Assembly (NCBI GenBank): GCA_021163425.1
Contig: JAGGWS010000038.1
Location: 10,418 to 74,417, forward strand
Source: Candidatus Omnitrophota bacterium
GTDB taxonomy: Bacteria > Omnitrophota > Gorgyraeia > Duberdicusellales > Duberdicusellaceae
Reading direction: 5' to 3'
Length of the DNA stretch: 64,000 nucleotides
Shown here: positions 1 to 64,000 of the stretch, one piece after another
How the letters are laid out: each line of letters opens with the position of its first letter
Position numbering within the stretch: position 1 is the first letter of the stretch
Made by a program: the position numbers and the translations under genes
The notes under the pieces: generated by a model
The model's input: the letters and a program-made list of their open reading frames with translations, nothing else
What the model was told of the DNA's origin: nothing
The model's database searches: none

Positions 1-702
1 TCCTTGATATAAAGCCTTTTTTAAAGAAACATTTTCAGTCAGAGGAATAAACTCCTCCCAAAGAACAGCTTGCTTTTTACTTTCTGAAAGAATTCTGTAT
101 AAATCTAAAACTAAACCATCAGAAATGTCTATCATTGAATTTATCTGGCAATTTTTCACTAACCACCGTGCTTCTTTAATTTTAGGAGAAAACTTAAAAT
201 TCTCTCTATACCCCAGGCCTAAAGCTCCGGTTACAAAAATTCCATCTTTATCTTTTGCTTCTGACCTTAAACTGAGGTTGTTTTTTTCTACATAACCTAT
301 ACACCAGGCATCTAAAAAAATAGTTTTAGCCCTGCTCAAATCCCCTCCCACCAGATTAAAATTAAACTCTTTAGCTATCTCCTCCACTCCTTTTAATATT
401 TCCTTTATTTTAGAAGAATATTTAGGAGGTAAAGCTAAAGAAAGACCTGCGTATTTAGGATAGCCACCCATAGAAGCTACATCACTCAAAACCCTAGCTA
501 ATGCCTTATATCCCAAATCTTTAAATTTTACCTCTCTTATTCTAAAGTGGACATCTTCAATTAACATATCTCCACAAAAAAGAAGAAATTTATCTCCTCT
601 ATCTATAACTGCGCAATCATCTCCCGGTCCTACCTTGACTGTCTTATCTTGAGGAATCTTCTTAAACTCCTTTAATAATTGGGGTTCTTTATGTTTTAAC
701 AT
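1..702 (-). CDS. thiL: thiamine-monophosphate kinase, 3'-truncated by window edge (ORF not in supplied track; translated by eye from the reverse complement)
   Basis: Minus-strand ATG at 700-702, then MLKHKEPQLL...GPGDDCAVIDRGDKFLLFCGDMLIEDVHF...YKALARVLSDVASMGG...LVGGDLSRAK...DGIFVTGALG. These match AIR-synthase-fold ThiL motifs (GDDCA, KAL..LSD.A.MG, L.GGD, G..IYVTG). The reading frame runs off the window start. Confidence 0.7.
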   Translation of the reverse strand, partial: MLKHKEPQLLKEFKKIPQDKTVKVGPGDDCAVIDRGDKFLLFCGDMLIEDVHFRIREVKFKDLGYKALARVLSDVASMGGYPKYAGLSLALPPKYSSKIKEILKGVEEIAKEFNFNLVGGDLSRAKTIFLDAWCIGYVEKNNLSLRSEAKDKDGIFVTGALGLGYRENFKFSPKIKEARWLVKNCQINSMIDISDGLVLDLYRILSESKKQAVLWEEFIPLTENVSLKKALYQG

Positions 703-1738
703 CTTTAAAGAGTTTTTCTATATTCTTTCCCAAAGGTTGAGCTATTATTCCTTTATCAGTGATAATAGCAGTAATAAGTTCAGGAGGAGTAACATCAAAA
801 GCAGGATTATAGGCTTTAACCTTTTCAGGAGCCACAGATTTACCTCCAAAGGTCTTTACTTCCTGAGGATTTCTTTCTTCTATGGGGATATCCTCTCCTT
901 TATCTAAACTTAAGTCAAAGCTGGAAATTGGCCCAGCTACATAAAAAGGTATTTTGTGATATCTGGCTAAAACTGCTAAATTGTAAGTTCCAATCTTGTT
1001 GGCAGTAAAACCTTTCTTAGTTATCCTGTCAGCACCTACAATAACTTTGGTAATCTTACCCTTAGCCATTAAAGAACCAGCCATATTATCGCAGATTAAA
1101 ATCACCTCAATACCTCGACAAGAAAGCTCCCAACAAGTTAACCTTGCTCCTTGTAAAAGAGGCCTGGTTTCATCAGCATATACTTTTATATTAGGATATT
1201 TTTTATAAGCCTTATATATTATAGATAAAGCTGTTCCTTCTCCTGAAGTAGCCAAGAAACCTGTATTACAATGAGTAAGGATAGAATCTGTGGGTTTAAT
1301 CAATTTTACTCCTGCTTGGGCAATCCTTTCACAAAGCTGAATATCTTCCTTATGAATAGTCTGGGCTTCCTTTTTTATTATCTCTTTAAGACTCTCTACA
1401 TCTTTATCTAAATTCATAAGAACCTTTCTTCTTATCCTCTCCAAAGCCCAGGAAAGATTTACTGCTGTGGGTCGAGAATTTCTTAAATACTCTATATTCT
1501 TATCAAGAATCTTAAGAAAGGTCTGGGTGGATTTTACTTTTAAGTTTTTAATAGAGATAAAAAGACTATAACCGGCAAATACCCCAATCAAAGGAGCCCC
1601 TCTCACTTTCAACCTCTTCAAAGCTAAAAAAGCCTGATTTATATTCTTAATCTCTATATAACATACTTTCTGAGGCAGTTTTTCCTGGTCTAAAATTATC
1701 AGCCTCTCCTTTTTAAAAGAAAGAGAAAAGTGTTTCAT
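689..1738 (-). CDS. mtnA: S-methyl-5-thioribose-1-phosphate isomerase (eIF-2B alpha/beta/delta family)
   Basis: 349 aa with RVRGAPLIGVFAGYSL and RPTAVNLSWAL motifs typical of MtnA/eIF2B-like isomerases. Confidence 0.7.
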   Translation of the reverse strand: MKHFSLSFKKERLIILDQEKLPQKVCYIEIKNINQAFLALKRLKVRGAPLIGVFAGYSLFISIKNLKVKSTQTFLKILDKNIEYLRNSRPTAVNLSWALERIRRKVLMNLDKDVESLKEIIKKEAQTIHKEDIQLCERIAQAGVKLIKPTDSILTHCNTGFLATSGEGTALSIIYKAYKKYPNIKVYADETRPLLQGARLTCWELSCRGIEVILICDNMAGSLMAKGKITKVIVGADRITKKGFTANKIGTYNLAVLARYHKIPFYVAGPISSFDLSLDKGEDIPIEERNPQEVKTFGGKSVAPEKVKAYNPAFDVTPPELITAIITDKGIIAQPLGKNIEKLFKDVKT

Positions 1739-2036
1739 CTCTTCTGCATCCTTAAGACTTAAAAATTTTAATTATCTCTATAATTTCTCCCAGTTTCTTA
1801 TCCTGGCTAATTAAATCTGCATATTTTTTATAACTTCCTTGTTAAATTCCTGAGCATAATGAGGGTGAAAACCTAAAGAAAAAAGGGATGTTTCTAACTC
1901 TGAAGAAAAATCAGGAAAAGAAAGGTGGCAATGGCAATCTACTAACATTATTCAGAATTTAACACTGCCCACTCAGAATTCTCATTAAAATAAATCACAA
2001 TAGCTAAAAAGACTTAATTCAACTATTAAAAACTAC

Positions 2037-3581
2037 TTAGATGTTTTCTATTCTAGGAAAAAGAGGAGGAAGTTTTCTTATCTTTATACCCTCACTGAGA
2101 AGTCCCCATTTTGTCTCTTCAAAAAGATTAGCTCTTCTTAACTCTTTCTCTAAACCTAACTGGATATATATAGATTGAGCTGTGTCGGGAATAAAAGGAT
2201 AAAGATAAACAGCTATTATCCTTATAGCTTCTAACAAAGAATATATAAAATTTTCTAAGACTTCTCTCTTTTTTTCTTTGAATAAAATCCAGGGTTTTCT
2301 TTCTTCTACCGACTTATTGGCAACTTTAACTAACTCCCAGACATTTTCTAAAGCCTGAAAAAAATCTACTCTCTTCATAAAAGTAGTATATTTATCTAAA
2401 AGATTAACCACTACTTCTTTATATTCAGGTAGAGGCTCTCCTCTTGAAGGTATAAATCCGGAAAAATACTTTTCTACCATATTTAAACTTCTAAATACTA
2501 AATTTCCTAAATCGTTGGCTAAATCGCTATTTATCCTCTGAACTAAAGCTCTGGAGGAAAACTTGCCATCTAAACCAAAGGGAACCTCTCTTAAAAGGAA
2601 GAACCTTAAAGCATCTTTATCTACTTCCTTCACTAAATTTAAAGGGTTAACTATGTTTCCTTTAGATTTAGACATCTTTTCTACAACATCTTCCTGTTCA
2701 ATTAGCCACCAGCCATGAGCAAATACACACTGAGGAGGCTCGATATCTAAAGCCCTCAGGATTATCGGCCAATAGATTGCGTGCTGTCTTAAAATATCCT
2801 TACCAATAAAATGGAAATCTGCAGGCCAAAACTTTTTAAATTTACTCTCTTCATAAAAAACTCCTATACTACTTATATAATTTAAAAGAGCATCAAACCA
2901 GACATAGGTCACATAATTAGAATCAAAAGGAAACTCAATCCCCCATTCTAATCTTTGTTTAGGTCGAGAAATACACAAATCATTAAGTTTCTTACTCTTT
3001 AAAAAGGATAAAACCTCATTATACCTTGTTGAAGGCCTTACAAATTCGGGGTTAGACTCTAAATATTCTACTAACCAGCTCTGATAATGAGAGAGCCTAA
3101 AAAAATAATTCTTCTCTTTAATAAAATCTAAGGGCCGGCCACAATCAGGACACTTACCTTCTTTGATATCGGACTTAGCCCAAAAAGATTCACAGGGCAC
3201 ACAATAAAATCCTTCGTAGAGAGAATGATAAATATCTCCCTTCTGATAGAGAATTTCCAGAACTTTCTTCACTACTCTTTCGTGCCGGGCTTCAGTAGTC
3301 CTTATAAAGTCATCGTATTCAATACCTAAAACTTCCCAGAGATGATAGAAATTCTCCACCATCTTATCCACAAATTCTAAAGGAAGCAGCCCTCTTACTT
3401 CTGCTTCCTTCTTTATCTTTTGGCCATGCTCATCAGTTCCGGTTAAAAAATAAACTTCTCTTCCCGTTAATCTGAAAAACTTAGCTAAAACATCTCCAGC
3501 AACATTAGTATAAGCATGACCTATATGAGGAGAAGCATTTACATAGTAAAGAGGAGTGGTGAGGTAAATTTTATCTTTCAA
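2037..3581 (-). CDS. metG: methionyl-tRNA synthetase (short form)
   Basis: Class I HIGH motif (PHIGHAYT), KMSKS motif (KMSKSKGN) and the CPDCG zinc knuckle. Confidence 0.9.
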   Translation of the reverse strand: MKDKIYLTTPLYYVNASPHIGHAYTNVAGDVLAKFFRLTGREVYFLTGTDEHGQKIKKEAEVRGLLPLEFVDKMVENFYHLWEVLGIEYDDFIRTTEARHERVVKKVLEILYQKGDIYHSLYEGFYCVPCESFWAKSDIKEGKCPDCGRPLDFIKEKNYFFRLSHYQSWLVEYLESNPEFVRPSTRYNEVLSFLKSKKLNDLCISRPKQRLEWGIEFPFDSNYVTYVWFDALLNYISSIGVFYEESKFKKFWPADFHFIGKDILRQHAIYWPIILRALDIEPPQCVFAHGWWLIEQEDVVEKMSKSKGNIVNPLNLVKEVDKDALRFFLLREVPFGLDGKFSSRALVQRINSDLANDLGNLVFRSLNMVEKYFSGFIPSRGEPLPEYKEVVVNLLDKYTTFMKRVDFFQALENVWELVKVANKSVEERKPWILFKEKKREVLENFIYSLLEAIRIIAVYLYPFIPDTAQSIYIQLGLEKELRRANLFEETKWGLLSEGIKIRKLPPLFPRIENI

Positions 3582-4374
3582 GTTTACTCCTCCTTTCAGG
3601 AAAACTTATTCTTTCAGTGCGGGAATCTTCAAATTCTAAAACTGCCTCTCTCTTTAAGGGATTAATCTCTACAACTTTAGCTTTACCTTGAGAAGTATTA
3701 ATAAACTCACCTACCTTAGGCAGTTTTTTCAAAAGCTCCTTATAAGTGTTATATTCATAATTTAAACAGCACATAAGTCTTCCGCATATACCCGAAATCT
3801 TTGTAGGATTAAGGGGGAGATTCTGTTCTTTAGCCATCTTTATAGTTACTGGTTCAAAACTTCTTAAAAAGGTCGCACAGCATAAAGGTCTTCCACAAGG
3901 ACCTATCCCTCCAAAAATTCTGGCTTCATCTCTTACCCCTACCTGACGCATCTCAATCCGCCTCTTATAAATCTTAGCTAACTCTTTTACTAATTCTCTA
4001 AAATCTATTCTTTCCTCAGCAGTGAAATAAAAAATAATTTTGGACTTATCAAAAGAATATTCAGCATCTATAAGCTTCATAGGTAGTTTAAACTCAGAGA
4101 TTTTTTTCTCGCAAGTCTTAATTGCCCTTTTAGCCCTGACTCTATTATCTTTTACCTGCTTTAAATCATCAAGGCTCATAATTCTTACTATCTTCTTAAA
4201 AGACTGCCAGGACTTTACCGAATCTTCTTCTACCTCAGAAATAACCTGTCCATAATCTAAACCCCTTTCTGCCTCTACAACTACATAATCACCAACATTT
4301 ACTTCCAAGTCTTCACAAATAAAATAACCTGTCAACCCAACCTCTCTTAATCTTACAGCTACTATCTTCTTCAT
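3571..4374 (-). CDS. ricT: PSP1-domain protein RicT/YaaT-like
   Basis: GPCGRPLCCATFL...CGRLMCCLNYE cysteine-rich PSP1 C-terminal signature. Sits in the conserved tmk-holB-yaaT arrangement. Confidence 0.75.
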   Translation of the reverse strand: MKKIVAVRLREVGLTGYFICEDLEVNVGDYVVVEAERGLDYGQVISEVEEDSVKSWQSFKKIVRIMSLDDLKQVKDNRVRAKRAIKTCEKKISEFKLPMKLIDAEYSFDKSKIIFYFTAEERIDFRELVKELAKIYKRRIEMRQVGVRDEARIFGGIGPCGRPLCCATFLRSFEPVTIKMAKEQNLPLNPTKISGICGRLMCCLNYEYNTYKELLKKLPKVGEFINTSQGKAKVVEINPLKREAVLEFEDSRTERISFPERRSKLER

Positions 4375-4376
4375 AA

Positions 4377-5276
4377 TTAAGCTAAGACAGCCCTTATTAA
4401 ATTATTAGCCAGATTAATATTAATATTATCTAAACTCTGATAAATAATAAATAACTCTTTAATTTTTTCCTCTAAATCTCTAAGAGAAAAATTTTGAGAA
4501 TAATTTTTTATCTTAAACTCTAAATCAGAATTTATAATTTTATCTTTGAAGCCGGCTTTAAAAATTAAACAGTCTCTTAAAAAATACATTAACAAAAATA
4601 CAGCCTCTTTCAAAGAATTCCTTTCTTCTTCTTTAAAATCAGAAAACGAACCTTTTAAGAAATTCCTTTTTTCTAAATAAAACTCTCTGTCCTTTAAAAA
4701 AGAAAGTCTGCCGTCAAAAATCTTTAAAAAAAAGTCTGATTCTCTTTCAGGCATCCCAATTTTTAGACTAAGTTTTTTCACCTGGAGAAAACTCAGTTTA
4801 AAATATATCCTCTGAGACCGGGAAATTATGGCAGGAGCAATATTTTGAGGGAGAGCAGTAATTAAAAATATCAAAGTATTAACCGGCGGTTCTTCTAAAG
4901 TCTTAAGTAAGGCTGAAGAAGCTTCGGTTGTTAACTTATCAGCAGAATCAATTATTACTACCTTATAAGGCAAAGAGAAATTTTTAAACTGAATTCTTCT
5001 CTGAATTTCTCTTATCTCATCAATCCCTATAGAGTTTTTAGGATTAACTTCTATTATATCTAAAGATAACCCTTTTAAAATATTAAGACAATTAGAGCAA
5101 TTAAAACAGGGAGGCTGAGAATTTAGACAATTAATAAGAAGAGCTATATACTTGGCAACTTTCTTCTTACCTATACCTTCTTCTCCAATAAAAAGATAGA
5201 GAGAACCTAACCTCTTGTTTTTGTAGAGGAGTTTAAAATAATCTATTATCTTTTTATGCCCTATTATCTCTTCCAT
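4377..5276 (-). CDS. holB: DNA polymerase III delta-prime subunit
   Basis: AAA+ Walker A-like LFIGEEGIGKKK followed by a CxxC..CxxC zinc module (CLNSQPPCFNCSNC). Position between tmk and yaaT as in Bacillus. Confidence 0.75.
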   Translation of the reverse strand: MEEIIGHKKIIDYFKLLYKNKRLGSLYLFIGEEGIGKKKVAKYIALLINCLNSQPPCFNCSNCLNILKGLSLDIIEVNPKNSIGIDEIREIQRRIQFKNFSLPYKVVIIDSADKLTTEASSALLKTLEEPPVNTLIFLITALPQNIAPAIISRSQRIYFKLSFLQVKKLSLKIGMPERESDFFLKIFDGRLSFLKDREFYLEKRNFLKGSFSDFKEEERNSLKEAVFLLMYFLRDCLIFKAGFKDKIINSDLEFKIKNYSQNFSLRDLEEKIKELFIIYQSLDNININLANNLIRAVLA

Positions 5277-5887
5277 TTCAAAGCATCTTTTAGATATTCT
5301 ACCATTTTTTTCTGGACATAAGAAATACTCTTAGACTTTATAACCTTTATCCTCTCAGGCTCTCTTTTGGCTAAAAGCTGGTAGCCTCTCTGCAAATCTT
5401 TATGAAATTTAAGAGACCTTTTTTCAATCCTATCTTTCTTCCCTTTAATTCTCTCCAATCCTTTCTGAGGGTCTATAGCCAATACAAAAGTCAAATTCGG
5501 CTTTACCCCCTGAGAAGCAAAATCAACTAAAGGCTTAATCTTATCTATTCCTAATTTTAAAGCATAACCTTGATAAACTAAGGTAGAGTCAGAAAAGCGG
5601 TCAGAAATAACTATATCGGCCTTTTCTAAAGCCAGCTTTAACTTTTCCTCTATAAACTGAGCCCGGGCTGAAAGATAGAGAAAGAGCTCAGCTAAAGGAG
5701 AAATTTCTCCTTGAGAATAAAGCAAGAGCTTTCTTATCTTTTCTCCTAAATAAGTACAACCTGGCTCACGAAAAGTCTCCACTTTAAACCCTTTTTCTCT
5801 TAAAAACTTAGCTAAAAATTTAAGATGAGTAGACTTTCCCGCTCCTTCTCCTCCCTCTAAGCTAATAAAGAAAGCTCTCTTTCTCAT
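5264..5887 (-). CDS. tmk: thymidylate kinase
   Basis: FISLEGGEGAGKST P-loop with the DRF/Y motif. 207 aa. Confidence 0.9.
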   Translation of the reverse strand: MRKRAFFISLEGGEGAGKSTHLKFLAKFLREKGFKVETFREPGCTYLGEKIRKLLLYSQGEISPLAELFLYLSARAQFIEEKLKLALEKADIVISDRFSDSTLVYQGYALKLGIDKIKPLVDFASQGVKPNLTFVLAIDPQKGLERIKGKKDRIEKRSLKFHKDLQRGYQLLAKREPERIKVIKSKSISYVQKKMVEYLKDALKWKR

Positions 5888-7323
5888 AAGGCTCTCCAGC
5901 GGGTTTGGCCTGAAGGTAGGTCCTCTAAAACTATCCCTTTTTCTAAAAGTTCTTTTCTTATTCGGTCAGCCTGAGCAAACTTTTTAGCTTTCCGAAGCTG
6001 GATTCTTTCTTTAACTTTTTCTTCTATATAATTTAGAAATTGAGGAGGTAATTGCCTCTCTTCAGGAAAGATAGCAAATATCTCTAATATTTTAAACAAC
6101 AAAGTTTTTACTTCTGAAAAAAAGTCAGGAGCTTCATTTAGATTCTTGTTAACTAATTCTATCAAATCAAATATTAAAGAAAAACCTTTAGGCATATTAA
6201 AATCATCATCCATAAAGTTAATAAACTTCTGATAGAGCTCTTCTACCTGGGGGTAAGAAAATTTTAAAGTTCCCTTTATAGAATAAAGTCTTAATTGCTC
6301 TGTGAAAATTAAAATCCTATCTTTTACTCTTTGAGCTTCTTTAATTTTCTCTTCAGAAAAATCTAAATTATTTCGATAATGGGAAGAAAGGTAAAATATC
6401 TTTAAAACATCTGAAGAATATCTTTTTATAGCATTTCTTAAAGTGAGAAAATTCCCTAAAGACTTGGACATTTTCTCTTTGTTTACAGTGATTAAGCCGT
6501 GATGAAGCCAATAATGAGCAAAATCTTGGGAAGTCTTAGCTTTAGCTTGAGCTATTTCATTCTCGTGGTGAGGAAAAACTAAATCTCTTCCTCCTCCGTG
6601 AATATCAAAAGTCTCGCCTAAATAATTTATAGCCATAACTGAACACTCAATATGCCAGCCCGGTCTTCCTTCTCCCCAGGGAGAAGGCCAACTTACTTCT
6701 CCCTCTTTCTTCTCCTTCCATAAAGCAAAATCCAGAGGGTCTTCTTTGTGAAAATCAGGTTCTATCCTTACAAAATTTAAAAGTTCATCGATATTTTTTC
6801 CGGAAAGCTCACCATAACTTAGGAATTTCCGCTGATACTCTCTTACTCTGAAGTAAACACTCCCTCCCCTCTGATAAGCAAAACCTCTTTCTAAAAGAAC
6901 TTTAACAAAATCTATAATTTGAGGAATATGAGAAGAAGCACAAGGTTCAACATCAGCTTTATTTATTTTAAGAGCTTCTAAATCCTGATAATAACTTTGA
7001 GTATAGTTATCTACTACTTTTCTCCAGGCTTCTTCTATAGTTAAACTTTTCTTTTGAGTTAATTCTTTAGCTTTATTTAATATTTTATCGTCAATATCAG
7101 TTATATTCCTTACAAACTTTACCTTAAATCCTCTAAATTTAAAGTATCTTCTTATCACCTCAAATATATAGAGAGACCTCCCGTGTCCAATATGACAATC
7201 ATCGTAAACAGTAATCCCACAAGTATAAATTTTCACCTCTCCGGGGTTGAGGGGTTTAAATTCCTCCTTCTTCTTAGTGAGAGTATTGTATATTTTTAAC
7301 ATTTCCTGGCGGTTTAAACTCAA
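5884..7323 (-). CDS. cysS: cysteinyl-tRNA synthetase
   Basis: HIGHGRS and KMSKSLGN class I motifs. 479 aa. Confidence 0.9.
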
Positions 7324-7475
7324 ATAAAACTAAGTCAGATTATACCTTCTTTTTAACTGTTAATCAAGTCCCCAAATAATCTCTGATTTCTGAGTTTTAT
7401 TTCCTAAAATAATAGTTGAAGTTAGGCTAAAGATCTAAATATAGATAACTCAGGGAAAAGGTTAAGAGGAAGGGT

Positions 7476-7934
7476 TTAAAAAATAGTTACTACACTTATA
7501 CAAAATATAGCTTCTTTGGATAAAGGAAGCAAGCTCTCTTGAGACTTTATTTTTATGTTTATTTTATCTTTAGAGAGTTTAAGAAGATTCTTAAGGCTCT
7601 CTCTCATCTTATCTTTGTAGGGCTTAAGTCTGGGTTTATCAGAAATTAAAGTAATATCTAAGTTATTAATCTTTTTATTTTTAAGTAAAGATAAAGCCTT
7701 CTTTAAAATAACCTTACTTTCTAAACCTTTATTTTTTTTATCCTGGGGAGGAAAGTAATCTCCAATATCGCCTAATCCTAAAGCCCCTAAAATAGCGTCA
7801 GAAAGAGAATGAAAAACTACATCAGCATCAGATACTCCCGAAAGACCTTTTTTATAAGGAATCTTTACTCCGGCCAAAATAAGCTCTCTTCCTTTAACTA
7901 ACCTATGGACATCAAACCCCAAACCTACTCTCAT
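7476..7934 (-). CDS. ispF: 2-C-methyl-D-erythritol 2,4-cyclodiphosphate synthase
   Basis: MRVGLGFDVHRL N-terminus and the SDADV...HS zinc-binding motif. 152 aa. Confidence 0.85.
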   Translation of the reverse strand: MRVGLGFDVHRLVKGRELILAGVKIPYKKGLSGVSDADVVFHSLSDAILGALGLGDIGDYFPPQDKKNKGLESKVILKKALSLLKNKKINNLDITLISDKPRLKPYKDKMRESLKNLLKLSKDKINIKIKSQESLLPLSKEAIFCISVVTIF

Positions 7935-8625
7935 AAAAATCCTTCCTATAAGATAAATAAAGATTGGCTAAAAACAAGTCTTCAGAAGTAGTTATCTTAA
8001 AATTGAAAAAAGAACCAGGAACTACCTTTACTTTTTCTTTAGCCTCTATCAAACAAGCATCGTCATAGACTGGTTTTAACTTAAACTTAGGCTGATTGAT
8101 AACTTTTTTTAAAACTTCCCAGCTAAACCCCTGAGGAGTCTGGATAAGCCAGATTTTTTCTCTCAGCAGAGTCTTCTTAACTATATTTTCCTCGCCTACC
8201 TCTTTCAAAGTATCCTGAATTCTTACTCCCGGTATTACTGCCTTATATTTCTCAAGAGCTTTTAACACCCTGGTAATTAAGTTCTCATCTAAAAAGGGCC
8301 GTGCCGAATCATGGACCAAAAGATACTCAGGGTCAAAATCAATCTCTTTTAAGGCATTCCATACTGAATCTACCCTTTCTCTGCCTCCTTTTACTATCTT
8401 CCTTACTTTCTTAAACTTATATTCCCTTATTAAGGAATAGGCTTTCTCAAAATCCTGAGTTCTCACTACTAAAATTATACTTTCTATCCGGGGATGATAC
8501 TCAAAAGTTCTCAGACTGTAATATAAAAGAGGCCTTCCTCCTAAACTTACAAAAGCTTTAGATGTTTTTCTCTTCAGCCTCTTACCCTTACCTGCTCCTA
8601 AGATAATTGCAGTAATTTCACCCAT
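7912..8625 (-). CDS. ispD: 2-C-methyl-D-erythritol 4-phosphate cytidylyltransferase
   Basis: AIILGAGKGKRL nucleotide-binding loop. Overlaps ispF as in other ispDF operons. Confidence 0.85.
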   Translation of the reverse strand: MGEITAIILGAGKGKRLKRKTSKAFVSLGGRPLLYYSLRTFEYHPRIESIILVVRTQDFEKAYSLIREYKFKKVRKIVKGGRERVDSVWNALKEIDFDPEYLLVHDSARPFLDENLITRVLKALEKYKAVIPGVRIQDTLKEVGEENIVKKTLLREKIWLIQTPQGFSWEVLKKVINQPKFKLKPVYDDACLIEAKEKVKVVPGSFFNFKITTSEDLFLANLYLSYRKDFYESRFGV

Positions 8626-8633
8626 AACTTATC

Positions 8634-9617
8634 TTAAGAAGCTACCTTAGTAAAGATTATCCTTCCACTGGGATTTTGTAAAATTGAAGTCACCTCTACT
8701 TTAACGGTCTTACCAATCAACCAGCGAGCATTCTCCACAACCACCATAGTTCCATCTTCTAAATATCCTACTGCCTGATTGTACTCTTTACCCTCTCTTA
8801 AGAGCTTTAAGGAAAATTTTTCTCCGGGAAGAAGAACTGGCCTCAAAGCTTCTGACAACTCATTAATATTTAAAACTTTAACTTTCTGAAGAGTAGCTAC
8901 TCTATTTAAATTGTAATCAGTGGTCATAATCTTAGCATCTAAGAGTTGGGCTAACTTTACCAATTTAGCATCAGTATCTAACTTTCCTTCGAGTTCCTGC
9001 TCGTGAATTCTCAGCTCTACTCCAGGAAGAGACTGGAGTGCTTTTAAAATTTCTAAGCCCCGTTGGCCCCTCTGTCTTTTTATGGGATCCTGAGAATCAG
9101 AAATAGTTTGTAACTCTTTAAGAATAAAACGGGGAACAAATATCCTGGCTTCAATAAAACCTGTCTTTATAATATCTACTATCCGGCCATCAATAATAAC
9201 ACTGGTATCTAAGAGAATTATCTCCTGATACTCTTGCTGTCTCTTAAGTCTTACATAAGGAATTACTAAATGAAACTCATCCTGTCCCCTTAAACCCAAG
9301 ACTAAACCAATATAAGCAAATACTATAACAAAAACAGTATTTAAACTCTCCACCACTGCCTCATCTTTTATAGGAAGAAAATCTACAATCCCGCTTAATA
9401 TTTTAGCCATTAAAATACCCAGGAGAAAACCAAAAACTGCTGAAGAAAGCCCCCTCAGAGAAATCTTCTTGGTTAAAGCCTCAAAAAAAGCTACAAAAGA
9501 AGAAATAATAAAACCTAAAATTATTCCTAAGATTGGGTTATCAAAATTTAACCCTATCTGATAACCTATTACCAGAGAAACAGCAATAAAAAATACTCTT
9601 ACTAACCACAAACCCAT
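8634..9617 (-). CDS. yacL: membrane-anchored PIN/TRAM domain protein (YacL-like)
   Basis: N-terminal transmembrane helices, a PIN-type core (LLDTSVIIDGRI) and a C-terminal TRAM-like beta domain. Conserved position between radA and ispD. Confidence 0.65.
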   Translation of the reverse strand: MGLWLVRVFFIAVSLVIGYQIGLNFDNPILGIILGFIISSFVAFFEALTKKISLRGLSSAVFGFLLGILMAKILSGIVDFLPIKDEAVVESLNTVFVIVFAYIGLVLGLRGQDEFHLVIPYVRLKRQQEYQEIILLDTSVIIDGRIVDIIKTGFIEARIFVPRFILKELQTISDSQDPIKRQRGQRGLEILKALQSLPGVELRIHEQELEGKLDTDAKLVKLAQLLDAKIMTTDYNLNRVATLQKVKVLNINELSEALRPVLLPGEKFSLKLLREGKEYNQAVGYLEDGTMVVVENARWLIGKTVKVEVTSILQNPSGRIIFTKVAS

Positions 9618-9629
9618 ATTAAAACCCCC

Positions 9630-10973
9630 TTAGTTCTTGCCTTTTAAATTCTTAACTTTACTGATAACCTCTTTTATATCTCTACAGCCATATAATTTAA
9701 GCCCTAAAAATTCTTTTAGATTTAACTTTTCTAAGTTACTCTGAGGAATAAAAGCATATAAAAAACCTAACCTTTTTATCTCGGAAAGCCTTTGAGAAAT
9801 ATTATAAACTCTCCTCAACTCTCCGGAAAGGCCTACTTCACCAATAAATACACATTCTCTGGGTACTAAAAAATCCTCATAACTGGAGGCAACAGCTAAA
9901 ACTAAAGCTAAATCGCTACAAGGATCATCTATTCTTATACCTCCGGTAACATTTACAAATACATCCTGATTGCCTAAATTTAATCCTAATCTCTTCTCCA
10001 TCATAGCTAAAATCAAAGAAAAGCGATTAAAATCAAAACCAACACTCTTTCTTCTCACCATCCCAAAGCTTGCCCGAGTAACTAAAGCTTGAACTTCTAC
10101 TAATATTGCTCTCACTCCTTCTAAAACACAGCCTACAGCACTTCCTGAAGAAGACCTACCCTCTCCAGAGATAAATATTGAAGAAGGATTTTCCACTTCT
10201 TTTAACCCTGAAGAAGTCATCTCAAATACTCCAATCTCTCCCAGAGAACCAAATCTGTTTTTCACTGCCCTTAAAATACGAAAATTTGAATTCTTTTCTC
10301 CCTCAAAATATATTACACAGTCTACAATATGTTCTAAAGCTTTAGGACCAGAAATAACTCCTTCCTTAGTCACATGACCTACGATGAATAAAGAAACGCC
10401 CTTTTTTTTAGCAGTCTCAGTAAGAATATTTGCCGACTCTCTTATCTGAACTAAACTCCCCAGAGAAGCTCCTAAAGAAGCAATCTTTAGCACCTGAATA
10501 GAATCAATTATTATTAAGAAAAAATCTTTTTCAAATAAAAGAAGAAGAGTTTCCAAATTATCCTCATTAACCAAGAAAAGATTTTCTGCGTCTATACCTA
10601 ATCTCTTTGCTCTTAAATTTATCTGAGCTAAAGACTCTTCAGCACTTACATAAAGAACTTTCTTATTTTTAGCTATTTGTGAAGCTACTTCTAAAAGAAG
10701 TGTGGACTTTCCAATCCCTGGCTCTCCACCTACTAAGACTACTTCTCCCTTAATTAAGCCTCCTCCTAAGACCCGGTCAAATTCTTTTATCTGAGTAGGA
10801 AATCTTTCTTCTTTAATAGTAGATAACTCTCTTATATTAGTAAGAGAAGGCAACGGGTCTTCCCTTTCTTTTCGAGAAGAAACCTCTTCAGTAAAACTCT
10901 CCCAGGCTCCACACTCAGGACACTTTCCTAACCACTTAAAAGTCTTATAGCCACAATTCCTGCAGATAAACAT
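9630..10973 (-). CDS. radA: DNA repair protein RadA/Sms
   Basis: N-terminal C4 zinc finger (CRNCGYKT...CPECGAW), RecA-like Walker A GEPGIGKST and a Lon-like C-terminal domain. Confidence 0.9.
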   Translation of the reverse strand: MFICRNCGYKTFKWLGKCPECGAWESFTEEVSSRKEREDPLPSLTNIRELSTIKEERFPTQIKEFDRVLGGGLIKGEVVLVGGEPGIGKSTLLLEVASQIAKNKKVLYVSAEESLAQINLRAKRLGIDAENLFLVNEDNLETLLLLFEKDFFLIIIDSIQVLKIASLGASLGSLVQIRESANILTETAKKKGVSLFIVGHVTKEGVISGPKALEHIVDCVIYFEGEKNSNFRILRAVKNRFGSLGEIGVFEMTSSGLKEVENPSSIFISGEGRSSSGSAVGCVLEGVRAILVEVQALVTRASFGMVRRKSVGFDFNRFSLILAMMEKRLGLNLGNQDVFVNVTGGIRIDDPCSDLALVLAVASSYEDFLVPRECVFIGEVGLSGELRRVYNISQRLSEIKRLGFLYAFIPQSNLEKLNLKEFLGLKLYGCRDIKEVISKVKNLKGKN

Positions 10974-11044
10974 TTTTAAAATTCTCTTATAGTTATTATA
11001 TTTTTTAAACTCCTCTCCTAAAAGCTCCCAAATTATTACTCTTC

Positions 11045-11731
11045 TTATCTGGGCTTATGGAGAAGTTTCCAGGGGTGAGCTTTCAAATCTTTTACAAATT
11101 CTTCTATATCTCTGTAAAGAGTATCTTCATAAATAAGCCTGCCCACAGTTCCTCTCCTCTCCCTTAAATCTCTGAAAAAACCCCTCATATCAGAAGAAAC
11201 TCCCTCTAAGCTACCTACAAATTTCTTAAAAGTAGAAATTATCTCTTCTTCTCTAACTAAATTATCTAAGGTGTCTAATAATTTATAAAAACGCTCTATA
11301 CTGGCCCGCACAAACTTACCTAAAGTATATAAAGGCACTGAATCCTCACCAATTATCACATCTGCCTCTTTTAAATATTGCTTTGAACCTTCCTGAGGAA
11401 TTATCTCTAAATATTTCTCCCCTAAAACCCCTAAACTATTAACAAAGACTTGAGAATCTGAAGGTATCTTTACATCTTTTCTTATCCAGGCATAGACTAT
11501 AACCTTAGTCTTCTCACCTTCCCGGACTAAGGAAACTTTCTTAACCTCTCCTGCGTCTATCCCTGCTACTCTCACCGGAGAAGCAGGCTTTAACCCGTCC
11601 CCAAAATTAAAGACAACTTTAATTGTATAGCCGGGGTTAAAAATCCTAAAATCCCGAATAGAAAAGATGCCCACAATAAGAATAATAATTGCACCTAAGA
11701 TAAAAATTCCTAATTTAAACTCTTTAGACAT
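11045..11731 (-). CDS. mlaD: MCE-domain protein, MlaD-like
   Basis: N-terminal transmembrane helix then an MCE fold. Adjacent to the mlaE/mlaF homologues. Confidence 0.7.
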   Translation of the reverse strand: MSKEFKLGIFILGAIIILIVGIFSIRDFRIFNPGYTIKVVFNFGDGLKPASPVRVAGIDAGEVKKVSLVREGEKTKVIVYAWIRKDVKIPSDSQVFVNSLGVLGEKYLEIIPQEGSKQYLKEADVIIGEDSVPLYTLGKFVRASIERFYKLLDTLDNLVREEEIISTFKKFVGSLEGVSSDMRGFFRDLRERRGTVGRLIYEDTLYRDIEEFVKDLKAHPWKLLHKPR

Positions 11732-11746
11732 TTTCTCCTCCTGACT

Positions 11747-12550
11747 CTAAACATCCGTTTCTTTTATTGGACCGGTTCGACTTCCCTGAATAAACTGTCT
11801 AACTACAGGGTTATCTACTTTCTCTAATTCTGAAGGTATCCCGGTAAAAACAATCTTACCTCCAAAAAGCATAGAAATGTAATCACCAATTTTAAAAGCG
11901 CTGTTTAAATCATGGGTGACTACTACTGAAGTTACCCCTAGTTTATCGTGGAGTTCTCTAATCAAAGAATTTATCATATCAGCTCCTATAGGGTCTACTC
12001 CGGTTGTTGGTTCGTCGTATAAAAGTATTGAAGGGTTAAGACATAGAGCCCGGGCAATAGCCACTCTCTTTCTCATACCTCCGCTTAATTCCTGAGGAAA
12101 TTTATCTTCTACCCCCTTAAGGCCTACTAAAGAAAGTAAACCTTTAACTCGTTCTCTTATTTTTTGAGAAGGCAAATTTGAATATTCATAGAGAAGAAAC
12201 CCTACATTCTCCTCTACAGTCAAATAATCAAAAAGAGCTGAACCCTGAAAAACCATTCCAAATTGAAATCTTATCTTATCTAATTCTCTTTCAGGAAGTA
12301 GAGTAATGTCTGTGTTGTTTACTATAATCTTCCCTTTATCGGGCCGGAGAATTCCTATTATATGTTTAAGAAGCACACTCTTACCACAGCCTGAACGTCC
12401 AATTATTACATGGGTTTTACCATCTTCAATATTTAGAGTTAAACCCTTAAGAACATCTAATCCATTAAAACTCTTATATAACCCAATTATCTCAATCATT
12501 ATTAAAAAATCTAAGGTAATAACACATAAAACAGAGCAGTTAAAACACAA
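11747..12550 (-). CDS. mlaF: ABC transporter ATP-binding protein, MlaF-like
   Basis: Walker A GRSGCGKS, ABC signature LSGGMRKRVAIARAL, Walker B LLYDEPT. Confidence 0.75.
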   Translation of the reverse strand: MCFNCSVLCVITLDFLIMIEIIGLYKSFNGLDVLKGLTLNIEDGKTHVIIGRSGCGKSVLLKHIIGILRPDKGKIIVNNTDITLLPERELDKIRFQFGMVFQGSALFDYLTVEENVGFLLYEYSNLPSQKIRERVKGLLSLVGLKGVEDKFPQELSGGMRKRVAIARALCLNPSILLYDEPTTGVDPIGADMINSLIRELHDKLGVTSVVVTHDLNSAFKIGDYISMLFGGKIVFTGIPSELEKVDNPVVRQFIQGSRTGPIKETDV

Positions 12551-13272
12551 TCAGCTGTAATTATAAGAATAAATGATTTAACCACTGATTTAATTACCGC
12601 TCTCCCTACTCCCGTAGCTCCTGCTCCTGCTGAAAATCCTTCAAAACAACTCACCAATCCAATAATACCTCCAAAGATAAAAGCTTTAATCAGGCCACTA
12701 AATATATCCTTAAAGGCTAAAGCCTCCATACTCATCCTAAAATAAAGCCCCCAAGAAATATTTAACTTAGTAGTTCCGACAATATAACCTCCAATAATCC
12801 CAATTAAATCAGCGTATAAGACCAAAAGAGGCAAAGTAATTATCAAAGCCAAAAATTTAGGAACAGCCAGATAATCCACAGGATCAGTAGCCAAACTTCT
12901 CAAAGCATCTAACTGTTCAGTAACTTTCATAGAACTCACCTCAGCAGAAATTGAAGAACCACTCCTTCCAGCAATTATCAAAGAAGTAAGAACAGGTCCT
13001 AACTCCCGAGTTAAAGAAAGGGCTACTATTGAAGCAATATATATCTCTGAAGATATCTTCTGCAGCTGATAGGCTGTTTGAAAAGCTAAGATTATTCCCG
13101 TAAAAAGAGCTACCAGAGAGACTATAGGTAAACTCTCCACTCCTAAAATCATCATCTCCGAAATTAAAGCCTTAAACCTCTTCTTACCCCAAAAAATCCA
13201 CCAGACTACTTTAGCGAATAAGGTAGCTATCTTACCAAAATAAATAGCCAGATTATTTAACTTCTCAGTCAT
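12511..13272 (-). CDS. mlaE: ABC transporter permease, MlaE-like
   Basis: Multi-transmembrane permease upstream of the ATPase and MCE genes in the usual mla order. Confidence 0.7.
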   Translation of the reverse strand: MTEKLNNLAIYFGKIATLFAKVVWWIFWGKKRFKALISEMMILGVESLPIVSLVALFTGIILAFQTAYQLQKISSEIYIASIVALSLTRELGPVLTSLIIAGRSGSSISAEVSSMKVTEQLDALRSLATDPVDYLAVPKFLALIITLPLLVLYADLIGIIGGYIVGTTKLNISWGLYFRMSMEALAFKDIFSGLIKAFIFGGIIGLVSCFEGFSAGAGATGVGRAVIKSVVKSFILIITADCVLTALFYVLLP

Positions 13273-13311
13273 TGGAAAATTCAGACTCTCTCTCTATACT
13301 AAATTTATAAA

Positions 13312-14190
13312 TCAAAATTTAATCTCTGGCACTTGAAGAGGGTCTTTTTTAAGAGTGAATTTTAAAAAACTCTCACTACCCAATCTATATACAAAAACTC
13401 CTGAAGCTTTAGAATCTAAAAATCCTCTCAGAGAAGTATTTTCTTCTGGTTTTAGAAAGTCTTTTTTATACTCTGAGCCTGAAGACTTATTATAAGGTAA
13501 ATTATACAACTTAGCTAAATTAAACGTTCCCTCTAAGTCCAGATGAATATTTTCCAAAAGAACATAAGAGTCGGAAAAATAAATCCAGGGGAAACTTCCC
13601 CGGAAATTCAAAAAAACCCTCTCAATCTTATAATCTTCTAAATTAGCTCCGAAGGCTTCTAATTTACCCTCTATTAAAAGATTATCTAATCTTCCCTGTA
13701 GGGTGATTTTACCCCGAAAGTCTCCTTGAAAAGGAAAATCTTCTACCCCTAAAAATTTATTTAATTTTCTTAAACTCATTCCTTTTATATCTATATCTAA
13801 TTTTAAAACCGGCTGAGGAGAAAAATCGATATTACCACTAATAATAAATCCTTCTCCTCTGAAATAGCTAAGAGTTAAGACCCCTCCTTTATAGATAATG
13901 TAGGAAGAAAAATTCTTAGTTTTACGCTGATTAAGGGATATTCTTATAGGGTTAAGATTAAAAATAAATAAGTCTTTGTCTTTTTTAACTCTTCCTTGAA
14001 AACTAAGGCTGAGTTTCTTCCCTAAGAAAATTAAATCATCCCACTCACCCTTACAAGAATAAAAAGAATCTTCTTTTCTCAAAAAAAGAGTTGGAGAAAC
14101 TTCTTCCTGGAAAGTTCTCTTCTCAGGGTAAGAAAAACCTGAATTAAAAAGACCCACAAATATAAAAAAAAATACTAAAAATCTGGTCAT
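13312..14190 (-). CDS. secreted hypothetical protein
   Basis: N-terminal signal peptide ([20 protein letters not shown]). No recognisable catalytic motifs. Lies between the mla genes and clpC. Confidence 0.4.
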
Positions 14191-16631
14191 TCAAAAACAA
14201 GAGAATCGTTCTTTCTCTTGGCAATTATCTTTCTCCTCTCAGAAGAAGTTTTTAATTTAAACCTCCCCGAGATTATTTCCTCAGCTAAAGGGTCTTCTAA
14301 AAATCTCTGAATTACTCTCTTCAAAGGTCGGGCTCCAAAAATAGGGTCAAAACCTTTTTCAATAAAAAACTCCCTAGCTTGAGGAGTGAGCTCTATTTCT
14401 ATGCCCTGCTCATCCAATCTTTTATTTACATAACCTATCTCAATATCCACAATCTTCTCTAAATCCTCTTTAAGTAAAGGCCTAAAAACAATAATTTCAT
14501 CCAATCTATTGAGAAACTCAGGCTTGAAAGTCCTCTTTACCTCCTCTAAGAGTTTGTTTTTCATCTCCTCATAACTTATCTCTTCTTTAACTACAGTAAA
14601 TCCTAAAGACCCTTTCTTCTTTAAAATATCCACACCTACATTAGAAGTCATAATCAGAATGGTATTCCTGAAGTCAACCTTTCTTCCAAAACTATCAGTT
14701 AACCTTCCATCCTCTAATATCTGAAGTAATAAATTAAAGACATCAGGATGAGCTTTCTCAATCTCATCTAAAAGAACTACTGAATAAGGCCTTCTCCTTA
14801 CCCGTTCAGTGAGCTGGCCTCCTTCTTCGTAACCTACATAGCCGGGAGGAGCTCCAATCAATCTGGAAACATTAAACTTCTCCATATATTCGGACATATC
14901 TAACTGGACAAGAGCCTCTTCGTCTCCAAACATAAATTCAGCTAAGACCCTGGCTAAAAGAGTCTTTCCTACTCCAGTAGGACCCATAAAGATAAAAGAA
15001 CCAATAGGCCGTTTAGGATCCTTTATCCCTGCCCGGGAACGCCTTAAAGCTCTGGCTATTGACTTTATAGCTTCCCCTTGACCTACTACTCGTTTAGAAA
15101 GTTCTTCCTCAGCCTTAAGAAGTTTTTCTGACTCTTTCTCCTCCAGCTTAAATATAGGAATACCCGTCCATTGAGAAACAAGCTTAGCAATATCTTCAGC
15201 AGTTACTTTAGGTAAGACTTTATCTCGAGACTTAATCCAATCTTTACGGATTGTTTCCAGTTTAAGCCTTAATTCTCTCTCCTGGTCTCTTAATTTTGCT
15301 GCCTTTTCAAAATCTTGTTGTCTAATAAAAGCTTCCTTTTCTTTGGTTATATCCTGCAGCTTCCTCTCTATCTCTTTTATCTCAGAAGGAGTAGTAAGAA
15401 CCTGGAGTCTAGCCCGGGAACCGGCTTCATCTATCAAATCCACTGCTTTATCAGGCAGGAATCTTCCTGAAATATACCTATCTGAAAGCCTGGCTGCAGC
15501 TTCTAAGGCTTCGTCAGTAAATTTAACCCGGTGGTGAGCTTCGTATCTATCGCGTAATCCTTTTAAAATTTCTATAGTCTCTTCTACAGTAGGAGGCTCA
15601 ACTATTATCGGCTGAAACCTTCTTTCTAAAGCGGCATCTTTCTCAATATGTTTTCTGTATTCATCTAAGGTAGTGGCTCCTATACACTGGATTTCTCCCC
15701 GGGACAAAGCAGGTTTCAGAATATTAGAAGCGTCAATTGCTCCTTCAGCTGCTCCTGCTCCTACTAAGGTATGAAGTTCATCAATAAACATTATTACATC
15801 TTTTGAACGCTTAATCTCTTCCATTACTGCTTTAATCCTTTCCTCAAATTGACCTCTGTATTTTGTTCCTGCTATCATCAAGGCTAAATCTAAAACTACA
15901 ATCCTCTTGTTCCTCAAAACTTCAGGAACATTCCCCGAAACAATTGCCTGAGCTAAACCTTCTACAATAGCAGTCTTACCTACCCCGGCCTCCCCTAATA
16001 ACACAGGATTGTTCTTGGTCCGGCGGGATAAAACCTGAATAACTCTTTCTATCTCAACTTTTCTCCCAATAACTGGGTCTAATTTACCCTCTCTGGCTAA
16101 GCCAGTAAGGTCCCTCCCAAAAGAATCTAAAGCCGGGGTTTTCTTAGGCGAAGAACTGCTTTGAGAATAAGGGAAATCTCCTGAAGATGAATACCCTCCT
16201 CCTAAAAGGTCAAGAATAACCCTTCTTACTTTGTTAATATCTAAACCTAAGTTTACCAATACTTGCGAAGCTATACCCTCCTGTTCTCTGAATAATCCTA
16301 AAAGAAGGTGCTCAGTGCCAATATAGTTGTGCCCCATACTTCTTGCTTCCTCAGCAGCTAACTCTAAGACTTTTTTAGCCCGGGGAGTAAAAGGAAGTTC
16401 TCCCAACACCTGCGTTTGACCTCCGGGATGGAGAAATTTCTCCACTTCTTCCCTAATTCTTTCTAAATCCATACCTAAATTCTGTAAAACAACGCTAGCT
16501 ACTCCTTCCTGTTCAGAGATTACCCCTAAAAGAATGTGCTCAGTACCTATATAATCATGATTAAAACGCCGAGCATGTTCTTTAGCTGAAAGTAAAACTC
16601 TCCTTGCTCTCTCAGTGAATCTATTAAACAT
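14187..16631 (-). CDS. clpC: ATP-dependent Clp protease ATP-binding subunit ClpC
   Basis: Two Clp_N repeats, two AAA+ modules ([17 protein letters not shown]) and a UVR motif between them ([16 protein letters not shown]). Confidence 0.9.
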
Positions 16632-16649
16632 TGCCCCTCCTCCTTCAAA

Positions 16650-17711
16650 TTAACTTATATATACTCTTTCTAACTTTTCTCTTAAAAGCTCAGCTCTTAT
16701 AGAATCCCTTTCCTGGTGAGAAAGATTCTTTTTATATATTTTTTGTAAGTGCGCCGGTTGAATCATAATAAATAAATAATTAAGGAGTTCAGTATTTAAA
16801 TTTTTTATTATACCTAAGTCCATTCCCAAACGCAATAAAGAAAGATAGGACAAAGTCTCACTACTGCTAATAAGCCGGCAGTTTTTAAGAATTCCCAAAG
16901 CTCTACAAATCTTATCTTCTAAAGAAAGCCTGTAGCGGGAAAGCATATACTCCCGAGCCTGAAGTTCCTGGCTTTTAAGTTGTTTTATTATCCCTGAAAG
17001 ATTACTTAGAATTTCAGCTTCACTTAAACCTAAAGTCAGTTGATTGGAAACCTGAAAAAAATTACCTATAGCCTGGGTTCCTTCTCCAAAAAAACCTCGG
17101 GTGGTAAAGGAGAGTTTACTGATTAATTCTAAAACCCTATTAATCCTTTTAGTCATAATTAATCCCGGCAAATGTAACATACAGGAAGCTCGCATACCTG
17201 TACCTACATTAGTAGGGCAAGAGGTTAAAAATCCTAAATTAAAAGAAAAAGCAAAATTTAGGGTCCTGGAAAATTCCTCGTCTGCCCGGTTAGCAATCTC
17301 CCAGGTATCCTGCAAGTCAAAACCGGACTTTATTACCTGAATTCTTAAATGGTCTTCTTCATTTACCATAATTGAACAAACCTCATCTTTTCTTAAAAGG
17401 AGAGCCTTATCTTGACTATAATTAGCATACTCCTGACTTACTAAATGGCGTTCTAAAAGAAATTCTCTGTCTAAGGGAGAAAGCTCAGCCCCCTTAAGAA
17501 ACTCAAAACCCCTTAAAAAACTACTCTTTTCTTGAGCTTCTCTTATCTTCTCAAACAGTTTCTTTACTTGAAGAGGCTTCATTCTTTTGGGAAAAGGAAT
17601 ATCTACTAAATTTCTGGCTAATCTAATCCGGGAAGAAATAATGATATTAGCATCAGGACCTTTACCCTTAAACCACTCTCCGGGCTTATTGAGTAACTCC
17701 TCCAAGATCAT
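16650..17711 (-). CDS. mcsB: protein arginine kinase McsB
   Basis: ATP:guanido phosphotransferase-like core. Located between mcsA and clpC. Confidence 0.8.
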   Translation of the reverse strand: MILEELLNKPGEWFKGKGPDANIIISSRIRLARNLVDIPFPKRMKPLQVKKLFEKIREAQEKSSFLRGFEFLKGAELSPLDREFLLERHLVSQEYANYSQDKALLLRKDEVCSIMVNEEDHLRIQVIKSGFDLQDTWEIANRADEEFSRTLNFAFSFNLGFLTSCPTNVGTGMRASCMLHLPGLIMTKRINRVLELISKLSFTTRGFFGEGTQAIGNFFQVSNQLTLGLSEAEILSNLSGIIKQLKSQELQAREYMLSRYRLSLEDKICRALGILKNCRLISSSETLSYLSLLRLGMDLGIIKNLNTELLNYLFIMIQPAHLQKIYKKNLSHQERDSIRAELLREKLERVYIS

Positions 17712-18229
17712 TTTTTATTACTCCTCTTATTTTTTTTGGTTTTTTCTGCCTCTAATTGTCTTATCTCATCGCGAATTCTGGCTGCTTCTTCATATTCTTC
17801 CAACCTTACTGCCCTCTCTAAATGTTGCTTTAATTCCTTTATTCTCTCCTCCCGAGAAAGCTCTTTCCTCATCTCTAATTTAGGAACTTTACCCCTATGA
17901 CGAAGAGAACCGTGAATCTTTCTCAACAAAGGTGTGAGTTTATCTTTAAAAGCAGAATAGCACTCTGCGCATCCCAATCTTCCTTTGTTTTTAAATTCCT
18001 CATAACTAAGGCCGCAATTAGGACAGGAAAGTTCAGAAAGAGTAATCTCATCTAGAGAATCAATATCTACTAATTCCGATAAAAAATCGGCAATATTAAA
18101 TTGTTTTTGAAATTCTTCAGTTTTCTTCTTAGCACAATCCTCACAAAGATGAACTTCAATGATTTTCCCCTCGATTATTTCAGTAAGATGAACAGTAGCT
18201 GGCTTTTTTCCACAAACATCACAAAGCAA
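17708..18229 (-). CDS. mcsA: McsA (zinc-finger plus UVR-domain activator of McsB)
   Basis: Paired CxxC motifs (CDVCG...CEDC; CPNCG...CAEC) and a C-terminal UVR motif (EEYEEAARIRDEI). Confidence 0.8.
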   Translation of the reverse strand: MLCDVCGKKPATVHLTEIIEGKIIEVHLCEDCAKKKTEEFQKQFNIADFLSELVDIDSLDEITLSELSCPNCGLSYEEFKNKGRLGCAECYSAFKDKLTPLLRKIHGSLRHRGKVPKLEMRKELSREERIKELKQHLERAVRLEEYEEAARIRDEIRQLEAEKTKKNKRSNKK

Positions 18230-18265
18230 CTTTTCCTCCTTTCCTTATTCAAAATCTTCTCACCC

Positions 18266-19141
18266 TTAAAGAGAATATCTTACTCCATCTTTTTGAGTAA
18301 GTTTTCTAAATTCTCTCATTAAAAGCTTAGTTATAGGTCCGGGCTTTCCTTTTCCAATAACCCGACCATCAATCTTTACTACTGGTGCAATCTCAGCAGC
18401 TGTTCCAGTTAAAAAACATTCATCACTAATATAAAGCTCATGACGGGTAATCACATGTTCATGGACAGGCATCTTTAATCTTTTGGCTATTTCTAAAACA
18501 GTATCACGGGTTATGCCCCGAAGAGTCCCCATACACTGAGGAGGAGTATAAATATTTCTCTTCCTTACTATAAAGATATTATCACCGGTACATTCAGCTA
18601 CATATCCTAAAGAATCGAGCATTACTGCCTCAGCAAATCCAGCATTAATAGCTTCTATCTTAGCTAAAATATTATTTAAATAATTTAAAGACTTTATTTG
18701 AGGATTTAAAGCTTCAGGAAGATTTCTGATGGTAGGAACAGTTATAATCTCTAAACCTTTTTGATAATACTCTTTAGGATAGAGTGCAATTTTATCAGTG
18801 ATTATTATGAAAGTTTCTCTACCTTTACACTCTCTGGGGTCTAATCCTAAATCACCTTCACCCCGTGTAACTACCACTCTGATATAGGCATCTCTTAACT
18901 GGTTAGCCCTTAAAGTATCTATTATTGCTTTCTTAATTTGACTCTTAGTATAAGGGATATCAAGCATAAGAGTGTGGGCTGATTCAAATAATCTCTCAAT
19001 ATGCTCTTTTAATTTAAAAACTAAACAATTATAACTCCTTATCCCTTCAAAAATTCCGTCTCCATACAGGAGGCCGTGGTCAAATACAGATATTTTTGCT
19101 TCTTTCTTATCAAACAATTTTCCATTAATAAATACTTTCAT
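18266..19141 (-). CDS. ilvE: branched-chain amino acid aminotransferase (fold type IV)
   Basis: Class IV aminotransferase motifs (VFDHGLLYGDGIFEGIR, ...TGTAAEI). 291 aa. Confidence 0.8.
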   Translation of the reverse strand: MKVFINGKLFDKKEAKISVFDHGLLYGDGIFEGIRSYNCLVFKLKEHIERLFESAHTLMLDIPYTKSQIKKAIIDTLRANQLRDAYIRVVVTRGEGDLGLDPRECKGRETFIIITDKIALYPKEYYQKGLEIITVPTIRNLPEALNPQIKSLNYLNNILAKIEAINAGFAEAVMLDSLGYVAECTGDNIFIVRKRNIYTPPQCMGTLRGITRDTVLEIAKRLKMPVHEHVITRHELYISDECFLTGTAAEIAPVVKIDGRVIGKGKPGPITKLLMREFRKLTQKDGVRYSL

Positions 19142-19177
19142 TTAACCCCCTTTTATAACCAGGTTTAACCTTCCCAA

Positions 19178-19858
19178 TTAAGAGATAATTCTTCCCTCCT
19201 TAATATTTAACACTCTTGAAGCATCTTTTGCAAGCTCAAAATTATGGGTAACTAAAACTATGGTTACCCCCTCTTCCTTATTTAAATCTTTAAGGATATT
19301 CCGCACATTCTCTGAAGAATCTCTATCCAGATTACCTGTAGGCTCATCACAAAAGACTACTGAAGGCTTATTAATCAAAGCCCGGGCTATAGCTGTTTTC
19401 TGCTGTTCTCCTCCCGAAAGCTGAGCAGGGTAAAAATTCAACCTTTCTGCCAAACCCAATTTTTCAGCTAAATTCTTAGCTTCTCTTTTAGCTTCTCGGA
19501 AACTCCTCCTTTTTAATAAATAAGGAAGATAAATATTCTCTAAGACTGTGAGTTCCTTAATTAAATGGTAAAATTGAAAGACAAAACCTACTTTCCTGTT
19601 TCTTAAAAGAAAAATTTCTTTAGATTTAAGTTCTTTTAGGTTTTTTCCTTCAAAAAAAACATCACCTTCAGTAGGATAATCTAAGCCTCCCAAAATATGA
19701 ATAAGGGTAGACTTTCCCGCTCCTGAAGGCCCGATTATTGTTAAGTACTCATCCTCCCTTATAGAAATATTTACACCAGACAAAGCTAAAACTTCTTTAT
19801 CTCCATCCTTATACACTTTTTTCAAACCTTCACCTCTAATTATTATCTCTTTACTCAT
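19178..19858 (-). CDS. lolD: ABC transporter ATP-binding protein, LolD/FtsE-like
   Basis: Walker A GPSGAGKST, signature LSGGEQQKTAIARAL. Paired with a FtsX/MacB-type permease. Confidence 0.7.
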   Translation of the reverse strand: MSKEIIIRGEGLKKVYKDGDKEVLALSGVNISIREDEYLTIIGPSGAGKSTLIHILGGLDYPTEGDVFFEGKNLKELKSKEIFLLRNRKVGFVFQFYHLIKELTVLENIYLPYLLKRRSFREAKREAKNLAEKLGLAERLNFYPAQLSGGEQQKTAIARALINKPSVVFCDEPTGNLDRDSSENVRNILKDLNKEEGVTIVLVTHNFELAKDASRVLNIKEGRIIS

Positions 19859-21008
19859 AACGCAAGGCTTTAGCCTCCTCTACATTAGAGGCCTTAATAG
19901 CCGGAGATAAACTAAACAAAAGACTAAAACCCAACCCCACCAAACAGACTAAAACTACATCTCTATAATCAATGAGAACCGGCAGATAATCAATATAATA
20001 AATCTTAGAAGGTAGTTTAATAAAGTGAAACTTCTCTAAAATAAAGCATAAAAACAACCCTAAACCTGCGCCCAAACCCACTCCAATAAAGCCTAAGATC
20101 AACCCCTGAATAGAGAAAAGAAAGTTTACTGAAGTTTTATTTAATCCGACACTCTTAAGAATCCCTATGTCTTTACTCTTCTCTACTACTCGGACTGTCT
20201 GAGTAGCAAAGATATTAAAACAGGCTACCAGAATTATTAAACTCAAAATTACAAACATAGTAATCTTTTCTAATTTCAAAGCCGAAAATAAAGTCTGGTT
20301 TAACTCGGCCCAGGTTCTCGCTAAACTGATACCGGAAATACCCTGAGAAATAAGATTCGCCTTTACCTTCTCAGCCTGATAAATATTCTCTATTCTTATG
20401 CCTAATAAGGGAAGAGCTTCTGCTTCTTCTAAAAAATTATTAACTAACGAATAAGGAGAGACTATAAAAGATGAATCTAAATCGTAGATCCCAAAACTGA
20501 ACAACCCTCCAACTTTAAACTTTTGAGGCTTAAAGGTTTTAGGATTAAAAATCTCTATCTCCTCTCCTAAGTTTAAGTGTAAATTCTTAGCTAAAACTTT
20601 CCCTATCAACAATCCCCCAAAATTCCCTTTCTCTAAATATTTAGACCAGACTTTTTTTTCTTCAGAGTTAAAATCCACTGCCTCTAAAACTACCGGGACT
20701 ATAGTTTTATCTTTTCGAGCAGCAGTCTGAACCTGAGAACACAAAACTGCGTTCTCTACCAAGTTAAGCTTTCTTACTTTTTGAGCTATCTGAGAATCAG
20801 GTTCCTCAAGATAAGCTATAAGATGAAAGTTAAAACCTAAAAGTTTCTCAGTCAAATTCTTATCAAAACCGTTCATCACCCCTAAGACAACTATTAAAAC
20901 ACAAATACCTAAAGCTAATCCTAAAAAAGAAATACAGCTGATAAAAGAAATGTGTTTGCTTTTACCTCTAAATATAAATTTGTAGGCCAACCAGAATTCA
21001 ACTTTCAT
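19851..21008 (-). CDS. FtsX/MacB-type ABC permease, LolC/E-like
   Basis: N-terminal transmembrane helix, periplasmic MacB-like domain and a C-terminal FtsX 3-transmembrane bundle. Confidence 0.65.
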   Translation of the reverse strand: MKVEFWLAYKFIFRGKSKHISFISCISFLGLALGICVLIVVLGVMNGFDKNLTEKLLGFNFHLIAYLEEPDSQIAQKVRKLNLVENAVLCSQVQTAARKDKTIVPVVLEAVDFNSEEKKVWSKYLEKGNFGGLLIGKVLAKNLHLNLGEEIEIFNPKTFKPQKFKVGGLFSFGIYDLDSSFIVSPYSLVNNFLEEAEALPLLGIRIENIYQAEKVKANLISQGISGISLARTWAELNQTLFSALKLEKITMFVILSLIILVACFNIFATQTVRVVEKSKDIGILKSVGLNKTSVNFLFSIQGLILGFIGVGLGAGLGLFLCFILEKFHFIKLPSKIYYIDYLPVLIDYRDVVLVCLVGLGFSLLFSLSPAIKASNVEEAKALRYE

Positions 21009-22426
21009 TTATCCTGAGGCTTAAGTAAAGGGAAGAAAATAACTTCTTTTAAGGAAGGCTGGTTAAGAAGAAGCATAACTAACCTGTCTACACCAATACC
21101 TAATCCGGTAGCAGGAGGCATCCCGTACTCTAAAGACTCAATAAAATCCTCATCAATCTTAGAAGAAATTTCTTCAGAATCTATTTGTTTTAAAAAGCGT
21201 TCTCTCTGCTCTATGGGATCATTAAGCTCAGAATAAGCATTAGCTAACTCTATACCCCCTATAAACAGTTCAAATCTTTCTACTAAGTTAGGGTTATCTT
21301 TCTTTGTCTTAGCTAAAGGAGACATCCAGGTATAAAAATCAGTCACAAATACCGGCTCTCCTCCAAAATACTTTTCCTCTATTAAATCCTCAATTAATTT
21401 TATAATCTGAGAACGAGAAAGGTTATCTTTAATATCAAAATGCTGACGGGCTTTTTCAATAAACTCAAAAGGCCCAGCATCAAATTCTATACCTAAGTCT
21501 TCTTTCAACTTTGAAGCTAAGGAAATTTTCTTAAATTTCTGGTTAAAATTTATACTAAAACCCTGGTAGTTAATAATTCCGGTAGGAGAAACTTCTTTAA
21601 CTAAGGCTCTTATGAGCTTTTCAGTAAGTTCCATCATAAAGGTATAATCCTGGTAAGCACAATAGACCTCAAGCATAGTAAACTCAGGGTTATGCTTTAA
21701 AGAAATACCTTCATTACGAAAAGAACGACCTAATTCATAGATTTTATCAAAACCACCTACCAGAAGTCTCTTAAGATACAATTCCGGAGCAATTCTTAAA
21801 TATATATCAATATCTAAAGCATTATGATGGGTTTTAAAGGGTTTCCCTGAAGCTCCTCCAGGAATAAGATGAAGAAAAGGTGTCTCTACCTCAACAAACC
21901 CCTGATTATCTAAAAACTCCCTAATTTTACCTATAAGTTTACTTCTCTTAATAAATAGAGAGCTAACCTGAGGATTAGCTATCAAATCTAAATAACGCTT
22001 TCGAAAACGGAGTTCAGTATCTTTTAAACCATGCCACTTCTCAGGTAAAGGTCTTAAACTCTTAGAAAGAAGCTTGAATTCAGAAACAAGAACTGTAACT
22101 TCAGCTGTCTTGGTCTTAAATAAACTCCCCTTAACACCCAAGACATCTCCTATATCTAAATTTTTAAAGAAAGAAAAGTTATCTTCTCCTATTAAATCCT
22201 TCCTTAAATAACACTGAATTTTCCCTGAAAAATCTCCTAAATCAAAGAAAATACTCTTCCCATGCTCTCTGCGACTAAGAAGACGCCCTCCAACGCTAAC
22301 TTCTCTTCCTTCAGAAAAATCCTCTTTTATTTTAATAATAGGGGCTTGCTTGGGAAAAGAATGTAGAGAATAGGGAGAACCTTTTTCTCTTCTTATTTTT
22401 TCTAATTTTTCTAATCTCTCTTGCAT
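21005..22426 (-). CDS. lysS: lysyl-tRNA synthetase, class II
   Basis: OB-fold anticodon-binding domain plus class II motifs 1-3 (FRNEGIS..., GGASGKPF, GLGIGVDRL). Confidence 0.9.
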   Translation of the reverse strand: MQERLEKLEKIRREKGSPYSLHSFPKQAPIIKIKEDFSEGREVSVGGRLLSRREHGKSIFFDLGDFSGKIQCYLRKDLIGEDNFSFFKNLDIGDVLGVKGSLFKTKTAEVTVLVSEFKLLSKSLRPLPEKWHGLKDTELRFRKRYLDLIANPQVSSLFIKRSKLIGKIREFLDNQGFVEVETPFLHLIPGGASGKPFKTHHNALDIDIYLRIAPELYLKRLLVGGFDKIYELGRSFRNEGISLKHNPEFTMLEVYCAYQDYTFMMELTEKLIRALVKEVSPTGIINYQGFSINFNQKFKKISLASKLKEDLGIEFDAGPFEFIEKARQHFDIKDNLSRSQIIKLIEDLIEEKYFGGEPVFVTDFYTWMSPLAKTKKDNPNLVERFELFIGGIELANAYSELNDPIEQRERFLKQIDSEEISSKIDEDFIESLEYGMPPATGLGIGVDRLVMLLLNQPSLKEVIFFPLLKPQDK

Positions 22427-22434
22427 AGAAGCAA

Positions 22435-22463
22435 ATTATATAGAAGAAAACCCCTTCTGTCAA
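22435..22463 (-). promoter_or_regulatory. sigma70-like promoter of lysS (TTGACA-N17-TATAAT); near-leaderless
   Basis: Minus-strand TTGACA at 22463-22458, a 17-nt spacer, and TATAAT at 22440-22435. The ATG is at 22426, about 9 nt after the -10. Confidence 0.5.
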
Positions 22464-22727
22464 ATGGGTTTTCTCTAAGGTATGTGTCAAGTATTTGGGG
22501 GTAGCTTTTTTAATGTTAGTTTGTCAAAAGGTTTAATGTAGACGTTTTTGGGTAAGTCTACGCCACTTTTATTTCCAGTCAATCCCTTTTACAATTTTCC
22601 CATTATTCACAAAAAAGCTACTACTATTCTTCCCTCAACTGCCCCACTAAATTTTACACTAACCACAGAATATTTTACAGTACCCTGTAAAAATCTTTGA
22701 TAAGGGACTGATAATCTGGAGAAAGGT

Positions 22728-24143
22728 TTATAGAGAAAGGAGATTTAAAATAGATTGGGAAGCCTTTTTAGCAGTAGCCATTGCTGAGATTACTGTCCCT
22801 TCCCCACCTACTATATCTCCTCCAGCATAGACCTTTTTAAGAGAAGTCTCCATGGTTTCGGGATTAACCAAGATATCGCCAGACTTATCCAGTTGAATCT
22901 GAGGAGTAGCAGAAGTCAATACTCTATTTGCCTTTAAACCAATAGCAATTATTACTACATCAGCCTCTATCTCAAATTCACTGCCTTCAATAGGAAAAGG
23001 CTTCCTTCTTCCTGAAGAATCGGGTTTGCCTAATTTACACTTCAAAGCTCTTATTTTTTTTACAAACCCTCGCTCATCGCCAATAAACTCTACCGGCTGA
23101 ACCAGAAATTCAAAATTAACTCCTTCTTCTTTAGCATGTTCAATCTCTAATCTTCTTGCCGGCATCTCCACCTCTGTTCTTCGGTAAATTACGGTAGTAT
23201 CAGGTTTTAAACCTTGCCCGAGCTGAACTCTTAAAGAAGAACGGGCAGCATCCATGGCAGTATTCCCTCCACCAATAACCACAACCTTCTCTCCAATATT
23301 TATAGGAGTATGAAATTGGGGGAATTTAAAAGCAGACATTAAGTTAATCCGGGTTAAAAACTCATTGGCTAAATAGATATTTCCCAGATTTTCTCCCTTT
23401 ATCCCTAAAAAAGAGGGAGTACCTGCTCCTAAACCTAAAAATATAGCCGAAAAATCTTTCTCCAGCTCAGATAAAGGTTTGGTCTTCCCTACTATAAAGT
23501 TAGTTATAAATTCTACTCCCATACTTTTAAGATAGTTAATTTCAAAGTCTAAGATAGGCCGAGGCAATCGGAAAGGAGGGATACCATACCTTAAAACTCC
23601 TCCCAATTGATGAAGGGCTTCAAAAACCACTACTTTTACGCCTTGACGAGCTAATTCTCCAGCACAGCACAACCCGGCTGGACCTGAACCTACTATCGCC
23701 ACCTTTTCTTTGAATTTTGAATTTTGAATTTTGAATGTTAAGTTTTGATAATTTTTTATCCCCCAATCTCCAATAAATCTTTCTAAAAAATGTATGTTTA
23801 TTGCTTCTGGAGAAGCAAAAGGCTTATCCTTATTTCTATTTAATATACAGAATTTTCTACATTGATACTCAGCAGGACAAACTCTTCCGCAGATAGCTGG
23901 AAAGTTATTCTTCTCCCGAATAGTAAGATAAGCAGATTTATAATCTCTCTGAGTAATTTCAAAGATAAATTTTTTTATATCTATTCCTACTGGACAACCC
24001 TGGATACATTTAGGTTCTTTACACTGAAGACACCTCTTAGCTTCTTCTTGAGCTCCTTCTTCAGAATAACCTAAAGCTACCTCTTCAAAACTCCTTATTC
24101 TTTCTGAAGGTAAAAGCTCCTTAATTTTTACAGGACCTTTCAT
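22728..24143 (-). CDS. nfnB: NADPH-dependent glutamate synthase small-subunit-like oxidoreductase (NfnB/SudA/GltD family)
   Basis: N-terminal 2x[4Fe-4S] motif (CLQCKEPKCIQGCPV ... CGRVCP), FAD and NAD(P) Rossmann motifs (VAIVGSGPAGL, VVVIGGGNTAMD). The track start at 24188 is a TTG; the ATG at 24143 (MKGPVKIK) is the likely start. Confidence 0.8.
   Translation of the reverse strand: MKGPVKIKELLPSERIRSFEEVALGYSEEGAQEEAKRCLQCKEPKCIQGCPVGIDIKKFIFEITQRDYKSAYLTIREKNNFPAICGRVCPAEYQCRKFCILNRNKDKPFASPEAINIHFLERFIGDWGIKNYQNLTFKIQNSKFKEKVAIVGSGPAGLCCAGELARQGVKVVVFEALHQLGGVLRYGIPPFRLPRPILDFEINYLKSMGVEFITNFIVGKTKPLSELEKDFSAIFLGLGAGTPSFLGIKGENLGNIYLANEFLTRINLMSAFKFPQFHTPINIGEKVVVIGGGNTAMDAARSSLRVQLGQGLKPDTTVIYRRTEVEMPARRLEIEHAKEEGVNFEFLVQPVEFIGDERGFVKKIRALKCKLGKPDSSGRRKPFPIEGSEFEIEADVVIIAIGLKANRVLTSATPQIQLDKSGDILVNPETMETSLKKVYAGGDIVGGEGTVISAMATAKKASQSILNLLSL
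23708..23735. repeat. heptamer tract (TTGAATT)x3.5 inside the nfnB coding sequence
   Basis: ctttgaattttgaattttgaattttgaatg encodes FKIQNSKFK just before the FAD-binding GxGxxG. Confidence 0.6.
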
Positions 24144-24154
24144 CTCTGAAACGT

Positions 24155-24191
24155 AACTTGACAAAATGTTTTCAAAAGAAAGTGTCAAGTT
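24155..24191. repeat. palindromic element copy (minus orientation) in the nfnA-nfnB intercistronic junction
   Basis: Minus-strand reading AACTTGACActttcttttgaaaacatttTGTCAAGTT. It shares its spacer with the 42719 copy at 17 of 19 positions, includes the nfnA stop codon, and ends 11 nt before the nfnB ATG. Confidence 0.7.
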
Positions 24192-25030
24192 ACGAGTTTA
24201 TAAAGTTTACAAATATGTTTTTCTTTATCCTCATAGATTTTATTGCGCAAACTGAGTTCAGTCCAGTCTATTAAATGAGCTTCAAATTCTGGGCCATCTA
24301 CACAACAAAATTTAATTTCACCTCCTACACTCACCCTACAACAGCCACACATCCCAGTCCCATCCACCATCAAAGCATTTAAAGAAACTAATGTCTTTAT
24401 CTTAAATCTTTGGGTAATTTCAGAAACCTTCTTCATCATTGGAATAGGACCAACTGCATAAATTAGTTTGTATCTATCGCCCTGACTTTCTGAACTTTCT
24501 AATAATTCTTTTAATACATCAGTAGTAAACCCCTTCCTGCCATAAGAACCATCATCAGTAGTAATATAAAACTCATCAGACATCTTTCTTAAATCTTCTT
24601 CTAAAATTAACAAATCTTTATTTCTTGCTCCTAATATAGTGGTTAAGTGGTTTCCTTCTTCTTTAAAAGCCCTGGCTAAAGGAAAAATCTCGGCAATCCC
24701 TACCCCTCCTCCTACTAAAATTACTCTTCCATAATTTTTAATTTCTGCAGGGTTGCCTAAAGGACCGACCAAACTATATAAACCATCTCCTTTGTTCAAT
24801 CTCCCTAAAAGTTTTGTAGTTAAACCTACTTCCTGAAAAATTAAACTAATACTTTGATTTTTTAAATTTTTATCTACAATAGTTAAGGGAATCCTTTCTC
24901 CTACTTCCGAAACCATCAAGATTACAAACTGACCAGGCTTAAAAGCTTTACAGATTTCTTCAGCTAAAACTTCTAAGTAAACTATACGGGGCTCTCTTTC
25001 AGCTAAAACTTTTTTATCTAATATCTTCAT
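24185..25030 (-). CDS. nfnA: ferredoxin-NADP reductase-like subunit (NfnA/SudB, PyrK-like)
   Basis: FAD/NAD-binding fold with a C-terminal CGCC...C 2Fe-2S motif (GMCGCCRV). Adjacent to the GltD-like partner. Confidence 0.75.
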   Translation of the reverse strand: MKILDKKVLAEREPRIVYLEVLAEEICKAFKPGQFVILMVSEVGERIPLTIVDKNLKNQSISLIFQEVGLTTKLLGRLNKGDGLYSLVGPLGNPAEIKNYGRVILVGGGVGIAEIFPLARAFKEEGNHLTTILGARNKDLLILEEDLRKMSDEFYITTDDGSYGRKGFTTDVLKELLESSESQGDRYKLIYAVGPIPMMKKVSEITQRFKIKTLVSLNALMVDGTGMCGCCRVSVGGEIKFCCVDGPEFEAHLIDWTELSLRNKIYEDKEKHICKLYKLVT

Positions 25031-25039
25031 TATTTAAAA

Positions 25040-26872
25040 CTACTCTACGGTAACGCTCTTAGCTAAATTTCTGGGCTTATCTACATCGTAACCCTTAAGT
25101 TCAGCAATATAATAAGCTAAAAGTTGTAAGGGGATTATGGTAATAAGAGGCGAGAGTTCTTCTTTAATTTTAGGGATATAAATAATTTGCCGAGAATATT
25201 TTTTAACTTGCTCATCTTCCTCAGTAGCCAAGATTATAATCCTTCCCCGACGAGCGAAAATCTCTTCTACATTAGAAAGCATCTTTGAATATACCGAAGA
25301 GTTATTTGCAATACAGACTACAGCTCTATATTCATCAATTAAAGCAATCGGACCGTGTTTCATTTCTCCGGCAGGATAGCCTTCAGCAGGAATATAAGAA
25401 ATCTCTTTTAACTTTAAAGCCCCTTCTAAGGCAGTAGGATAATTTATATTTCTGCCCAAATAGAGAAAAGCTCCAAAGTTAAGATATTTCTGAGCAATTT
25501 TTCTTATCTCATCTTTACTTTTAACTATCTTTAGTTGACAAGAAGGAATCTTTCTAAGAAGATTAAGATAAGAATTAATAAGGGAGTCAGGAAGAGTTCT
25601 TCTTAATTTCGCTAAATACAAAGAAAGTATCACCAAAACCATAATTTGAGCAGAATAAGCCTTGGTAGAAGCAACACTTATCTCCGGGCCAGCTAAAGTA
25701 TAGAGAACCTTGTCTGATTCTCTAACCAAGGTTGAACCTAAAACATTACAGATAGAAAGAATTTTTGCCCCTCTTTTTTTAGCTAACCTCACCCCAGCTA
25801 AGGTATCAGCTGTTTCTCCGGATTGACTTATAGCTATAAGTAAATCTCCCTTTCTTATTGTAGGCTGTTTGTAACGAAACTCACTGCCCAAATCTACTTC
25901 TACCGGTATATTTAAAAATTTTTCCATTAAGTATTTACCTACTAACCCGGCGTGGTAAGCGGTTCCACAGGCTACTATGTTAATTTTTTGAAGCTTTTTA
26001 AAAAAATCTCTAAAAGCAGTTAATTCTTTTAAGTTAAAATCCTTCTCTTTTAAATAATAAGAGAGAATTTTTTCTAAAACCTTAGGCTGCTCCAATATCT
26101 CTTTAAGCATAAAATGTTTAAAAACACCTTTCTTAACCTCTTCCTTACTAAAGCTTAAAAGCTCTTCTTTAAAAGAAACTTTCCTTCCCTGAAAATCAAT
26201 TACCTTAACTGAATCAGGAGTTAAAACTGCTATTTCTCTATCTTTTAGATAGACTACTCTGCGAGTATCTTCAATAAAGGCTGAACTATCTGAAGCTAAA
26301 AACTTTTCCTCATCTTTTATCCCTACAATTAAAGGAGAATCTAATCTTACCCCTACTAATTTACCTGGCTCATCTTTACTTATCACTGCTAAAGAAAAAG
26401 AACCCTTAAGGAGCAAGACAGTTTTTCTTACAGCTTCTTCTAAATTCTGATGATAATTTCTCTCTATTAAATGAGAAATTATTTCAGTATCAGTGTCAGA
26501 AGAAAACTTACAGCCTTTTTTAAGAAGGTCCTTCTTTAGACTTTCAAAATTTTCAATTATCCCGTTGTGGACTACGGCTATCCTTTTTTTACAGCCTAGG
26601 TGAGGATGGGCATTTTTGTCTGAAGGCACACCATGAGTTGCCCAGCGGGTATGAGCTATCCCTGAGCTCCCGGAAAAAGAAGTCTTACTTACTAATTCTT
26701 CTAAATTTTTTATTTTTCCCTTACGCTTTATAACCTTTAATCTATTCTTATCTAAAACAGCTATTCCTGCTGAATCGTATCCCCGATACTCTAAATTTTT
26801 AAGCCCCTTAATAAGGATTTCTTTAGCTTCTCTTTTTCCAGTATATCCAACTATACCACACATCTTCAGCAC
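25040..26872 (-). CDS. glmS: glutamine--fructose-6-phosphate aminotransferase
   Basis: N-terminal MCGIVGY catalytic Cys and two SIS domains. 610 aa. Confidence 0.9.
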
Positions 26873-27627
26873 ATTCTTATTGGAATACCCTTCTCTTTCA
26901 AATATTTTTTAGCTTCTCTTAAAGAATATTCTCCATAATGAAAGATAGAAGCAACTAACACCGCACTAGCCAAACCCTGAGCAAAAGCCTGATAAAGATG
27001 CTCTAAATTCCCTGCTCCTCCTGAAGCAATTACCGGGATATTCACTCTTTGAGAAACCTTACGGGTAAGTTCTAAATCATAGCCTTGTTTTGTCCCATCT
27101 CTATCCATACTGGTTAAAAGAATTTCTCCTCCTCCTAAAGCCTGAACTTCTTCAGCCCATTCTAAAACATCAATACCTGTAGGTTTTCTTCCTCCGTAGG
27201 TGTAAACTTCCCACTGAGAATCCTCAGTAAGCTTAGCATCAATAGCTACTACAATACACTGACTACCAAATTCCTGAGAAGCCATTTTTATAAAGTCGGG
27301 GTTCTCTACAGCAGAAGTATTAATAGAAACTTTATCTGCACCTGCTCTTAAAAGAGCTCTTATGTCTTCTAAGTTGCTTATCCCTCCTCCCACTGTAAAA
27401 GGGATAAAAACCTGTTCACAGGTTTCTCTTACTACCTCAATTATGGTTTTGCGAGCTTCAAAACTGGCAGTTATATCCAGAAAGACGAGTTCATCAGCGC
27501 CTTCTTTAGCATAGACTTTAGCCTGTTCTACTGGAGAGCCGGCATCTCTTAAATTAAGAAAATTTATCCCTTTTACTACCCGGCCTTCCTTAACATCTAA
27601 ACACGGTATTATCCTCTTGGCTAACAT
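26866..27627 (-). CDS. hisF: imidazole glycerol phosphate synthase cyclase subunit (HisF family)
   Basis: [17 protein letters not shown]-terminal motif and a (beta/alpha)8 fold. No other his genes are present in the window. Confidence 0.8.
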
Positions 27628-28232
27628 ATACTTATAAAATTTTTAATGAGCTTCAACCCCAATTCTGAACTCTTTTCAGGATGAAACTGAACTGCCCAAA
27701 GATTGTCTTTATTTATGGCTGAAACAAATTCTTCTCCGTAATCAGTAGTAGAAATCACAATATCTTTATCTTCAGGCTCTACATAATAAGAGTGGACAAA
27801 ATAAAAAAAACTTTTATCAGGAATCTCCTTAAATAAATTATTATCTTTTTTAAACTCAACCTGGTTCCAGCCCATATGAGGAATCTTAATTTTTTTAGAA
27901 AATCTTACTGCCTTCCCCCTTAATATCTCTAAACCCTTAACCTCTCCCCCTTCCTCAGACTCAGTAAAAAGAAGTTGAAATCCCAGGCATATTCCTAAAA
28001 AGGGTATACCTCTATTCAAAGATTTCTGAAGAAAATCTTTAAGCCCTAACTTTTCTAAATTCTCCATCCCCCTCTTAAAGGCACCAACTCCAGGAAGGAT
28101 TAACCCCCCAGCTTCTGAAAGCTTCTTAGCATCAGAAGAAAGAATAACTTTTGCTCCCAAAACTTCTAAAGCCTTGGAAACACTCCTTAAATTACCTAAG
28201 CCGTAATCAACAACTCCAATGACTTTTTCCAT
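27621..28232 (-). CDS. hisH: imidazole glycerol phosphate synthase glutaminase subunit (HisH family)
   Basis: Class I glutamine amidotransferase with catalytic GICLGFQ Cys and HPE. Confidence 0.8.
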
Positions 28233-30403
28233 AACCTGAAAGCCCTTTCTAAATCTAAATCAATTAAAGCAAATTTATCTTTTAAAATAACTAATTTAGG
28301 CTCTTTAATCACTCTTCCAATCACTCTTAAAGGAAGTCTGTATTTTTTAGCTATCTTCTCAATTTCTGAAAGATTATTTTTAGGTAAAGAGATTATTACC
28401 CTGGCAGTAGACTCTGAAAATAGAAGAAAATCCTCTCTCAGGTTAAACTCTAAATTATCTATGAAAGCACCTTTTATTTCTCTCCCCGTAACACACCCTT
28501 CAAACAAAGCTAAACTCACACCTCCTTCTGAACAATCAACACAGGAAGAAATTAAATCTTTCTCTATAGCTGCAAGGACAACTTTTTGCAGAGAAAGTTC
28601 CTTGTTTAAATCTAAAGCTGGAGGTTTCCCTCTAACCTGATTATGAATCTCCTTTAAATACTCAGAACCTCCTAATTCCGGAAGAGTTTCTCCTAAAAGA
28701 ACTATCAAATCACCCTCTTTTTTAAAGAAAGGAGTCTTTATAAATTTTAAATCTTTAATTATACCTACCATTCCAATAGCAGGAGTAGGTTTAATTACTG
28801 TTTGCGGAGACTCATTATAAAAGGAGACATTACCGCTGACTACTGGAATATTAAAAAACTTACAAGCAGAAATTAACCCCTCTATACAATTTTTAAAATA
28901 CCAAAATCTATCTGGTTTTTCGGGATTGCCAAAATTAAGACAGTCAGTCACTCCTGCTGGCTCTGCTCCCACAGATACAAGATTTCGACAGGCTTCACTT
29001 ACAGCAATCTGGGCTCCTACAAAAGGGTCTAAGTAGCAATAAATACTATTACAATCAGTAGTTAAAGCTAAAGCTTTGTTCTTTCCTTTTATCCTCAAAA
29101 CTGCTGAACCTAAGCCAGGAAGAAGAACAGTATTAGTCTGGACCATATAGTCATACTGCTCATAAACCCAATTTCTACTGGAAAGATTTTCTGAAGATAA
29201 AAGTTTTAACATAACCTGGTTAAAATCTTCAGGCAAAGGAAGGCTATTGATATCTAACTTATTAATTTCTTTTAAATACTCAGGTTCCTGGTAAGGCATA
29301 TTGTAAAGAGGAGCAGAAGTTAAATCCTTTGCTTTTAACTTAGCCACTATTTCTCCTTTTTCTTTAACTATTACTTCTTTAGTTTTTACAACTTTGCCAA
29401 TAATTACACAGTTTAAGCCCCATTTCCTGTAGATATCTATAATCTCCCTAGCTTTCTCCTTTTTAACACAAAGAAGCATTCTTTCCTGAGATTCGGACAT
29501 CATTACTTCCCATGCTAACATTCCTTCTTCTCTCCGGGGGACTAAATCTAAATCTATTTCTACCCCTGTATCACCTGCTGAAGCCATCTCACTAGTAGCA
29601 CAGGTTAAACCTGCTGCTCCCATATCCTTTATCCCTACTACTCCCTGAGTAGCTATTGCTTCTAAGGTAGCTTCAATAAGACACTTCTCAGTAAAAGGGT
29701 CACCTATCTGAACTGTAGGTCTTTTTTCTTCATCCTCCTTAAACTCCTTAGAAGCTAAAATACTGCACCCTCCAATTCCGTCTCTTCCGGTAGAAGCGCC
29801 AGCATAAATTATTAAATTTCCTTCTCCTTTAGCCTGAGCCCGCATAAGTTTATCTTTAGGAGCTATTCCTACACACATAACGTTTACTAAACAATTCCTG
29901 CTATAGGAAGGGTCAAAATATATTTCTCCTCCTACTGTAGGCACTCCTACACAATTACCATAACTCTGTATCCCATCAACTACTCCTCTGAATAAGTACT
30001 GATTATAGGGCTTAGTTAACTGACCAAAGCGTAAAGAATCGAGTAAAGCCACAGGCCTTGCTCCGGTAGTAAAAACATCCCGGATTATTCCTCCTACTCC
30101 AGTAGCTGCTCCTTGTCTAGGCTCAACGTAAGAGGGGTGATTGTGGCTTTCCATCTTAAAAACAATAGCTAAGTCTTCTAAAATAATACCTCCAGCATCT
30201 TCTCCTACTAAAGGCTTAAACTTTCCCTTCCTGGGAAGAAGTTTTAAATAAGCCCGAGAACGAGGATAGCCACAATGTTCAGACCACTCCACAGAAAACA
30301 TTGCTAATTCAGTAAGAGTAGGCTCTCTTCCCAAAAGTTTTAAAATTTTCTGGTATTCCTCCTTAGATAACCCTAACCCTCGATAAATTTCTTCAGTTAT
30401 CAT
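28196..30403 (-). CDS. purL: phosphoribosylformylglycinamidine synthase subunit II
   Basis: 735 aa with duplicated AIR-synthase-related domains. Followed by purQ/purS. Confidence 0.9.
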
Positions 30404-31092
30404 CTTTTAAACCAGTTAACTATAGACTTAAAAACTAACAACCCATCTTGAGAATTCAAAATCCCTTCTGAAGCTCTCTCTGGATGTGGCATCATCCCCA
30501 AAACATTTCCTTCTTTGTTGATTATTCCGGCAATAAACTCTTTTGCTCCATTGGGATTAAATTCAGGAGCTAACCTTCCTTCTTCATCTGAATAGCGAAA
30601 GATAATCTGTTTATTATTCTTCAATTCCACCAAACCTTCATCTTCAATATAGTAATTTCCCTCATTATGGGCTATGGGAATTCTAACAACCTGGCCTTCT
30701 TTAAAAAGGTTAGTAAAGGGAGTATGGATATTTTCTACTCTTAAATAAACATACTTACAGATAAAATGAATATTTTTATTTCTAAGCATAGCCCCGGGTA
30801 ATAACCCGGCTTCTAAAAGAATTTGAAATCCATTACAGATGCCCATTATCAAACCACCTTTTTTAGCAAAATCAACTAAAGCTTCCATTACTGGAGAAAA
30901 GCAGGCAATAGCTCCTGCTCTCAAGTAGTCTCCATAACTGAATCCTCCAGGCAAAATCAGACAATCTAAATCTCTTAAATCTGTCTCTTTATGCCAGACA
31001 TACCTTACCTCTTCTCCCAACACATCCTTAATCACATAAAAACAATCCTGGTCACAATTTGAACCTGGAAAAATAACTACGCCCCACTTCAT
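30400..31092 (-). CDS. purQ: phosphoribosylformylglycinamidine synthase glutaminase subunit
   Basis: Class I glutamine amidotransferase with GICNGFQ. Confidence 0.85.
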
Positions 31093-31388
31093 TTTATCTT
31101 AAAAGTAAAATCCTCAATAATAGGGTTAGCCAATAACTTCTTACACATCTCTTCTATCCTTTGAGAAGCTTTTTCTCTATCTTCTAAATCAAGTCTAAGC
31201 TGGATGAATTTTCCCACTCTTACCTCTTTTACCTCAGAATAACCTAAACTTTCTAAAGAGCGCTTAACCGCCAATCCCTGAGGGTCAGAAACAGTTTTTT
31301 TAAGACTTACATAAACCTCAACTTCTAACATCTTAACTCCTTTTTCATTCCCACTCAATAGTACTGGGTGGTTTAGAAGAAATATCAT
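31089..31388 (-). CDS. purS: FGAM synthase PurS subunit
   Basis: About 80-100 aa ferredoxin-like protein immediately upstream of purQ. Confidence 0.65.
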
Positions 31389-32889
31389 AAACTACCCTGT
31401 TTACCCCTTTTACCTCATTTATAATCCGATTGGAGATCTTTTCTAATAATTCATAAGGAAGGTGAGCCCAGGAAGCAGTCATTGCATCCTGACTTTCTAC
31501 AGCTCTTATAGCTATAACATTCTCATAAGTTCTCTCATCACCCATAACCCCCACACTCTTAACTGGCAAAAATACACAGAAACTCTGCCAGAGTTTTTCG
31601 TAAAACTTTGCCTTCTTAATCTCTTCAATAAGAATAGCGTCGGCTTCTCTTAAAATATCTAACTTTTCTTTATCCACCTCTCCAATTACTCTAACTGCTA
31701 ACCCTGGACCAGGAAAAGGATGACGGAAAACTACTTCCTCTGGCAACCCCAGCTCTCTTCCCAAAGCCCTTACCTCATCTTTAAATAAAAATTTAAAAGG
31801 TTCTATAAGTTTAAATCCCAATTTTTCGGGAAGCCCTCCTACATTATGGTGGGTCTTTATGGTAGATGAGGGTCCTCCCCAAGCAGATTTAGATTCAATC
31901 ACATCCGGATACAAAGTTCCCTGAGCTAAAAACTTAATTTTACCCAGCTTCTTTGCCTCTTTCTCAAAAACCTTTATAAAAAGATTACCTATTATCTTCC
32001 TCTTTTTTTCAGGGTCAATCACTCCTTTTAAATTCTTCAGGAATAAATCTTCTGCTCTTACTACTTTTAAATTCATCCGGTAATAATTCTTAAACCTCCT
32101 TACCACAGTTTCTCTTTCTCCCTTTCTCAACAAACCATTATCAATAAATATACAGATAAGTTGTTTCCTGATTGCCTTATGAAGTAAGACCGCCAAAACT
32201 GAGGAATCTACTCCTCCGCTTAAAGCGCACAAGACTCTTTCTTTACCAACAGCTCCCCGAATCTCTTTAATTTTAGTCTTTATAAAAGAACTCATCGTCC
32301 AGCTCTTTTTACAACCAGAAATACCCACAACAAAGTTTTCTAAAATCTTTTCACCTTTAGGAGTGTGGACAACTTCAGGATGGAACTGAACTCCGTAAAG
32401 TTTTTTCTTCCTGTTTTCAATCCCGGCATAAAGAGAATTATCTGTTGAGCTAATTACTGAGAAACCTTCAGGTAGCTTAGTAATTTTATCAGCATGACTC
32501 ATCCAGACCACTTCCTGAGAATTTAAGCCCTTAAAAAGGGTTCTTTTTGATTTTACCCTCAAGATAGCTTTACCGTACTCATGGGCTTTTGCTCTTTCAA
32601 CCTCTCCTCCCAAAAGTTTAGCCATAAGTTGAGCTCCATAACATATTCCTAAAACTGGTATACCCAGATTAAAAATATCCCTATCACAAACAGGAGCTGT
32701 TCTTAAAGTTAAACTGGCTGGGCCTCCGGAAAGAATTATAGCTTTAGGATTCCTTTCCCTAAGTTCAGAAGGGGTGATACGGAAATCTACAATCTCCGAA
32801 TACACCCCCAACTCCCTTATCCGGCGAGCAATAAGGTGAGTATATTGAGAACCTAAATCTAAGATAGCCACCCAATCTCTATGCCACAT
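31345..32889 (-). CDS. guaA: GMP synthase (glutamine-hydrolysing)
   Basis: N-terminal glutamine amidotransferase (GICYGAQ), ATP-PPase SGGVDSS motif and a C-terminal dimerisation domain. Confidence 0.9.
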
Positions 32890-34036
32890 TCTTGTTTGAA
32901 ACTGAAATGTTACTTACTTGTTCAGCCAAAATAACTGCTTCAGAAACCTCTTTCATACTCTTTCTCAAATCCATACTCTTCTTCTGAAGAATGCGGTAAG
33001 CTTCTTCCTCTCCTACCTTTAGCTTCCTTATCAAGATTCCTTTTGCCCGTTCTATAAGTTTTCTGACTTCTAAAGCCTCTTTAGAAGCAAGAAGTTCTGC
33101 AGATAAATTGGTATTCTCAATAGCCACTGCTGATTGATTAGCCACAGCTAAAAGAGTAGCTATCTCCTCAGAAGTAAAGATGTGGGGGGAGTCAGTATAT
33201 AAATTAATTACCCCAATAGCCCTATCTTTTATCATCATTGGCACAGAAAGCATAGAGATTATCCCTTCCCTTCTGGCAATTTCCGGATACATATAACCAG
33301 GTTCTTTAGTTACATCTAAAACAGTAATTGGCCTCTTCTCTTTAACCACCTTCCCGCTTATAGATTGACCAACTTTTAAATTGGGCTTATTCCGATATAA
33401 AGGGCTTAAACTCTGAGTAGCTACTATGAATAACTCCTCTTTCTCTTCATCTAAAAGCATTACCGAACATATCTTAGAATTTAAAACCTGGCTGGTCAAC
33501 ACTACTATTAAATCTAAGATTTCTTTAAGATAGCGGTTAGAAACAACTGTAGAGCTTACTTCCGAAAGAAGGCTGAGTCTTTCTTCTTTCTTTCTTAAAC
33601 TATCTTCAGCTTGCTTATTCTTTATCCCCAGAGCTAAAAATTTAACCCCTGCTTCTAATATCTTCCTCTTTTTAAGAGACAATTTCTTAGTCTCTTTCTC
33701 CACAACAACTAACTTCCCTATTTCCTTACCATATAATTTAATTGACAAAGAAGAAAGAGAAAAGAGAGTATTCTTAACTTTCACTCTCTTAATTTTAAAA
33801 ATCTCTTTAGACTCAGCCTTCTCTTCAAGCCAGGAAAACTCAGAAGGAAAACTTTCAGGATAAATCAGCTTAAGCTGAAAAGACTCAGAAGAAAGATAAA
33901 CAAGAAAAAGAAAGTCTCTCGATAGCTCAGAAAAAATCTTAAAAGATTTTTTAAAAATAGCTTCTTTGTCCTTAACTGAAGATAAAGCACTGGCTAATCT
34001 TACTAACAGCTCCTCCTTCATAAGCTTATTTATCAT
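32879..34036 (-). CDS. GAF-ANTAR RNA-binding antiterminator-type regulator
   Basis: Central GAF domain and a C-terminal ANTAR helix bundle ([34 protein letters not shown]). First gene of the long amidotransferase operon. Confidence 0.65.
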
Positions 34037-34124
34037 ACCATATTTTTCAAAAAATTAAATTTTTTTATTGTTAAATTATATCTTTTTCTGTTAAAATAAT
34101 TTAAAGCAGAAAGGAGGAGGAATA

Positions 34125-34439
34125 ATGGTTAAAAAAACAGAGATACAGCAAGTTTTAAAGAAACTCTGGCAAACTTCTCAGAAAGACTTTGAAAAACTAA
34201 CTAAAGAAACTTCCCAGCTCCTGAAAAAAGGTGAAAAAGCTCTAAAAGAAGCATCATTAAAAAGTAAAGAAAAATTAGAATTAGTGAGCTTAGCCCTAAA
34301 AAGAGAAAAACTCTATTATCAACTGGGAAAAACTCTCTCCACGCTTTCTAAAAGCAACTGGGTAAAAAGCAAAAAAGTAGAATCTCTAATTAAAGAAATA
34401 ACTAATCTTACCAAACAAATAAAAAGACTCAAAAAATAA
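34125..34439 (+). CDS. small lysine-rich coiled-coil protein, hypothetical
   Basis: Strong RBS (GGAGGAGGAATAATG). 104 aa with predicted all-helical heptad pattern. One of only four plus-strand genes; divergent from the GAF-ANTAR gene. Confidence 0.5.
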   Translation: MVKKTEIQQVLKKLWQTSQKDFEKLTKETSQLLKKGEKALKEASLKSKEKLELVSLALKREKLYYQLGKTLSTLSKSNWVKSKKVESLIKEITNLTKQIKRLKK

Positions 34440-34440
34440 C

Positions 34441-35856
34441 CTAAATCTTCAGAGAAAAATATAAGGCTTTATCTTCCAAGGTTTTAAAAGTAGCGTAACT
34501 TATTTTTCTTAGAGTGGATAAATTTTCTAAAGCTCTTTCTTCTGATAAAAACTTACTCTCTACTTTCTCTCTAAAAGGTGGAACAATTAAATAGAGGCTC
34601 TTTTCATCTTTAAAAGCAGATTGATAAGAATGGTGATTCCAATCACTCCCTAAAAATAAAGAAAAAACCTTATCAGGAAATTCCTGGGAAAAGTAATTTT
34701 TTAACTTTTCTGTAAGTCCTTTTGAAGGCCAAAAATAGAGTATACAATCTACAAATTCTAATTCTTTAAAAGGAGGATTATTTATTCTATCTTTAAGGTC
34801 ATCTAAACTTAATAATGGAGGCTGAGGAAAATCTTCTCTTAAATTCTTCAATTCTTTCTTATAAACTTCTACATAAGGCTGACTTACAAAATTTATCTTC
34901 TTATAGTAAGAAAGGAATGCAATAAATAGTTGAAGATAATACATTAAACCTGCTAAATACTCAAATTTTCCTTCTATATTAAGCCCAGTATCTAAAGAAA
35001 TAAAATCTTTAAGGAAGACTTTAGAACTTTCCACAATTGTCTTAATCCAAAAACTATCTTTTGAACCTAAACTCTCCTGAAAAAGCTGTCTTATCCAGTT
35101 AGAAAGTCCTGAAGAATTGCTCCTGTTAATTCCTAAAAAAATCTTAAGTTCATCTTTAAGCTCTACTTTTTCTACTTCCTCCCAGGCTTTATCTATAAGG
35201 TAATTTCGGTAAGCTGTATAATTAGTCCAGAAATTTTTAAGCTTCTCTAAGTCTTTTCCAAAAATAAGGAACAAAGGAATAAGAAATATTAAAGTATGGG
35301 GGCAACTGAACCTTCCTCCAATATCTTCCCCAGAATTTACTTGAATAGAAAGACGTCTTATTCTCTGCCAGGTTAGCTTGTCTAATATTTCAAAAGAAGA
35401 AGGGTCAGAAAGCCACAAAAAATTATCCTCATTATTAAAAAAATCTCTTAAAGTTCTGGAAATAAGCTGAGTCTCTAAAGTAGTAGCGGATTTACTTATA
35501 GAAATAACCAGAGCTTTAGAAGGATTTTTAATTTGAGAAAGGACTTCTTCTATTGCCTGAGGGTCTAAGCTATCTAAGGTATAGAATTTTTTTCTTTCTT
35601 CTAAACTAATCAAAGCCTTAATCCCATTTATTGAACCACCCATCCCTACAAAAATAAATTCTTCTTTATCCTTTGCTACTTCTAAAAATTTAGAAAGAGC
35701 TTTCTCAATTAAAGAGAAATCTGGAGGGATAAACCAGCCTAAACGGGGTTTATCCTGGTCAAACCCAATCTCTCCAAAAATATTCTCTGAACTTAAAGAA
35801 GATTTCTCTGAAAACGCTGCTTCTTTTAAAAAACCTAAAATTTCTTCCTTATTCAT
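34441..35856 (-). CDS. pgi: divergent glucose-6-phosphate isomerase-like protein
   Basis: SIS-fold motifs [12 protein letters not shown] and DIGGRFS (phosphoglucose isomerase signature 1). Otherwise diverged. Confidence 0.5.
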
Positions 35857-36626
35857 TTTAACTTTTTAATGATTTCTGAAGCTGCCTTTTTTCCCGAAAG
35901 AAGCATCCCTCCAAATATAGGCCCCATCCGGGGAGAACCAAATACAGCATTAGCTGCCATTCCACAAACATATAAACCCGGACAAACCTCTTTAGTATTT
36001 TTAAGAATAGTAGTCTCAGCAACTTCAGCCCACATAGATTTTTCTCCTAAAATTTTTCCTGTAGAAGTCTTAAGTTTAATATCTGCCTTTTTCTCTGCCA
36101 CTCTTACTACTTCTGCAGCATGGCCTGTAGCATCCACTACATACTTTGCTCTTAAAGTTAAAGGGTCTACATCTAAATTAGCCAATTCCACTGCAGTCCA
36201 GTTTAAAACCAGACCACAAACCCTATTTTTCCTTATTAAAACATCTTCAGCCGATATTAAATTGAAAATCTTAACTCCTGCTTGCATACATCTATAACCC
36301 AAACCACAAACAGCCTCTATTGCCTCAGCCAAGTAATAGTCCTCTTTATAAGGGTGAGTGGCTATTCTCAACTCATCTAATATAAGTCTGGCTTTCTTTT
36401 GAACTACAATCTCGTTAAACATCATACCCCCACCCCACATACCTCCTCCTATAGAAAGCTTCCTCTCCAGTAAAACAATACTCCTTTTAGCTTTAGCTAA
36501 ATAGTAAGCACAGCTAAGCCCTGAAGGCCCTCCTCCCACTATAGCTACATCTACATCCAGAACTTTTAGAAGTTTTTTCTTATAAGAATTAATAATTGCT
36601 TGAGAGATTTTTATCTCATCTAACAT
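35853..36626 (-). CDS. thi4: thiazole synthase Thi4 family (sulfide-dependent ADP-thiazole synthase type)
   Basis: FAD Rossmann motif [21 protein letters not shown]. Thi4 length and motifs (GMMFN, cysteine-free active site). Confidence 0.75.
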
Positions 36627-36642
36627 CCTAACCCCCCTTTAT

Positions 36643-38046
36643 TTACTTATACCAAGGTAAAAGATAAAATACCACAAAACTTAAAAAAAGTAAAAGAATT
36701 GTCGAAGAAAAACCAAAAATCAACCACCTTCTTAATCCTATCTTAGTAGCCTTTTCTTTTTCCAGAATCCCCAAAGCCACGATGTTGGCAGTTGAACCAA
36801 TGTGAGTAAAATTTCCTCCCAAACAGGCTCCATACAAAAGAGCCCACCAACAAACTCCCGAAAACTCCGGATGAAAAACTAAAACTTCCTTTATTATTGG
36901 GATAAAGGCAGCCACTACCACTACATTATCTACTAACCCTGAAAATAAAGAAGCAAAGAGAATAACTGCTATTATAAAAATCATTCTGTTGCCGGCTATA
37001 ATATTGTAGAAACAGGAAGCAAAAGCTTTAGCTACGCCGGTATGCTGAAGAACCCCTGCTTGAGCAAAAAGAAATAGAAAGAAAAGAATAGTCCACCATT
37101 CCACATCTCTCTCTATATAGAGACGGGCTTTCTTCCTCCTCCAGATAATTAAAATTCCTGAAATTACTAAAGGAGAGATTAAGAGAATGGTATTTTCTTT
37201 AAGGCCTAATAATAATTCTATCCGGTAATGAAAAGCAATTATCAAGATTGTAGATATAAAAAAGAGCATACTTACTTTTAAATTAAAATCAGCAGGAATT
37301 ATAACTAATTGGGAGAACATTTCTGAAGGCCCAAATTTTTTAATTTGTCTGTCTAAAAGTTTAAGGTGCTTTCTAAATAGGAATAAAGATACAAAGTAAA
37401 ATAAAAATAATAAGACTATCATTAAGATAAAAGAATGTTTCAAAAAATCCTCAAAATGAAGACCAACTTTTGTAGCTATAAGGATACCTACAGGATTGCC
37501 CAATACTGTACCTGTAGAACCAATATTTGTAGCTAAAACAGCTATTAAAACATAAGGCCAGGGTTCTACTTCAAAGTAGTCAGCTATACTAAAGATAAAG
37601 ACTATTATAAAGATTATTGAAGAAACCTCACCCATAAGACAGGAAGATATAGCTGAAAGAAAAATTATTATAAAAAGAAGTTTCTTAGCTGTGAAGGCTT
37701 TAATTTTCAACAATTTAGAAAGAGACCAGTCAAAAAAACCCATCTCTTTCAAATTTCCCAAGAGAATCATCATCCCGATAAGAAAAAGGATAATCTCTAA
37801 AGAAGAAAAAAATAGAAACTTTTCTAAATCCACTATCTTAAAAATGATAAGTAAAGCTGAGCCTAAGAGAGCAAAACTCAGTCGAAACTCCCAAAAAAGC
37901 AAAGCCCCCATTACTGAAAGGATAAACACTACTAAAGAAAAACCTTGAGAGAAAGAAAAATTAAATAAGGAATAACTCCCGTAACCAGTTAATAGGGCAA
38001 ACCCTAAAAGAAAAAGATATTTTAAGAAAAGTTCTTTTCTATGCAT
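36643..38046 (-). CDS. ArsB/NhaD-superfamily ion permease
   Basis: 12 or more transmembrane helices with a duplicated NIGSTGTVLGNPVGILIA / HIGSTANIVALGI motif, characteristic of the ArsB/NhaD/CitMHS ion transporter superfamily. Confidence 0.6.
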   Translation of the reverse strand: MHRKELFLKYLFLLGFALLTGYGSYSLFNFSFSQGFSLVVFILSVMGALLFWEFRLSFALLGSALLIIFKIVDLEKFLFFSSLEIILFLIGMMILLGNLKEMGFFDWSLSKLLKIKAFTAKKLLFIIIFLSAISSCLMGEVSSIIFIIVFIFSIADYFEVEPWPYVLIAVLATNIGSTGTVLGNPVGILIATKVGLHFEDFLKHSFILMIVLLFLFYFVSLFLFRKHLKLLDRQIKKFGPSEMFSQLVIIPADFNLKVSMLFFISTILIIAFHYRIELLLGLKENTILLISPLVISGILIIWRRKKARLYIERDVEWWTILFFLFLFAQAGVLQHTGVAKAFASCFYNIIAGNRMIFIIAVILFASLFSGLVDNVVVVAAFIPIIKEVLVFHPEFSGVCWWALLYGACLGGNFTHIGSTANIVALGILEKEKATKIGLRRWLIFGFSSTILLLFLSFVVFYLLPWYK

Positions 38047-38782
38047 CTTTATTTAATAGTTTCTTAAACTTTAAAGCAGACTCTTTCATATAAATATTAT
38101 TAAAAAGAATGTAAGAAGGCCTATCTAAAATAGCTTTTAACTCTTTTAGTTCTTTCAAAGTGTATTTATAATTATAACTTCCTTTACCGTGAAGCCGAAA
38201 ATAATAAAACTCACAGTCTAAGGGCTTCTTCTTGAAAGGGTCAATCCCGATAATTAAATGTAAGTCTTTATAAATCTTCTTTAAGGTCAGGTAAGAAAAA
38301 TTTGCTCTCTCCTCCCAAACAAATTTTAAATTATCTCTTTCTATCTTAGTAAAAAATTTGTAAAGATTATCGATATTCTCCTTATTCTCCTTAAAACTGG
38401 GGGGAGTTTGAAAAACTACTACTTTTACTTTTAAAATTTTGGCTATCTTAAAAATTCTCTCCCAAGCAGAAAATACTTCCTTACTACCTTTAAAAAATCC
38501 ATAATTTTCTCTTCTGCCGATATTTTCTTTAAGTCTTCGGTAAGTAGGTAAGTTAGCAGGGTGAGTGATTATCTGCCAAGCTTTGAGAGTAAATTCAAAA
38601 TGCTGGGGAGCAAGTCTTCTTAATTTCTCTGCTGAAGAAAATTTCTGAGGAGGCTGATAGAAGGTATTTTGAAGCTCTACTAAGTTGAATTTTTCAAAAT
38701 ACTTCTCTCTCATTAAACAAAACCCACAACAGCCAACTTTTATATTTTTTCTCATATTTTTTAGAATTATACCACATAACAT
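38039..38782 (-). CDS. DUF72 (UPF0759) family protein
   Basis: Conserved DUF72 pattern (...VELQNTFYQPP...FEFTLKAWQ..TH...). Confidence 0.6.
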   Translation of the reverse strand: MLCGIILKNMRKNIKVGCCGFCLMREKYFEKFNLVELQNTFYQPPQKFSSAEKLRRLAPQHFEFTLKAWQIITHPANLPTYRRLKENIGRRENYGFFKGSKEVFSAWERIFKIAKILKVKVVVFQTPPSFKENKENIDNLYKFFTKIERDNLKFVWEERANFSYLTLKKIYKDLHLIIGIDPFKKKPLDCEFYYFRLHGKGSYNYKYTLKELKELKAILDRPSYILFNNIYMKESALKFKKLLNKDA

Positions 38783-38970
38783 GATAAAATATTAGAAAAA
38801 AATGGAATAAAACCTTAATAAAAAGCGTCTAATAGTATGGTGGAAAGAAAAGATAAAGAGATTTTAAAACTTTATTAAAATAAACCTGCTTTTAACAGAA
38901 TATCCTGAATTAGCAAACCTCTCCTCCCTAGACTTCTTTGAGTGACTATTTTACTCCCCCTTTAAGAGAA

Positions 38971-39642
38971 TTAAAAAGCAGAAATCTGATGAGCTATTCT
39001 TAAAATCTCAGGCATTCTGAATTTGCCTAAGAGAGGTAATAAAACATTTAAACAATCCTTAATAGTTAATAAATTACCAGGAGAAATAAATAAAGGTCTG
39101 GTATTATCTTTTGTTCTTAAGACTATACCTATTTTCTCTTTAGTCTGGGGATGATAGATAAAAGAAAAACTCCCCCTTCTTAAAGGAAGTTGCTTATAAT
39201 AACCATAAAGATTAGTTTTACTTACCCCTAAAGAGGGAATATTTAAAACTAATCCTACCTGAGAAGCTAGACCCACACCCTGAGGATGAGCTATTCCCTG
39301 AGCGTCTAAGATTAGTAAATCAGGTTTATTTTTTAAAGAGTAAAAAAGTTCAATTATTACTGGGCCCTCTCTGAAAGCAAATAATCCCGGAATATAAGGA
39401 AACCTTGTTTTTCTTATTAAAGACTTTTCTTCTAATACTTTTTTACTCTTAAAGTCTATAACTGCTGCTCCTCCTTTAATAAGTCCTTCTTTAAAACTGG
39501 CATCAAAACCAGCAATTTTTTCAATCTTTCTCTCTAAAGGTTCTATCTTCAGCTTTCTTCTTAATTCTTCTTGAATTTTTAAGGCTTCTTCTAAATTTTT
39601 AGGAGAAAAATAGTTTTTGATGAGATAACTACTTCTTTTCAC
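38971..39642 (-). CDS. nfi: endonuclease V
   Basis: IAGFDASF...FPYIPGLFAFREGP...DLLILDAQGIAHPQGVGLASQVGLVLNIPSLGVSKT aligns closely with the E. coli Nfi catalytic core. Confidence 0.85.
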   Translation of the reverse strand: MKRSSYLIKNYFSPKNLEEALKIQEELRRKLKIEPLERKIEKIAGFDASFKEGLIKGGAAVIDFKSKKVLEEKSLIRKTRFPYIPGLFAFREGPVIIELFYSLKNKPDLLILDAQGIAHPQGVGLASQVGLVLNIPSLGVSKTNLYGYYKQLPLRRGSFSFIYHPQTKEKIGIVLRTKDNTRPLFISPGNLLTIKDCLNVLLPLLGKFRMPEILRIAHQISAF

Positions 39643-39647
39643 CTAAA

Positions 39648-39863
39648 TTAGAGAAGAATTAATAGTAAAAACGCTATTATCACTATAATACTTACCCAGA
39701 TTATCCATCTGGGTCTCTCAACTAAAGAATTTCCGCAGTAAAGGCAGGAGAGAGAATTTTGAGGGATAGGTTTTTTACAATGTGGACACTGTTTAAGGTT
39801 ATCAAAATCTAAATCCTCAGGCTGTTCATCTACAGTCTGAAAATCAAAATAATCCTCACTCAT
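39648..39863 (-). CDS. small zinc-ribbon membrane protein
   Basis: CPHCKK...CLYCGN zinc ribbon followed by a C-terminal transmembrane helix. 71 aa. Confidence 0.45.
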   Translation of the reverse strand: MSEDYFDFQTVDEQPEDLDFDNLKQCPHCKKPIPQNSLSCLYCGNSLVERPRWIIWVSIIVIIAFLLLILL

Positions 39864-39865
39864 AG

Positions 39866-40195
39866 CTATTCCGATTTAATTACTCTATCAACCGGAAGAG
39901 TAAAGATAATTCCTGCTCCCGGCTTAGTAAAATCAATGCCTTCCTTTAATAAAAGTTTATTTAACTCTGAAAGAACCCCAGGGTTGTCTATCACTGCTAA
40001 GATAGTCCGATTAGCCTTTCTTTTTTCACCTACCAGTTGTCTTAACCCAGCAAATATAGGAACTTCATAAGCTAAAAAGTGACCTAAACCTTCACTCTCT
40101 AAAATAGTAGCTCTACCAATACCTGCTTCTACTAGCAAAGAAACAACTCTCTCAAAATATTCTTCTTTACTAATGATAATAACTAATAACTCCAT
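39866..40195 (-). CDS. P-II-like (GlnB-fold) small regulatory protein
   Basis: 109 aa with a P-II-like beta-alpha-beta pattern. Immediately upstream of two cation/proton antiporter genes, like SbtB-type P-II partners of transporters. Confidence 0.4.
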   Translation of the reverse strand: MELLVIIISKEEYFERVVSLLVEAGIGRATILESEGLGHFLAYEVPIFAGLRQLVGEKRKANRTILAVIDNPGVLSELNKLLLKEGIDFTKPGAGIIFTLPVDRVIKSE

Positions 40196-40210
40196 CTCTC
40201 CCCCTCCTTA

Positions 40211-41410
40211 TTATAGATTTATTTCTCTACTCTTCAATAGAGAGAAACGGGTAGCTAAAGCTCCCAGAGTCTCAGTAAAAATAGTAGTAAATAAAAGAAT
40301 ATTTATTGCCAGATTAGAAATAAGAACTCCTTCTTTACCTAAAGAAGAAAAGTCTCTTTCAATAACAATGGCTAAGGCTAAAGCCACCCCTATCTGGGGC
40401 CAAAGGCAAAACCCTATATACTTTCTGATATTTAAACCAGCTCCCCCTATTTTTGCTCCTAACCTTGCTCCTAAATACTTACCCAGAATCCGGAAAAAGA
40501 GATACACAAAACCTAAAAAGCCAATCTGAGAAATTAAGTGAATATCCAAACGAGTAGAAGCCAAGCAGAAAAAACTGGCAATTATGGGAAATCCTGCTAT
40601 ATTCAAACTTCCCAGACTTTGTTCAACTTTACGAAAAGAAAGATTTACTCCTACCATAGCCATAACCATAACCACCAGAAGTTCAGAAAGATTAAACTCC
40701 CAGCTTAAACCTTCTCCTATCAAAAGAAACCCTACAATTAAAGAAAAATAATCCTGCCTCTCCTTACATTTATTTAAAAGATAACTTAAAACTATTCCTA
40801 AACCTGCTCCTAAAATTAGAGAGAGAGAAATTTCCTTAAAAGGATAAATAATTGCCTGTTTAAAAGAAATACCCTGATGGGCCATAAAACTATAGGCTAT
40901 AGAAGAAGCAAAAGCATAAATTATCAAAGCTATAGCATCGTCACTACCTACAACTCCTAACAAAGTAGAAGTAAGCTCACCTCTTGCTCTATACTGGTTT
41001 ACCACTGCCACAGTGACTGCAGGAGCAGTAGCTGAAGCTACAGCTCCTAAAATTAAACCTAAATATAACTTATGAGTTAAAAGAGAAACTGATAAAAAAA
41101 CTAAAAAGAATGCTCCTAAAGACTCAAATAAAGCTATTAGAATAATAAGCTTACCCAAGTTTCTTAATCTAGTGAAATTAAATTCTGCTCCTATAAGAAA
41201 AGCAATTACTCCTAAAGCTAAGTCATTTATAAGAGAAGCTCTCTCTACTACCTGAGGAGTTAATATCTTTAAAAAAGATTTGCCCAGAATTATTCCAGCC
41301 AAAACATAACCAATAACTACTGGGAGCTTAAACCGGTTCAAAGACTTCCCGGCCCACAGAGAAATAACTATTGCCGAACCAATTACTAAAAGAATGCTTA
41401 CATCTTCCAT
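40211..41410 (-). CDS. cation/proton antiporter (CPA family)
   Basis: About 12 transmembrane helices in a Na+/H+ exchanger fold. Paralogous to the next gene. Confidence 0.7.
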   Translation of the reverse strand: MEDVSILLVIGSAIVISLWAGKSLNRFKLPVVIGYVLAGIILGKSFLKILTPQVVERASLINDLALGVIAFLIGAEFNFTRLRNLGKLIILIALFESLGAFFLVFLSVSLLTHKLYLGLILGAVASATAPAVTVAVVNQYRARGELTSTLLGVVGSDDAIALIIYAFASSIAYSFMAHQGISFKQAIIYPFKEISLSLILGAGLGIVLSYLLNKCKERQDYFSLIVGFLLIGEGLSWEFNLSELLVVMVMAMVGVNLSFRKVEQSLGSLNIAGFPIIASFFCLASTRLDIHLISQIGFLGFVYLFFRILGKYLGARLGAKIGGAGLNIRKYIGFCLWPQIGVALALAIVIERDFSSLGKEGVLISNLAINILLFTTIFTETLGALATRFSLLKSREINL

Positions 41411-41420
41411 TGTCGGTAAT

Positions 41421-42617
41421 CTATCTCTTCCTACCTGCTTCCCCAGCCTTATAGATAGCTACCTTAGTAGTAATAGGACCAACTATCTCAAAGATAATGG
41501 TAGTAGCAGCAATTACATTTATAACCAATAAAGACAAATCTTGGCCTGCTTCTCCTAAAGAAGAGAATTCTCTACTTACCAAAATTGCTAAACCTATTGC
41601 TACTCCAGCTTGAGAAAGTATTCCTAAGCCCAAGTATTTACGGATAACTTTCTCTGCTCCTGAAATTAAAGCCCCTAAGTAAGAACCTCCCATAAGCCCT
41701 AAGCTCCTGCAAATTATATAAATCAATCCTAACAAACCCATACTCTTTAAGAGGCTGATTTTTAAATAGGCGCCAGCAATAACAAAGAAAATAATGTAGA
41801 TAGGCAAAACAACTAAATTAATTGTATCTACTAACCTTCTATTTGTAAATGGAAAAAGATTGGAAAAAACCATGCCTAAAGTAAGATTAGAAAGTATTAA
41901 AGAAAAATGTAAAAAATTAGATAAGCCTGCACAAACAATAATTGTTCCCATAGAAACAGCTAAAAGATCTTCCTTTCTTCTTATCTTCTGAACAAAAAAG
42001 CCTAATCCCCCTCCTAAAACTCCTCCCAAAAATATTGCCCCTAAAATCTCTATTAAAGGACCTTTCATAAAAGAAAAAAGAGAAAAACTCTGATGAGTAA
42101 TAAGAAGTTTGGCTAAAGCTGAAGCTAAAGCATAGATAATAATGGCTAAACCATCATCTAAACCCACTACCGCATATAAAGCAGAAGTTAGAGGTCCTTT
42201 TGCTCTATATTCCTGAAGAACAACTGCTGTCCCTGCAGGAGCAGAAGCAGGAGCTAAAGCCCCAAATATTAAAGCTAAATAGAGTTTCTTAGTTAAAAGA
42301 TAGGCTCCTAAACCTACTAATAAAAATGCTCCCAGTGATTCAGAAAAGATAATGGTGATTATTTGTTTACCTACTTTTCTTAAAGAAGAAAGTTGAAGTT
42401 CACTGCCAATTATAAACGCTACTAAAGACAAAGCTAAATCATTAAAAACTACTAATTTCTCTAATAAAGAAGGACTCAATATATTGAAGAAGGAATGTCC
42501 TAATAAAAGTCCGCAAATAAGATAACCTACTACTCCGGGAAGCTTCAACCTGTTAGAAAACTTTCCAGATATAAACCCCAGAATAATAACTATTCCTACG
42601 AAAAATAAAGGCTCCAT
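41421..42617 (-). CDS. cation/proton antiporter (CPA family), tandem paralogue
   Basis: 398 aa, co-linear with 40211-41410 along its length. Confidence 0.7.
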   Translation of the reverse strand: MEPLFFVGIVIILGFISGKFSNRLKLPGVVGYLICGLLLGHSFFNILSPSLLEKLVVFNDLALSLVAFIIGSELQLSSLRKVGKQIITIIFSESLGAFLLVGLGAYLLTKKLYLALIFGALAPASAPAGTAVVLQEYRAKGPLTSALYAVVGLDDGLAIIIYALASALAKLLITHQSFSLFSFMKGPLIEILGAIFLGGVLGGGLGFFVQKIRRKEDLLAVSMGTIIVCAGLSNFLHFSLILSNLTLGMVFSNLFPFTNRRLVDTINLVVLPIYIIFFVIAGAYLKISLLKSMGLLGLIYIICRSLGLMGGSYLGALISGAEKVIRKYLGLGILSQAGVAIGLAILVSREFSSLGEAGQDLSLLVINVIAATTIIFEIVGPITTKVAIYKAGEAGRKR

Positions 42618-42718
42618 CTTATTTCTTACCTACAGGCATTATACAATAGATTTTCTCTCTTATCCCTAAAATTTTTTAACCTCTTCTTCAGAAAAGGCAG
42701 AAATCATTATAGTTCCTT

Positions 42719-42755
42719 AACTTGACACTTTATTTTCAAAACATTTTGTCAAGTT
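42719..42755. repeat. 37-bp palindromic intergenic element AACTTGACA-N19-TGTCAAGTT (reference copy)
   Basis: AACTTGACActttattttcaaaacatttTGTCAAGTT. The right arm supplies the TGA stop of the radical-SAM gene. Related copies are listed as separate features. Confidence 0.7.
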
Positions 42756-43753
42756 AGCCAGCATAAGGGGTCAGAAGCCAGATAATCCCCTTTTAAGGCA
42801 TAACTTAAAGCCCTGCATCCTGAACATCCTTGAACATTACAATTTCCACACTTACCTTTAAGGTTTCTTCTCTCTCTAAGAAGGTTTAAAACCGGAGAAC
42901 TCTCCCAGATTTTAGAAAGCCTATCTTTAAGAAGATTACCAATTTCTAAAGGAAATCTTCGACAGGGAAAGACTCCAGCCCCCGGCATTAAAGCACAGCC
43001 AAATTTACCTACCACACATTCTGCTCCAAATAATTCCTCCTGGAAATTTTTAAATTCTACTTTTAAAGCAGGAAATTTGACTGCTTCCTCAAAGAAATCC
43101 ACCCCTACTTTAGAAAATATTCTCTGATACACGCTTTTAAGTTCCAAAGGAGAAATCATCTGAGTATCTTTAATCTTCAAAGAATTCCCTAAAGGAATAA
43201 ATCTCTCTAAGATAACCCCCTTTATACCTAAGTCTTTAGAGAAATCCACCAGATAGTCTACTTCCTTTAAGTTTTTCTTAAGGAGAGTAAACATTAAAAT
43301 TAAGTTAAAACCTTCTCTCTGTAAAATTTTCACATTCTTTAAAACCTTATTAAACACCCCTTCTCCCCGGAAATAGTCATTAACCTCAGGAGTTACTCCT
43401 TCTAAGGAGAAAAAAATTGTATCTATCTTATCTTTAACCTTCCTCAAAGGGCCTATAAATCTATCTACGAGAGTTAAATTAGTAATTATATTTAAAGAAG
43501 ATAAAACTTCTGAAGAAGAAAGATAATCTATAAGTTTAAATAATTCTTTCTTCAAAAAAGGCTCTCCGCCAGTAAGAGAAAGACTTAAACTACTTCCCCA
43601 TAATTTCATAGTCTCTATTAAATTATCAGCCACCATTTTAAGATCCTGCCAGTTTAATTCTCTCTTTTGAGAAAAATCATCCTGATAACAATGTTTACAG
43701 AGTAAATTACAATTATCGGTTATATGCCACTGAATATGAAAGTCTTTCTCCAT
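42749..43753 (-). CDS. radical SAM enzyme with C-terminal SPASM/twitch Fe-S domain
   Basis: CNLLCKHC (CxxxCxxC) radical-SAM motif near the N-terminus. C-terminal Cys cluster CGNCNVQGCSGC... typical of SPASM maturases. Confidence 0.75.
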   Translation of the reverse strand: MEKDFHIQWHITDNCNLLCKHCYQDDFSQKRELNWQDLKMVADNLIETMKLWGSSLSLSLTGGEPFLKKELFKLIDYLSSSEVLSSLNIITNLTLVDRFIGPLRKVKDKIDTIFFSLEGVTPEVNDYFRGEGVFNKVLKNVKILQREGFNLILMFTLLKKNLKEVDYLVDFSKDLGIKGVILERFIPLGNSLKIKDTQMISPLELKSVYQRIFSKVGVDFFEEAVKFPALKVEFKNFQEELFGAECVVGKFGCALMPGAGVFPCRRFPLEIGNLLKDRLSKIWESSPVLNLLRERRNLKGKCGNCNVQGCSGCRALSYALKGDYLASDPLCWLT

Positions 43754-43810
43754 TATTCGGAAAACTTCCTGTATCGGAAAAATCTTTTTTGTTGGGGTTA
43801 ATTTAACAAG

Positions 43811-46081
43811 TTAATGCTCAACCTGAGAAAAACCTAAGAACCCCAAACTCATTACTTTTAAAATAATTATTAACAAGAGAGTACTCTTTAAACCTAAGAG
43901 AGGGAAAAAAATCACTCCTCCTAATATCCCTCCTAAAAACCCTCCTAAAAGGTCAGCTGAGTAAAGAAAGCCTGCTGAATACCCTAAGTTAACTATACTG
44001 TATTTATCCTGGTATAATTTATTGGCTAAAGGAAATTCTGCTCCGATAAGAAGACCAGAAAAAAAACAAATTCCCAAATATAGACCCTTGAGAATAAAAA
44101 AACTTTGCGACTTTTCTAAATAAGGATAAAGATAATTAAAGAAGAAAATTAAAAATAAAGAATAGGTAATTATTAAAAATTCAAGGAATAAGAAAAATAA
44201 AAAAACTTTCCTGAGTTTAGTTAAAGAAAGAGAAGAAGTTAACCCTCCTGCAGCTAAACCAGCCATAAACAGAGAGACCAACACGCCTATCCAGTAATAG
44301 AGATAACCGTAAAGAACCTGAAAAGAAAAGATTAAGATTAAACTGAAAACCATCCCGGCTAAACCACTACTAAAAATAGAATAAAAAATACTGAAACTAA
44401 AGTTAGGTTTAAATTTAAAAAAGAGTAAAGTCAGAATAAAAAGTGAGGATAAGAATATAGAGATTTTCTTCAAATTCAACCCTTTAAGTTTAAATAAAAT
44501 CTTATTAACTTGCGAAGAAAAAGAAGAACCAAAATAACTTAAGCCGTAAAAAAGACCCAGAGGTTTAAAATCCTTATTGACATCTTTTGTTCCTACCTGT
44601 AACTGCTGAGTAATCCAATCTTCCCAGTAAGAAGAGAGCCGGTATTTAATATGGCCACAGCTTAAGAGAAGGGTCTTTATTTTTCTCTCTTTAAATCTTT
44701 CAATTAAAATATCTGAACTTACAAAACTTTGCTGAGAAGCTAAAAAGATATTATAACCATCAGAAGCGATTATCTTCACAAAAGGAAAGACTTTCTGGAG
44801 AGTAGAAAATATACAGGAATTTAAATCTTTTAACTCCTTACTCAAATAAGTCAAAGACCCAGGAAGCTTAAATACCAAAATCCCTCCCTTTCTTAACTTA
44901 GAACTACTGATTTTAAAAAACTCTTCAGTAAAAAGACGATCAGATTGTAAATCTAAAGGAATACCCACTCCTAACCAGATTAAATCATATTTTTTCCTGG
45001 TAGTCTTTAAGTAAAGCCTTCCATCAAGATTTTTAAGAAAAACTTTTTTATTTTTAAGCTCATCCTTAATAAGGGAGAAAAGTTTTTTTTCAGCTACTTC
45101 AAAAATAAGAGGGTCAAGTTCAGCATAATCTACTCTTTTAATCTGAGGATACTTTAAAACCTCCCTTATAAACCCGCCCAAACCTCCACTTATAATAAGG
45201 ACATCTCGGGGGTAAGGATGAAAAAGTAAAGGAAAATGCACAAGTTCTTCTATTTGAACGATATCAGAATAAGGCAGAGAAAATAAATTAACTCCATTAT
45301 AAAAAAGGTTAAATTGAGTTTTATATTGAGTAAGACAGATATTTCCGTAGATAGAATTTTTATAGTAAATAATTTTTTGATAAGGCCATTGCTTTCTTAA
45401 AGAGAATTGCTTCAAGGCTTCAACTTGGACAAGAGAAAAAGAAAAAATCAAGAAAAAAATAAAAGTTAAAAACTGCAAGAAACTAAAAGAAAAACTTTTC
45501 TCTTTAAACTTTAAGAAGAAAAAACATAAAATCATATTGACCAAACCCAAGAAAAGAGAAATCTGGAAAGAACCCCAGTAAGGAAGAAGTAAATAAGTAA
45601 GGATAAACCCTCCTAAAATTGTTCCCGAAGTTTCTAAAAAATAAACTTTGCCCAGAGTTGCATCTTCTTTAAAAAATCTTGAATATAATCTACAACTCAG
45701 AGAAAATAAGGCTCCATGAGGAAGACTTACCGGAATAAGAATTAAGAGAGAACTTAAGAAAGCTTTTTCTACTGTTATTGCTTCTGAAGGAAGAACCCCT
45801 ATTAAAAGCTTTAAATCCCTTACTAAGAAGATAGCTAAAGGAAAAGAAAGAGAAAAAATAAAGGTAAATACTACAAAATTTAAAACTTCCTTTTTTTTAG
45901 AAAAAAGCCTTCCTCCTAAGAAACTTCCCAAAGCCTCCAGGATAAGCCAGTTAGAAAGGATTATGCCGATAGTTAATTCATTACCTAAAAAAACTATAAG
46001 AAATTCCCTTAAGATAAGGATTTGGGCTAAAATCCCTCCTAAACCAGTAATCAAAATTACTATATTAAGTCTCTTTTTCAT
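43811..46081 (-). CDS. polytopic membrane protein fused to a spermidine-synthase-like (PABS) SAM-dependent aminopropyl/methyl-transferase domain
   Basis: About 7 N-terminal transmembrane helices, a central soluble domain with PABS-like motifs (VLIISGGLGG..., YAELDP.., NLDGRLYL, YDLIWLG) and further C-terminal transmembrane helices. 756 aa. Confidence 0.65.
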   Translation of the reverse strand: MKKRLNIVILITGLGGILAQILILREFLIVFLGNELTIGIILSNWLILEALGSFLGGRLFSKKKEVLNFVVFTFIFSLSFPLAIFLVRDLKLLIGVLPSEAITVEKAFLSSLLILIPVSLPHGALFSLSCRLYSRFFKEDATLGKVYFLETSGTILGGFILTYLLLPYWGSFQISLFLGLVNMILCFFFLKFKEKSFSFSFLQFLTFIFFLIFSFSLVQVEALKQFSLRKQWPYQKIIYYKNSIYGNICLTQYKTQFNLFYNGVNLFSLPYSDIVQIEELVHFPLLFHPYPRDVLIISGGLGGFIREVLKYPQIKRVDYAELDPLIFEVAEKKLFSLIKDELKNKKVFLKNLDGRLYLKTTRKKYDLIWLGVGIPLDLQSDRLFTEEFFKISSSKLRKGGILVFKLPGSLTYLSKELKDLNSCIFSTLQKVFPFVKIIASDGYNIFLASQQSFVSSDILIERFKERKIKTLLLSCGHIKYRLSSYWEDWITQQLQVGTKDVNKDFKPLGLFYGLSYFGSSFSSQVNKILFKLKGLNLKKISIFLSSLFILTLLFFKFKPNFSFSIFYSIFSSGLAGMVFSLILIFSFQVLYGYLYYWIGVLVSLFMAGLAAGGLTSSLSLTKLRKVFLFFLFLEFLIITYSLFLIFFFNYLYPYLEKSQSFFILKGLYLGICFFSGLLIGAEFPLANKLYQDKYSIVNLGYSAGFLYSADLLGGFLGGILGGVIFFPLLGLKSTLLLIIILKVMSLGFLGFSQVEH

Positions 46082-46130
46082 CAGGAGAAAGAATTCAGTT
46101 TTGAGCTGAAATATTAAATAAGATAATTTC

Positions 46131-47159
46131 TCATAAAATTAACATTGCGTCTCCAAAGCTGTAAAATCTGAACTTATTCTTAATAGCATAATCATAGGCT
46201 TGAAATAGAAATTCTTTTCCAGCGAAAGCTGATACTAACAGAAGATTTGTAGATTTAGGAAGATGGAAATTGGTAATTAAAGAATCTATAATCTTAAATT
46301 TAAATCCGGGATAGATAAATAAGTCAGTAAATCCTGAAAAAGGTTTAATCTGGGCTAACTCCTCTTTTAAAAAAGCAATTGATTCTAAAGCCCTAACTGT
46401 ACTTGTCCCGCAGGCAAAGATTCTCTTTTTCTCTCTTTTAGCTAAATTTATAATTTGAACAGCTTCCGGAGAAACCTCAATGTATTCCTCATCCATTTTA
46501 TGAGCTTCAACTTCTTCAACTTTTACCGGGCGAAATGTTCCTAATCCGATATGAAGACAAATATAAACTATCTTTATTCCTAAAGAAGATAATTCTGACA
46601 AAAGCTGAGGAGTAAAATGTAAACCGGCAGTAGGAGAAGCTACTGCACCTTCCTTTTTAGCAAAAACAGTCTGGTATCTTTGAGGTTCTTTCAATTCTTT
46701 CTTTATATAGGGAGGAATAGGAATCAAGCCCTGTTTAGAAATTAAATCTTTAATTTCTAAAGGGAAAAACTCTACTAACCACTTACCTTCAGGGCTTCTT
46801 TCTAAAACTTTGACCTTAAAACTATTATTCTTAAAAAATAGTTCTTCATAAAGCCTTATTCTCCGGGCAGGCCTTATCAAGGCTTGCCACTTACCCCTGG
46901 AAATCTCTCTTAAAAGAAGAATTTCTATCTTTGCTCCAGTCTTTCTCTGAACAAAAAGCCGGGCAGGAAATACCTTAGTATTATTTAAAACTAAAACATC
47001 TCCTTTATTGAAAAATCTAACTATATCTTTAAAAACAGTTTCAGTAATATTACCTGAATCTCTATGGAGAATAAGAAGCCGGGAAGAATCTCTCTGAGAA
47101 AGGGGCTCCTGGGCTATAAGTTGAGAGGGAAGATAATAATCAAAATCTTTTATTTCCAC
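46131..47159 (-). CDS. queA: S-adenosylmethionine:tRNA ribosyltransferase-isomerase
   Basis: MEIKDFDYYLPSQLIAQEP N-terminus and QueA length. Confidence 0.85.
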   Translation of the reverse strand: MEIKDFDYYLPSQLIAQEPLSQRDSSRLLILHRDSGNITETVFKDIVRFFNKGDVLVLNNTKVFPARLFVQRKTGAKIEILLLREISRGKWQALIRPARRIRLYEELFFKNNSFKVKVLERSPEGKWLVEFFPLEIKDLISKQGLIPIPPYIKKELKEPQRYQTVFAKKEGAVASPTAGLHFTPQLLSELSSLGIKIVYICLHIGLGTFRPVKVEEVEAHKMDEEYIEVSPEAVQIINLAKREKKRIFACGTSTVRALESIAFLKEELAQIKPFSGFTDLFIYPGFKFKIIDSLITNFHLPKSTNLLLVSAFAGKEFLFQAYDYAIKNKFRFYSFGDAMLIL

Positions 47160-47223
47160 TAAATTCTCCCTTAGTCCTCACTGCTCAGGATTAAACCTGC
47201 AATTCCTCAAAGATTTTAAAACC

Positions 47224-47637
47224 TCATTCTCCAATAATTTTTACTAAAACTCTCTTGGGGCGTTGGCCATCGAATTCTCCATAAAAAACCTGCTCCCACG
47301 GACCAAAATCAAGTTTACCTCCAGTTATAGCAATTACCACCTCTCTACCCATAATTGTCCGTTTAAGATGAGCAGGGGCATTATCTTCTCCGGATAAGTT
47401 GTGTTTGTATCTCTTTCCCGAAGGAACGAGCTCCTCAAGCCACCTTTTAAAATCTTCCTTTAAGCCTTCTTCTTCATCATTAATAAAAACAGAAGAAGTA
47501 ATATGCATAGCATTAACTAAACACAAACCCTCTTTTACTTTACTTTTTTCTACTAACTCTTCTATCTGGGAGGTTATATTTATAAACTCAACCTTACTCT
47601 TAGTATTAAACCATAGATATTCAGTAAATGACCTCAT
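47224..47637 (-). CDS. yjbQ: YjbQ/UPF0047 family (secondary thiamine-phosphate synthase-like)
   Basis: 137 aa with the conserved YjbQ fold signature (...HITSS..INDEE...). Confidence 0.7.
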
Positions 47638-47804
47638 ACCCCCCCTTCTTAGAAACTAATTTTATCACAAAGCCTAAAATCTGTAAAAGGAGATTCCTAT
47701 CTTGGTTATTATATCTTGACTATTGTATCTTGGTTATTAGTTATAGTTACACCGCCAGGTCTAATTAAACTTATTCATTGGAAATTGGAAATTTACATAG
47801 CTGT

Positions 47805-47841
47805 AACTTGACATTTTACTTTCGAAGTATTTTGTCAAGTT
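47805..47841. repeat. palindromic element copy (plus orientation, variant spacer) with AAATTTACATAGCT 5' extension
   Basis: AACTTGACAttttactttcgaagtatttTGTCAAGTT, preceded by GGAAATTGGAAATTTACATAGCTGT and followed by a short octamer array. Confidence 0.65.
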
Positions 47842-47878
47842 TACACGTTTTAACGTTTATATGTTTTCACGTTTCTAT
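47842..47878. repeat. short YACGTTYW octamer array (about 4 units)
   Basis: tacacgtt ttaacgtt tatatgtt ttcacgtt tc, directly abutting the palindromic element. Confidence 0.5.
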
Positions 47879-47887
47879 AACTTTAAA

Positions 47888-48838
47888 CTATCTTTTTCTA
47901 AACAAAGCCAAGAAAAACCCCTCCATAACTTCTGTGGGAAGAATCCTCTTGGTAAACTTCAAGCTCTGAGAAAAACTCTTATTTCTCCATTTAGTTAAGC
48001 CGTTTTGATAATTGGGAATAGGCAAATTTATCTCTTCTAAATAAACCTGGGGCTTAAACTTCTCTAAAGTCCAGTTTACTACTTCTTCGTTCTCTTCAGG
48101 AGAAAAAGTACAGGTAGAATATAAAAGCGAACCTCCCTTTTTTAAAGACTCAATCCCCGAAAAAAGTAAGCGTCTCTGTTTGTACTGAGCTTCTTTAATT
48201 TTCCTATAAGACCAATAAGAAAAAGTTTTCCAATCACTAACTAAAAAGTTAGCCTCTGAAGAACAGGGAGCATCTAATAAAACTTTATCAAAATACTGAG
48301 GATACTTTCTATAGATTAAGGCCCCTTCTCCCAGATAAATCTTAAGAAGTCTTTCCTGAGCCTGTTTTCTTAGATTAGCCAGAAGTTTATAATAGCGGGG
48401 CTTTATCTTTTCTACAGCTAAAACTTCAGCCTTTCCTTGAGTATCAGAGATTATTTGAGTAGTCTTTCCTCCAGGAGCTGAACACAAATCTAATATCTTA
48501 TCCTGTGGCTCAGGAGATAAAACCCAGACTGCCAATATACTGGAAAGATTTTGAAAATAAACCCAACCTTCCCGGTAAAAAATCTTCTCCTCAAACTCTC
48601 TTTGAGAAGGTTTAATAAGAACAAAACCTCCTTTATACCAGCTTACCTCTTTAAATTTTATATTTTGCTTCTTTAATTCTCCTGCAAGTATCTCATAACT
48701 TACTTTTATCTTGTTTATCCGAAAAGTAGGTAGCTTGGGGGTTAAAAAAGAATTCAGGATAGAAAAGTATTTATGAGGATAAATCTCTTTTATCCTTTCT
48801 CTAAACTCAGAAGGAAGTCTGTAAATAAGTTTATCCAT
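47888..48838 (-). CDS. NOL1/NOP2/Sun-family RNA cytosine-C5 methyltransferase (RsmB/RsmF-like)
   Basis: SAM-binding motif LDLCSAPGGKT and catalytic motifs DAPCSSEA (motif IV) and YSTCT (motif VI). Confidence 0.75.
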   Translation of the reverse strand: MDKLIYRLPSEFRERIKEIYPHKYFSILNSFLTPKLPTFRINKIKVSYEILAGELKKQNIKFKEVSWYKGGFVLIKPSQREFEEKIFYREGWVYFQNLSSILAVWVLSPEPQDKILDLCSAPGGKTTQIISDTQGKAEVLAVEKIKPRYYKLLANLRKQAQERLLKIYLGEGALIYRKYPQYFDKVLLDAPCSSEANFLVSDWKTFSYWSYRKIKEAQYKQRRLLFSGIESLKKGGSLLYSTCTFSPEENEEVVNWTLEKFKPQVYLEEINLPIPNYQNGLTKWRNKSFSQSLKFTKRILPTEVMEGFFLALFRKR

Positions 48839-49751
48839 AAGGATGAGAAAAGCCCCTTCCTAAACCCCTCTTTAAAGCATAATCTACTACCTCTTTATAT
48901 TCCTTAAGAGTTATTTTTCGAGAAAGTTCAGAGAAATTATAAGCCTTATAACAAGGCCAGTATTGGTCCATTATATTCAGGTAAGTATTTTTAGAAATCT
49001 TTTCAGCAATAAAATCTATAACTTTAAAAGAGCCTGAAATATTATTAGGAAGAACTAAATGCCTTATAATCAAACCTCTCTGAGCAACTCCCTGGCTATC
49101 TATTACTAAATCCCCCACCTGTCTATGCATCTCTAAAACTGCTTCTTGACAAACTTCCCAATAATCCTCTACTAAAGAATATTTTTTAGCAAGTTTATTA
49201 TCCGAATATTTCATATCAGGCATATATATATCAAAAACTCCTTCCACAATCTTTAAAACTTGTTTAGAATCATAACCTCCGCTATTATAGACCAAGGGAA
49301 GCCTTAAGCCTTTATTGCGAGCAATAACTAAGGCTTCAATTATCTGGGGTAAAATATGGGTAGGGCTAACCAGGTTCATGTTGTGAGCTCCCTGACTTTG
49401 AAGATAGAGCATAATCTTAGCCAATCTCTCAGAATCCATCTCTTCTCCTTCTCCTAACTGAGAAATAGTGTAATTCTGACAATACTGACAGGCTAAATTA
49501 CAAAAAGAAAAAAATATTGCACCTGACCCTCCCCTTCCTACAAGTTCAGGTTCTTCTCCAAAATGAAGGTTAAAACTGGAAACCAGAGCAGATTTTCCTG
49601 TCCGGCAAAAGCCTTTCTCTCCTCTGAGCCTGTTCACCTTACAGCTGCGAGGACAAATTACACATTCTCCAAGAAGTTCTAAGAGACTATCTTTAATCTT
49701 TTCTAAGGAGGCTGAAGATAACTGGAGGTAAGAAGGGGTAAAATTTTCCAT
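48831..49751 (-). CDS. radical SAM protein, PflX-like (putative glycyl-radical activating-type enzyme)
   Basis: CNLACQYCQN radical-SAM motif preceded by a CPRSC...C cluster. About 300 aa, as in the PflX/YjjW family. Confidence 0.6.
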   Translation of the reverse strand: MENFTPSYLQLSSASLEKIKDSLLELLGECVICPRSCKVNRLRGEKGFCRTGKSALVSSFNLHFGEEPELVGRGGSGAIFFSFCNLACQYCQNYTISQLGEGEEMDSERLAKIMLYLQSQGAHNMNLVSPTHILPQIIEALVIARNKGLRLPLVYNSGGYDSKQVLKIVEGVFDIYMPDMKYSDNKLAKKYSLVEDYWEVCQEAVLEMHRQVGDLVIDSQGVAQRGLIIRHLVLPNNISGSFKVIDFIAEKISKNTYLNIMDQYWPCYKAYNFSELSRKITLKEYKEVVDYALKRGLGRGFSHPYG

Positions 49752-49761
49752 ATTTAGATTG

Positions 49762-51726
49762 CTAAATCTCCTGCCTCAGCTGTTTCTCAGCGTCTACTAC
49801 ATCTCTGTTTATCCGAGTTAAGATATTTTTAACTTTCTTTTTAAAGTCTTCTTTAAAGCCTTCAAAAGAAAGAAGTTCTCTTAAGATTTGAATATCCATC
49901 CGAAAATACCTTACTAATTCGCCTTCATCGATTTCAGAAAATTTAGAAAGTTTTGAAAATCTTATTCCCTCAAACCAGAGAGAGTTCACTTCGGCTAAGT
50001 GGTAAAAAAAGCGTTTAGATAGGGGGAATATTTTGCAACTTCTCTCTTTCTTATGGATTCTTCTGATTACCGGGTCCAAAACCTTCTGTAACCTTTTTAA
50101 ATTCTTAGTAAGCTTGGGCTTTTTCTCTCCCTTGCGGGGTTCATATACTAAAGAAGAAATAATAATTAAGAGTTCCTCCTCTTTAACTTCTTCTAAAACA
50201 CCTTCCTGATAAAGTTCACCCAGAGGAAGTTCATAACTGTAAAGCCGGGAGGCTAATTCTCCTTTCCAGGTAAGGACTTTCTCTTTACTTATATACCCCA
50301 ATTCCTTAAGAAGTTCTATTTTTCTCTTAATTAAATTAAGGGCTTCTTCCTTTTCTTGCTTCTGGGAGGAGAAAAAATGAAAGGATAAAGGATAAATCTG
50401 ATATATTTTTTCTCCCATATCCTTATAAAGATTAAGGAGAGTAGCATAATTGCTTCTCAACTGGCTTTTTATCTCTTCAGGGTTAGCGTAGAGTATCCTT
50501 TCTAATTCTTTCAGTTCTATTGCAAAAGGATTAACTTTTACAAAAACATAGCCTTTTTTATCAATACCTCTCCTTCCTGCCCGCCCAGCCATCTGGTAGA
50601 AGTCTCGGGTCTTTACGTTCCGGTGAAACCGACCATAAAATTTTCTTAAATCATCAAAGGCTACACTCTTTGCCGGCATATTTATCCCCAAAGCAAAAGT
50701 TTCGGTAGTAAATATTACCTTTAGAAGCCTGGAAGTAAAAAGCCTTTCTATTACTTCTTTAAGGGTAGGGAGAAGGCCGGCATGGTGGAAAGCTACCCCT
50801 CTCTTTATTAAGTCATAGAGGTATAAAGAAGTAGGTTCTCTTTCTAAATCAAAAGTCTTAAGGAGACGGGTATAAAGACTGATTATTTTCTTCTTTTCCT
50901 CTTTATTGAGAAAATCAAAAACCGCCACCTCTTGAGCAAAAAGTTCAGACCTTGCCCGGGAGAAACTAAAATATATGCAGGGTAAAAGCTGATTTTCTCT
51001 TAAGTATCTAAATAGTGTACTTATCCTGTTGGGTCGAGTATGGAGGATTTCTTTTAGCCTCCTCCTTCTTATTCTCCGAATATCTTCTAAGAGAAAATTA
51101 CTTCTTTTTAATTCTTTAAACCCCGAGAATATCTTATCATTACACTGAAAGTAAAACTTTAAAGGAACAGGCCTCTTGTCTTCTTTTATCACCTCTACAG
51201 GGATACGATGAATCTTATTTATCCAGGAAGCTATCTCCTCTATATTAGGAACAGTTGCTGATAAAGCTAAAATCTTAAGATGTCGGGGCATAAGCATAAT
51301 AGCCTCCTCCCAGACTGTTCCTCTTTCGGGATCATCTAAATAGTGTATCTCATCAAAAATTACCCATTCTTTGTTTTTAAGTCTTTCCGGTTCAGTTAAA
51401 ATTACATTTCTGAATATTTCAGTAGTCATTATTAAAACTTCAGCCTGAGGGTTTATACTAACGTCTCCAGTTAAAATACCTACTTTCTCTTTATAAGCCC
51501 TGCGAAAATCTCTATACTTCTGATTACTCAATGCTTTTATCGGTGCTGTATAAATCACTTCTTTTTGGGAATTTTGAGCTTTTTCTATGGCATATTCAGC
51601 AATCAGGGTTTTTCCTGCACCGGTAGGAGCAGAAACTATTACTGATTTTCCTTCCTCTATAGCCTTGATAGCCTCTTCTTGAAACCTATCTAAAATTAAC
51701 TCTTTATAAATTTTCATATTACTCAT
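49762..51726 (-). CDS. Ski2/HelY-like DExH-box superfamily-2 helicase with a DSHCT-like C-terminal domain
   Basis: Q motif/motif I (FQEEAI...APTGAGKT), motif II DEIHYLDDPERGTVWEE (Ski2-type DEvH...RG.VWEE), motif VI QMAGRAGRRG. C-terminal EGELVRYFRMDIQILRELL resembles DSHCT. Confidence 0.7.
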   Translation of the reverse strand: MSNMKIYKELILDRFQEEAIKAIEEGKSVIVSAPTGAGKTLIAEYAIEKAQNSQKEVIYTAPIKALSNQKYRDFRRAYKEKVGILTGDVSINPQAEVLIMTTEIFRNVILTEPERLKNKEWVIFDEIHYLDDPERGTVWEEAIMLMPRHLKILALSATVPNIEEIASWINKIHRIPVEVIKEDKRPVPLKFYFQCNDKIFSGFKELKRSNFLLEDIRRIRRRRLKEILHTRPNRISTLFRYLRENQLLPCIYFSFSRARSELFAQEVAVFDFLNKEEKKKIISLYTRLLKTFDLEREPTSLYLYDLIKRGVAFHHAGLLPTLKEVIERLFTSRLLKVIFTTETFALGINMPAKSVAFDDLRKFYGRFHRNVKTRDFYQMAGRAGRRGIDKKGYVFVKVNPFAIELKELERILYANPEEIKSQLRSNYATLLNLYKDMGEKIYQIYPLSFHFFSSQKQEKEEALNLIKRKIELLKELGYISKEKVLTWKGELASRLYSYELPLGELYQEGVLEEVKEEELLIIISSLVYEPRKGEKKPKLTKNLKRLQKVLDPVIRRIHKKERSCKIFPLSKRFFYHLAEVNSLWFEGIRFSKLSKFSEIDEGELVRYFRMDIQILRELLSFEGFKEDFKKKVKNILTRINRDVVDAEKQLRQEI

Positions 51727-51858
51727 TATTATGGAGTATTTTTCCTTTTTTCAAATAAAATCTTCTAAACTAAATTACCTGTATGAACTATAAACCATAA
51801 ACTACTCCCAGGAGTATTCAAACCGTCTTGCGAATTACTCTCGGTTTCGTCTGTCGTC

Positions 51859-51930
51859 TTTACACGTTTATACGTTTACACGTTCACACGTTTCTACGTT
51901 CACACGTTTCTACGTTTTTACGTTCATACG
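51859..51930. repeat. tandem array of about 9 copies of the 8-bp unit YACGTTYW
   Basis: tacacgtt tatacgtt tacacgtt cacacgtt tctacgtt cacacgtt tctacgtt tttacgtt catacgtt, read off directly. Confidence 0.8.
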
Positions 51931-51966
51931 TTTTAACATATTATTTTGAAAACATTTTGTCAAGTT
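51931..51966. repeat. palindromic element copy with degenerate left arm (TTTAACA) and conserved spacer/right arm
   Basis: ttttaacatattattttgaaaacatttTGTCAAGTT, 7 nt after the stop of the Cas4-like nuclease gene and abutting the octamer array. Confidence 0.6.
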
Positions 51967-51972
51967 AGGGGG

Positions 51973-52620
51973 TTAAAAAAGATTGTTTACCTGGCGGGCC
52001 CAATTACAGAATTCACAATTCTCAGAAGAAGGAGGCATTTCCTTTTTTAGAAGCCTGACTGCCTCAATAAATACTTTTTCGGCTCGTTGAGGGTTGGTTT
52101 CTACTTCTTTTACTTCTGCTTTAAAAGGGAAACCATTATGCAAAACTCCCTCTTCAGGAATATAGTAAACTAAAAAAGCTAAATTCCTGCTCTTAAAATT
52201 ATTCTTTTCCAGTAGAAAAGTGTAGACATCTAACTGAAACTGAAAAGCCTCGTGAATCAAAGAAGGAGCTGAACTGCGGGTCTTATGGTCTAAGGCTAAG
52301 TAAAAACCCTCCTCATCTACTATACATTCGTCTAACTTTCCCTGCAAAGAAGCATTGAGTTCTAAAGAATTATACCATAAAGTCTTGGGGAGAATATCTA
52401 TTAACCTCCCTTTAATCTTTTCCTGCAAGATAGGAGGTAAAATATTCTTTCCTCTATAACTATCAAAATACTTTTTAACTACCAAATCTAAACCAGTTGC
52501 TATGGAAGGAAAAGGGGCTCTTGGCCTTCTTAAACCTCTATTAATAGTAAGCCAGAAACACCTTGGACATTCTAAGTAAAGATTTAAAGATGAAGCTGAA
52601 AGGACTATCTTTCTATCCAC
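51973..52620 (-). CDS. PD-(D/E)XK nuclease with a 4-Cys cluster, Cas4/RecB-family-like
   Basis: N-terminal CPRC and C-terminal CEFC cysteines. Core IVDEEG...LALDHK (D...D-x-K) and a QxxxY motif (QLDVY) typical of the RecB/Cas4 nuclease family. 215 aa. Confidence 0.5.
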   Translation of the reverse strand: MDRKIVLSASSLNLYLECPRCFWLTINRGLRRPRAPFPSIATGLDLVVKKYFDSYRGKNILPPILQEKIKGRLIDILPKTLWYNSLELNASLQGKLDECIVDEEGFYLALDHKTRSSAPSLIHEAFQFQLDVYTFLLEKNNFKSRNLAFLVYYIPEEGVLHNGFPFKAEVKEVETNPQRAEKVFIEAVRLLKKEMPPSSENCEFCNWARQVNNLF

Positions 52621-53128
52621 CCCAACTTTCCCACTTAACTATATCTTCTAAAGAAAGCCTATCCCGGAAAGAAGGCTCCTCATCAGGATAGCCCAAGGTG
52701 AGCAATTCTACTACTTTAATTTCCTCAGGGATATTAAGAATCTCTTTTACCTTATCTTCATAAAAAGCCCCTATCCAGCAAGTCCCTAAACCTTCTTCTA
52801 CTGCAGTCAAAACCATATGTTCTATAGCAATAGCTACATCTATAGGATAAGAAAGCTGCCCACAAGTCAGTCGGTATTCATTATTCTGGGCACAACAGGC
52901 AATTACTACCGGAGCTTCTTCTACAAATTTCTGGTTTCTGGCTGCTTCTGATAACTTCTTTCTCTTCTCTTTATCTCTCACTACTATAAACCTCCACTCC
53001 TGAAGGTTCTTAGCCGAAGGAGCAAGCCTGGCTGATTCTAAAATCTTTAAAATCTTTTCTTCCTCAACCTCTCTATCTTTATATTTTCTTATACTTCTTC
53101 TCTTTTTTATTGCCTCAAAAATATCCAT
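52613..53128 (-). CDS. nitroreductase family protein
   Basis: RRSIRKY...ARLAPSAKNLQEWRFIVV, the classic nitroreductase FMN-binding N-terminus. The stop overlaps the start of the nuclease gene. Confidence 0.8.
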   Translation of the reverse strand: MDIFEAIKKRRSIRKYKDREVEEEKILKILESARLAPSAKNLQEWRFIVVRDKEKRKKLSEAARNQKFVEEAPVVIACCAQNNEYRLTCGQLSYPIDVAIAIEHMVLTAVEEGLGTCWIGAFYEDKVKEILNIPEEIKVVELLTLGYPDEEPSFRDRLSLEDIVKWESWGG

Positions 53129-53140
53129 CTTACTTAAAAA

Positions 53141-53455
53141 GTCCTCTTTAGCAAAGTCTTCTCTTTACCACCACAATACCTTCTTTTACAAAATAATTTT
53201 TCTTATCTTCAGTAATATTAAAACGGTCAATAATTGCCTTCTTTATTTTACAACTTCCTTCTATCTCTGTAAAGTCCATAATAATAGAATCAATAATCTG
53301 GCTTTCTTTTATTATTACCCCTCTTCCTATAATAGAGTTTTTATATAAGAATTTTCAACCTGACAGCCTTCACTAATTAAAGAATTAACAAAAGGATAAA
53401 GCCTTTCTCTCCCGCCTCCAGCCATTACCATAGCTAAAACTTTATTTTCCATCTT
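53141..53455 (-). pseudogene. glgC: decayed, internally deleted and frameshifted remnant of glucose-1-phosphate adenylyltransferase
   Basis: Minus-strand ATG at 53455 gives MENKVLAMVMAGGGRERLYPF (GlgC N-terminal nucleotide-binding loop). About 20 aa later it joins LbH-domain-like sequence ...SLISEGCQVENSYI and reaches a stop. A +2 frame continues NSIIGRGVIIKESQIIDSIIM...KKAIIDRFNITEDKKNYFVKEGIVVVKRRLC, matching the GlgC C-terminus. About 300 aa of the middle are missing. Confidence 0.45.
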
Positions 53456-53465
53456 ACAATCTACA

Positions 53466-53604
53466 TTTTACGTTCACACGTTCATACGTTTACACGTTTA
53501 CACGTTTTTACGTTTACACGTTTTTACGTTTACACGTTTTCACGTTTACACGTTCATACGTTTTTACGTTCATACGTTTACACGTTCATACGTTTACACG
53601 TTTT
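53466..53604. repeat. tandem array of about 17 copies of the 8-bp unit YACGTTYW
   Basis: tacgttca cacgttca tacgttta cacgttta cacgtttt tacgttta cacgtttt ... Continuous 8-bp periodicity over about 140 bp, immediately upstream of the glgC remnant start. Confidence 0.85.
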
Positions 53605-53636
53605 AACATATTATTTTGAAAACATTTTACCAAGTT
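53600..53636. repeat. degenerate palindromic element copy (TTTAACA ... TACCAAGTT)
   Basis: ttttaacatattattttgaaaacatttTACCAAGTT. Same spacer as the 51931 copy; both arms are mutated. About 18 nt after the stop of the 1002-aa gene. Confidence 0.5.
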
Positions 53637-53653
53637 ACGCTGGTTATTGGTTA

Positions 53654-56600
53654 TTATCTCTCTATAACAGTCTCTAACCTGTGTTTTACTGCCCTTACTC
53701 CTGAATATTCTGCCTCGGTTATTACTTCATAAACATCCGAACGGGTAGTAATAAAAGGGCAAATCAATTTAAAATTATTAATCTTTTGAAACTCAGTTAA
53801 GCCTAAAGCTGTGGTTTCTAACAAATCTCCTATACCCAGCCTACGTTTGCTTCTTTCTCCAAAGGGCCTCTGTGAAATTATTCCAGAATTAGAGGGTAAT
53901 AGAAGATTCAAAATCTCTTTTCTTGCTGTATTTATATTTATCCTCCCACTGACTATAAATTCTGGCTCCAATATAAAATTTATAATCTTAAGAGGTCCGT
54001 CTTCTTCATTTCTCACTTTAATTTCTAAACTACCTCCAGACTCAATCTCAATATTTCCGTAATAAAGGCAACCCTTATGAAAATAAAAAGGGCCTAAATA
54101 GTCAAAAGTATCTGCCTGCTCGGTTTTTACTGCTATACTTACAGAAGAACTATCTTCCTCGGCTAAAATTTTAAGAAAATAACTCCCTTGAGGAATATTA
54201 GAAAATCTCCACAATCCCCATTCCCCTCTGCGAAAAGAAAAGAAACTATCGTCTTCTTCTTTAAAATTGCCTTCTACAAAAGAAGATATCCCTAAATGCT
54301 TTACAAAAGAAGTAAATCTATCTGAAAGAAGAGCTATATCCCTTAAACTAAATCTCTTCCAGGGAAGACTGGAGGGAATTTTCTCGGCATAGCCAATATT
54401 TATAAGAGGCTGATTTAAAACGACTTGTTCTCTTACATTATGATAAAAAACCTCCAGAGTTTTGGGGTCAATCTCTTTTATCCCTGAGTTATCATTATGC
54501 TCTGAAGGTGTAGCTTTTGCCTCAGCTTCAGAAAAAAACCAGCCATCGAATATTCCATCTCCATCAGCATCAGTAAGAAGAGTGGGATCTGAACGCTCTA
54601 AACTTACATAATTTCTTATCTGAGAAGAAGTATATTCTACTATATCCACAATTTCTCCCTGAGGATTCTTTAAAGCAATAGTGGCTGAGCTGTCAGGGAT
54701 AATATCATCACACCCTTCTATCTTACCGCTAAACTCAAGTTGAACTGCTTTCGTTCCCCAGCTCTCCTGGAAAGAAATCCCATTACTTCTTAAATAAGAA
54801 GGAGAGCTTCGGTCATCTTTATCTATAGCCAGGATTAAATGTTCATAGGGCCTGATTTTTGTGCCTTGAGGAATAATTGCCGGCCAGCCTAAGACCGCTT
54901 TTTTTTCTTGAGTTACCTCTATACTGAAATTGCCTATATCTATCTCTCGGGGAGTAATATTCAGAATTTCGATGAATTCGGCATCGGGTTCTTGAGAAAC
55001 AACTATTTTTTTAAAAGTAGAAACTTCAGTAAGAGAATTATTCTGAATTTTTATTAATAAATCTCCATCTATATATACCGGGTAAGGAAAAACCATCCCA
55101 TCTCTAACCCCCTTTAAAGATCTTCCGGAAATAACTACATCTCCAATATAACCTCCTGTTGTATTAGCAAAAAATTTTATATAGAAATAACCCCTTCTCC
55201 CTACTGAAAAAACCCATCTTCCCTCACCCTCAATTCCACTGGCTAAATCTTTATTCTCGTAATATCCACCCTTCCAGACCCAGCTTCCTCCAGGATTCTG
55301 AGATTTCTCTACCAGAAATTCTAAAGAAGGCTTAATCATCACCTCGTTTATCACTAAAGATTCTCTTCCTCTTAAAGAGGTATGAACCAGCCCTTCTCTA
55401 TTTTCAGGACTTACAAGCTCTATATATTCCAGAGCACAATCTCTATCTTCAAAAGGTTTTATCCTAAATTCTAATTCACCTCCCTCTACCTTAACAGGCA
55501 AATACAACCCCTCTCCATTGTAAACATCACAATCTTCTATATCCTGAACTGAAACATAACCTATACCTAAATCCTCAAAAGGAGAATAAAAAAAGCAAAA
55601 ATATTCTCCATCGGGGATATTTAAGTTCTGGAATTTAAAAGTAGAAGGGGCTCCTCCCCGGGGAGCATAAAAATAATTCCCGCTCTTTCTAAAACTTCCT
55701 CCTGAAGAAGAAACAGGCTTTATCCTCTTATAAAACTTGTCTAAAACAGTCTGGGATAAATCTTTATCCTGAAAATCAATAAAATTAGCTGCTTTTTGGA
55801 AAGGAAACCTTACTCCTGAGCTCAAAAAACCCATAAGAACATCCTGAAAAGAAGCAGATAAAGCAATCCTCCTCCTTCCAAAACTATCTAATTCCTTATC
55901 TTTAGAATAGACCGTAAAATAATTCCTGAATCTTAAACCTGAAGGTAAAGTTAAAAACTCCCGAGTCTCCTCGGGAGCTAAAAATAACCTATCGTCACCA
56001 AAACCTTCCTCATCAGGCTCATCTATTCCTTCATCTTTTTCATCAACAACTCCATCTAAATCATTATCAATCCCATCAGAAATTAATATCAAATTATCAG
56101 AATCATCATCGTAATCTTCCAATCCTGGTTTCTCATCAGAACCCCGCCTTAACCTTATTAAAGAAGTGCTTTTAGAAATTCCCAGAAAAGAAAATAGAGA
56201 ATTTATATTAAGTTCAGAAAGGTCCAAGCCATAGCGGAAAGAGCTTTCTCCACAATAATTCAAATTAAGCTTGGAAGCCTCATCTAAAATTTGAACACCA
56301 AATCGGCCGTAAAGCCTTCCCTCGAAATTTTTAACTTCAAAGTATCTACTTTCTTTTATCCCATCCTTATCTAAATCTAAATCTTCACCTTTCAGCTGAG
56401 TGTAAAAAGAATCTTCAAGGCTATCAGAAAAATTTTCTTTTTTATCCTGCTTCAAGAGTTCTCTGCCCAGAGTTAAACCTGCCTCTGCTAAATACTGAGC
56501 TTTAACATTATCTAAGTAGATGCGGGAATATCTTACTTCATAAAGGCTAAAAAGAAGAAGAGAAAACCCAGTAATAGCAAGAACAGAGAGAACAGTTATA

Positions 56601-56662
56601 GTAATAAGAAGTGCTTGAGCCTTTCTAATCACTTTTTTCCTCAAAAGGTAAGTAAGTAACAA
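53654..56662 (-). CDS. giant GspK-like minor pseudopilin / secreted multidomain protein
   Basis: N-terminal pilin-like hydrophobic segment without Glu5 (KAQALLITITVLSVLAITGF), as in GspK. Contains a GspK-like DEASKLNLNY motif and an acidic Ca-binding-like repeat (DGIDNDLDGVVDEKDEGIDEPDEEG). 1002 aa versus about 330 aa for canonical GspK. Confidence 0.45.
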   Translation of the reverse strand: MLLTYLLRKKVIRKAQALLITITVLSVLAITGFSLLLFSLYEVRYSRIYLDNVKAQYLAEAGLTLGRELLKQDKKENFSDSLEDSFYTQLKGEDLDLDKDGIKESRYFEVKNFEGRLYGRFGVQILDEASKLNLNYCGESSFRYGLDLSELNINSLFSFLGISKSTSLIRLRRGSDEKPGLEDYDDDSDNLILISDGIDNDLDGVVDEKDEGIDEPDEEGFGDDRLFLAPEETREFLTLPSGLRFRNYFTVYSKDKELDSFGRRRIALSASFQDVLMGFLSSGVRFPFQKAANFIDFQDKDLSQTVLDKFYKRIKPVSSSGGSFRKSGNYFYAPRGGAPSTFKFQNLNIPDGEYFCFFYSPFEDLGIGYVSVQDIEDCDVYNGEGLYLPVKVEGGELEFRIKPFEDRDCALEYIELVSPENREGLVHTSLRGRESLVINEVMIKPSLEFLVEKSQNPGGSWVWKGGYYENKDLASGIEGEGRWVFSVGRRGYFYIKFFANTTGGYIGDVVISGRSLKGVRDGMVFPYPVYIDGDLLIKIQNNSLTEVSTFKKIVVSQEPDAEFIEILNITPREIDIGNFSIEVTQEKKAVLGWPAIIPQGTKIRPYEHLILAIDKDDRSSPSYLRSNGISFQESWGTKAVQLEFSGKIEGCDDIIPDSSATIALKNPQGEIVDIVEYTSSQIRNYVSLERSDPTLLTDADGDGIFDGWFFSEAEAKATPSEHNDNSGIKEIDPKTLEVFYHNVREQVVLNQPLINIGYAEKIPSSLPWKRFSLRDIALLSDRFTSFVKHLGISSFVEGNFKEEDDSFFSFRRGEWGLWRFSNIPQGSYFLKILAEEDSSSVSIAVKTEQADTFDYLGPFYFHKGCLYYGNIEIESGGSLEIKVRNEEDGPLKIINFILEPEFIVSGRININTARKEILNLLLPSNSGIISQRPFGERSKRRLGIGDLLETTALGLTEFQKINNFKLICPFITTRSDVYEVITEAEYSGVRAVKHRLETVIER

Positions 56663-57014
56663 ATTCTTCTGAAAGCTTAGGAGTAGTTGAAGAATTAGAT
56701 TCTACCTTCAGGATAAGTTTTTTTAAATTCACTCCTTCTAAGACTTCCTCTTCTCCTAAAGAAATCTGCCAATCGAAATTTCCTTCTTTGCCTTCTGCTT
56801 CTTCAACTATATTATAAGTCTTTAACTCTTCTAACTTCTTCTTTGCTAAGAAAGCAGTATCCATCAATAGTTTTGATAATCTAAGTTGTTTCAGAGCCAG
56901 AGGAAACATATAGAAAACAGAGAGAAGCCCTCCAGCCAGGATAGCTATAGCAACCAAAATCTCAATAAGGGTAAAACTCCGCTGGCTCCTAAATCTTATC
57001 TTCCCCATCCTCAT
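56625..57014 (-). CDS. prepilin-type N-terminal domain pseudopilin (GspI-like)
   Basis: RSFTLIEILVAIAILAGG class III signal/methylation motif. 129 aa. Confidence 0.6.
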   Translation of the reverse strand: MRMGKIRFRSQRSFTLIEILVAIAILAGGLLSVFYMFPLALKQLRLSKLLMDTAFLAKKKLEELKTYNIVEEAEGKEGNFDWQISLGEEEVLEGVNLKKLILKVESNSSTTPKLSEEFVTYLPFEEKSD

Positions 57015-57072
57015 CTCATCCGATAAAGGCCTTAAGTAAATGGGCTAGGATAAACTCTCTAAAGAGAACTCC

Positions 57073-58101
57073 CTAACGAATTAAACTACCCATAGAAAAT
57101 ATAGGAAAGAATAAACCAACTACGATAAAACCCACTATCACCCCCATAAATACAATTAGAAGAGGTTCAAGTAAAGAAATAATTCCCGATAAAGAAGCAG
57201 TAACATCCTCCTCATAATCCTGAGCTATTTCTAAAAATACTGAAGAAAGTCTTCCTGAATCTTCAGCCACTTCTACAATCTTAACTAAAGAACCTGGGAA
57301 AATCTTTGCTTCTTCCATACTTTCCGAAAGGCTACTACCCGATTCAATCTTCTCTATTAAAAAATCTATAGACTCTTTAAGAAGAGGGTCTACTACCACT
57401 TCTCTAGTGGCTAATAAAGATTTAACTAAAGGGACCCCTGAAGAAAGCATCACTCCCAAAGAATGAGAAAATCTCTCAATTGCTATATCTTTTAAAAACT
57501 TACCTATTACAGGGAGTTTCCATCTATAAATATTAATCTTGTAAGCTCCGGCAGGAGTTCTTTTAATTAAATTATAACCAGCTATCATAAGCACTACTAA
57601 CAGAATAAAAAGATAACTCCACCGGGCTAAAAACTTAGAAGTATTTATCAAAAATAAAGTAAGTGGCGGAAGTTCTCCTCCTAAGTCTTTAAATATATTA
57701 GTTAAAGTAGGAACGACAAAAATCATTAACACCGCCAATACAATAACTGCAGTCACCAGAATAAGTATTGGGTACATTAAAGAAGTGATTATCTTCTGCT
57801 TAAGCCTCCGACTGCGCTGAAGAAAATCCGAAAGCTCCCGAAGGGCAGGTGCTAATTTTCCGCTAATTTCTCCTGCCTTCACCATATTTATATAAATTTG
57901 AGGGAAAATATTTTTGTGATGTTCTAAAGCTTCTGAAAGAGGCTCACCTTCCTGAATATCTTCAACCAATCTTTTAACTACTTTCTTAATTCGTGAAGGG
58001 TCCATCTGCTCATAAAGAGTCTCTAAACTCTTTAATATAGGTATGCCTGATTTCATAAGCATAGAAAAGCTTCTGGTAAAATCTATTACATCTTTTCTCA
58101 T
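57073..58101 (-). CDS. type II secretion / type IV pilus platform protein (GspF/PilC family)
   Basis: Two T2SF domains separated by transmembrane helices (…MLMKSGIPILKSLE…, …MLSSGVPLVKSL…). Confidence 0.8.
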   Translation of the reverse strand: MRKDVIDFTRSFSMLMKSGIPILKSLETLYEQMDPSRIKKVVKRLVEDIQEGEPLSEALEHHKNIFPQIYINMVKAGEISGKLAPALRELSDFLQRSRRLKQKIITSLMYPILILVTAVIVLAVLMIFVVPTLTNIFKDLGGELPPLTLFLINTSKFLARWSYLFILLVVLMIAGYNLIKRTPAGAYKINIYRWKLPVIGKFLKDIAIERFSHSLGVMLSSGVPLVKSLLATREVVVDPLLKESIDFLIEKIESGSSLSESMEEAKIFPGSLVKIVEVAEDSGRLSSVFLEIAQDYEEDVTASLSGIISLLEPLLIVFMGVIVGFIVVGLFFPIFSMGSLIR

Positions 58102-58658
58102 CTTCCCACAGGAATATTTATTAGTTCCTGATAATTCTCTCTACGGCCTTTATAACTTAAAGTAAGCTCTGTCTTGACTGCTAAAGGTAATTCTTTATAA
58201 GAATTTTCCCATTTTTCTCCATCAAAAAAACTAAAGTTCAGACTCTCTATACTGGAGCTTAATACCTCTTCTTTATCAAAAGTATTGAAGTTAAAATCAC
58301 ATTTTGATTCTCTTCTTACTAAACTTTTTTTCTCAGGAAGAAAAATATAGCCTATCTCCCTAAGTCCTTCGGAATCAGGATAAACAAAAAATAAAGCCTG
58401 CTTATCTCCTTTAAATATTTCTCCTTCCCCCCGGATAATCTCTTCATTTGCTCTTAGAGCAGAAGAAAGTTCTCTGGATATCACCCAGAATACCCTCTTT
58501 AGATTCTGGTATCTCTGGGCTAAAACTTGAGCCTCCTGATAAGAAAGAAGGGCACTTCTAAAAATTGTGCCCACAATAGTTATCACCGCAACAAAAATCC
58601 CTATAGCAATTAGAACCTCTATTAAGGTGAAACTAATCTTTCTCAGAAAAATACTCAT
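58098..58658 (-). CDS. prepilin-type pseudopilin (GspJ/GspH-like)
   Basis: MSIFLRKISFTLIEVLIAIGIF prepilin motif. The track start at 58679 is a TTG; the ATG at 58658 is the likely start. Confidence 0.6.
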   Translation of the reverse strand: MSIFLRKISFTLIEVLIAIGIFVAVITIVGTIFRSALLSYQEAQVLAQRYQNLKRVFWVISRELSSALRANEEIIRGEGEIFKGDKQALFFVYPDSEGLREIGYIFLPEKKSLVRRESKCDFNFNTFDKEEVLSSSIESLNFSFFDGEKWENSYKELPLAVKTELTLSYKGRRENYQELINIPVGR

Positions 58659-58667
58659 AGCTAAGGA

Positions 58668-58695
58668 TATAACTTTCAAAACATTTTGTCAAATT
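58668..58695. repeat. partial palindromic element (conserved spacer plus right arm TGTCAAATT)
   Basis: tataactttcaaaacatttTGTCAAATT between the stop of the 510-aa gene (58700) and the start of the pseudopilin gene (58658). The left arm is not recognisable. Confidence 0.45.
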
Positions 58696-58699
58696 ACGC

Positions 58700-60232
58700 T
58701 TATTTTCTCTTAAAGAAAAGTATTTTCTGGAGTTTTTCTATAAAGGTCTCTTCTTTCACAGTCCAACTCCATTGAGCAGGGGTGGGGTCTTCCTCATAGA
58801 GAGAAATTAACCCATCTCCATCTATATCTAAGCCAGCTTTGACTTTGAATAAGTGAACTCCCAAACTTAGACCAGAAAAACTCACGCTTTTTTCTTTCTT
58901 CCAGGAAGACCACTCCGAACCATCTAAAGAATAACTGAACAAACACCCCTCACGGGAAGCCTGATAATAAAATGTAGCTTCTTTCTCAGGAGTTAAACTG
59001 GAAGGACCACTTATTATTCGAGTATCAGGAGCCAATACTACTAAGTCAATATCATCAGAAAATACAGGAGATACATTTCCAGCATAATCTTCAAACTTAA
59101 TATAAACTGTCTTCTTCCCGGATATATCCGGCTCTTTCAGAAGCCAATCCTCTATTAAAGCCTTGAATTCCAGCGGATTATCCATCTCCGTATCAAAAAC
59201 ACCATCATTGGATATGTAGATATACTTTATTCCACTTACCTCATCAGAAGCTGTAATTTTTAGAGTAACATAAGGAGAATTAGTTACAGGGTCATCATTA
59301 TTTATCACCACACTACCCTGAGGGGAATGAGTATCTACAATAAAGCTCCAGGCTTTGCTAACCTGGTTTCCTATGTTGTCCTCTGCCTTTATTAAAACTA
59401 TATTTTCTCCATCGGGCAAACTTCCCTTATAGGAATAAATATTCTTATCCTCAGCAAACTTTCCAGAGACTTCTTCTCCATTCAGGAAAAACTGTAAACT
59501 ACTTAAGTTGACCCCTGAATGTAAATCTTCTACCTTACAACTTATCTCCACAAAGCTCTGGTTAATAAGCTCAGAAACAGCCGGGGTTAACTCAGTTACA
59601 GAAGGATGAGTAGTATCTACCCAAATCTCAAAGCTTAGAGGTTGCCCCCAGACTTTTCCTCCTCCATAAGGGGCTACATAAAAGATATGTTTTCCATCAG
59701 AGAGGCTGTCCTGAGGATACTGATAAAAAGAAAACTCTGTATCTACCTCCCCATCAGGAAGACTATCTAAAGAGAAACTAAACCCTTTTATTAAAACAGG
59801 TGGGTTAATAACAACAATCCAGTAAAAATAGGGGTCATTATCTTTCTGCCATACTGACGGAGAAATTTCAAAGCCACCCAGATGAGTTTTTGCACGAAGT
59901 TCAGCTATTTCATAGAGCACTTCTCCTACCAGGACAGGCCAGTAACAACTAAAATTAATCCCTATCTGAGTACTTGCAACTTCTACAGGCACTGAAAACA
60001 ACTGTCCGACAACAAAGTAAGTAAGGCGGCGCTCACTAAAAGAAGCAAAACCCAGACTGGTGCCTATACTTATAAGCTCAATCTCATAATTAGAAGAGGC
60101 AGCCTGCTCAGCATATACCCCTGATACAATATAAAGGATAAAGAATAAAATAATAATTTGAAATTTGAAATTTGAAATTTGAAATTTATTACTTTGAAAT
60201 TTGAAATTTGAAATTTGAAATTTATTACTCAT
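58700..60232 (-). CDS. secreted protein of unknown function with a repeat-encoded N-terminus
   Basis: The N-terminus MSNKFQISNFKFQ-SNKFQISNFKFQ is encoded by a 36-bp tandem duplication, then a hydrophobic signal-like segment IIILFFILYIVSGVYA-EQ. The ATG overlaps the TGA of the upstream ATPase gene (ATGA). Confidence 0.45.
   Translation of the reverse strand: MSNKFQISNFKFQSNKFQISNFKFQIIILFFILYIVSGVYAEQAASSNYEIELISIGTSLGFASFSERRLTYFVVGQLFSVPVEVASTQIGINFSCYWPVLVGEVLYEIAELRAKTHLGGFEISPSVWQKDNDPYFYWIVVINPPVLIKGFSFSLDSLPDGEVDTEFSFYQYPQDSLSDGKHIFYVAPYGGGKVWGQPLSFEIWVDTTHPSVTELTPAVSELINQSFVEISCKVEDLHSGVNLSSLQFFLNGEEVSGKFAEDKNIYSYKGSLPDGENIVLIKAEDNIGNQVSKAWSFIVDTHSPQGSVVINNDDPVTNSPYVTLKITASDEVSGIKYIYISNDGVFDTEMDNPLEFKALIEDWLLKEPDISGKKTVYIKFEDYAGNVSPVFSDDIDLVVLAPDTRIISGPSSLTPEKEATFYYQASREGCLFSYSLDGSEWSSWKKEKSVSFSGLSLGVHLFKVKAGLDIDGDGLISLYEEDPTPAQWSWTVKEETFIEKLQKILFFKRK
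60156..60227. repeat. perfect 36-bp tandem duplication, each unit containing (TTTGAAA)x4 + TTTATTAC
   Basis: tttgaaatttgaaatttgaaatttgaaatttattac occurs twice back-to-back. It encodes the first 24 residues of the 58700-60232 protein. Confidence 0.85.
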
Positions 60233-61881
60233 CCTCCCAACACCCTTAAAACTTCCTGAAGAGAAGTTTTAGCTTCTACTATTTTGGAGAAGCCATCTTC
60301 TTTCAAGGTTCTAAATCCTTTCTTCTGAGCATAAACTCTAATCTCATCGGAAGAGGCTTTCTCCACAATTAAATTGTCAAAACCTGAATCAAGCTCTAAC
60401 ACCTCAAATATAGCTACTCTGCCCTTAAAACCTGTCCGGCTACATTCCTGACATCCTGAAGGTTCAAAAATACCCACCTGTTTGTCAGAAGGTAAAGGCT
60501 CCAATCCCAGAGATTTCCTCAATTGACTCAAAGATATACTCCTTTCTCTTTTACAGTTAGAACATAAAACCCTCACTAATCTCTGGGCTATAACCCCTTT
60601 TAAAGAAGAAGCTACCAGAAATGGTTCAAGGCCCATATCTATAAGTCTTGTTACTGCTGAAGGGGCATCGTTGGTATGAAGGGTTGATAAAACTAAGTGT
60701 CCGGTTAGACTTGCCTGAATAGCAATCTGGGCTGTTTCTCTATCTCTAATTTCGCCAACCATCACAATATCAGGGTCATGCCTTAAAATTGAACGCAACC
60801 CGGAAGCAAAAGTAAGCCCTACAGCAGGATTAACCTGAATCTGTTTGGCAAAATCTAAATGATATTCTACAGGGTCTTCAATAGTAATTATGTTTTTTTC
60901 CACACTCCTTATTTTTAAAAGAGAGGCATAGAGAGTGGTGGTTTTTCCTGAACCAGTAGGACCGGTAACTAAGATTATTCCTGCGGTCTGCTTTAAAAGC
61001 TGTTTATATTTAGTTAAGTTTTCCTTAGAAAAACCTAACTCCTCAAGGGAAAATAAACCTTTCTCTCTCTCTAAAAGCCTTAAAACAATACTCTCTCCTT
61101 CTACCAGAGGGATAACTGAGATTCTTACATCAATAGGCCGATTGGAAACTTGAACCTGAAATCTTCCATCCTGAGGCCGTCTCCTCTCAGCAATATCTAA
61201 GTTTGCCATAATTTTCAAGCGGGCAATTATGGCATTATAAAGATAAAGAGGAGGCGCTTTAAAAGAATGAAGAACCCCATCAATCCTGAAACGGATACTT
61301 ACCTTATCTCCTCGGGGCTCAATATGGATATCTGAGGCTCTTAAATTCACTGCTTCAGCAATCAATAAGTCTACCAGCTTTATTACTGAAGGCTTCTCTT
61401 TCTGGACTTTAACTTCTTCTAACTGGCTTTCTTCTGAGGGGGCAAAAAATGTCTTAATAAACGAATCTAAATTATCCTTATTAACAAGGTATAACTTAAT
61501 AAACAACCCAGTATGAAACCGCAACTCTTCTAAAGGCTCCAGTTTGAAGGGGTCAGATAAGCCCACTTTCAAAATATTTCCTTCCTGCTGAAGAGGAATG
61601 ATCCTGAATTTAGTTATAAACTCCTGAGGAACCAGTTCTAAAACCTCCTTGGCGGGAATAAAATCCTTCAAGGAAAAAATCTCTATATGAAGTTTGCTCG
61701 ACAAAAAATTTATTAAAGTTTCTTCGTCCATAAGCCCCAGGGTTCTTATAGAATCGGCTAAAGTAGTCTGACTCCTCTCTTTTTCTATCTCTAAAGTTAT
61801 TGCCTGTTCCTGAGTGATAAGGCCTTCGGAAACTAAACTCTTAACCAGAGAATCTCTCAACTCTCTTTTTTCTAACTCCAT
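60229..61881 (-). CDS. type II secretion / type IV pilus assembly ATPase (GspE/PilB family)
   Basis: N-terminal T2SE_N-like domain, Walker A GPTGSGKTTT, Asp/His boxes and a tetracysteine motif (CSNCK...CQEC). Confidence 0.9.
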   Translation of the reverse strand: MELEKRELRDSLVKSLVSEGLITQEQAITLEIEKERSQTTLADSIRTLGLMDEETLINFLSSKLHIEIFSLKDFIPAKEVLELVPQEFITKFRIIPLQQEGNILKVGLSDPFKLEPLEELRFHTGLFIKLYLVNKDNLDSFIKTFFAPSEESQLEEVKVQKEKPSVIKLVDLLIAEAVNLRASDIHIEPRGDKVSIRFRIDGVLHSFKAPPLYLYNAIIARLKIMANLDIAERRRPQDGRFQVQVSNRPIDVRISVIPLVEGESIVLRLLEREKGLFSLEELGFSKENLTKYKQLLKQTAGIILVTGPTGSGKTTTLYASLLKIRSVEKNIITIEDPVEYHLDFAKQIQVNPAVGLTFASGLRSILRHDPDIVMVGEIRDRETAQIAIQASLTGHLVLSTLHTNDAPSAVTRLIDMGLEPFLVASSLKGVIAQRLVRVLCSNCKRERSISLSQLRKSLGLEPLPSDKQVGIFEPSGCQECSRTGFKGRVAIFEVLELDSGFDNLIVEKASSDEIRVYAQKKGFRTLKEDGFSKIVEAKTSLQEVLRVLGG

Positions 61882-61934
61882 TGCACTTACTCCTTTCTAC
61901 GAAACCCGGGTAATTGTTCATCTCTGAAAACCTA

Positions 61935-61964
61935 TTGACAAAGAATAAAAATTAATACTATACT
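61935..61964 (+). promoter_or_regulatory. sigma70-like promoter (TTGACA-N18-TATACT) upstream of a small ORF
   Basis: TTGACA at 61935-61940, TATACT at 61959-61964, followed by AAGGAG and an ATG at 62036. Confidence 0.4.
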
Positions 61965-62035
61965 TTTTGCTAATATGAAAATAAGTGATAATATTTTTAT
62001 CTCTCAGTTACTTTTTTCAAAAGGAGTATAAACCT

Positions 62036-62128
62036 ATGTGGTACGGAATCGCTGCTTTTTTAGCTACTATCGTTTTAGCTATCTTTGCCTATCTTACAAC
62101 ACACAAGTCTCATACTACCAAACATTAA
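62036..62128 (+). CDS. 30-aa hydrophobic small protein (hypothetical)
   Basis: MWYGIAAFLATIVLAIFAYLTTHKSHTTKH, a single transmembrane helix. Good SD (AAGGAG, 7 nt spacing) and an upstream promoter. Not in the ORF track because of its length. Confidence 0.3.
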   Translation: MWYGIAAFLATIVLAIFAYLTTHKSHTTKH

Positions 62129-62173
62129 ACTAAAAGTATAGGCCGTCTCTTCTCCTGCTCAACGTCGGCAGAT

Positions 62174-62322
62174 TCACACGTTCACACGTTCTCACGTTCA
62201 CACGTTCATACGTTCTCACATTCACACGTTCACACGTTCTCACGTTCATACGTTCTCACGTTCATACGTTCTCACGTTCATACGTTCACACGTTCACACG
62301 TTTTTACATTTATACGTTCTAC
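62174..62322. repeat. tandem array of about 19 copies of the 8-bp unit YACGTTYW
   Basis: cacgttca cacgttct cacgttca cacgttca tacgttct cacattca ... The longest array in the window. Lies in the 800-bp non-coding region between the PilB-like gene and hup. Confidence 0.85.
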
Positions 62323-62525
62323 GAAACCGCTTTAAACTTTTATCCCAATTATTATAATACGAGTTCTATTTTTTGAAAAGTGCTTAGTTTTTGGATACAG
62401 AAAAAAAGACGCCGGCATACACTTAAACTCAAACTCCGGAGTATTCTACCAACTATTAGTTATTGATTATTGATATTGATTGAGGATCGCCCTCGATTCC
62501 TCAAAAATTTATTGAAAATTTACAT

Positions 62526-62561
62526 AGCTTGACATTTATTCTGAAAAAATTCTGTCAAATT
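62526..62561. repeat. palindromic element variant AGCTTGACA-N18-TGTCAAATT with AAATTTACATAGCT 5' extension
   Basis: gaaaatttacatAGCTTGACAtttattctgaaaaaattcTGTCAAATTacgttct. It shares the 5' extension with the 47805 copy and is followed by one ACGTT unit. Confidence 0.55.
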
Positions 62562-62598
62562 ACGTTCTTAGACTATTAGCAAAAAATATAATAAATTC

Positions 62599-62628
62599 TT
62601 GACAAAATAAAGAGGCTAATATATAAAT
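62599..62628 (+). promoter_or_regulatory. candidate promoter of hup (TTGACA-N18-TATAAA)
   Basis: TTGACA at 62599-62604 and TATAAA at 62623-62628. RBS AAGGAGG at 62668-62674 before the ATG at 62679. Confidence 0.4.
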
Positions 62629-62678
62629 ATTCTACAGGGCTTAAAAGATTGGTAGTTTAAAGCAAGAAAGGAGGAAGA

Positions 62679-62948
62679 ATGAATAAAGCCCAGTTGATAG
62701 CTAAGGTGGCTGAAAAAACTGAAACTAAAAAACAAGCCCAGGAAATAGTAGAACTTATCTTAGATACTATTAAGAGTACTCTTAAGAAAAGAGAGCCAGT
62801 AGCAATTTCAGGATTCGGGACTTTCAGAGTAAAAGAGACTAAGCCCCGAACCGGAAGAAATCCTAAGACTGGTGAAACTATTCAGATCCCTGCTAAGAAG
62901 AAATTATCCTTCAGAGCCTCTAAGGAACTTAAATCAATTATTATCTAA
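62679..62948 (+). CDS. hup: DNA-binding protein HU
   Basis: MNKAQLIAKVAEKT...GFGTFRVKETKPRTGRNPKTGETIQIPAKKKLSFRASKELK, the canonical HU/IHF fold sequence. 89 aa. Confidence 0.9.
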   Translation: MNKAQLIAKVAEKTETKKQAQEIVELILDTIKSTLKKREPVAISGFGTFRVKETKPRTGRNPKTGETIQIPAKKKLSFRASKELKSIII

Positions 62949-62958
62949 ACAGGTTTTA

Positions 62959-63009
62959 GCCCCTTCTATCTCTTTAGATATCTTAAATAGGTAGAAGGGG
63001 TTTATTTTT
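62959..63009 (+). terminator. rho-independent terminator after hup
   Basis: GCCCCTTCTA ... TAGAAGGGG stem followed by TTTATTTTT. Confidence 0.55.
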
Positions 63010-63031
63010 AAACTAAATAGGGAGCCAAACG

Positions 63032-63505
63032 ATGGGAAGGATTTATCTTACAAAAGAAGGCTACGAAAAACTCTTTCAGGAATTAGAATATTTAAAAAAA
63101 GTCAAACGCAAAGAGCTAAGCAAACGGATAGAAGAAGCCCGCTCCTTAGGAGATATCTCTGAAAACGCTGAATATGACTCAGCAAAAGAGGCCCAGCTCA
63201 ATCTGGAGAAAAAGATTAGAGAGCTGGAAACTAAGCTATCTTCAGCAATTATTATCTCACCTCAAGATGTAAACTTAGAAAAGGTAAGTATAGGAACAAA
63301 AATCCTCTTAAGAGACTTAGATACTGGCGAAGAATTCTTTTACATAATCTTAAGTGATGAAGAGGCAGATTTTGAAAGAAATGAAATTGGAATAAGTTCT
63401 CCGGTAGCTTGTGCTCTCTTAGGTAAAAAGAAAGAAGATGTAGTAGAAATTAAAGTTCCTCGCGGAATTTTAAGGTATAAAATATTAGACATTAGCCTGC
63501 CTTAA
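63032..63505 (+). CDS. greA: transcription elongation factor GreA
   Basis: N-terminal coiled coil (LTKEGYEKL..EL..L) and a C-terminal FKBP-like domain. 157 aa. Confidence 0.9.
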   Translation: MGRIYLTKEGYEKLFQELEYLKKVKRKELSKRIEEARSLGDISENAEYDSAKEAQLNLEKKIRELETKLSSAIIISPQDVNLEKVSIGTKILLRDLDTGEEFFYIILSDEEADFERNEIGISSPVACALLGKKKEDVVEIKVPRGILRYKILDISLP

Positions 63506-63528
63506 CTTTCAAAATATCCCCTGTTTTT

Positions 63529-64000
63529 TCAAGTGCCTATCTTCAGAGAAGAAAACATTTTTCTTAAAAGAGCCTGAGCTGAAGCTATGGCTAAACTGCT
63601 GGTCTTAGGATTCAGAGAAGAAGGGATATTTTCTACTTCAACCTCTATTTTTCCTATCTGAGAAAGTAGATAAATTTTGTGAGTATTTCTTTTAAGTTTA
63701 GGCTCAAGAACAATTTCTACCTGCAAATCTTTAAATTTAGAAGCAAAAAGTAAGGTAGAAGCTACATTAATATTCTGAGGAAAATATTTAAAAGCCTGTT
63801 CTGCCTTCCCCCTGAATAAAATCTTCTTCTGGGAAGTATTGAGGTTTATTTTCTTATTTTTTATATATTCAACACCCTTAAAACCCTGAAGAGGTTTAGA
63901 AGTAATTAGTAAACATTTCTTTATCTTAGCACAAGAAGAAGCCAATATCCCGTCAACCCCACAGATAGCTCCTGAAGGAAGATAAATGTTTATACCTTTC
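63529..64000 (-). CDS. C-terminal part of an aspartate-dehydrogenase-like (NadX-type) oxidoreductase, 5'-truncated by window edge
   Basis: The frame stays open to the window end (…KGIKHYLPSGAICGVDGILASS…). The C-terminal …NPKTSSLAIASAQALLRKM resembles NadX C-terminal motifs. The track start is only a TTG. Confidence 0.35.
   Translation of the reverse strand, partial: KGINIYLPSGAICGVDGILASSCAKIKKCLLITSKPLQGFKGVEYIKNKKINLNTSQKKILFRGKAEQAFKYFPQNINVASTLLFASKFKDLQVEIVLEPKLKRNTHKIYLLSQIGKIEVEVENIPSSLNPKTSSLAIASAQALLRKMFSSLKIGT

What the first reader, a model, noticed from the sequence alone, without database searches (positions are those of the whole stretch)
24155..24191. Palindromic element wedged between nfnA and nfnB, overlapping the nfnA stop and ending 11 nt before the nfnB start
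The NfnA-like and NfnB/GltD-like subunits form an obligate heterodimer. Their genes are separated here by a 41-nt gap occupied almost entirely by the 37-bp element, with no recognisable Shine-Dalgarno before the nfnB ATG at 24143. An RNA hairpin formed by the element would sit exactly where translational coupling happens, which suggests the element tunes subunit stoichiometry or is a protein-binding site on the mRNA. The supplied track calls a TTG 45 nt upstream that would run through the element; I consider the ATG (MKGPVKIK) the real start.
Basis: partly seen in the sequence, partly recalled or inferred. Interest (0 to 1): 0.55.

Follow-up and report, generated by a model that had tools for sequence, protein, structure and literature searches.

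The report
REP-like palindrome between nfnA and nfnB
The palindrome between nfnA and nfnB is real, but it is one copy of a dispersed palindromic repeat family found across Candidatus Omnitrophota genomes and tied to a RAYT-like HUH tyrosine transposase gene, not a device made for this gene pair.

Summary
A 43-bp palindrome (24152-24194) has perfect 12-bp arms, CGTAACTTGACA / TGTCAAGTTACG. It contains the nfnA stop codon and ends 8 nt before the nfnB ATG at 24143. No Shine-Dalgarno sequence is visible. Orthologues confirm that ATG as the start; the upstream TTG frame hits a stop inside the element in two relatives.

The element is not specific to nfnAB. The window holds four full and three partial copies. 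A pattern scan found the same core, AACTTGACA-N18-20-TGTCAAGTT, many times in more than 15 Omnitrophota genomes. The inner stem differs between genomes but stays self-complementary.

Copies sit in tandem, divergent and convergent gene contexts. They often supply the upstream gene's stop codon. They are gained, lost or decayed between the window and a relative about 90% identical in DNA.

In related genomes a 290-aa protein gene is flanked on both sides by these palindromes at a syntenic locus. The protein matches Pfam Y1_Tnp, and its best NCBIfam hit is REP-associated tyrosine transposase. This is a REPtron-like arrangement.

Best reading: a REP-like element inserted at the nfnA/nfnB junction. 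Any effect on subunit ratio is an untested side effect.

The parts
24152..24194 (.). Copy c1: 43-bp palindrome with 12-bp perfect arms (24152-24163 and 24183-24194) and a 19-nt AT-rich, partly self-complementary centre.
   Evidence: (I3). A 42-nt stretch is 100% identical to a copy at another locus of MAG B32_G15 (L058 2687-2728).
24185..25030 (-). nfnA-like gene (PyrK-like FAD/NAD(P)-binding subunit, 281 aa). The last codons, CTC GTA ACT TGA (L V T stop), are supplied by the element.
   Evidence: PRK06222, 369 bits against cut-off 220. C-termini differ between relatives..KLYKLVT*..KLYKLDI*..KLYNLC*.
22728..24143 (-). nfnB / GltD-like gene starting at ATG 24143 (471 aa, MKGPVKIKELL...).
24186..24188 (-). 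TTG overlapping the nfnA stop (TTGA). It is the start of the 486-aa ORF called in the supplied track and is rejected as the start.
   Evidence: The 15 extra residues have no counterpart in homologues. The equivalent frame is closed by TAG or TAA inside the element in L108 and L109.
42716..42756 (.). Copy c2, full palindrome. The stop of the radical-SAM/SPASM ORF (42749..43753) lies in an arm. It is upstream of a Na+/H+ exchanger gene.
   Evidence: (I4).
47802..47841 (.). Copy c3, full palindrome with a compensated centre (TACTTTCGAAGTA). It lies in a 250-nt spacer between RsmB/F-like and UPF0047 genes and abuts an 8/16-nt tandem array.
   Evidence: (I8).
62525..62564 (.). Copy c4, diverged full copy with an N18 spacer, in a roughly 800-nt region between divergently oriented ORFs.
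   Evidence: It folds weakly.
51934..51970 (-). Partial copy h5, with one arm replaced by an (ACGTTYAC)n array. The orthologous site in B32_G15 holds a full palindrome (L068 5109-5145).
53604..53641 (-). Partial copy h7, next to a 17-copy 8-nt array. The orthologous site in B32_G15 holds a full palindrome (L068 7614-7650).
58668..58700 (-). Partial copy h6, between two tandem ORFs. The orthologous site in B32_G15 holds a full copy plus a half copy (L017 5045-5098).

Best explanation
The palindrome at 24152-24194 is one copy of a REP-like (repetitive extragenic palindrome) family that is widespread in Candidatus Omnitrophota.

What is shown:
- The family has a conserved 9-bp stem segment, AACTTGACA / TGTCAAGTT.
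- The segments inside and outside it differ between genomes but stay complementary.
- Copies lie scattered in short intergenic spaces and often supply the upstream gene's stop codon.
- Copies are gained, lost and decayed between close relatives.
- In related genomes they flank a vertically inherited gene at a syntenic locus, on both sides. The gene encodes an HUH / Y1 tyrosine nuclease with a C-terminal helix-turn-helix. Its closest curated family is REP-associated tyrosine transposase.

What is inferred:
- That protein recognises the palindrome and spreads or maintains the copies. Recognition is most likely of a single-stranded DNA hairpin during replication, as in E. coli TnpA-REP and IS200/IS605. 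The helix-turn-helix may bind the double-stranded TTGACA arms.
- The nfnA/nfnB copy is an old insertion. It is present in relatives whose NfnB is 93% and 83% identical and absent in one at 72%. It replaced the last codons and stop of nfnA and pushed nfnB 41 nt downstream.
- nfnB still starts at its original ATG. Initiation there is presumably by ribosomes that have just terminated on nfnA and thereby melted the hairpin.
- Any change in the NfnA:NfnB ratio is a by-product of the insertion, not the reason the element exists.
For: The element is a repeat family, not unique:
- nhmmer finds 7 copies in the window with E from 3e-14 to 3e-6.
The large majority are from more than 15 Omnitrophota MAGs or SAGs, with up to 30 distinct copies per genome among the loci fetched.

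The stem covaries. In 70 copies from 25 source groups (genomes or metagenome contigs), 80.7% of cells pair, against 40% or less when partners are slid. Sixteen of 22 pairs change on both sides. Cells with a change on both sides number 307 against 142 in shuffles, with 0 of 500 shuffles as high.

Copies turn over between relatives:
- B32_G15, about 90% identical in DNA, has a 211-bp insertion carrying the palindrome between two genes that overlap in the window at 32879-32889.
- Three partial window copies are full palindromes at the orthologous B32_G15 sites.

The nfnAB junction differs between relatives: an element plus 220 bp more in L108, a diverged copy in L109, and none in L110, where the gap is 10 nt.

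The family is tied to a RAYT-like gene:
- 289-294-aa ORFs match Pfam Y1_Tnp at 33.7-37.4 bits against a gathering score of 23.
- Their best NCBIfam hit is NF047646, REP-associated tyrosine transposase, at E 4e-16 over model positions 7-146 of 146.
- The motifs NHIH and Y[MI]HLNP are present, with a C-terminal HTH.
- In 15 of 17 metagenome loci at 65-94% identity, the palindrome lies 23-26 nt before the start, or 141 nt in one gene cut by its contig end, and/or 12-26 nt after the stop. The arms change with clade: CTTGACA, GTTGACA, CTTTACA.
- Homologues at 40-45% identity are flanked by other 37-45-bp palindromes.
- The flanking genes are conserved across these loci.

Published REP behaviour matches. 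RAYT genes are flanked by inverted REPs (PMC2817692). REP ends often supply stop codons to flanking ORFs (PMC3733652).
Against: - No RAYT-like gene lies in the 64-kb window (tblastn). The cognate gene of the window's own lineage was not found. The nearest is L150, from the same Guaymas metagenome, whose flanking palindromes share the arms and the CTTTTGAAAAC centre but not the whole inner stem.
- The NCBIfam score of 59 bits is below the equivalog cut-off of 80.
- The canonical 5' GT[AG]G tag of REPs is absent.
- Mobilisation by the protein is inferred from association only.
- The one clean filled-versus-empty site shows a 12-17-nt direct duplication. IS200/IS605-type HUH transposition is not known to produce this.
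- The nfnAB copy has kept its arms over the divergence separating 83%-identical NfnB proteins. This could mean the copy is useful where it sits.
Confidence: 0.78

Rival explanations
1. This is a dedicated translational-coupling or stoichiometry device. On this view the RNA hairpin evolved, or is kept, to set the NfnA:NfnB ratio or to bind a protein on the nfnAB mRNA.
For: - The hairpin holds the nfnA stop and ends 8 nt before an ATG with no Shine-Dalgarno sequence.
- The copy is retained at this junction in three lineages.
- From my own knowledge, REP hairpins are known to alter relative expression within operons. Examples are the E. coli malE-malF REP, and Liang, Rudd and Deutscher 2015 on REPs within 15 nt of stop codons. 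That paper could not be retrieved here.
Against: - The same element sits at many unrelated junctions.
- The spacing to the ATG varies from 11 to about 243 nt among close relatives.
- A relative without the element also lacks a Shine-Dalgarno sequence, with a 10-nt gap, so coupling does not need the hairpin.
- Stem mismatches show no sense-strand G:U bias, 40 against 43.
- This copy is in the minority orientation for its type.
Confidence: 0.1
2. This is an operator for a dimeric DNA-binding regulator. TTGACA-N19-TGTCAA half-sites would control a large regulon, and the HTH-bearing protein, or another factor, would act as a transcription factor.
For: - The 9-bp arms are conserved across species at fixed spacing.
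- Copies are somewhat more common in divergent than in convergent spacers, 16 against 7.
- The associated protein has an HTH.
- The symmetry of stem mismatches fits recognition at the DNA level.
Against: - A regulator reading only the arms would not require the centre to stay self-complementary down to a 1-3-nt loop, with compensatory changes.
- Copies occur inside obligate operons and between overlapping genes.
- Copies occur in convergent spacers.
- Sites are gained and lost between genomes about 90% identical.
- Neighbouring genes share no functional theme.
Confidence: 0.07
3. This is an intrinsic terminator or a 3'-end mRNA-stabilising hairpin that arose in place.
For: In 50 of 91 tandem cases the element lies within -7 to +13 nt of the upstream stop codon. 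The stems are stable.
Against: - There is no U tract and the stem is AT-rich. The terminator scan does not call it.
- It sits between the genes of an obligate heterodimer and in divergent spacers.
- The conserved sequence and the link to the Y1 gene are not expected of terminators.
Confidence: 0.04
4. This is a promoter. The arm's TTGACA would act as a -35 box driving nfnB or other downstream genes.
For: TTGACA is the sigma-70 -35 consensus, and the organism uses it: a perfect TTGACA-17-TATAAT stands before lysS at 22463-22435.
Against: At 16-18 nt from either TTGACA the sequence is nnTGTC, which is not a -10 box. The promoter scan does not call the element. The palindromic centre is unexplained by this reading.
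Confidence: 0.01

Closest known systems
E. coli REP / BIME elements with RayT (TnpA-REP), the 'REPtron' (PMC2817692, PMC3479197, PMC6006769)
   Same: - Short palindromes in high copy number in extragenic space.
- Often inside operons and at stop codons.
- Clustered with other repeat modules into mosaics.
- Clade-specific sequence.
- A Y1/HUH gene at a conserved (syntenic) chromosomal locus, flanked by copies on both sides.
   Different: - No 5' GT[AG]G tag.
- The stem is longer and nearly perfect (37-45 bp, loop of 1-3 nt) in most genomes.
- A 9-bp block of the stem is conserved across many species.
- The protein is about 290 aa with a C-terminal HTH, and it scores below the NCBIfam RAYT cut-off.
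TIRYT / TIRtron (Di Nocera 2013, PMC3733652), equal to TnpA-Y1 subclass 2.1 (Quentin 2018, PMC6006769)
   Same: - Protein length.
- The Y motif Y[IV]HLNP and an NHxH HuH motif.
- A C-terminal HTH of the HTH_23 / HTH_28 type.
- Inverted repeats flanking the gene.
- Some TIR families are self-complementary and moderately abundant.
   Different: - Quentin et al. found no REP-like sequences near subclass 2.1 genes. Here the flanking repeats are full hairpins that are also abundant genome-wide.
- The GGGGWSAS consensus of TIRs is absent.
- Assignment to the subclass rests on motifs only, not on a phylogeny.
REPINs of Pseudomonas (PMC3116915, PMC3337134)
   Same: A long hairpin-forming, non-autonomous element, vertically co-inherited with a single RAYT. 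Insertion polymorphisms occur between close relatives.
   Different: [quoted passage not shown] Here a single near-perfect palindrome is the unit. Tandem pairs about 9 nt apart also occur (L044, L017, L047).
Subterminal hairpins of IS200/IS605 (IS608, ISDra2)
   Same: An HUH/Y1 enzyme that recognises DNA hairpins. There is a weak sequence match to ISDra2 TnpA (2XM3; E 0.04-0.4).
   Different: Those hairpins are imperfect, occur once at each IS end and travel with the transposase gene. Here the hairpins far outnumber the gene.
REP effects on operon expression (malE-malF REP; REPs within 15 nt of stop codons; cited from my own knowledge)
   Same: A stable hairpin sits right at the stop codon of the upstream cistron of an operon. 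This is the geometry reported to alter upstream and downstream gene expression.
   Different: No expression data exist for this organism. The effect is not shown here.

Membership tests
REP (repetitive extragenic palindrome) | Short palindrome able to form a stem-loop | tested here: met
   12-bp perfect arms. The ssDNA fold has z about -5. Across the family, 80.7% of stem cells pair.
REP (repetitive extragenic palindrome) | Many dispersed copies, mostly extragenic | tested here: met
   7 copies in 64 kb. 149 copies in the fetched loci, of which 114 lie between called ORFs and 10 were scored intragenic by a crude ORF caller. A whole-genome count was not possible.
REP (repetitive extragenic palindrome) | 5' GT[AG]G (or CGTC) tag at the foot of the hairpin | tested here: not met
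   Columns outside the arms are variable and mutually complementary (GT..AC, CT..AG, AAC..GTT, TA..TA). No conserved tetranucleotide is seen.
REP (repetitive extragenic palindrome) | A cognate Y1 gene flanked by the same palindromes (REPtron) | tested here: met
   L008, L083, L087 and L150, plus 15 of 17 metagenome loci at 65-94% identity. Not met within the window itself.
REP (repetitive extragenic palindrome) | Repeat sequence changes together with the associated protein clade | tested here: met
   The arms are CTTGACA, GTTGACA or CTTTACA by clade. Homologues at 40-45% identity carry unrelated palindromes.
RAYT / TnpA-REP (the associated protein) | Y1_Tnp domain with an HuH motif and a Y...NP tyrosine motif | tested here: met
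   PF01797 at 33.7-37.4 bits against a gathering score of 23. Invariant N75 H76 H78 and Y135 H137 N139.
RAYT / TnpA-REP (the associated protein) | Passes the NCBIfam equivalog model NF047646 | tested here: not met
   54-62 bits against a cut-off of 80. It is nevertheless the only meaningful hit and covers the whole model.
RAYT / TnpA-REP (the associated protein) | Low copy number, fixed chromosomal locus, vertical inheritance | tested here: inconclusive
   The up- and downstream genes are conserved across 11-12 loci whose proteins are 65-94% identical. Copy number per genome could not be counted.
RAYT / TnpA-REP (the associated protein) | Binds and cleaves its REP as single-stranded DNA | not testable with these tools
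   Needs biochemistry.
TnpA-Y1 subclass 2.1 / TIRYT | Y[IV]HLNP motif, about 240-aa or longer protein, C-terminal HTH (HTH_23 / HTH_28 / Bac_DnaA_C) | tested here: met
   YMHLNP or YIHLNP and 289-294 aa. HTH_7, HTH_22, HTH_23, HTH_28 and HTH_38 hits at E 3e-5 to 4e-2, one of them at the gathering score. Compared with Table 1 of PMC6006769. No phylogenetic placement was done.
TnpA-Y1 subclass 2.1 / TIRYT | Flanking TIRs with the consensus GGGGWSAS | tested here: not met
   The flanking repeats are the AACTTGACA palindromes.
Intrinsic terminator | G+C-rich stem followed by a U tract | tested here: not met
   The scan of 22400-27200 does not call the element. The tail is GUUUCAGAG.
Sigma-70 promoter | -10 hexamer 16-18 nt after the TTGACA | tested here: not met
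   That position reads nnTGTC, and the scan does not call it.
Known RNA families (Rfam 15) | Match at the gathering score | tested here: not met
   No hit in the window at gathering. Only chance-level hits in 24050-24300, with E of 0.6 or more.

The most novel reading that the evidence does not exclude
The AACTTGACA palindromes would be the cognate REPs of HTH-bearing, subclass-2.1-type Y1 (TIRYT-like) proteins. A 2018 survey of that subclass reported no associated REPs.

On this reading they form a new, tag-less REP class. It would have been inherited vertically through much of the candidate phylum Omnitrophota, with a stem block identical to the -35 hexamer.

The system might be domesticated: hairpins at stop codons and gene junctions, including nfnA/nfnB, would shape operon expression or chromosome handling genome-wide.
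Probability: 0.4. Interest if true: 0.55.

Novelty: new member of a known kind. Interest (0 to 1): 0.4.

Why it matters
For annotation, the result fixes the nfnB start at ATG 24143, not the TTG. It also warns that in these genomes ORFs running into AACTTGACA arms get element-derived stop codons, spurious upstream starts or both.

For biology, it shows that streamlined, uncultivated Omnitrophota carry an abundant REP / RAYT-like system. No paper in the searchable library links this phylum with REPs or RAYTs. The system provides a natural series of filled and empty sites.

The associated protein type, Y1 plus HTH, has had unclear repeat partners. That partnership could now be tested directly with oligonucleotides of known sequence.

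It also gives a concrete case for asking whether a repeat dropped between the genes of an obligate heterodimer perturbs subunit balance.

Tried and rejected
- **Rfam.** Nothing was found at gathering or at permissive thresholds.
- **Promoter and terminator readings.** Both were rejected after the consensus scan and the context statistics.
- **RNA-level selection.** I tested it through G:U against A:C mismatches on the sense strand and found no bias, 40 against 43.
- **Integron attC site.** The foot resembles RYYYAAC...GTTRRRY, for example gcccTAAC...GTTAgggc in L007. I rejected this because copies are scattered among housekeeping genes rather than in cassette arrays, and they are near-perfect palindromes without the attC asymmetries. 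I did not search for intI.
- **DNA uptake sequence pairs.** Rejected because the 8-mer ACTTGACA hardly occurs outside the palindromes: 6 of 8 window occurrences are in the three full copies that have exact arms.
- **Classical MITE with target-site duplication.** Rejected because the bases just outside the arms are complementary to each other, not direct repeats.
- It matched no Pfam family, so I discarded it.
- **PDB sequence searches.** With the protein or its profile they did not reach E. coli TnpA-REP (4ER8). Only weak hits appeared, to ISDra2 TnpA and to HTH domains.
- **Cognate gene of the window's own lineage.** Not found.
- **Paper on REPs near stop codons.** It could not be retrieved, so it is cited from memory only.

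Full report
**1. The observation**

On the gene (minus) strand the junction reads ...AAA CTC GTA ACT TGA CAC TTT CTT TTG AAA ACA TTT TGT CAA GTT ACG TTT CAG AG ATG AAA GGT CCT GTA AAA....

The perfect arms are 12 bp, CGTAACTTGACA / TGTCAAGTTACG, at 24152-24163 and 24183-24194. Weaker pairing continues to the centre (I3).

- The nfnA ORF (24185..25030, minus) ends with a TGA inside the arm.
- The next ATG is at 24143, 41 nt after the stop.
- The TTG of the 486-aa ORF (24188) overlaps the stop as TTGA.
- No Shine-Dalgarno sequence is visible.

The palindrome is far beyond chance. NCBIfam supports the gene names.

**2. Which start codon**

All 120 best homologues cover only 96-97% of the TTG ORF, and most are 470-478 aa long.

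I fetched three orthologous junctions:

| Locus | NfnB identity | Junction | TTG frame |
|---|---|---|---|
| L108 | 93% | Same palindrome at the nfnA stop, plus about 220 bp of mosaic repeat before the ATG (gap 260 nt) | Closed by TAG inside the element |
| L109 | 83% | Diverged copy, AACTTGACATTTAACTTCCGAAGTAAAGTGTAAAGTT | Closed by TAA inside the element |
| L110 | 72% | No element; TGA-attcatttaa-ATG | Not applicable |

All orthologues begin M[KRE]x[EG]PVKIKEL.

**3. The element is a repeat family**

A profile search finds seven copies in the window:
- Full copies at 24152, 42716, 47802 and 62525.
- Partial copies at 51934, 53604 and 58668.

The great majority are Candidatus Omnitrophota MAGs or SAGs from more than 15 genomes, each with many copies.

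The window itself is about 90-92% identical in DNA to MAG B32_G15 from Guaymas Basin.

Across genomes the 9-bp arms are constant. This is partly by construction of the search. The 18-19 nt between the arms, and the 2-5 nt outside them, differ by genome yet stay complementary. Examples of the inner stem are C20 CTTGTGACAATGTCACAAG, KR11 TTTCGAGTATTACTCGTTT and CSMAG CTTAAGGTTGAACCTTAAG.

On 70 copies from 25 source groups (genomes or metagenome contigs):
- 80.7% of cells pair, against 40% or less when partners are slid.
- 16 of 22 pairs change on both sides.
- No shuffle reaches the observed covariation.

**4. What it is not**

- **Promoter.** The position 16-18 nt after either TTGACA reads nnTGTC. 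The organism does use canonical promoters: a perfect one precedes lysS at 22463-22435.
- **Terminator.** There is no U tract, and copies occur in divergent spacers. Contexts are 91 tandem, 16 divergent and 7 convergent, against a background of 553, 60 and 56. One copy lies between the genes of an obligate heterodimer.
- **RNA-level element.** Stem mismatches read on the sense strand are G:T 40 and A:C 43. The family therefore shows no RNA-specific selection.
- **Known RNA family.** Rfam has nothing.

One regularity stands out. In 50 of 91 tandem cases the core lies within -7 to +13 nt of the upstream stop. In 19 of these the stop overlaps the core by 1-7 nt, so it is supplied at least partly by the arm: the TGA of TTGACA, or a TAA formed with the first AA of AACTTGACA as in cTAAC. 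This is what happens to nfnA. Published REP families do the same (PMC3733652).

**5. Turnover between close relatives**

- B32_G15 carries a 211-bp insertion between two genes that overlap by 11 nt in the window (32879-32889). The insertion holds a palindrome 100% identical to c1 over 42 nt, runs of 8-nt repeats and a half element. The new stop of the upstream gene again comes from the arm.
- The three partial window copies correspond to full palindromes in B32_G15. In the window, one arm of h5 has been replaced by an (ACGTTYAC)n array, and a similar array abuts h7.
- Other modules recur next to copies, in a mosaic that resembles BIMEs. Examples are ACAAGGGCACTTAGAAAAAATATAACAAAATTTATTGCTATAGCAATTAAAATTGTTAAC, GAGGACCGCCCTCGAT and (TTGAAAAT)n.

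**6. The associated gene**

I clustered all ORFs of the pattern-selected loci. One family lay directly against the palindromes in several genomes.

The proteins have these features:
- They are 289-294 aa long and match Pfam Y1_Tnp above the gathering score.
- NF047646, REP-associated tyrosine transposase, is the only meaningful NCBIfam hit. E is 4e-16 with full model coverage, but the score of 54-62 bits is below the cut-off of 80.
- HuH NHIH and Y[MI]HLNP motifs are invariant.
- The C-terminus is an HTH.

Flanking palindromes:
- In L008 three copies precede the gene and one follows it. In L083 two copies precede and one follows.
- A metagenome scan with the protein alignment returned 80 loci.
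- In 15 of the 17 loci with 65-94% identity, the pattern finds the palindrome 23-26 nt before the start (141 nt in one truncated gene) and/or 12-26 nt after the stop.
- A sixteenth locus, L121, has variant arms. The seventeenth, L124, starts at its contig edge and matched nothing by pattern.
- The arms vary by clade.
- Homologues at 40-45% identity are flanked by other palindromes of the same size.

The neighbouring genes are the same across these loci. This indicates a fixed, vertically inherited locus.

L150 comes from the same Guaymas metagenome as L108. It is flanked by copies with the window's arms and CTTTTGAAAAC centre, and the upstream gene there also ends ...CTA ACT TGA in the arm.

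The window itself has no such gene.

**7. Mechanism**

Shown: the repeat family, the covariation, the insertion polymorphism and the tight, conserved association with an HUH/Y1 gene.

Inferred, by analogy with E. coli TnpA-REP and IS200/IS605 (PMC3479197, PMC6006769):
- The protein recognises the element as a single-stranded DNA hairpin.
- It cuts and rejoins DNA next to the hairpin, which spreads or maintains the copies.
- Its HTH may hold the duplex arms.

Two facts do not fit neatly. The one clean insertion is bounded by a 12-17-nt duplication. The window-type copies also show a weak orientation preference relative to gene direction, about 9 to 2 or 3.

For nfnAB the consequences are as follows. 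The insertion rewrote the last nfnA codons and its stop. nfnB kept its ATG. In the mRNA the stop lies in the 5' arm, so a terminating ribosome must have melted the stem. This would free the region 8 nt upstream of the ATG for re-initiation. That step is plausible but untested.

The element-free relative couples the genes across 10 nt, also without a Shine-Dalgarno sequence.

**8. Comparison with known systems**

The system behaves like a REP / RAYT (REPtron) system. It passes the tests of palindrome, dispersal, flanking of the Y1 gene and co-variation with the protein. It fails the GT[AG]G tag and the NCBIfam cut-off.

By motifs, length and HTH, the protein resembles TnpA-Y1 subclass 2.1, also called TIRYT. 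Quentin et al. reported no associated REPs for that subclass. Di Nocera et al. reported flanking TIRs, some of them self-complementary and moderately abundant.

I therefore file the element as a new member of the REP / TIR-repeat kind. I do not file it as a canonical GTAG REP.

**9. Verdict**

The functional interpretation is largely replaced: the element is a generic genome repeat that happens to sit in the nfnAB junction.

Interest is moderate. The single copy is ordinary for this genome. The family, its spread across many Omnitrophota genomes and its link to an HTH-bearing Y1 protein appear undescribed in the searchable literature, and the link is directly testable.

Noticed in passing
window 47839-47878, 51859-51933, 53470-53603, 62173-62320: Tandem arrays with an 8-nt period, (ACGTTYAC)n, of up to 17 copies. 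Each lies beside or within about 200 nt of a palindrome copy. At the orthologous B32_G15 sites the arrays have other units: (TTGAAAAT)n, AACCAATG-like and GACGATA-like. Their origin and role are unknown.
   Followed up: partly
window 60155-60229: A 7-nt tandem array, AATTTGA x 9.7, spans the stop of ORF 60229..61881 and the start of ORF 58700..60232.
   Followed up: no
L058 2640-2860 versus window 32870-32900: The 211-bp repeat insertion in B32_G15 is bounded by a 12-17-nt direct duplication, GGAACATTTTTG / GCAACATTTTTG. The duplication recreates both the stop region of one gene and the start of the next, which overlap in the window. IS200/IS605-type HUH transposition is not known to make such duplications.
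   Followed up: partly
L108 2768-2990: In the 93% relative the nfnA-nfnB spacer has grown to 260 nt. The added mosaic holds a module shared with L068 and L055 that contains its own palindrome (TTGCTATAGCAA), the module GAGGACCGCCCTCGAT, and (TTGAAAAT)n runs. It ends in a collapsed arm, AACTTGTTACG.
   Followed up: partly
window 22435-22463 (minus strand): A perfect sigma-70 consensus promoter, TTGACA-17-TATAAT, lies just upstream of lysS (start at 22426). A second hairpin, AGAAAACCCCTT/AATGGGTTTTCT, lies at 22445-22474.
   Followed up: no
L108 4599-7416 versus window 21005-22426: Synteny breaks right after nfnB. The window has lysS. The 93% relative has a class II aaRS with tRNA-synt_2b and HGTP_anticodon domains, followed by a PEP-utilising enzyme gene with intein and LAGLIDADG hits.
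   Followed up: no
L014, L035, L046, L064, L084, L095, L103: A MAG labelled Dehalococcoidia (A0_31) carries many copies with the same arms, AAACTTGACATAAGCTGTTTCACAGCTTATGTCAAGTTT. Several MAGs labelled Planctomycetia or Elusimicrobia carry window-like copies. This could be mis-binning, mislabelling or horizontal spread of the system.
   Followed up: no
L068 1502-2070 versus window 48838: B32_G15 has about 570 bp of extra, apparently coding sequence between the orthologues of ORFs 47888..48838 and 48831..49751, which overlap in the window.
   Followed up: no
L044 123-204, L017 5045-5098, L047 1130-1186: Copies occur as tandem pairs only 8-9 nt apart, and L008 has three copies within 260 nt upstream of the Y1 gene. 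These are BIME-like clusters.
   Followed up: no

What the first reader, a model, noticed from the sequence alone, without database searches (positions are those of the whole stretch)
42719..42755. Recurrent 37-bp palindromic element AACTTGACA-N19-TGTCAAGTT parked right after stop codons at seven sites
Directly read copies lie at 24155-24191, 42719-42755, 47805-47841, 51931-51966, 53600-53636, 58668-58695 and 62526-62561. The 19-nt spacer (CTTTNTTTTSAAAACATTT) is itself conserved in five copies, so this is a sequence family rather than just a symmetric operator. Every copy lies 0-40 nt downstream of the stop of the preceding minus-strand gene, and therefore upstream of the next. In two copies the arm supplies the stop codon (...AAC TTG A gives nfnA ...LVT* and the radical-SAM gene ...WLT*). 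Both arms contain TTGACA, but no -10 hexamer follows at 16-18 nt, so they are not simple sigma70 promoters. No U-tract follows, so they are not intrinsic terminators, although an RNA hairpin with a 9-bp stem and 19-nt loop is possible. Candidate roles are a REP/BIME-like genome-specific repeat, a binding site for a global dimeric DNA-binding protein, or an RNA processing/stability element between cistrons. I cannot place it in any described motif family from memory.
Basis: seen in the sequence. Interest (0 to 1): 0.8.

Follow-up and report, generated by a model that had tools for sequence, protein, structure and literature searches.

The report
REP palindromes of an Omnitrophota transposase
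The repeated 37-base palindrome is most likely a REP element, a small hairpin repeat that a domesticated single-copy transposase (RAYT) spreads between genes; this is a known kind of system, seen here in an undescribed family from the uncultured phylum Omnitrophota.

Summary
The repeat is real. Three perfect AACTTGACA-N19-TGTCAAGTT copies occur where 0.03 are expected, plus four degenerate relatives. All seven lie in the 7% of the window that is non-coding.

It is not specific to this genome. Exact-arm copies occur in a ~91%-identical Guaymas Omnitrophota MAG and in more than 120 metagenome loci with 29-57% GC. In those loci the inner 19 nt differ by lineage but stay self-complementary, so covariation is strong.

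The decisive result comes from related contigs. There, a 284-aa protein is flanked on both sides by doublets of this element. That protein matches Pfam Y1_Tnp and, below cut-off, the NCBIfam REP-associated tyrosine transposase model. It carries the HUH and Y-x3-NP motifs, and its best structural match is E. coli TnpA-REP (4er8). Homologues at 60% and 41% identity are flanked by the same arms. More distant ones carry their own palindromes or repeats.

I therefore read the element as a REP, with BIME-like mosaics around it, belonging to a RAYT that has an extra C-terminal HTH domain. It is not an operator, a terminator or a plain promoter. However, three truncated copies read TTGACA/TTGGTA-N17-TATGTT/TATCCT and may act as promoters.

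No RAYT lies inside the window. Mobilisation and any role for the host are inferred.

The parts
24155..24191 (+). Intact REP, a perfect 37-bp palindrome (43 bp counting the CGT...ACG flanks). It lies between nfnA (stop TGA inside the arm) and nfnB. It is the only copy whose AAAT-first strand is opposite to the genes.
   Evidence: Identical over 37/37 bases at the orthologous site of the ~91% relative (L031). Folds as ssDNA at -11.8 kcal/mol, z = -5.0.
42719..42755 (-). Intact REP. The arm supplies the TGA stop of the radical-SAM/SPASM gene. It lies 101 nt upstream of the Na+/H+ exchanger gene.
   Evidence: It differs by one base from a REP that flanks the RAYT gene in L163 (AAATCTTTTGAAAATAAAG versus AAATGTTTTGAAAATAAAG).
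47805..47841 (-). REP with perfect arms and a diverged spacer. It lies 46 nt after the RsmF-like stop and is preceded by a short run of 8-mers.
   Evidence: Folds as ssDNA at -9.4 kcal/mol, z = -5.5.
51931..51966 (-). Truncated REP: left arm and spacer kept, right arm replaced. It reads TTGACA-N17-TATGTT and is followed at once by an 8-bp tandem array.
   Evidence: The orthologous site in the relative (L070/L011) holds a full palindrome and no array.
53600..53636 (-). Truncated REP with a mutated arm (AACTTGGTA). It reads TTGGTA-N17-TATGTT and is followed by about 17 units of the 8-bp array.
58668..58695 (-). Truncated REP (AATTTGACA plus spacer) that reads TTGACA-N17-TATCCT. The ATG of a pilin-like gene (MSIFLRKISFTLIEVLIAI) lies 5 nt after the -10-like hexamer.
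   Evidence: In the relatives L097 (95% identical) and L061 the same site holds a full palindrome, then 8-10 bp, then this half element.
62526..62561 (-). Degenerate REP (AGCTTGACA / TGTCAAATT, 18-nt spacer) in the divergent region between the HU-like gene (plus strand) and the T2SS/T4P ATPase operon (minus strand).
51859..51933 (-). 8-bp tandem array (AACGTNNN, about 9 units) abutting the truncated REP. It is a companion module of the mosaic and its role is unknown.
53467..53603 (-). 8-bp tandem array (about 17 units) abutting the truncated REP.
62173..62320 (-). 8-bp tandem array (about 18 units) lying about 200 nt downstream, on the minus strand, of the degenerate REP.

Best explanation
The element is a REP (repetitive extragenic palindrome). 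Its full unit is T-AACTTGACA-N19-TGTCAAGTT-A, usually preceded by (C)TG.

Its partner is a RAYT-type HUH/Y1 single-strand DNA transposase of about 285-300 aa with an extra C-terminal helix-turn-helix domain. This protein family is annotated almost only in Candidatus Omnitrophota.

Inferred mechanism, by analogy with E. coli TnpA-REP and IS608:
- One strand of the element folds into a hairpin when it is single-stranded, for instance on the lagging-strand template.
- The RAYT recognises the hairpin and the bases at its foot, cuts, and rejoins.
- This copies or moves single REPs and 45-bp-period doublets into permissive sites.

In this tightly packed genome, permissive sites are essentially the few bases at or just after stop codons. 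The unit begins T-AAC-TTGA, so it restores a TAA or TGA stop in two of the three reading frames, which would make such insertions harmless.

Recombination among copies then builds and erodes BIME-like mosaics, in which REPs sit next to 7-mer and 8-mer arrays and GC-rich hairpins. Each arm contains a perfect -35 hexamer. A copy that loses its right arm can therefore become a TTGACA-N17-TAnnnT promoter, and three copies in the window look like that.

Shown: the repeat family, its hairpin covariation, its extragenic and oriented placement, its turnover between close relatives, and its physical linkage to RAYT genes in relatives.

Inferred: cleavage and mobilisation by the RAYT, presence of a RAYT in the window's own genome, and any benefit to the host.
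For: 1. The repeat is far beyond chance: 3 perfect copies against 0.03 expected, and 7 of 7 copies in the 7.2% of non-coding DNA (p about 1e-8).

2. Linkage to a RAYT gene.
- L106/L094/L163-L165 carry a 284-aa ORF with REP doublets on both sides.
- The ORF matches Pfam Y1_Tnp at 36.7 bits, above the cut-off of 23. It matches NCBIfam NF047646, REP-associated tyrosine transposase, at E = 1.1e-15 over the whole model.
- H68-x-H70 and Y127-x3-N131 are invariant, and P132 nearly so, in 25 homologues.
- An AlphaFold model (pLDDT 83.7) has as its best PDB match 4er8_A, TnpA-REP bound to a REP hairpin (E = 9.9e-6, TM 0.76). That ranks ahead of the IS608 and ISDra2 transposases.

3. The linkage recurs across divergence.
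- RAYT homologues at 60% identity (L102, L167/L168) and 41% (L058) are flanked by elements with the same arms.
- Homologues at 49% (L169) and 45% (L177) are flanked by palindromes of the same size but different sequence: AAATTACACA...TGTGTAATTT and CTTATGCAACA...TGTTGCATAAG.
- The 51% homologue (L176) is flanked by 46-bp repeats ending in TGTAAAGTTA, one upstream and two in tandem downstream.

4. The RAYT gene keeps its neighbours between 60%-identical homologues: glycosyltransferase, RAYT, BNR/sortilin-like gene, ManC, GT9, HisG. This is the vertically inherited, single-copy style typical of RAYTs (PMC5581495).

5. A hairpin is under selection.
- The inner 19 nt were not constrained by my search. 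They pair at 5.6 of 9 positions against 2.65 in shuffles, and 35% of sequences reach 7 or more pairs against 0.4%.
- There are 123 cells with changes on both sides against 39.8 in shuffles, 0 of 500 shuffles as high.
- The compensated arm variant AACTTTACA...TGTAAAGTT recurs in at least seven loci.

6. Orientation. The AAAT-first strand runs in the same direction as the flanking genes at 27 sites and opposite at 5. Some of these sites are the same locus seen in two contigs.

7. Turnover between ~91%-identical genomes. A mosaic of about 200 bp carrying the REP is present in L010 where two genes overlap in the window. About 205 extra bp lie next to the nfnA/B copy in L031. Full palindromes in relatives correspond to truncated copies in the window.

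8. Distribution. In one genome per species the only enriched genomes are Omnitrophota MAGs. None of the five viral-contig matches shows the family's features.
Against: - No RAYT gene lies in the 64-kb window, and I could not show one in the window's own genome or in the B32_G15 MAG.
- The NCBIfam REP-transposase score of 57.8 is below that model's cut-off of 80. Sequence-profile similarity to 4er8 is weak (E = 0.19).
- The foot of the hairpin reads GTAA, not the canonical REP tag GT[AG]G.
- Doublets are direct repeats, not the inverted pairs that define REPINs.
- The RAYT carries an HTH domain, like subclass 2.1 of Quentin et al. 2018 (PMC6006769), and that subclass was reported to have no REPs.
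- The L010 insertion is bounded by a duplication of about 20 bp. HUH/Y1 transposition is not expected to make one.
- One RAYT homologue (L175) showed no obvious flanking palindrome.
- Covariation of a palindrome cannot separate a DNA hairpin from an RNA hairpin or from a symmetric protein site.
- The arms in all metagenome hits were fixed by my search pattern.
Confidence: 0.8

Rival explanations
1. The element is an operator for a global dimeric or tetrameric DNA-binding protein, possibly the HTH domain of the RAYT-like protein acting as a regulator. Binding to the two arms would control the downstream genes.
For: The sequence is symmetric and its arms are strongly conserved across lineages. 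Some copies end 4-25 nt before a start codon. The partner protein has a C-terminal HTH.
Against: - Copies sit at or on the stop codon of the upstream gene, at variable distances (11 to about 470 nt) from the next start.
- Several lie between convergent genes, where there is nothing to regulate.
- One lies between the two subunit genes nfnA and nfnB.
- The genes served are unrelated housekeeping genes.
- The inner 19 nt change sequence while keeping their pairing, which fits a structure better than a base-specific site.
- Copies come and go between ~91%-identical genomes.
Confidence: 0.06
2. The element works mainly in RNA. It would be a hairpin at the 3' end of a gene or between cistrons that blocks exonucleases, is cut by RNase III, or terminates transcription without a U-tract.
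For: Placement just after stops, co-orientation with transcription at 27 sites against 5, stable hairpins in the higher-GC lineages (-18 to -21 kcal/mol as DNA), and the known effects of E. coli REPs on mRNA stability (established knowledge; PMC3733652 abstract).
Against: - No U-tract follows the element on the sense strand in the window.
- In the ~52% GC lineage the A-tract lies 5' on the sense strand, so the T-tract is on the antisense strand.
- G-U pairs are rare, so both strands stay equally paired, as expected for DNA.
- The low-GC version is a weak hairpin: -6.7 kcal/mol for the 42719 copy.
- Rfam gives no match.
- This reading does not explain the linkage to RAYT genes. It can still be a side effect of a REP.
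Confidence: 0.08
3. The elements are promoters: the TTGACA arm would serve as the -35 box of the downstream gene.
For: - The arms are TTGACA or TTTACA, the two commonest -35 forms.
- Three truncated copies read TTGACA/TTGGTA-N17-TATGTT/TATCCT.
- At 58668 the -10-like hexamer lies 5 nt before the ATG of a pilin-like gene, and the same layout is conserved in L097 and L061.
- The organism uses canonical promoters, for example TTGACA-N17-TATAAT at about 22450 and TTGACA-N17-TATAAA for the HU-like gene.
Against: - The palindromic copies have AGTGTC or AATGTC where the -10 should be.
- Many copies lie between convergent genes or inside operons.
- Promoter-like consensus matches are no more frequent here than in shuffled sequence: 52 against 50.1.
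- At best this explains the truncated derivatives. I put about 0.3 on those three being active promoters.
Confidence: 0.04
4. The element is a minimal MITE made of two terminal inverted repeats and moved by a DDE transposase that targets TA (IS630/Tc1-like), with the flanking T...A being a TA duplication.
For: The bases next to the arms are T (81 of 129) and A (81 of 129). Read as TA + ACTTGACA...TGTCAAGT + TA, this fits a TA duplication. Presence and absence differ between relatives.
Against: - T...A equally well just extends the palindrome, and the flanks are often complementary further out, for example CCCT...AGGG and CGT...ACG.
- No DDE transposase was seen next to any copy, whereas a Y1 transposase was seen repeatedly.
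- No clean empty site with a single TA was found.
Confidence: 0.02

Closest known systems
REP / BIME elements with their RAYT (TnpA-REP), arranged as 'REPtrons' in E. coli, Pseudomonas and Stenotrophomonas (PMC3479197, PMC3116915, PMC5581495, PMC6006769)
   Same: - A palindrome of about 37-39 bp confined to DNA between genes, often just after stops.
- Dispersed copies, with doublets and mosaics built with other short motifs.
- A Y1/HUH transposase gene flanked by the repeats.
- The HUH and Y-x3-NP motifs, and TnpA-REP as best structural match.
- The transposase gene keeps its neighbours and appears vertically inherited.
- Repeat and transposase change together in more distant lineages.
   Different: - The foot reads (CT)GTAA, not GT[AG]G.
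- The stem is AT-rich, and in this lineage it has a large internal loop.
- Doublets are direct repeats at a 45-bp period, not inverted REPIN pairs.
- The RAYT is about 120 aa longer and has a C-terminal HTH.
- The arm sequence is kept across RAYTs down to about 41% identity and across 29-57% GC, which is broader than the species- or genus-level REP families described.
TnpA-Y1 subclass 2.1 / TIRYT proteins: Y1 core plus a C-terminal HTH (Quentin et al. 2018, PMC6006769)
   Same: Class-2 Y-motif (Y---NP), protein length, and a C-terminal HTH with weak matches to HTH_23, HTH_28 and HTH_7.
   Different: That subclass was reported to lack REP-like structures near the gene. Some members have terminal inverted repeats of the form GGGG[AT][CG]A[CG]. 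Here the gene sits in a REPtron-like arrangement. I did not test subclass membership by phylogeny.
Correia elements (CREE) of Neisseria
   Same: Small palindromic repeats between genes that can create promoters, and that lie next to T...A. Both points about Correia elements rest on established knowledge, not on a test here.
   Different: Correia elements are 100-155 bp with 26-bp inverted ends, an IHF site and no linked Y1 transposase. The element here is 37-39 bp and is linked to a RAYT.
Subterminal hairpins of IS200/IS605 elements and their derived PATEs
   Same: Hairpins recognised as single-stranded DNA by a Y1 transposase, with strand-biased placement. IS608 and ISDra2 TnpA are the next-best structural matches.
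   Different: There is no IS structure and no tnpB. The transposase is not multi-copy, and the protein lines up better with TnpA-REP than with TnpA of IS200.

Membership tests
REP/RAYT system (REPtron) | A short (about 20-40 bp) imperfect palindrome able to form a stem-loop | tested here: met
   A 9-bp perfect outer stem in three window copies. ssDNA folds of -6.7 to -11.8 kcal/mol here and -18 to -21 kcal/mol in higher-GC lineages, z from -2.9 to -8.2. Inner-stem covariation.
REP/RAYT system (REPtron) | Many dispersed copies confined to DNA between genes | tested here: met
   7 of 7 copies in the 7.2% of non-coding DNA of the window. Nine matches to the 18-mer probe in the fragmentary B32_G15 MAG. 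Four or more in a 43-kb contig. The genome-wide count could not be measured.
REP/RAYT system (REPtron) | A cognate Y1 transposase gene flanked by the repeats | tested here: met
   Met in relatives: L106/L094/L163-165, L167/168, L102 and L058 with the same arms; L169, L177 and L176 with their own repeats. Not shown for the window's own genome: there is no RAYT in the window.
REP/RAYT system (REPtron) | The transposase has the HUH motif, a catalytic Tyr in Y-x3-NP, and a TnpA-REP fold | tested here: met
   H68, H70, Y127 and N131 invariant, P132 nearly so. Pfam Y1_Tnp above its cut-off. Foldseek best match 4er8_A at E = 9.9e-6.
REP/RAYT system (REPtron) | The protein passes the curated NCBIfam equivalog model for REP-associated tyrosine transposase | tested here: not met
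   57.8 bits against a cut-off of 80, although E = 1.1e-15 and the whole model is aligned. The protein is a divergent relative, not an equivalog.
REP/RAYT system (REPtron) | A conserved GT[AG]G (or CGTC) tag at the foot of the hairpin | tested here: not met
   The foot reads (c)(t)G-T-A-A: G at -2 in 22 of 39, T at -1 in 38 of 39, followed by AA. That is three of four positions of GTAG. Quentin et al. also describe REP classes without the tag (PMC6006769).
REP/RAYT system (REPtron) | Copies organised as inverted doublets (REPINs) or BIME mosaics | tested here: inconclusive
   Doublets exist but are direct repeats with a 45-bp period and a conserved linker AGGGCNGT. Mosaics with 7-mer and 8-mer arrays and a GC hairpin are present. 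No inverted REPIN pairs were seen.
REP/RAYT system (REPtron) | The RAYT binds, cuts and rejoins single-stranded REP DNA | not testable with these tools
   Needs biochemistry.
Intrinsic (Rho-independent) terminator | A GC-rich hairpin followed by a U-tract on the transcribed strand | tested here: not met
   No T-run follows any window copy on the minus strand. In the ~52% GC lineage the T-run is on the antisense strand.
Sigma-70 promoter | A -35 hexamer, a 16-18 bp spacer, and a -10 hexamer with A at position 2 and T at position 6 | tested here: not met
   Palindromic copies have AGTGTC or AATGTC at the -10 position. The criterion is met only by the truncated copies at 51931, 53600 and 58668.
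Integron attC site | R''/R' boxes RYYYAAC...GTTRRRY, arrays of promoterless cassettes, and an integron integrase | tested here: not met
   The AAC...GTT ends resemble the boxes, but the flanks fit at only 5-6 of 7 positions. The flanking genes are housekeeping genes (nfnAB, queA, rsmF, antiporters). No integrase is present.
DNA uptake sequence (DUS/USS) pairs | The short motif is also very frequent as single copies, including inside genes | tested here: not met
   Every AACTTGACA or TGTCAAGTT in the 64 kb lies within one of the element copies. None is isolated or inside a gene.

The most novel reading that the evidence does not exclude
This could be the first REPtron for the HTH-bearing branch of Y1 transposases (subclass-2.1-like), a branch previously reported to have no REPs. 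It would be a lineage-wide, anciently maintained REP-RAYT partnership in Omnitrophota. The REP arm (AACTTGACA, which is also a perfect -35 box) is held constant across RAYTs down to about 41% identity and across 29-57% GC. One possible reason is that the HTH reads the double-stranded arm. Decaying copies would then be repeatedly recruited as promoters, including one for a leaderless pilin-like gene and ones driving the 8-nt-repeat arrays.
Probability: 0.3. Interest if true: 0.55.

Novelty: new member of a known kind. Interest (0 to 1): 0.42.

Why it matters
REP-RAYT systems have been studied almost only in Proteobacteria. Their persistence, as a single-copy domesticated transposase tending a population of hairpins, is still debated.

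A well-marked family in the uncultured, small-genome phylum Omnitrophota extends the phenomenon in three ways:
- It extends it to very compact genomes, where the repeats are squeezed onto stop codons.
- It links REPs to an HTH-bearing Y1 transposase type that was thought not to have them.
- It gives a sequence signature (TAACTTGACA-N19-TGTCAAGTTA) useful for binning and for checking Omnitrophota MAGs.

It also offers concrete cases of a repeat turning into promoter-like sequence. For annotation, it explains a recurrent intergenic motif that might otherwise be mistaken for a regulon operator.

Tried and rejected
- Rfam at gathering threshold and a tRNA scan of the window found nothing.
- Full-text searches for 'Omnitrophota + palindromic' and for the 9-mer found nothing relevant.
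- Sigma-70 promoter for the palindromic copies: rejected, no -10 at any spacing from 16 to 19.
- ECF-type promoter (AAC...CGTC): the spacings do not fit.
- Intrinsic terminator: no U-tract on the sense strand. The A/T-tracts in the ~52% GC lineage point the wrong way.
- DUS/USS-like uptake signal: no isolated arms.
- attC, parS, dif, CIRCE, CtsR, IHF and MetJ-box resemblances were compared from memory and judged not to fit.
- CRISPR: the spacing is wrong (units 45 bp apart).
- Many metagenome hits with the exact arms are something else. Examples are the TTCTAGAATGTCAAGTAAA group, arrays of CTTGACAAGT, and hits inside long ORFs. I set these aside.
- phmmer of the RAYT against PDB sequences found nothing. 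A profile gave only E = 0.19 to 4er8. The structural comparison was needed.
- I tried to tie a RAYT to the window's own sample through identical proteins. The contigs came from other samples.
- The RAYT homologue in L175 showed no clear flanking palindrome.
- A viral-contig scan gave 5 matches, none with the family's features.
Full report
**Observation**

A search for AACTTGACA-N19-TGTCAAGTT with up to three mismatches finds three perfect copies, at 24155-24191, 42719-42755 and 47805-47841. Shuffles give 0.03 on average, and none of 100 shuffles reaches three.

On the minus strand, six copies read (cgt)AACTTGACAAAATGTTTT[C/G]AAAA.... The 24155 copy reads that way on the plus strand.

Only three copies are true palindromes:
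- 62526-62561 has degenerate arms and an 18-nt spacer.
- 51931, 53600 and 58668 keep the left arm and spacer, but the right arm is replaced.
- In those three the replacement gives TTGACA/TTGGTA-N17-TATGTT/TATCCT.

**Setting**

The window is bacterial: it encodes GreA, QueA, a T2SS/T4P ATPase and an HU-like protein. It has 35% GC and 93% coding density, and nearly all genes are on the minus strand. All seven copies fall in the 7.2% of non-coding DNA.

Positions relative to genes:
- Two copies supply the TGA stop of the upstream gene (ORF ends at 24185 and 42749).
- Three lie 4-17 nt after a stop, and one lies 46 nt after.
- The 62526 copy has no upstream minus-strand gene. It sits in a divergent region next to the HU-like gene.

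Several copies abut 8-bp tandem arrays (AACGTNNN, up to about 18 units) and other short repeats. Rfam and the tRNA scan find nothing.

**Relatives**

I scanned one genome per species with AACTTGACAAAATGTTTT. Only two Guaymas MAGs named Candidatus Omnitrophota hold family members: B32_G15 with nine matches and B7_G16 with one. The other roughly 31 hits are single matches, many of them ordinary -35 regions.

B32_G15 is about 91% identical to the window and syntenic with it. Comparison of orthologous sites shows turnover:
- The nfnA/B copy is identical over 37/37 bases, but the relative has about 205 extra bp of 7-mer arrays and a GC hairpin beside it.
- Where two genes overlap in the window (32879-32889), the relative carries a mosaic of about 200 bp. 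It holds a half element, short repeats and a full element, and is bounded by a duplication of about 20 bp.
- Where the window has truncated copies (51966, 58695), relatives have full palindromes. At 58695 the relatives have a full palindrome followed 8-10 bp later by the half element.

**A broad family with a covarying stem**

Contig GC ranges from 29 to 57%.

The inner 19 nt, which the search did not constrain, fall into lineage-specific types. Many are themselves perfect palindromes, for example CTTTGAACGTCGTTCAAAG, CTTGAGACAATGTCTCAAG and CTTTTGACAATGTCAAAAG.

Evidence that pairing is maintained:
- Over 92 distinct 37-mers the inner part pairs at 5.6 of 9 positions, against 2.65 after shuffling.
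- 35% of them reach 7 or more pairs, against 0.4% of shuffles.
- On 46 family-like sequences that I picked by eye, 123 cells show changes on both sides, against 39.8 in shuffles (0 of 500 as high). G-U pairs are rare.
- The compensated arm variant AACTTTACA...TGTAAAGTT recurs in at least seven loci.
- The bases next to the arms are T and A in 81 of 129 distinct copies overall, and in 38 of 39 copies of the low-GC family. In that family the 5' flank is most often CTGT.

Most copies lie between genes, at or within a few bases of a stop. They occur both between same-direction genes and between convergent genes. In the low-GC family the AAAT-first strand runs with the flanking genes at 27 sites and against them at 5. 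Some of these sites are the same locus seen in two contigs.

**The partner protein**

In L106 (and equally in L094 and L163-L165) a 284-aa ORF has a doublet of the element on each side. The two units of a doublet are 45 bp apart and joined by the linker AGGGCTGT.

The protein's properties:
- It matches Pfam Y1_Tnp above the cut-off and has a C-terminal HTH.
- It matches NCBIfam 'REP-associated tyrosine transposase' over the whole model at E = 1.1e-15, but at 57.8 bits, below the cut-off of 80.
- In 25 homologues H68, H70, Y127 and N131 are invariant and P132 nearly so. This is the HUH motif plus the Y---NP signature of class-2 TnpA-Y1 proteins (PMC6006769).
- An AlphaFold model (pLDDT 83.7) finds 4er8_A, E. 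coli TnpA-REP bound to a REP hairpin, as best PDB match (E = 9.9e-6, target TM 0.76). IS608 and ISDra2 TnpA come next.
- Sequence-only comparison with the PDB is weak.

**The linkage recurs**

| Locus | RAYT identity to L106 | Flanking repeats |
|---|---|---|
| L102, L167/L168 | 60% | same arms |
| L058 | 41% | same arms, different inner type |
| L169 (named WOR-3) | 49% | AAATTACACA-N-TGTGTAATTT |
| L177 | 45% | 43-bp CTTATGCAACA...TGTTGCATAAG |
| L176 | 51% | 46-bp repeats ending TGTAAAGTTA, one upstream and two in tandem downstream |
| L175 | 44% | none obvious |

The family has 315 homologues at E <= 1e-5, and most named ones are Candidatus Omnitrophota. The gene keeps the same neighbours between 60%-identical homologues. 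That fits the vertically inherited, single-copy behaviour described for RAYTs (PMC5581495). No homologue lies in the window. I could not tie one to the window's own sample.

**Interpretation**

Taken together, the element is a REP and the mosaics around it are BIME-like. The partner is a RAYT with an added HTH.

By analogy with TnpA-REP and IS608 (PMC3479197, PMC6006769), I infer the following:
- The RAYT recognises the hairpin in single-stranded DNA and cuts near its foot. The CT-GTAA sequence before the stem parallels the CT cleavage site and GTAG tag of E. coli. This parallel rests partly on my own recollection of that work.
- The orientation bias may reflect exposure of one strand on the lagging-strand template. 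It cannot be separated from transcription here, because nearly all genes point the same way.
- The unit begins T-AAC-TTGA, so it restores a stop in two of three frames. That would make insertion at the end of a gene harmless, and would explain the 'parking' on stop codons in a 93%-coding genome.

**Rivals**

- Regulon operator. This fits poorly with convergent-gene and within-operon sites, variable distance to starts, unrelated flanking genes, and a stem that changes sequence but keeps pairing.
- Terminator. Excluded by the lack of a sense-strand U-tract. In the ~52% GC lineage the A-tract is 5' on the sense strand.
- RNA stability or processing effect. It remains possible as a by-product, as for E. 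coli REPs.
- Promoter. The palindromic copies are not sigma-70 promoters, although the organism uses canonical ones. The three truncated copies are good consensus matches. Such matches are no commoner in this region than in shuffles, so their activity is unproven.
- TA-targeting MITE. It cannot be excluded from the T...A flanks alone, and nothing else supports it.

**Novelty**

The kind of system is well known. I found no description of this sequence family. It differs from textbook REPs in four ways:
- the foot reads GTAA rather than GT[AG]G;
- the doublets are direct rather than inverted;
- the arm is conserved unusually widely;
- the RAYT carries an HTH, like subclass 2.1 of Quentin et al., for which no REPs were found.

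I did not test membership of that subclass. I therefore rate this as a new member of a known kind, with a moderate chance that it is a real variant.

Noticed in passing
window 47840-47878, 51859-51933, 53467-53603, 62173-62320: Tandem arrays with an 8-bp period (AACGTGTG / AACGTATG / AACGTAAA; up to about 18 units) lie between genes. At two sites they start right after a promoter-like truncated REP. Such arrays were found only in the window, in L116 (93-95% identical) and in L049. Whether they are transcribed, or bound in the way MetJ binds its 8-bp boxes, is unknown.
   Followed up: partly
L031 4496-4632 and L053 10958-11094 (at window 26865-26873); L061 6183-6303 (at window 56969-56975): The relatives carry an insertion of about 120-136 bp that is absent from the window. 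It has inverted ends (CCCCGCACCAC...GTGGTGCGGGG), an internal GC hairpin, and TTTAC on both sides. It appears to be a second, unrelated miniature mobile element, inserted at a gene junction and inside an ORF.
   Followed up: partly
L092 10560-11260: A contig with about 50% GC that carries the 37-bp element also encodes a second, shorter RAYT-like protein without an HTH (motifs HIHLIL and YIHLNP). It is flanked by a different palindrome, GTACAACC-CCGG-GGTTGTAC. Two REP/RAYT systems therefore appear to coexist in one genome.
   Followed up: partly
window 53380-53470: There is a remnant of the N-terminus of a nucleotidyltransferase (MENKVLAMVMAGGGRERLYPF...). Relatives (L011, L070) have about 870 more bp here and an intact 408-aa gene. 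The window's copy is a deletion pseudogene lying just downstream of the REP and array.
   Followed up: partly
window 58651-58695: The pilin-like gene most likely starts at the ATG at about 58651 (MSIFLRKISFTLIEVLIAI), not at the TTG at 58679. That ATG lies only 5 nt after the TATCCT hexamer, which suggests a leaderless mRNA.
   Followed up: partly
window 60155-60229: A 7-bp repeat (AAATTTC on the minus strand), duplicated as a 36-bp unit, sits at the very start of the Big_13-domain ORF, right after the T2SS ATPase stop. If translated it gives NKFQISNFKFQS twice, ahead of a signal-peptide-like stretch. It resembles the TTGAAAA/TTTTCAA 7-mer arrays found beside REPs in the relatives.
   Followed up: no
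L011 1502-2070 / L070 8807-9375 (at window 48838): The relative has a 568-bp insertion encoding a protein of about 180 aa, between the RsmF-like gene and the radical-SAM gene. These two genes overlap in the window. No REP is involved.
   Followed up: no
window 47698-47739, 53641-53655, 62460-62481: Further short repeats of the AATAACCAAGATA / TGGTTAT / TTATTGA type occur in the same intergenic regions as the REPs. A related TATTGGT array lies in the L010 mosaic.
   Followed up: no
L047, L077, L089, L099, L101, L108, L111, L120, L121, L140, L148, L150: A separate conserved locus in low-GC metagenome contigs matches the arm pattern through repeated ATGTCAAGT units (AACTTGACATTCTAGAATGTCAAGTAAATGTCAAGTT). 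It is not palindromic inside and is probably unrelated to the REP family.
   Followed up: no

What the first reader, a model, noticed from the sequence alone, without database searches (positions are those of the whole stretch)
53466..53604. Long tandem arrays of an 8-bp unit (YACGTTYW) at four intergenic loci, always abutting the palindromic element
The arrays are 47842-47878 (about 4 units), 51859-51930 (about 9), 53466-53604 (about 17) and 62174-62322 (about 19). The unit keeps an invariant ACGTT core with a wobbling flank, the pattern of replication-slippage microsatellites, yet the copy numbers are far above chance. In three loci the array directly adjoins a copy of the 37-bp element (element then array, in the element's own orientation), so together they form a composite repeat. 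The 8-bp period is out of helical phase, so successive ACGTT cores spiral around the DNA. The locations are promoter-proximal: upstream of the helicase gene, of the nitroreductase/nuclease operon, of yjbQ, and in the hup/pilB divergent region. Copy-number change would alter promoter spacing and is a candidate phase or rheostat-variation mechanism. Alternatives are a multimeric ACGT-binding protein or iteron-like sites. They are not CRISPRs (8-bp unit, no spacers).
Basis: seen in the sequence. Interest (0 to 1): 0.75.

Follow-up and report, generated by a model that had tools for sequence, protein, structure and literature searches.

The report
Variable octamer satellite between genes
Four intergenic tracts in an uncultured Omnitrophota genome are real tandem arrays of an 8-bp unit with a fixed AACGT core; they vary in length between related strains and mark sites where small gene cassettes come and go, but they do not look like a fast on/off promoter switch.

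Summary
Four arrays of ACGTT-Y-W-Y (AACGT-RWR on the gene-sense minus strand) carry 4, 9, 17 and about 19 units, which chance does not produce. Three of the four abut a copy or half-copy of the palindrome TAACTTGACA-N18-TGTCAAGTTA.

- **Organism:** Candidatus Omnitrophota. The genome is very compact, with a median gene gap of 10 bp.
- **Unit structure:** the 5-nt core is almost invariant, the 3-nt spacer varies freely, identical neighbours are depleted, and a 16-bp higher order dominates. These are interrupted satellites, not clean slippage microsatellites.
- **Copy number:** identical in three assemblies of the same population. It differs in relatives of about 91-96% DNA identity (4 vs 11 units; 19 vs 7+5).
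- **Array 4 site:** in one relative it is split by a PF05635 "23S rRNA IVS protein" gene, itself interrupted by a GIY-YIG ORF. PF05635 genes picked by protein homology alone are bracketed by 7-9-bp tandem repeats in several phyla.
- **Promoters:** the arrays lie outside the -35/-10 spacers.

Best reading: STRR/LSSR-like junction repeats, probably solo copies of the tracts that bracket IVS-protein cassettes, with a motif under unexplained constraint. Promoter-spacing phase variation is poorly supported. A binding factor remains possible but untested.

The parts
47839..47878 (-). Array 1: about 4 units (3 exact ACGTT cores plus one ATGTT). It starts 10 bp after the stop codon of the RsmB/F-like gene.
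   Evidence: The orthologous site in L210 has 11 units.
47804..47841 (.). Complete palindromic element TAACTTGACA-N18-TGTCAAGTT abutting array 1.
51859..51933 (-). Array 2: 9 units, between the PD-(D/E)XK (Cas4-like) gene and the Ski2-like helicase gene.
51931..51967 (-). Half palindromic element. On the minus strand it reads TAACTTGACA-N17-TATGTT, a promoter-like site pointing into array 2.
53466..53604 (-). Array 3, the reported feature: 17 units, ending 14 bp upstream of the start codon of a glgC remnant.
   Evidence: Six of the 7 differences in L120 fall at 53500-53509 inside it.
53601..53637 (-). Half palindromic element, 2 mismatches to the array-2 copy (TTGGTA in place of TTGACA), abutting array 3.
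62173..62322 (-). Array 4: about 19 units (16 exact cores, 2 ACATT, 1 degenerate), in the pilB / small-ORF / hup intergenic region.
   Evidence: In L238 the site is split by a PF05635::GIY-YIG insert.
62351..62379 (-). Promoter-like site TTTTCA-17-TATAAT directly upstream (minus orientation) of array 4.
62527..62565 (.). Degenerate palindromic element (CTTGACA...TGTCAAATTA) about 205 bp from array 4.
   Evidence: (D18)
53148..53452 (-). glgC pseudogene remnants (residues 2-23 and 328-401 of the intact relative) downstream of array 3.
   Evidence: glgC is intact in L124.
47698..47739 (.). 14-bp tandem repeat (TATCTTGGTTATTA x3) in the same intergenic region as array 1. L210 has GGTTACC heptamer arrays at this place.
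24154..24191 (.). Complete palindromic element with no array.
42718..42755 (.). Complete palindromic element with no array.

Best explanation
The four tracts are copies of a lineage-specific, interrupted octanucleotide satellite, (AACGT-RWR)n on the gene-sense strand, in an uncultured Omnitrophota bacterium. They belong to the poorly understood class of long intergenic 7-9-bp tandem repeats (LSSR/STRR-like).

**Shown**
- They are one building block of mosaic intergenic modules, together with the TAACTTGACA...TGTCAAGTTA palindrome and heptamer tracts.
- These modules fill the few long gene gaps of a very compact genome.
- Copy number is stable within one population but differs between relatives of about 91-96% DNA identity.
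- Array loci coincide with structural change: a PF05635 'IVS protein' gene split by a GIY-YIG ORF sits inside the array-4 site in a relative; yjbQ is internally deleted next to array 1 in another; the module is replaced at the array-3 locus in a third; glgC has decayed.
- PF05635 genes in several phyla are bracketed by AACGT(T/G) octamer tracts or other 7-9-bp tandem tracts.

**Inferred**
- The window's arrays are solo copies (empty sites or scars) of the direct-repeat tracts that bracket such cassettes.
- They grow and shrink by slipped-strand or unequal exchange, mostly in 16-bp (two-unit) steps. The self-complementary ACGT every 8 nt lets either strand fold back, which should help this.
- As direct repeats they permit cassette loss and gain by recombination.
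- The AACGT motif is under constraint, probably because a factor recognises each unit. That factor is not identified.
For: - **Reality and phasing:**
- **Organism:**
- **Compact genome:** median gene gap 10 bp; the array gaps (246-525 bp) are among the largest.
- **Motif constraint:** over 183 units from this lineage's arrays only 6 cores deviate, while the three spacer positions carry 1.2-1.6 bits of entropy.
- **Higher order:** identical neighbours 13 vs 24.4 expected (P=0.004); lag-2 identity in the window 15 vs 7.6 (P=0.0016).
- **Short-term stability:** L119-L121 are 99.94-100% identical to the window with the same copy numbers. Six of the 7 differences in L120 cluster in array 3 as a unit swap.
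- **Divergence in relatives:** L210 has 11 vs 4 units and a yjbQ deletion. L238 has 7+5 units around an 830-bp PF05635::GIY-YIG insert at the array-4 site. L166 has a different module at the array-3 locus.
- **More distant relatives** (70-84% aa identity) have no arrays and different synteny.
- **PF05635 genes next to ACGTT arrays:** L015, L040, L083, L099, L176 and L238; 7 of 9 hits lie within 111 bp of an array.
- **PF05635 genes chosen by protein only** (8 loci) sit between co-directional genes and are flanked by tandem repeats: 9 arrays in 1.9 kb of flank against 8 in 23.7 kb elsewhere. Two of these loci carry AACGTG/GAANGTG octamers, and L324 also has solo arrays.
- **Core plus variable spacer is characteristic of (A)ACGT(T) arrays:** about 11 of 33 arrays are heterogeneous against 3 of 49 for the control cores AGCTT and ATCGT in viral contigs (counted by eye from the listing).
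- **Fold-back ladder** of ACGU helices.
Against: - No PF05635 gene lies in the 64-kb window, so the cassette link is direct only for array 4 and by analogy for arrays 1-3.
- Cause and effect are unresolved. Repeats may simply accumulate in already unstable junk DNA.
- Fetched loci were selected for containing arrays, which inflates adjacency. The protein-first sample has only 8 loci.
- Period-8 arrays with other cores are equally frequent in viral contigs (22 vs 23 vs 23 stretches), so cross-phylum hits to ACGTT arrays partly reflect the search pattern.
- No recombination intermediate, binding protein or transcript was observed.
- Self-complementarity explains ACGT but not the invariant extra A.
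Confidence: 0.42

Rival explanations
1. Multi-site operator: each AACGT is bound by a cooperatively polymerising DNA-binding protein. The geometry would resemble MetJ on tandem 8-bp met boxes or omega repressor on heptads. The protein would coat the tract next to promoter-like sites and tune transcription of the downstream gene, with copy number setting occupancy.
For: - Invariant 5-nt motif at strict 8-bp phase with a free 3-nt spacer.
- Identical neighbours are avoided, as expected if many sites must be kept while the tract stays stable.
- Promoter-like hexamers lie directly upstream of arrays 2-4.
- The ACGT centre and 8-bp period match met-box arrays (own knowledge).
- HU and other DNA-binding genes lie nearby.
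Against: - No candidate regulator was identified.
- 9-19 sites is far more than known RHH operators carry.
- The unit is not palindromic beyond ACGT.
- The arrays are absent from relatives with the same genes, so the downstream genes do not need them.
- The downstream genes share no function, and one is a pseudogene.
Confidence: 0.2
2. Neutral or selfish by-product. The tracts are hairpin-prone simple-sequence DNA that expands by replication slippage in the few places where a compact genome tolerates it. The core persists only because units with an intact self-complementary ACGT keep being re-amplified. There is no function for the cell.
For: - The same genomes hold many unrelated 7- and 8-bp tandem arrays: 89 with period 7, against 20 with period 6 and 23 with period 9.
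- Arrays are lineage-specific and missing in relatives.
- Either strand folds into a ladder of ACGT helices.
- One array sits next to a pseudogene.
- Slippage is the published explanation for LSSRs (PMC4679880, introduction).
Against: - A neutral tract should diverge equally at all 8 positions, but the core is about 50-fold less variable than the spacer.
- The invariant A before ACGT is not explained by pairing.
- Depletion of identical neighbours is the opposite of fresh slippage.
Confidence: 0.2
3. RNA-level element. The arrays are transcribed with the flanking genes as (AACGURWR)n leaders or intercistronic spacers. They would act in RNA as a ladder hairpin or processing site, as a binding tract for an RNA-binding protein, or as a three-frame translation stop (UAA/UGA in about half of the units).
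For: - Modules begin 6-17 bp after the upstream stop codon and end 14-133 bp before the next start, with no terminator-like site between.
- Promoter-like -10 hexamers place arrays 2-4 at the start of a transcript.
- In the Omnitrophota-type contigs, AACGT is always on the sense strand of the neighbouring genes and of the PF05635 genes.
- Across phyla the orientation bias is 133 to 79.
- TAACTGA heptamer repeats are proposed to act in this way (PMC4679880).
Against: - No expression data.
- The predicted structure is weak: 4-bp helices with 4x4 loops, z about -2.5.
- Orientation cannot be separated from replication direction because all genes share one strand.
- No Rfam family matches.
Confidence: 0.1
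4. Contingency locus. Frequent slippage changes copy number and so switches or tunes the adjacent promoters.
For: Copy number differs between strains and the arrays lie near promoter-like sites.
Against: - The arrays are not between -35 and -10.
- The tracts are interrupted, not homogeneous.
- Copy numbers are identical in three assemblies of one population.
- The neighbouring genes are not surface or virulence genes.
Confidence: 0.06

Closest known systems
Long simple-sequence repeats with 5-11-nt units (LSSR, Mrazek et al. 2007) and cyanobacterial STRR heptamers
   Same: Intergenic head-to-tail repeats of a 7-8-nt unit, several loci per genome, sporadic across phyla, function unknown, slippage invoked (PMC4679880 introduction; STRR from own knowledge). 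The genomes that carry ACGTT arrays also carry many other heptamer and octamer tracts.
   Different: Here the unit has an invariant 5-nt core and a freely varying 3-nt spacer. Identical neighbours are depleted, there is a 16-bp higher order, and the tract is fused to a palindromic element. Omnitrophota have not been reported for this, as far as the searched library shows.
TAACTGA heptamer direct repeats of marine Beggiatoaceae, Cyanobacteria and Bacteroidetes (MacGregor 2015, PMC4679880)
   Same: Short tandem repeats in intergenic regions, close to start codons, in sense orientation, containing stop codons, phylogenetically patchy. Roles proposed in translation control and in gene rearrangement.
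   Different: Those are a different unit (7 nt), mostly 2-6 copies, homogeneous, and have no described link to PF05635 genes or to a palindrome.
MetJ operators (tandem 8-bp met boxes AGACGTCT) and omega-repressor heptad arrays
   Same: 8-bp (or 7-bp) period, an ACGT centre, and tandem sites bound by successive dimers that spiral around the DNA (own knowledge).
   Different: Met boxes are palindromic, number 2-5, and overlap a promoter. Here the units are asymmetric, number 9-19, and no RHH regulator is identified.
Phase-variable simple-sequence contingency loci (Haemophilus, Neisseria, Moraxella)
   Same: Tandem short repeats near promoters or 5' UTRs whose copy number differs between strains (the Neisseria 8-bp repeat).
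   Different: Those tracts are homogeneous, sit in ORFs, promoter spacers or leaders of surface genes, and vary within populations. None of this is seen here.
23S rRNA intervening sequences that carry a PF05635 ORF
   Same: The same protein family lies inside an insertion bounded by complementary flanks. In the loci examined here the flanks are tandem 7-9-bp repeats, the downstream set being the reverse complement of the upstream set.
   Different: The insertions seen here lie between protein-coding genes, not in rRNA. In the Omnitrophota type the AACGT tracts are direct repeats lying outside an inner inverted pair. The window holds only solo tracts.

Membership tests
LSSR / STRR-like intergenic tandem repeats | Head-to-tail copies of a 5-11-nt unit, much longer than chance | tested here: met
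   TRF scores 80-191; 33 three-unit matches vs 0 in 100 shuffles.
LSSR / STRR-like intergenic tandem repeats | Intergenic location, several loci, other short-unit tracts in the same genome | tested here: met
   All four lie between ORFs. Heptamer tracts at 23709-23748 and 60155-60223. Relatives carry GGTTACC tracts.
LSSR / STRR-like intergenic tandem repeats | Units essentially identical (simple repeat) | tested here: not met
   4-6 different units per window array; spacer entropy 1.2-1.6 bits across the lineage's arrays.
Phase-variable contingency SSR | Homogeneous tract prone to slippage | tested here: not met
   Identical neighbours 13 vs 24.4 expected.
Phase-variable contingency SSR | Tract inside an ORF or between the -35 and -10 hexamers of a surface or virulence gene | tested here: not met
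   Arrays lie downstream of the -10-like hexamer or upstream of the -35; neighbouring genes are housekeeping or decayed.
Phase-variable contingency SSR | Length heterogeneity within one population | tested here: inconclusive
   Three assemblies have identical lengths and one shows a unit swap. Raw reads were not available.
Phase-variable contingency SSR | Copy number differs between strains | tested here: met
   4 vs 11 units (L210); 19 vs 7+5 (L238).
MetJ-type tandem 8-bp operator | 8-bp period with an ACGT centre | tested here: met
MetJ-type tandem 8-bp operator | Each box palindromic; 2-5 boxes overlapping the promoter | tested here: not met
   Only ACGT is self-complementary; there are 9-19 units, outside the hexamers.
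MetJ-type tandem 8-bp operator | Cognate ribbon-helix-helix repressor present | not tested
   Only 64 kb of the genome is available; no RHH gene was seen among the annotated neighbours.
Iterons / replication origin repeats | 17-22-bp units next to a rep or dnaA gene, with DnaA boxes and an AT-rich unwinding element | tested here: not met
   8-bp units; no rep or dnaA gene; no DnaA-box cluster at 61.9-62.7 kb.
CRISPR | 23-50-bp repeats separated by unique spacers, with cas genes | tested here: not met
   Contiguous 8-bp units. The only related hit is a stand-alone Cas4-like PD-(D/E)XK gene.
Repeat tracts bracketing PF05635 (IVS-protein) cassettes (pattern defined here, not a published family) | Tracts on both sides of a PF05635 gene | tested here: not met
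   No PF05635 hit in the window. Met at the orthologous array-4 site of L238 and in L015, L099, L176 and L324.
Repeat tracts bracketing PF05635 (IVS-protein) cassettes (pattern defined here, not a published family) | Same unit type as tracts that bracket PF05635 genes in related contigs | tested here: met
   AACGT-RWR units flank PF05635 genes in L176, L216 and L238.

The most novel reading that the evidence does not exclude
AACGT(T/G) octamer tracts, and the other 7-9-bp tracts seen here, are the cis-acting partners of PF05635 four-helix-bundle 'IVS proteins' (relatives of the DGR protein Avd). This would be a widespread, undescribed cassette system. The gene, sometimes with a GIY-YIG nuclease, travels between tandem-repeat tracts and inserts between operon genes. 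The oligomeric protein would bind the repeated motif, as TRAP binds its GAG repeats. Solo tracts such as the four in this window would be empty landing sites, scars, or trans-acting targets of that protein.
Probability: 0.2. Interest if true: 0.75.

Novelty: new variant of a known kind. Interest (0 to 1): 0.5.

Why it matters
Intergenic 7-8-bp tandem repeats have been catalogued in bacteria since about 1990 without an accepted function. This case adds three things:

- A clean example in which a 5-nt motif is held constant at strict 8-bp phase while the spacer drifts, so the motif itself is constrained.
- Direct strain comparisons showing that these tracts are the places where genes are inserted, deleted or replaced in an otherwise very compact genome.
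- A reproducible link between such tracts and the unexplained PF05635 'IVS protein' genes in several phyla.

If that link is causal, it gives a testable handle both on the function of that protein family and on how small cassettes enter operons without breaking them.

Tried and rejected
- **CRISPR, iterons, oriC:** rejected on unit size, absence of spacers, and absence of rep/dnaA genes or DnaA boxes.
- **Known RNA families and tRNAs:** none in the window.
- **Restriction avoidance of ACGT:** ACGT is 12 observed vs about 196 expected from base composition. Most of this is general CpG depletion (observed/expected 0.37). Against a second-order Markov model it is 12 vs 20, so there is no special ACGT avoidance.
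- **Is the ACGTT core special among period-8 arrays?** Viral-contig scans gave 22, 23 and 23 stretches for ACGTT, AGCTT and ATCGT, so it is not. Only the heterogeneous type is enriched.
- **Conserved neighbour gene across 118 genome loci:** all-against-all BLAST of flanking ORFs gave nothing except the PF05635 family.
- **DNA-uptake sequence** (type IV pilus genes are nearby): rejected because ACGTT is rare outside the arrays.
- **Hachiman-like defence pair** (helicase plus nuclease around array 2): only generic helicase-core matches to HamB and Cas4-like hits, and the helicase is conserved throughout Omnitrophota.
- **Literature:** searches for the unit sequences and for octamer repeats found no description. 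The nearest were GTTGCTYN octanucleotide sites in Geobacter and the TAACTGA repeats.
- **Metagenome scan for ACGTTYWY arrays:** most hits are perfect microsatellites of unknown, possibly eukaryotic, origin and were set aside.
- **Orientation relative to genes across phyla:** only a weak bias, from crude ORF calls.

Full report
**1. The observation**

Tandem Repeats Finder reports period-8 arrays at 47840-47874 (4.2 copies), 51859-51933 (9.4), 53470-53603 (16.8) and 62173-62320 (16-18.5 copies, also scored with periods 16 and 24). Exact ACGTT cores at 8-bp spacing number 3, 9, 17 and 16. Array 4 has two ACATT units in register, giving about 19 units with its degenerate ends. A three-unit pattern occurs 33 times in the window and never in 100 dinucleotide-preserving shuffles. 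All arrays have ACGTT on the plus strand. 45 of the 57 ACGT tetramers of the window lie in them.

ACGT looks heavily depleted elsewhere, but most of that is general CpG depletion (observed/expected 0.37). Against a second-order Markov model ACGT is 12 observed vs 20 expected, whereas CTAG, GATC and GTAC are strongly avoided.

**2. Setting**

The helicase next to array 2 has thousands of homologues labelled Candidatus Omnitrophota/Omnitrophica, the closest at 84% identity. The window has 35% G+C. Every ORF of at least 120 aa from 689 to 61881 is on the minus strand except one (35869-36297) nested inside a minus-strand ORF. The median gap between genes is 10 bp, and the array-bearing gaps (246, 250 and 525 bp) are among the eight largest.

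Read in the direction of the genes, the unit is AACGT-RWR. The neighbours are:

- queA, then yjbQ (UPF0047).
- Array 1 with a palindrome.
- An RsmB/F-like methyltransferase, a radical-SAM gene and a Ski2-like DEAD/DSHCT helicase.
- Array 2 with a half palindrome.
- A Cas4-like PD-(D/E)XK nuclease, a nitroreductase and two glgC remnants.
- Array 3 with a half palindrome.
- A 1002-aa LTD protein, pseudopilins, pilC and pilB.
- A 47-aa ORF, array 4, then hup and greA.

**3. Relation to the palindromic element**

The element is TAACTTGACA-N18-TGTCAAGTTA.

- Complete copies lie at 24154-24191, 42718-42755 and 47804-47841, with a degenerate one at 62527-62565.
- Half copies lie at 51931-51967, 53601-53637 and 58658-58695.
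- The decamer AACTTGACA occurs only in these elements.
- Arrays 2 and 3 replace one arm. On the minus strand the remaining half reads TTGACA-17-TATGTT (TTGGTA at array 3) and runs straight into the first unit.
- Array 1 abuts the outside of a complete palindrome.
- Array 4 has no adjoining element, but a TTTTCA-17-TATAAT site lies directly upstream on the minus strand.
- In a related contig (L238) a 9-unit array sits inside a palindrome, flanked by a 10-bp duplication TTATTTTGAA.
- The sequences at the junctions (AATATGT, AAAATGT, GTAAACTT) are one base away from units. This suggests, but does not prove, that tracts were seeded from the element.

The composite is real, but the 'element then array, same orientation, always' rule is not.

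**4. Internal structure**

I pooled 183 units from the window and from contigs with the same unit type (L166, L176, L182, L210, L216, L238).

- Only 6 cores deviate from AACGT, while the three spacer positions carry 1.2-1.6 bits of entropy. Detection was anchored on the core, so this is partly by construction, but deviant units bracketed in register are rare.
- Identical neighbours are depleted: 13 observed vs 24.4 expected from shuffling units within arrays, P=0.004.
- In the window, units two apart are identical more often than expected: 15 vs 7.6, P=0.0016. One 52-unit array (L176) has no identical neighbours at all.

This is an interrupted satellite with a 16-bp higher order, not a fresh slippage product. 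Equal neutral decay of all eight positions is excluded.

Because ACGT is self-complementary and recurs every 8 nt, either strand folds into a ladder of 4-bp helices with 4x4 loops (z -2.5 to -4.4). This may help misalignment. It does not explain the invariant A in front of ACGT.

**5. Variation**

- *Same population.* Three metagenome contigs from different samples (L119-L121) are 99.94-100% identical to the window and have the same copy numbers. Six of the 7 differences in L120 fall in 10 bp of array 3 and amount to a swap of unit types at constant length.
- *L210* (96% identity on the queA side). The array-1 site has 11 units, not 4. GGTTACC heptamers replace the 14-mer repeat, and window 47292-47589 (most of yjbQ) is missing.
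- *L238* (91% identity over pilB). The array-4 site is split into 7 and 5 units by an 830-bp insert.
- *L166* (93-95% identity in the flanking genes). The array-3 locus carries a copy of the array-4 upstream flank, a 7-unit array, a complete palindrome and a piece resembling window 22.5 kb.
- *More distant relatives* (70-84% aa identity). They have no arrays here and rearranged synteny, and glgC is intact in L124.

Copy number therefore evolves, but slowly, and array loci are hot spots of structural change.

**6. The cassette link**

The L238 insert encodes a PF05635 '23S rRNA intervening sequence protein' (four-helix bundle, Avd-like). Its two halves, once joined, cover the whole Pfam profile (E=9e-25). 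A GIY-YIG ORF separates them (E=1e-12). Its inner flanks are inverted tandem repeats, (TAGCTCAT)n and (ATGAGCTA)n. Next come direct TTATTGGTTGGATTGG repeats, and the AACGT part-arrays lie outside those. Next to it in L238, an AbiEii-type toxin gene and an HTH gene are also bounded by heptamer tracts and the array-split palindrome.

Among all loci fetched by array pattern, 7 of 9 PF05635 hits lie within 111 bp of an ACGTT array. These are L015 (cyanobacterium), L099 (Anaerolineae), L040, L083, L176 and L238.

As a less biased test I fetched eight PF05635 genes chosen only by protein homology.

- Each sits between co-directional genes such as carA/carB, sufA/sufB or two radical-SAM genes.
- Each is flanked by 7-9-bp tandem repeats: 9 arrays in 1.9 kb of flank against 8 in 23.7 kb elsewhere.
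- In the clearest cases the downstream set is the reverse complement of the upstream set.
- Two of the loci carry AACGTG or GAANGTG octamers, and one (L324) also has solo octamer tracts 1.75 kb away.

I found no paper describing this.

**7. Wider distribution and controls**

These were mostly Chloroflexota, with Acidobacteriota, Planctomycetota, Bacteroidota and others also present. Most were (AACGTTNN)n with a variable NN, often 3-60 bp from start codons or exactly between a stop and the next start.

This breadth is partly an artefact of the pattern. In viral contigs, period-8 arrays with cores ACGTT, AGCTT and ATCGT are equally common (22, 23 and 23 stretches). What differs is the type. By my count from the listing, about 11 of 33 ACGTT arrays are heterogeneous against 3 of 49 controls.

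The same genomes are rich in unrelated heptamer and octamer tracts: 89 with period 7 against 20 with period 6 and 23 with period 9. This places the arrays in the known class of long simple-sequence repeats and STRR-like repeats, whose function is unknown (PMC4679880).

**8. Interpretation**

The best-supported account is this. The arrays are an interrupted octamer satellite of the STRR/LSSR kind, built into mosaic junction modules of a compact genome. They change by block gain and loss. They act as, or at least mark, the direct-repeat tracts between which small cassettes (notably PF05635 genes) are gained and lost. The window copies are solo tracts. I give this 0.42.

The constraint on AACGT is shown; its cause is inferred. 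The rivals are:

- A cooperative DNA-binding operator (0.20).
- A neutral hairpin-driven by-product (0.20).
- An RNA-level leader or intercistronic element (0.10).
This one is disfavoured because the arrays lie outside the -35/-10 spacers, are interrupted, show identical lengths in three assemblies, and flank housekeeping or decayed genes.

**9. Verdict**

The feature is real and non-random, and it is a new variant of a known but unexplained kind of bacterial repeat. Interest is moderate (0.5). It rises to about 0.75 if the link between these tracts and PF05635 proteins proves causal (probability about 0.2).

Noticed in passing
window 689-61881: Every ORF of at least 120 aa over 61 kb is on the minus strand, apart from one (35869-36297) nested inside a minus-strand ORF. 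The median gap is 10 bp and GC skew is uniformly negative. The first plus-strand genes (hup, greA) begin just past array 4.
   Followed up: partly
window 53148-53452: glgC is reduced to two fragments (residues 2-23 and 328-401 of the intact gene of a relative). The nitroreductase and Cas4-like nuclease genes follow it.
   Followed up: yes
window, whole: CTAG (observed/expected 0.10), GATC (0.12) and GTAC (0.25) are strongly avoided relative to a second-order Markov model. CpG is at 0.37 of expectation.
   Followed up: partly
window 60155-60229 and 23709-23748: Heptamer tracts (AATTTGA x9.7, including a perfect 36-bp duplication, and TTTGAAT x5.7). The first lies at the pilB/next-gene junction, inside the called 5' end of ORF 58700-60232, whose true start is probably further downstream.
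   Followed up: no
window 24154-24191, 42718-42755, 58658-58695, 62527-62565: Further complete or half copies of the TAACTTGACA-N18-TGTCAAGTTA palindrome in short intergenic gaps without arrays. Their function (operator, bidirectional -35 pair, or REP-like element) is unknown.
   Followed up: partly
window 49762-52620: A Ski2-like DEAD/DSHCT helicase and a Cas4-like PD-(D/E)XK nuclease flank array 2. The helicase matches PADLOC HamB models only over the generic helicase core, so this is probably housekeeping and not a Hachiman system.
   Followed up: partly
L238 3303-4129: In a close relative, a PF05635 four-helix-bundle gene is precisely interrupted by a GIY-YIG nuclease ORF. Joining the two halves restores a full-length Pfam match. 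This looks like a homing-endonuclease or intron-like insertion.
   Followed up: partly
L238 4420-5714: An AbiEii-type nucleotidyltransferase toxin gene and an HTH_3 gene sit where the window has hup. They are bounded by a GGTTACC heptamer tract and a palindrome split by a 9-unit array.
   Followed up: partly
L314-L324 (eight loci from several phyla): PF05635 genes chosen by protein homology alone are inserted between co-directional operon genes (carA/carB, sufA/sufB, radical-SAM pairs, upstream of rplS). They are flanked by 7-9-bp tandem repeats whose downstream set is the reverse complement of the upstream set.
   Followed up: yes
L099 393-895: In an Anaerolineae contig, the stop codon of the upstream gene, the last three codons and stop codon of the PF05635 gene, and the sequence up to 3 nt before the next start codon all lie inside (AACGTTNN)n tracts. 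The cassette fits exactly between two transporter genes.
   Followed up: partly
L126-L245 (metagenome hits): Many perfect (ACGTTCTC)n, (ACGTTCAC)n and (ACGTTTTT)n microsatellites on contigs of 40-55% G+C and unknown, possibly eukaryotic, origin. They are unrelated to the heterogeneous bacterial type.
   Followed up: no
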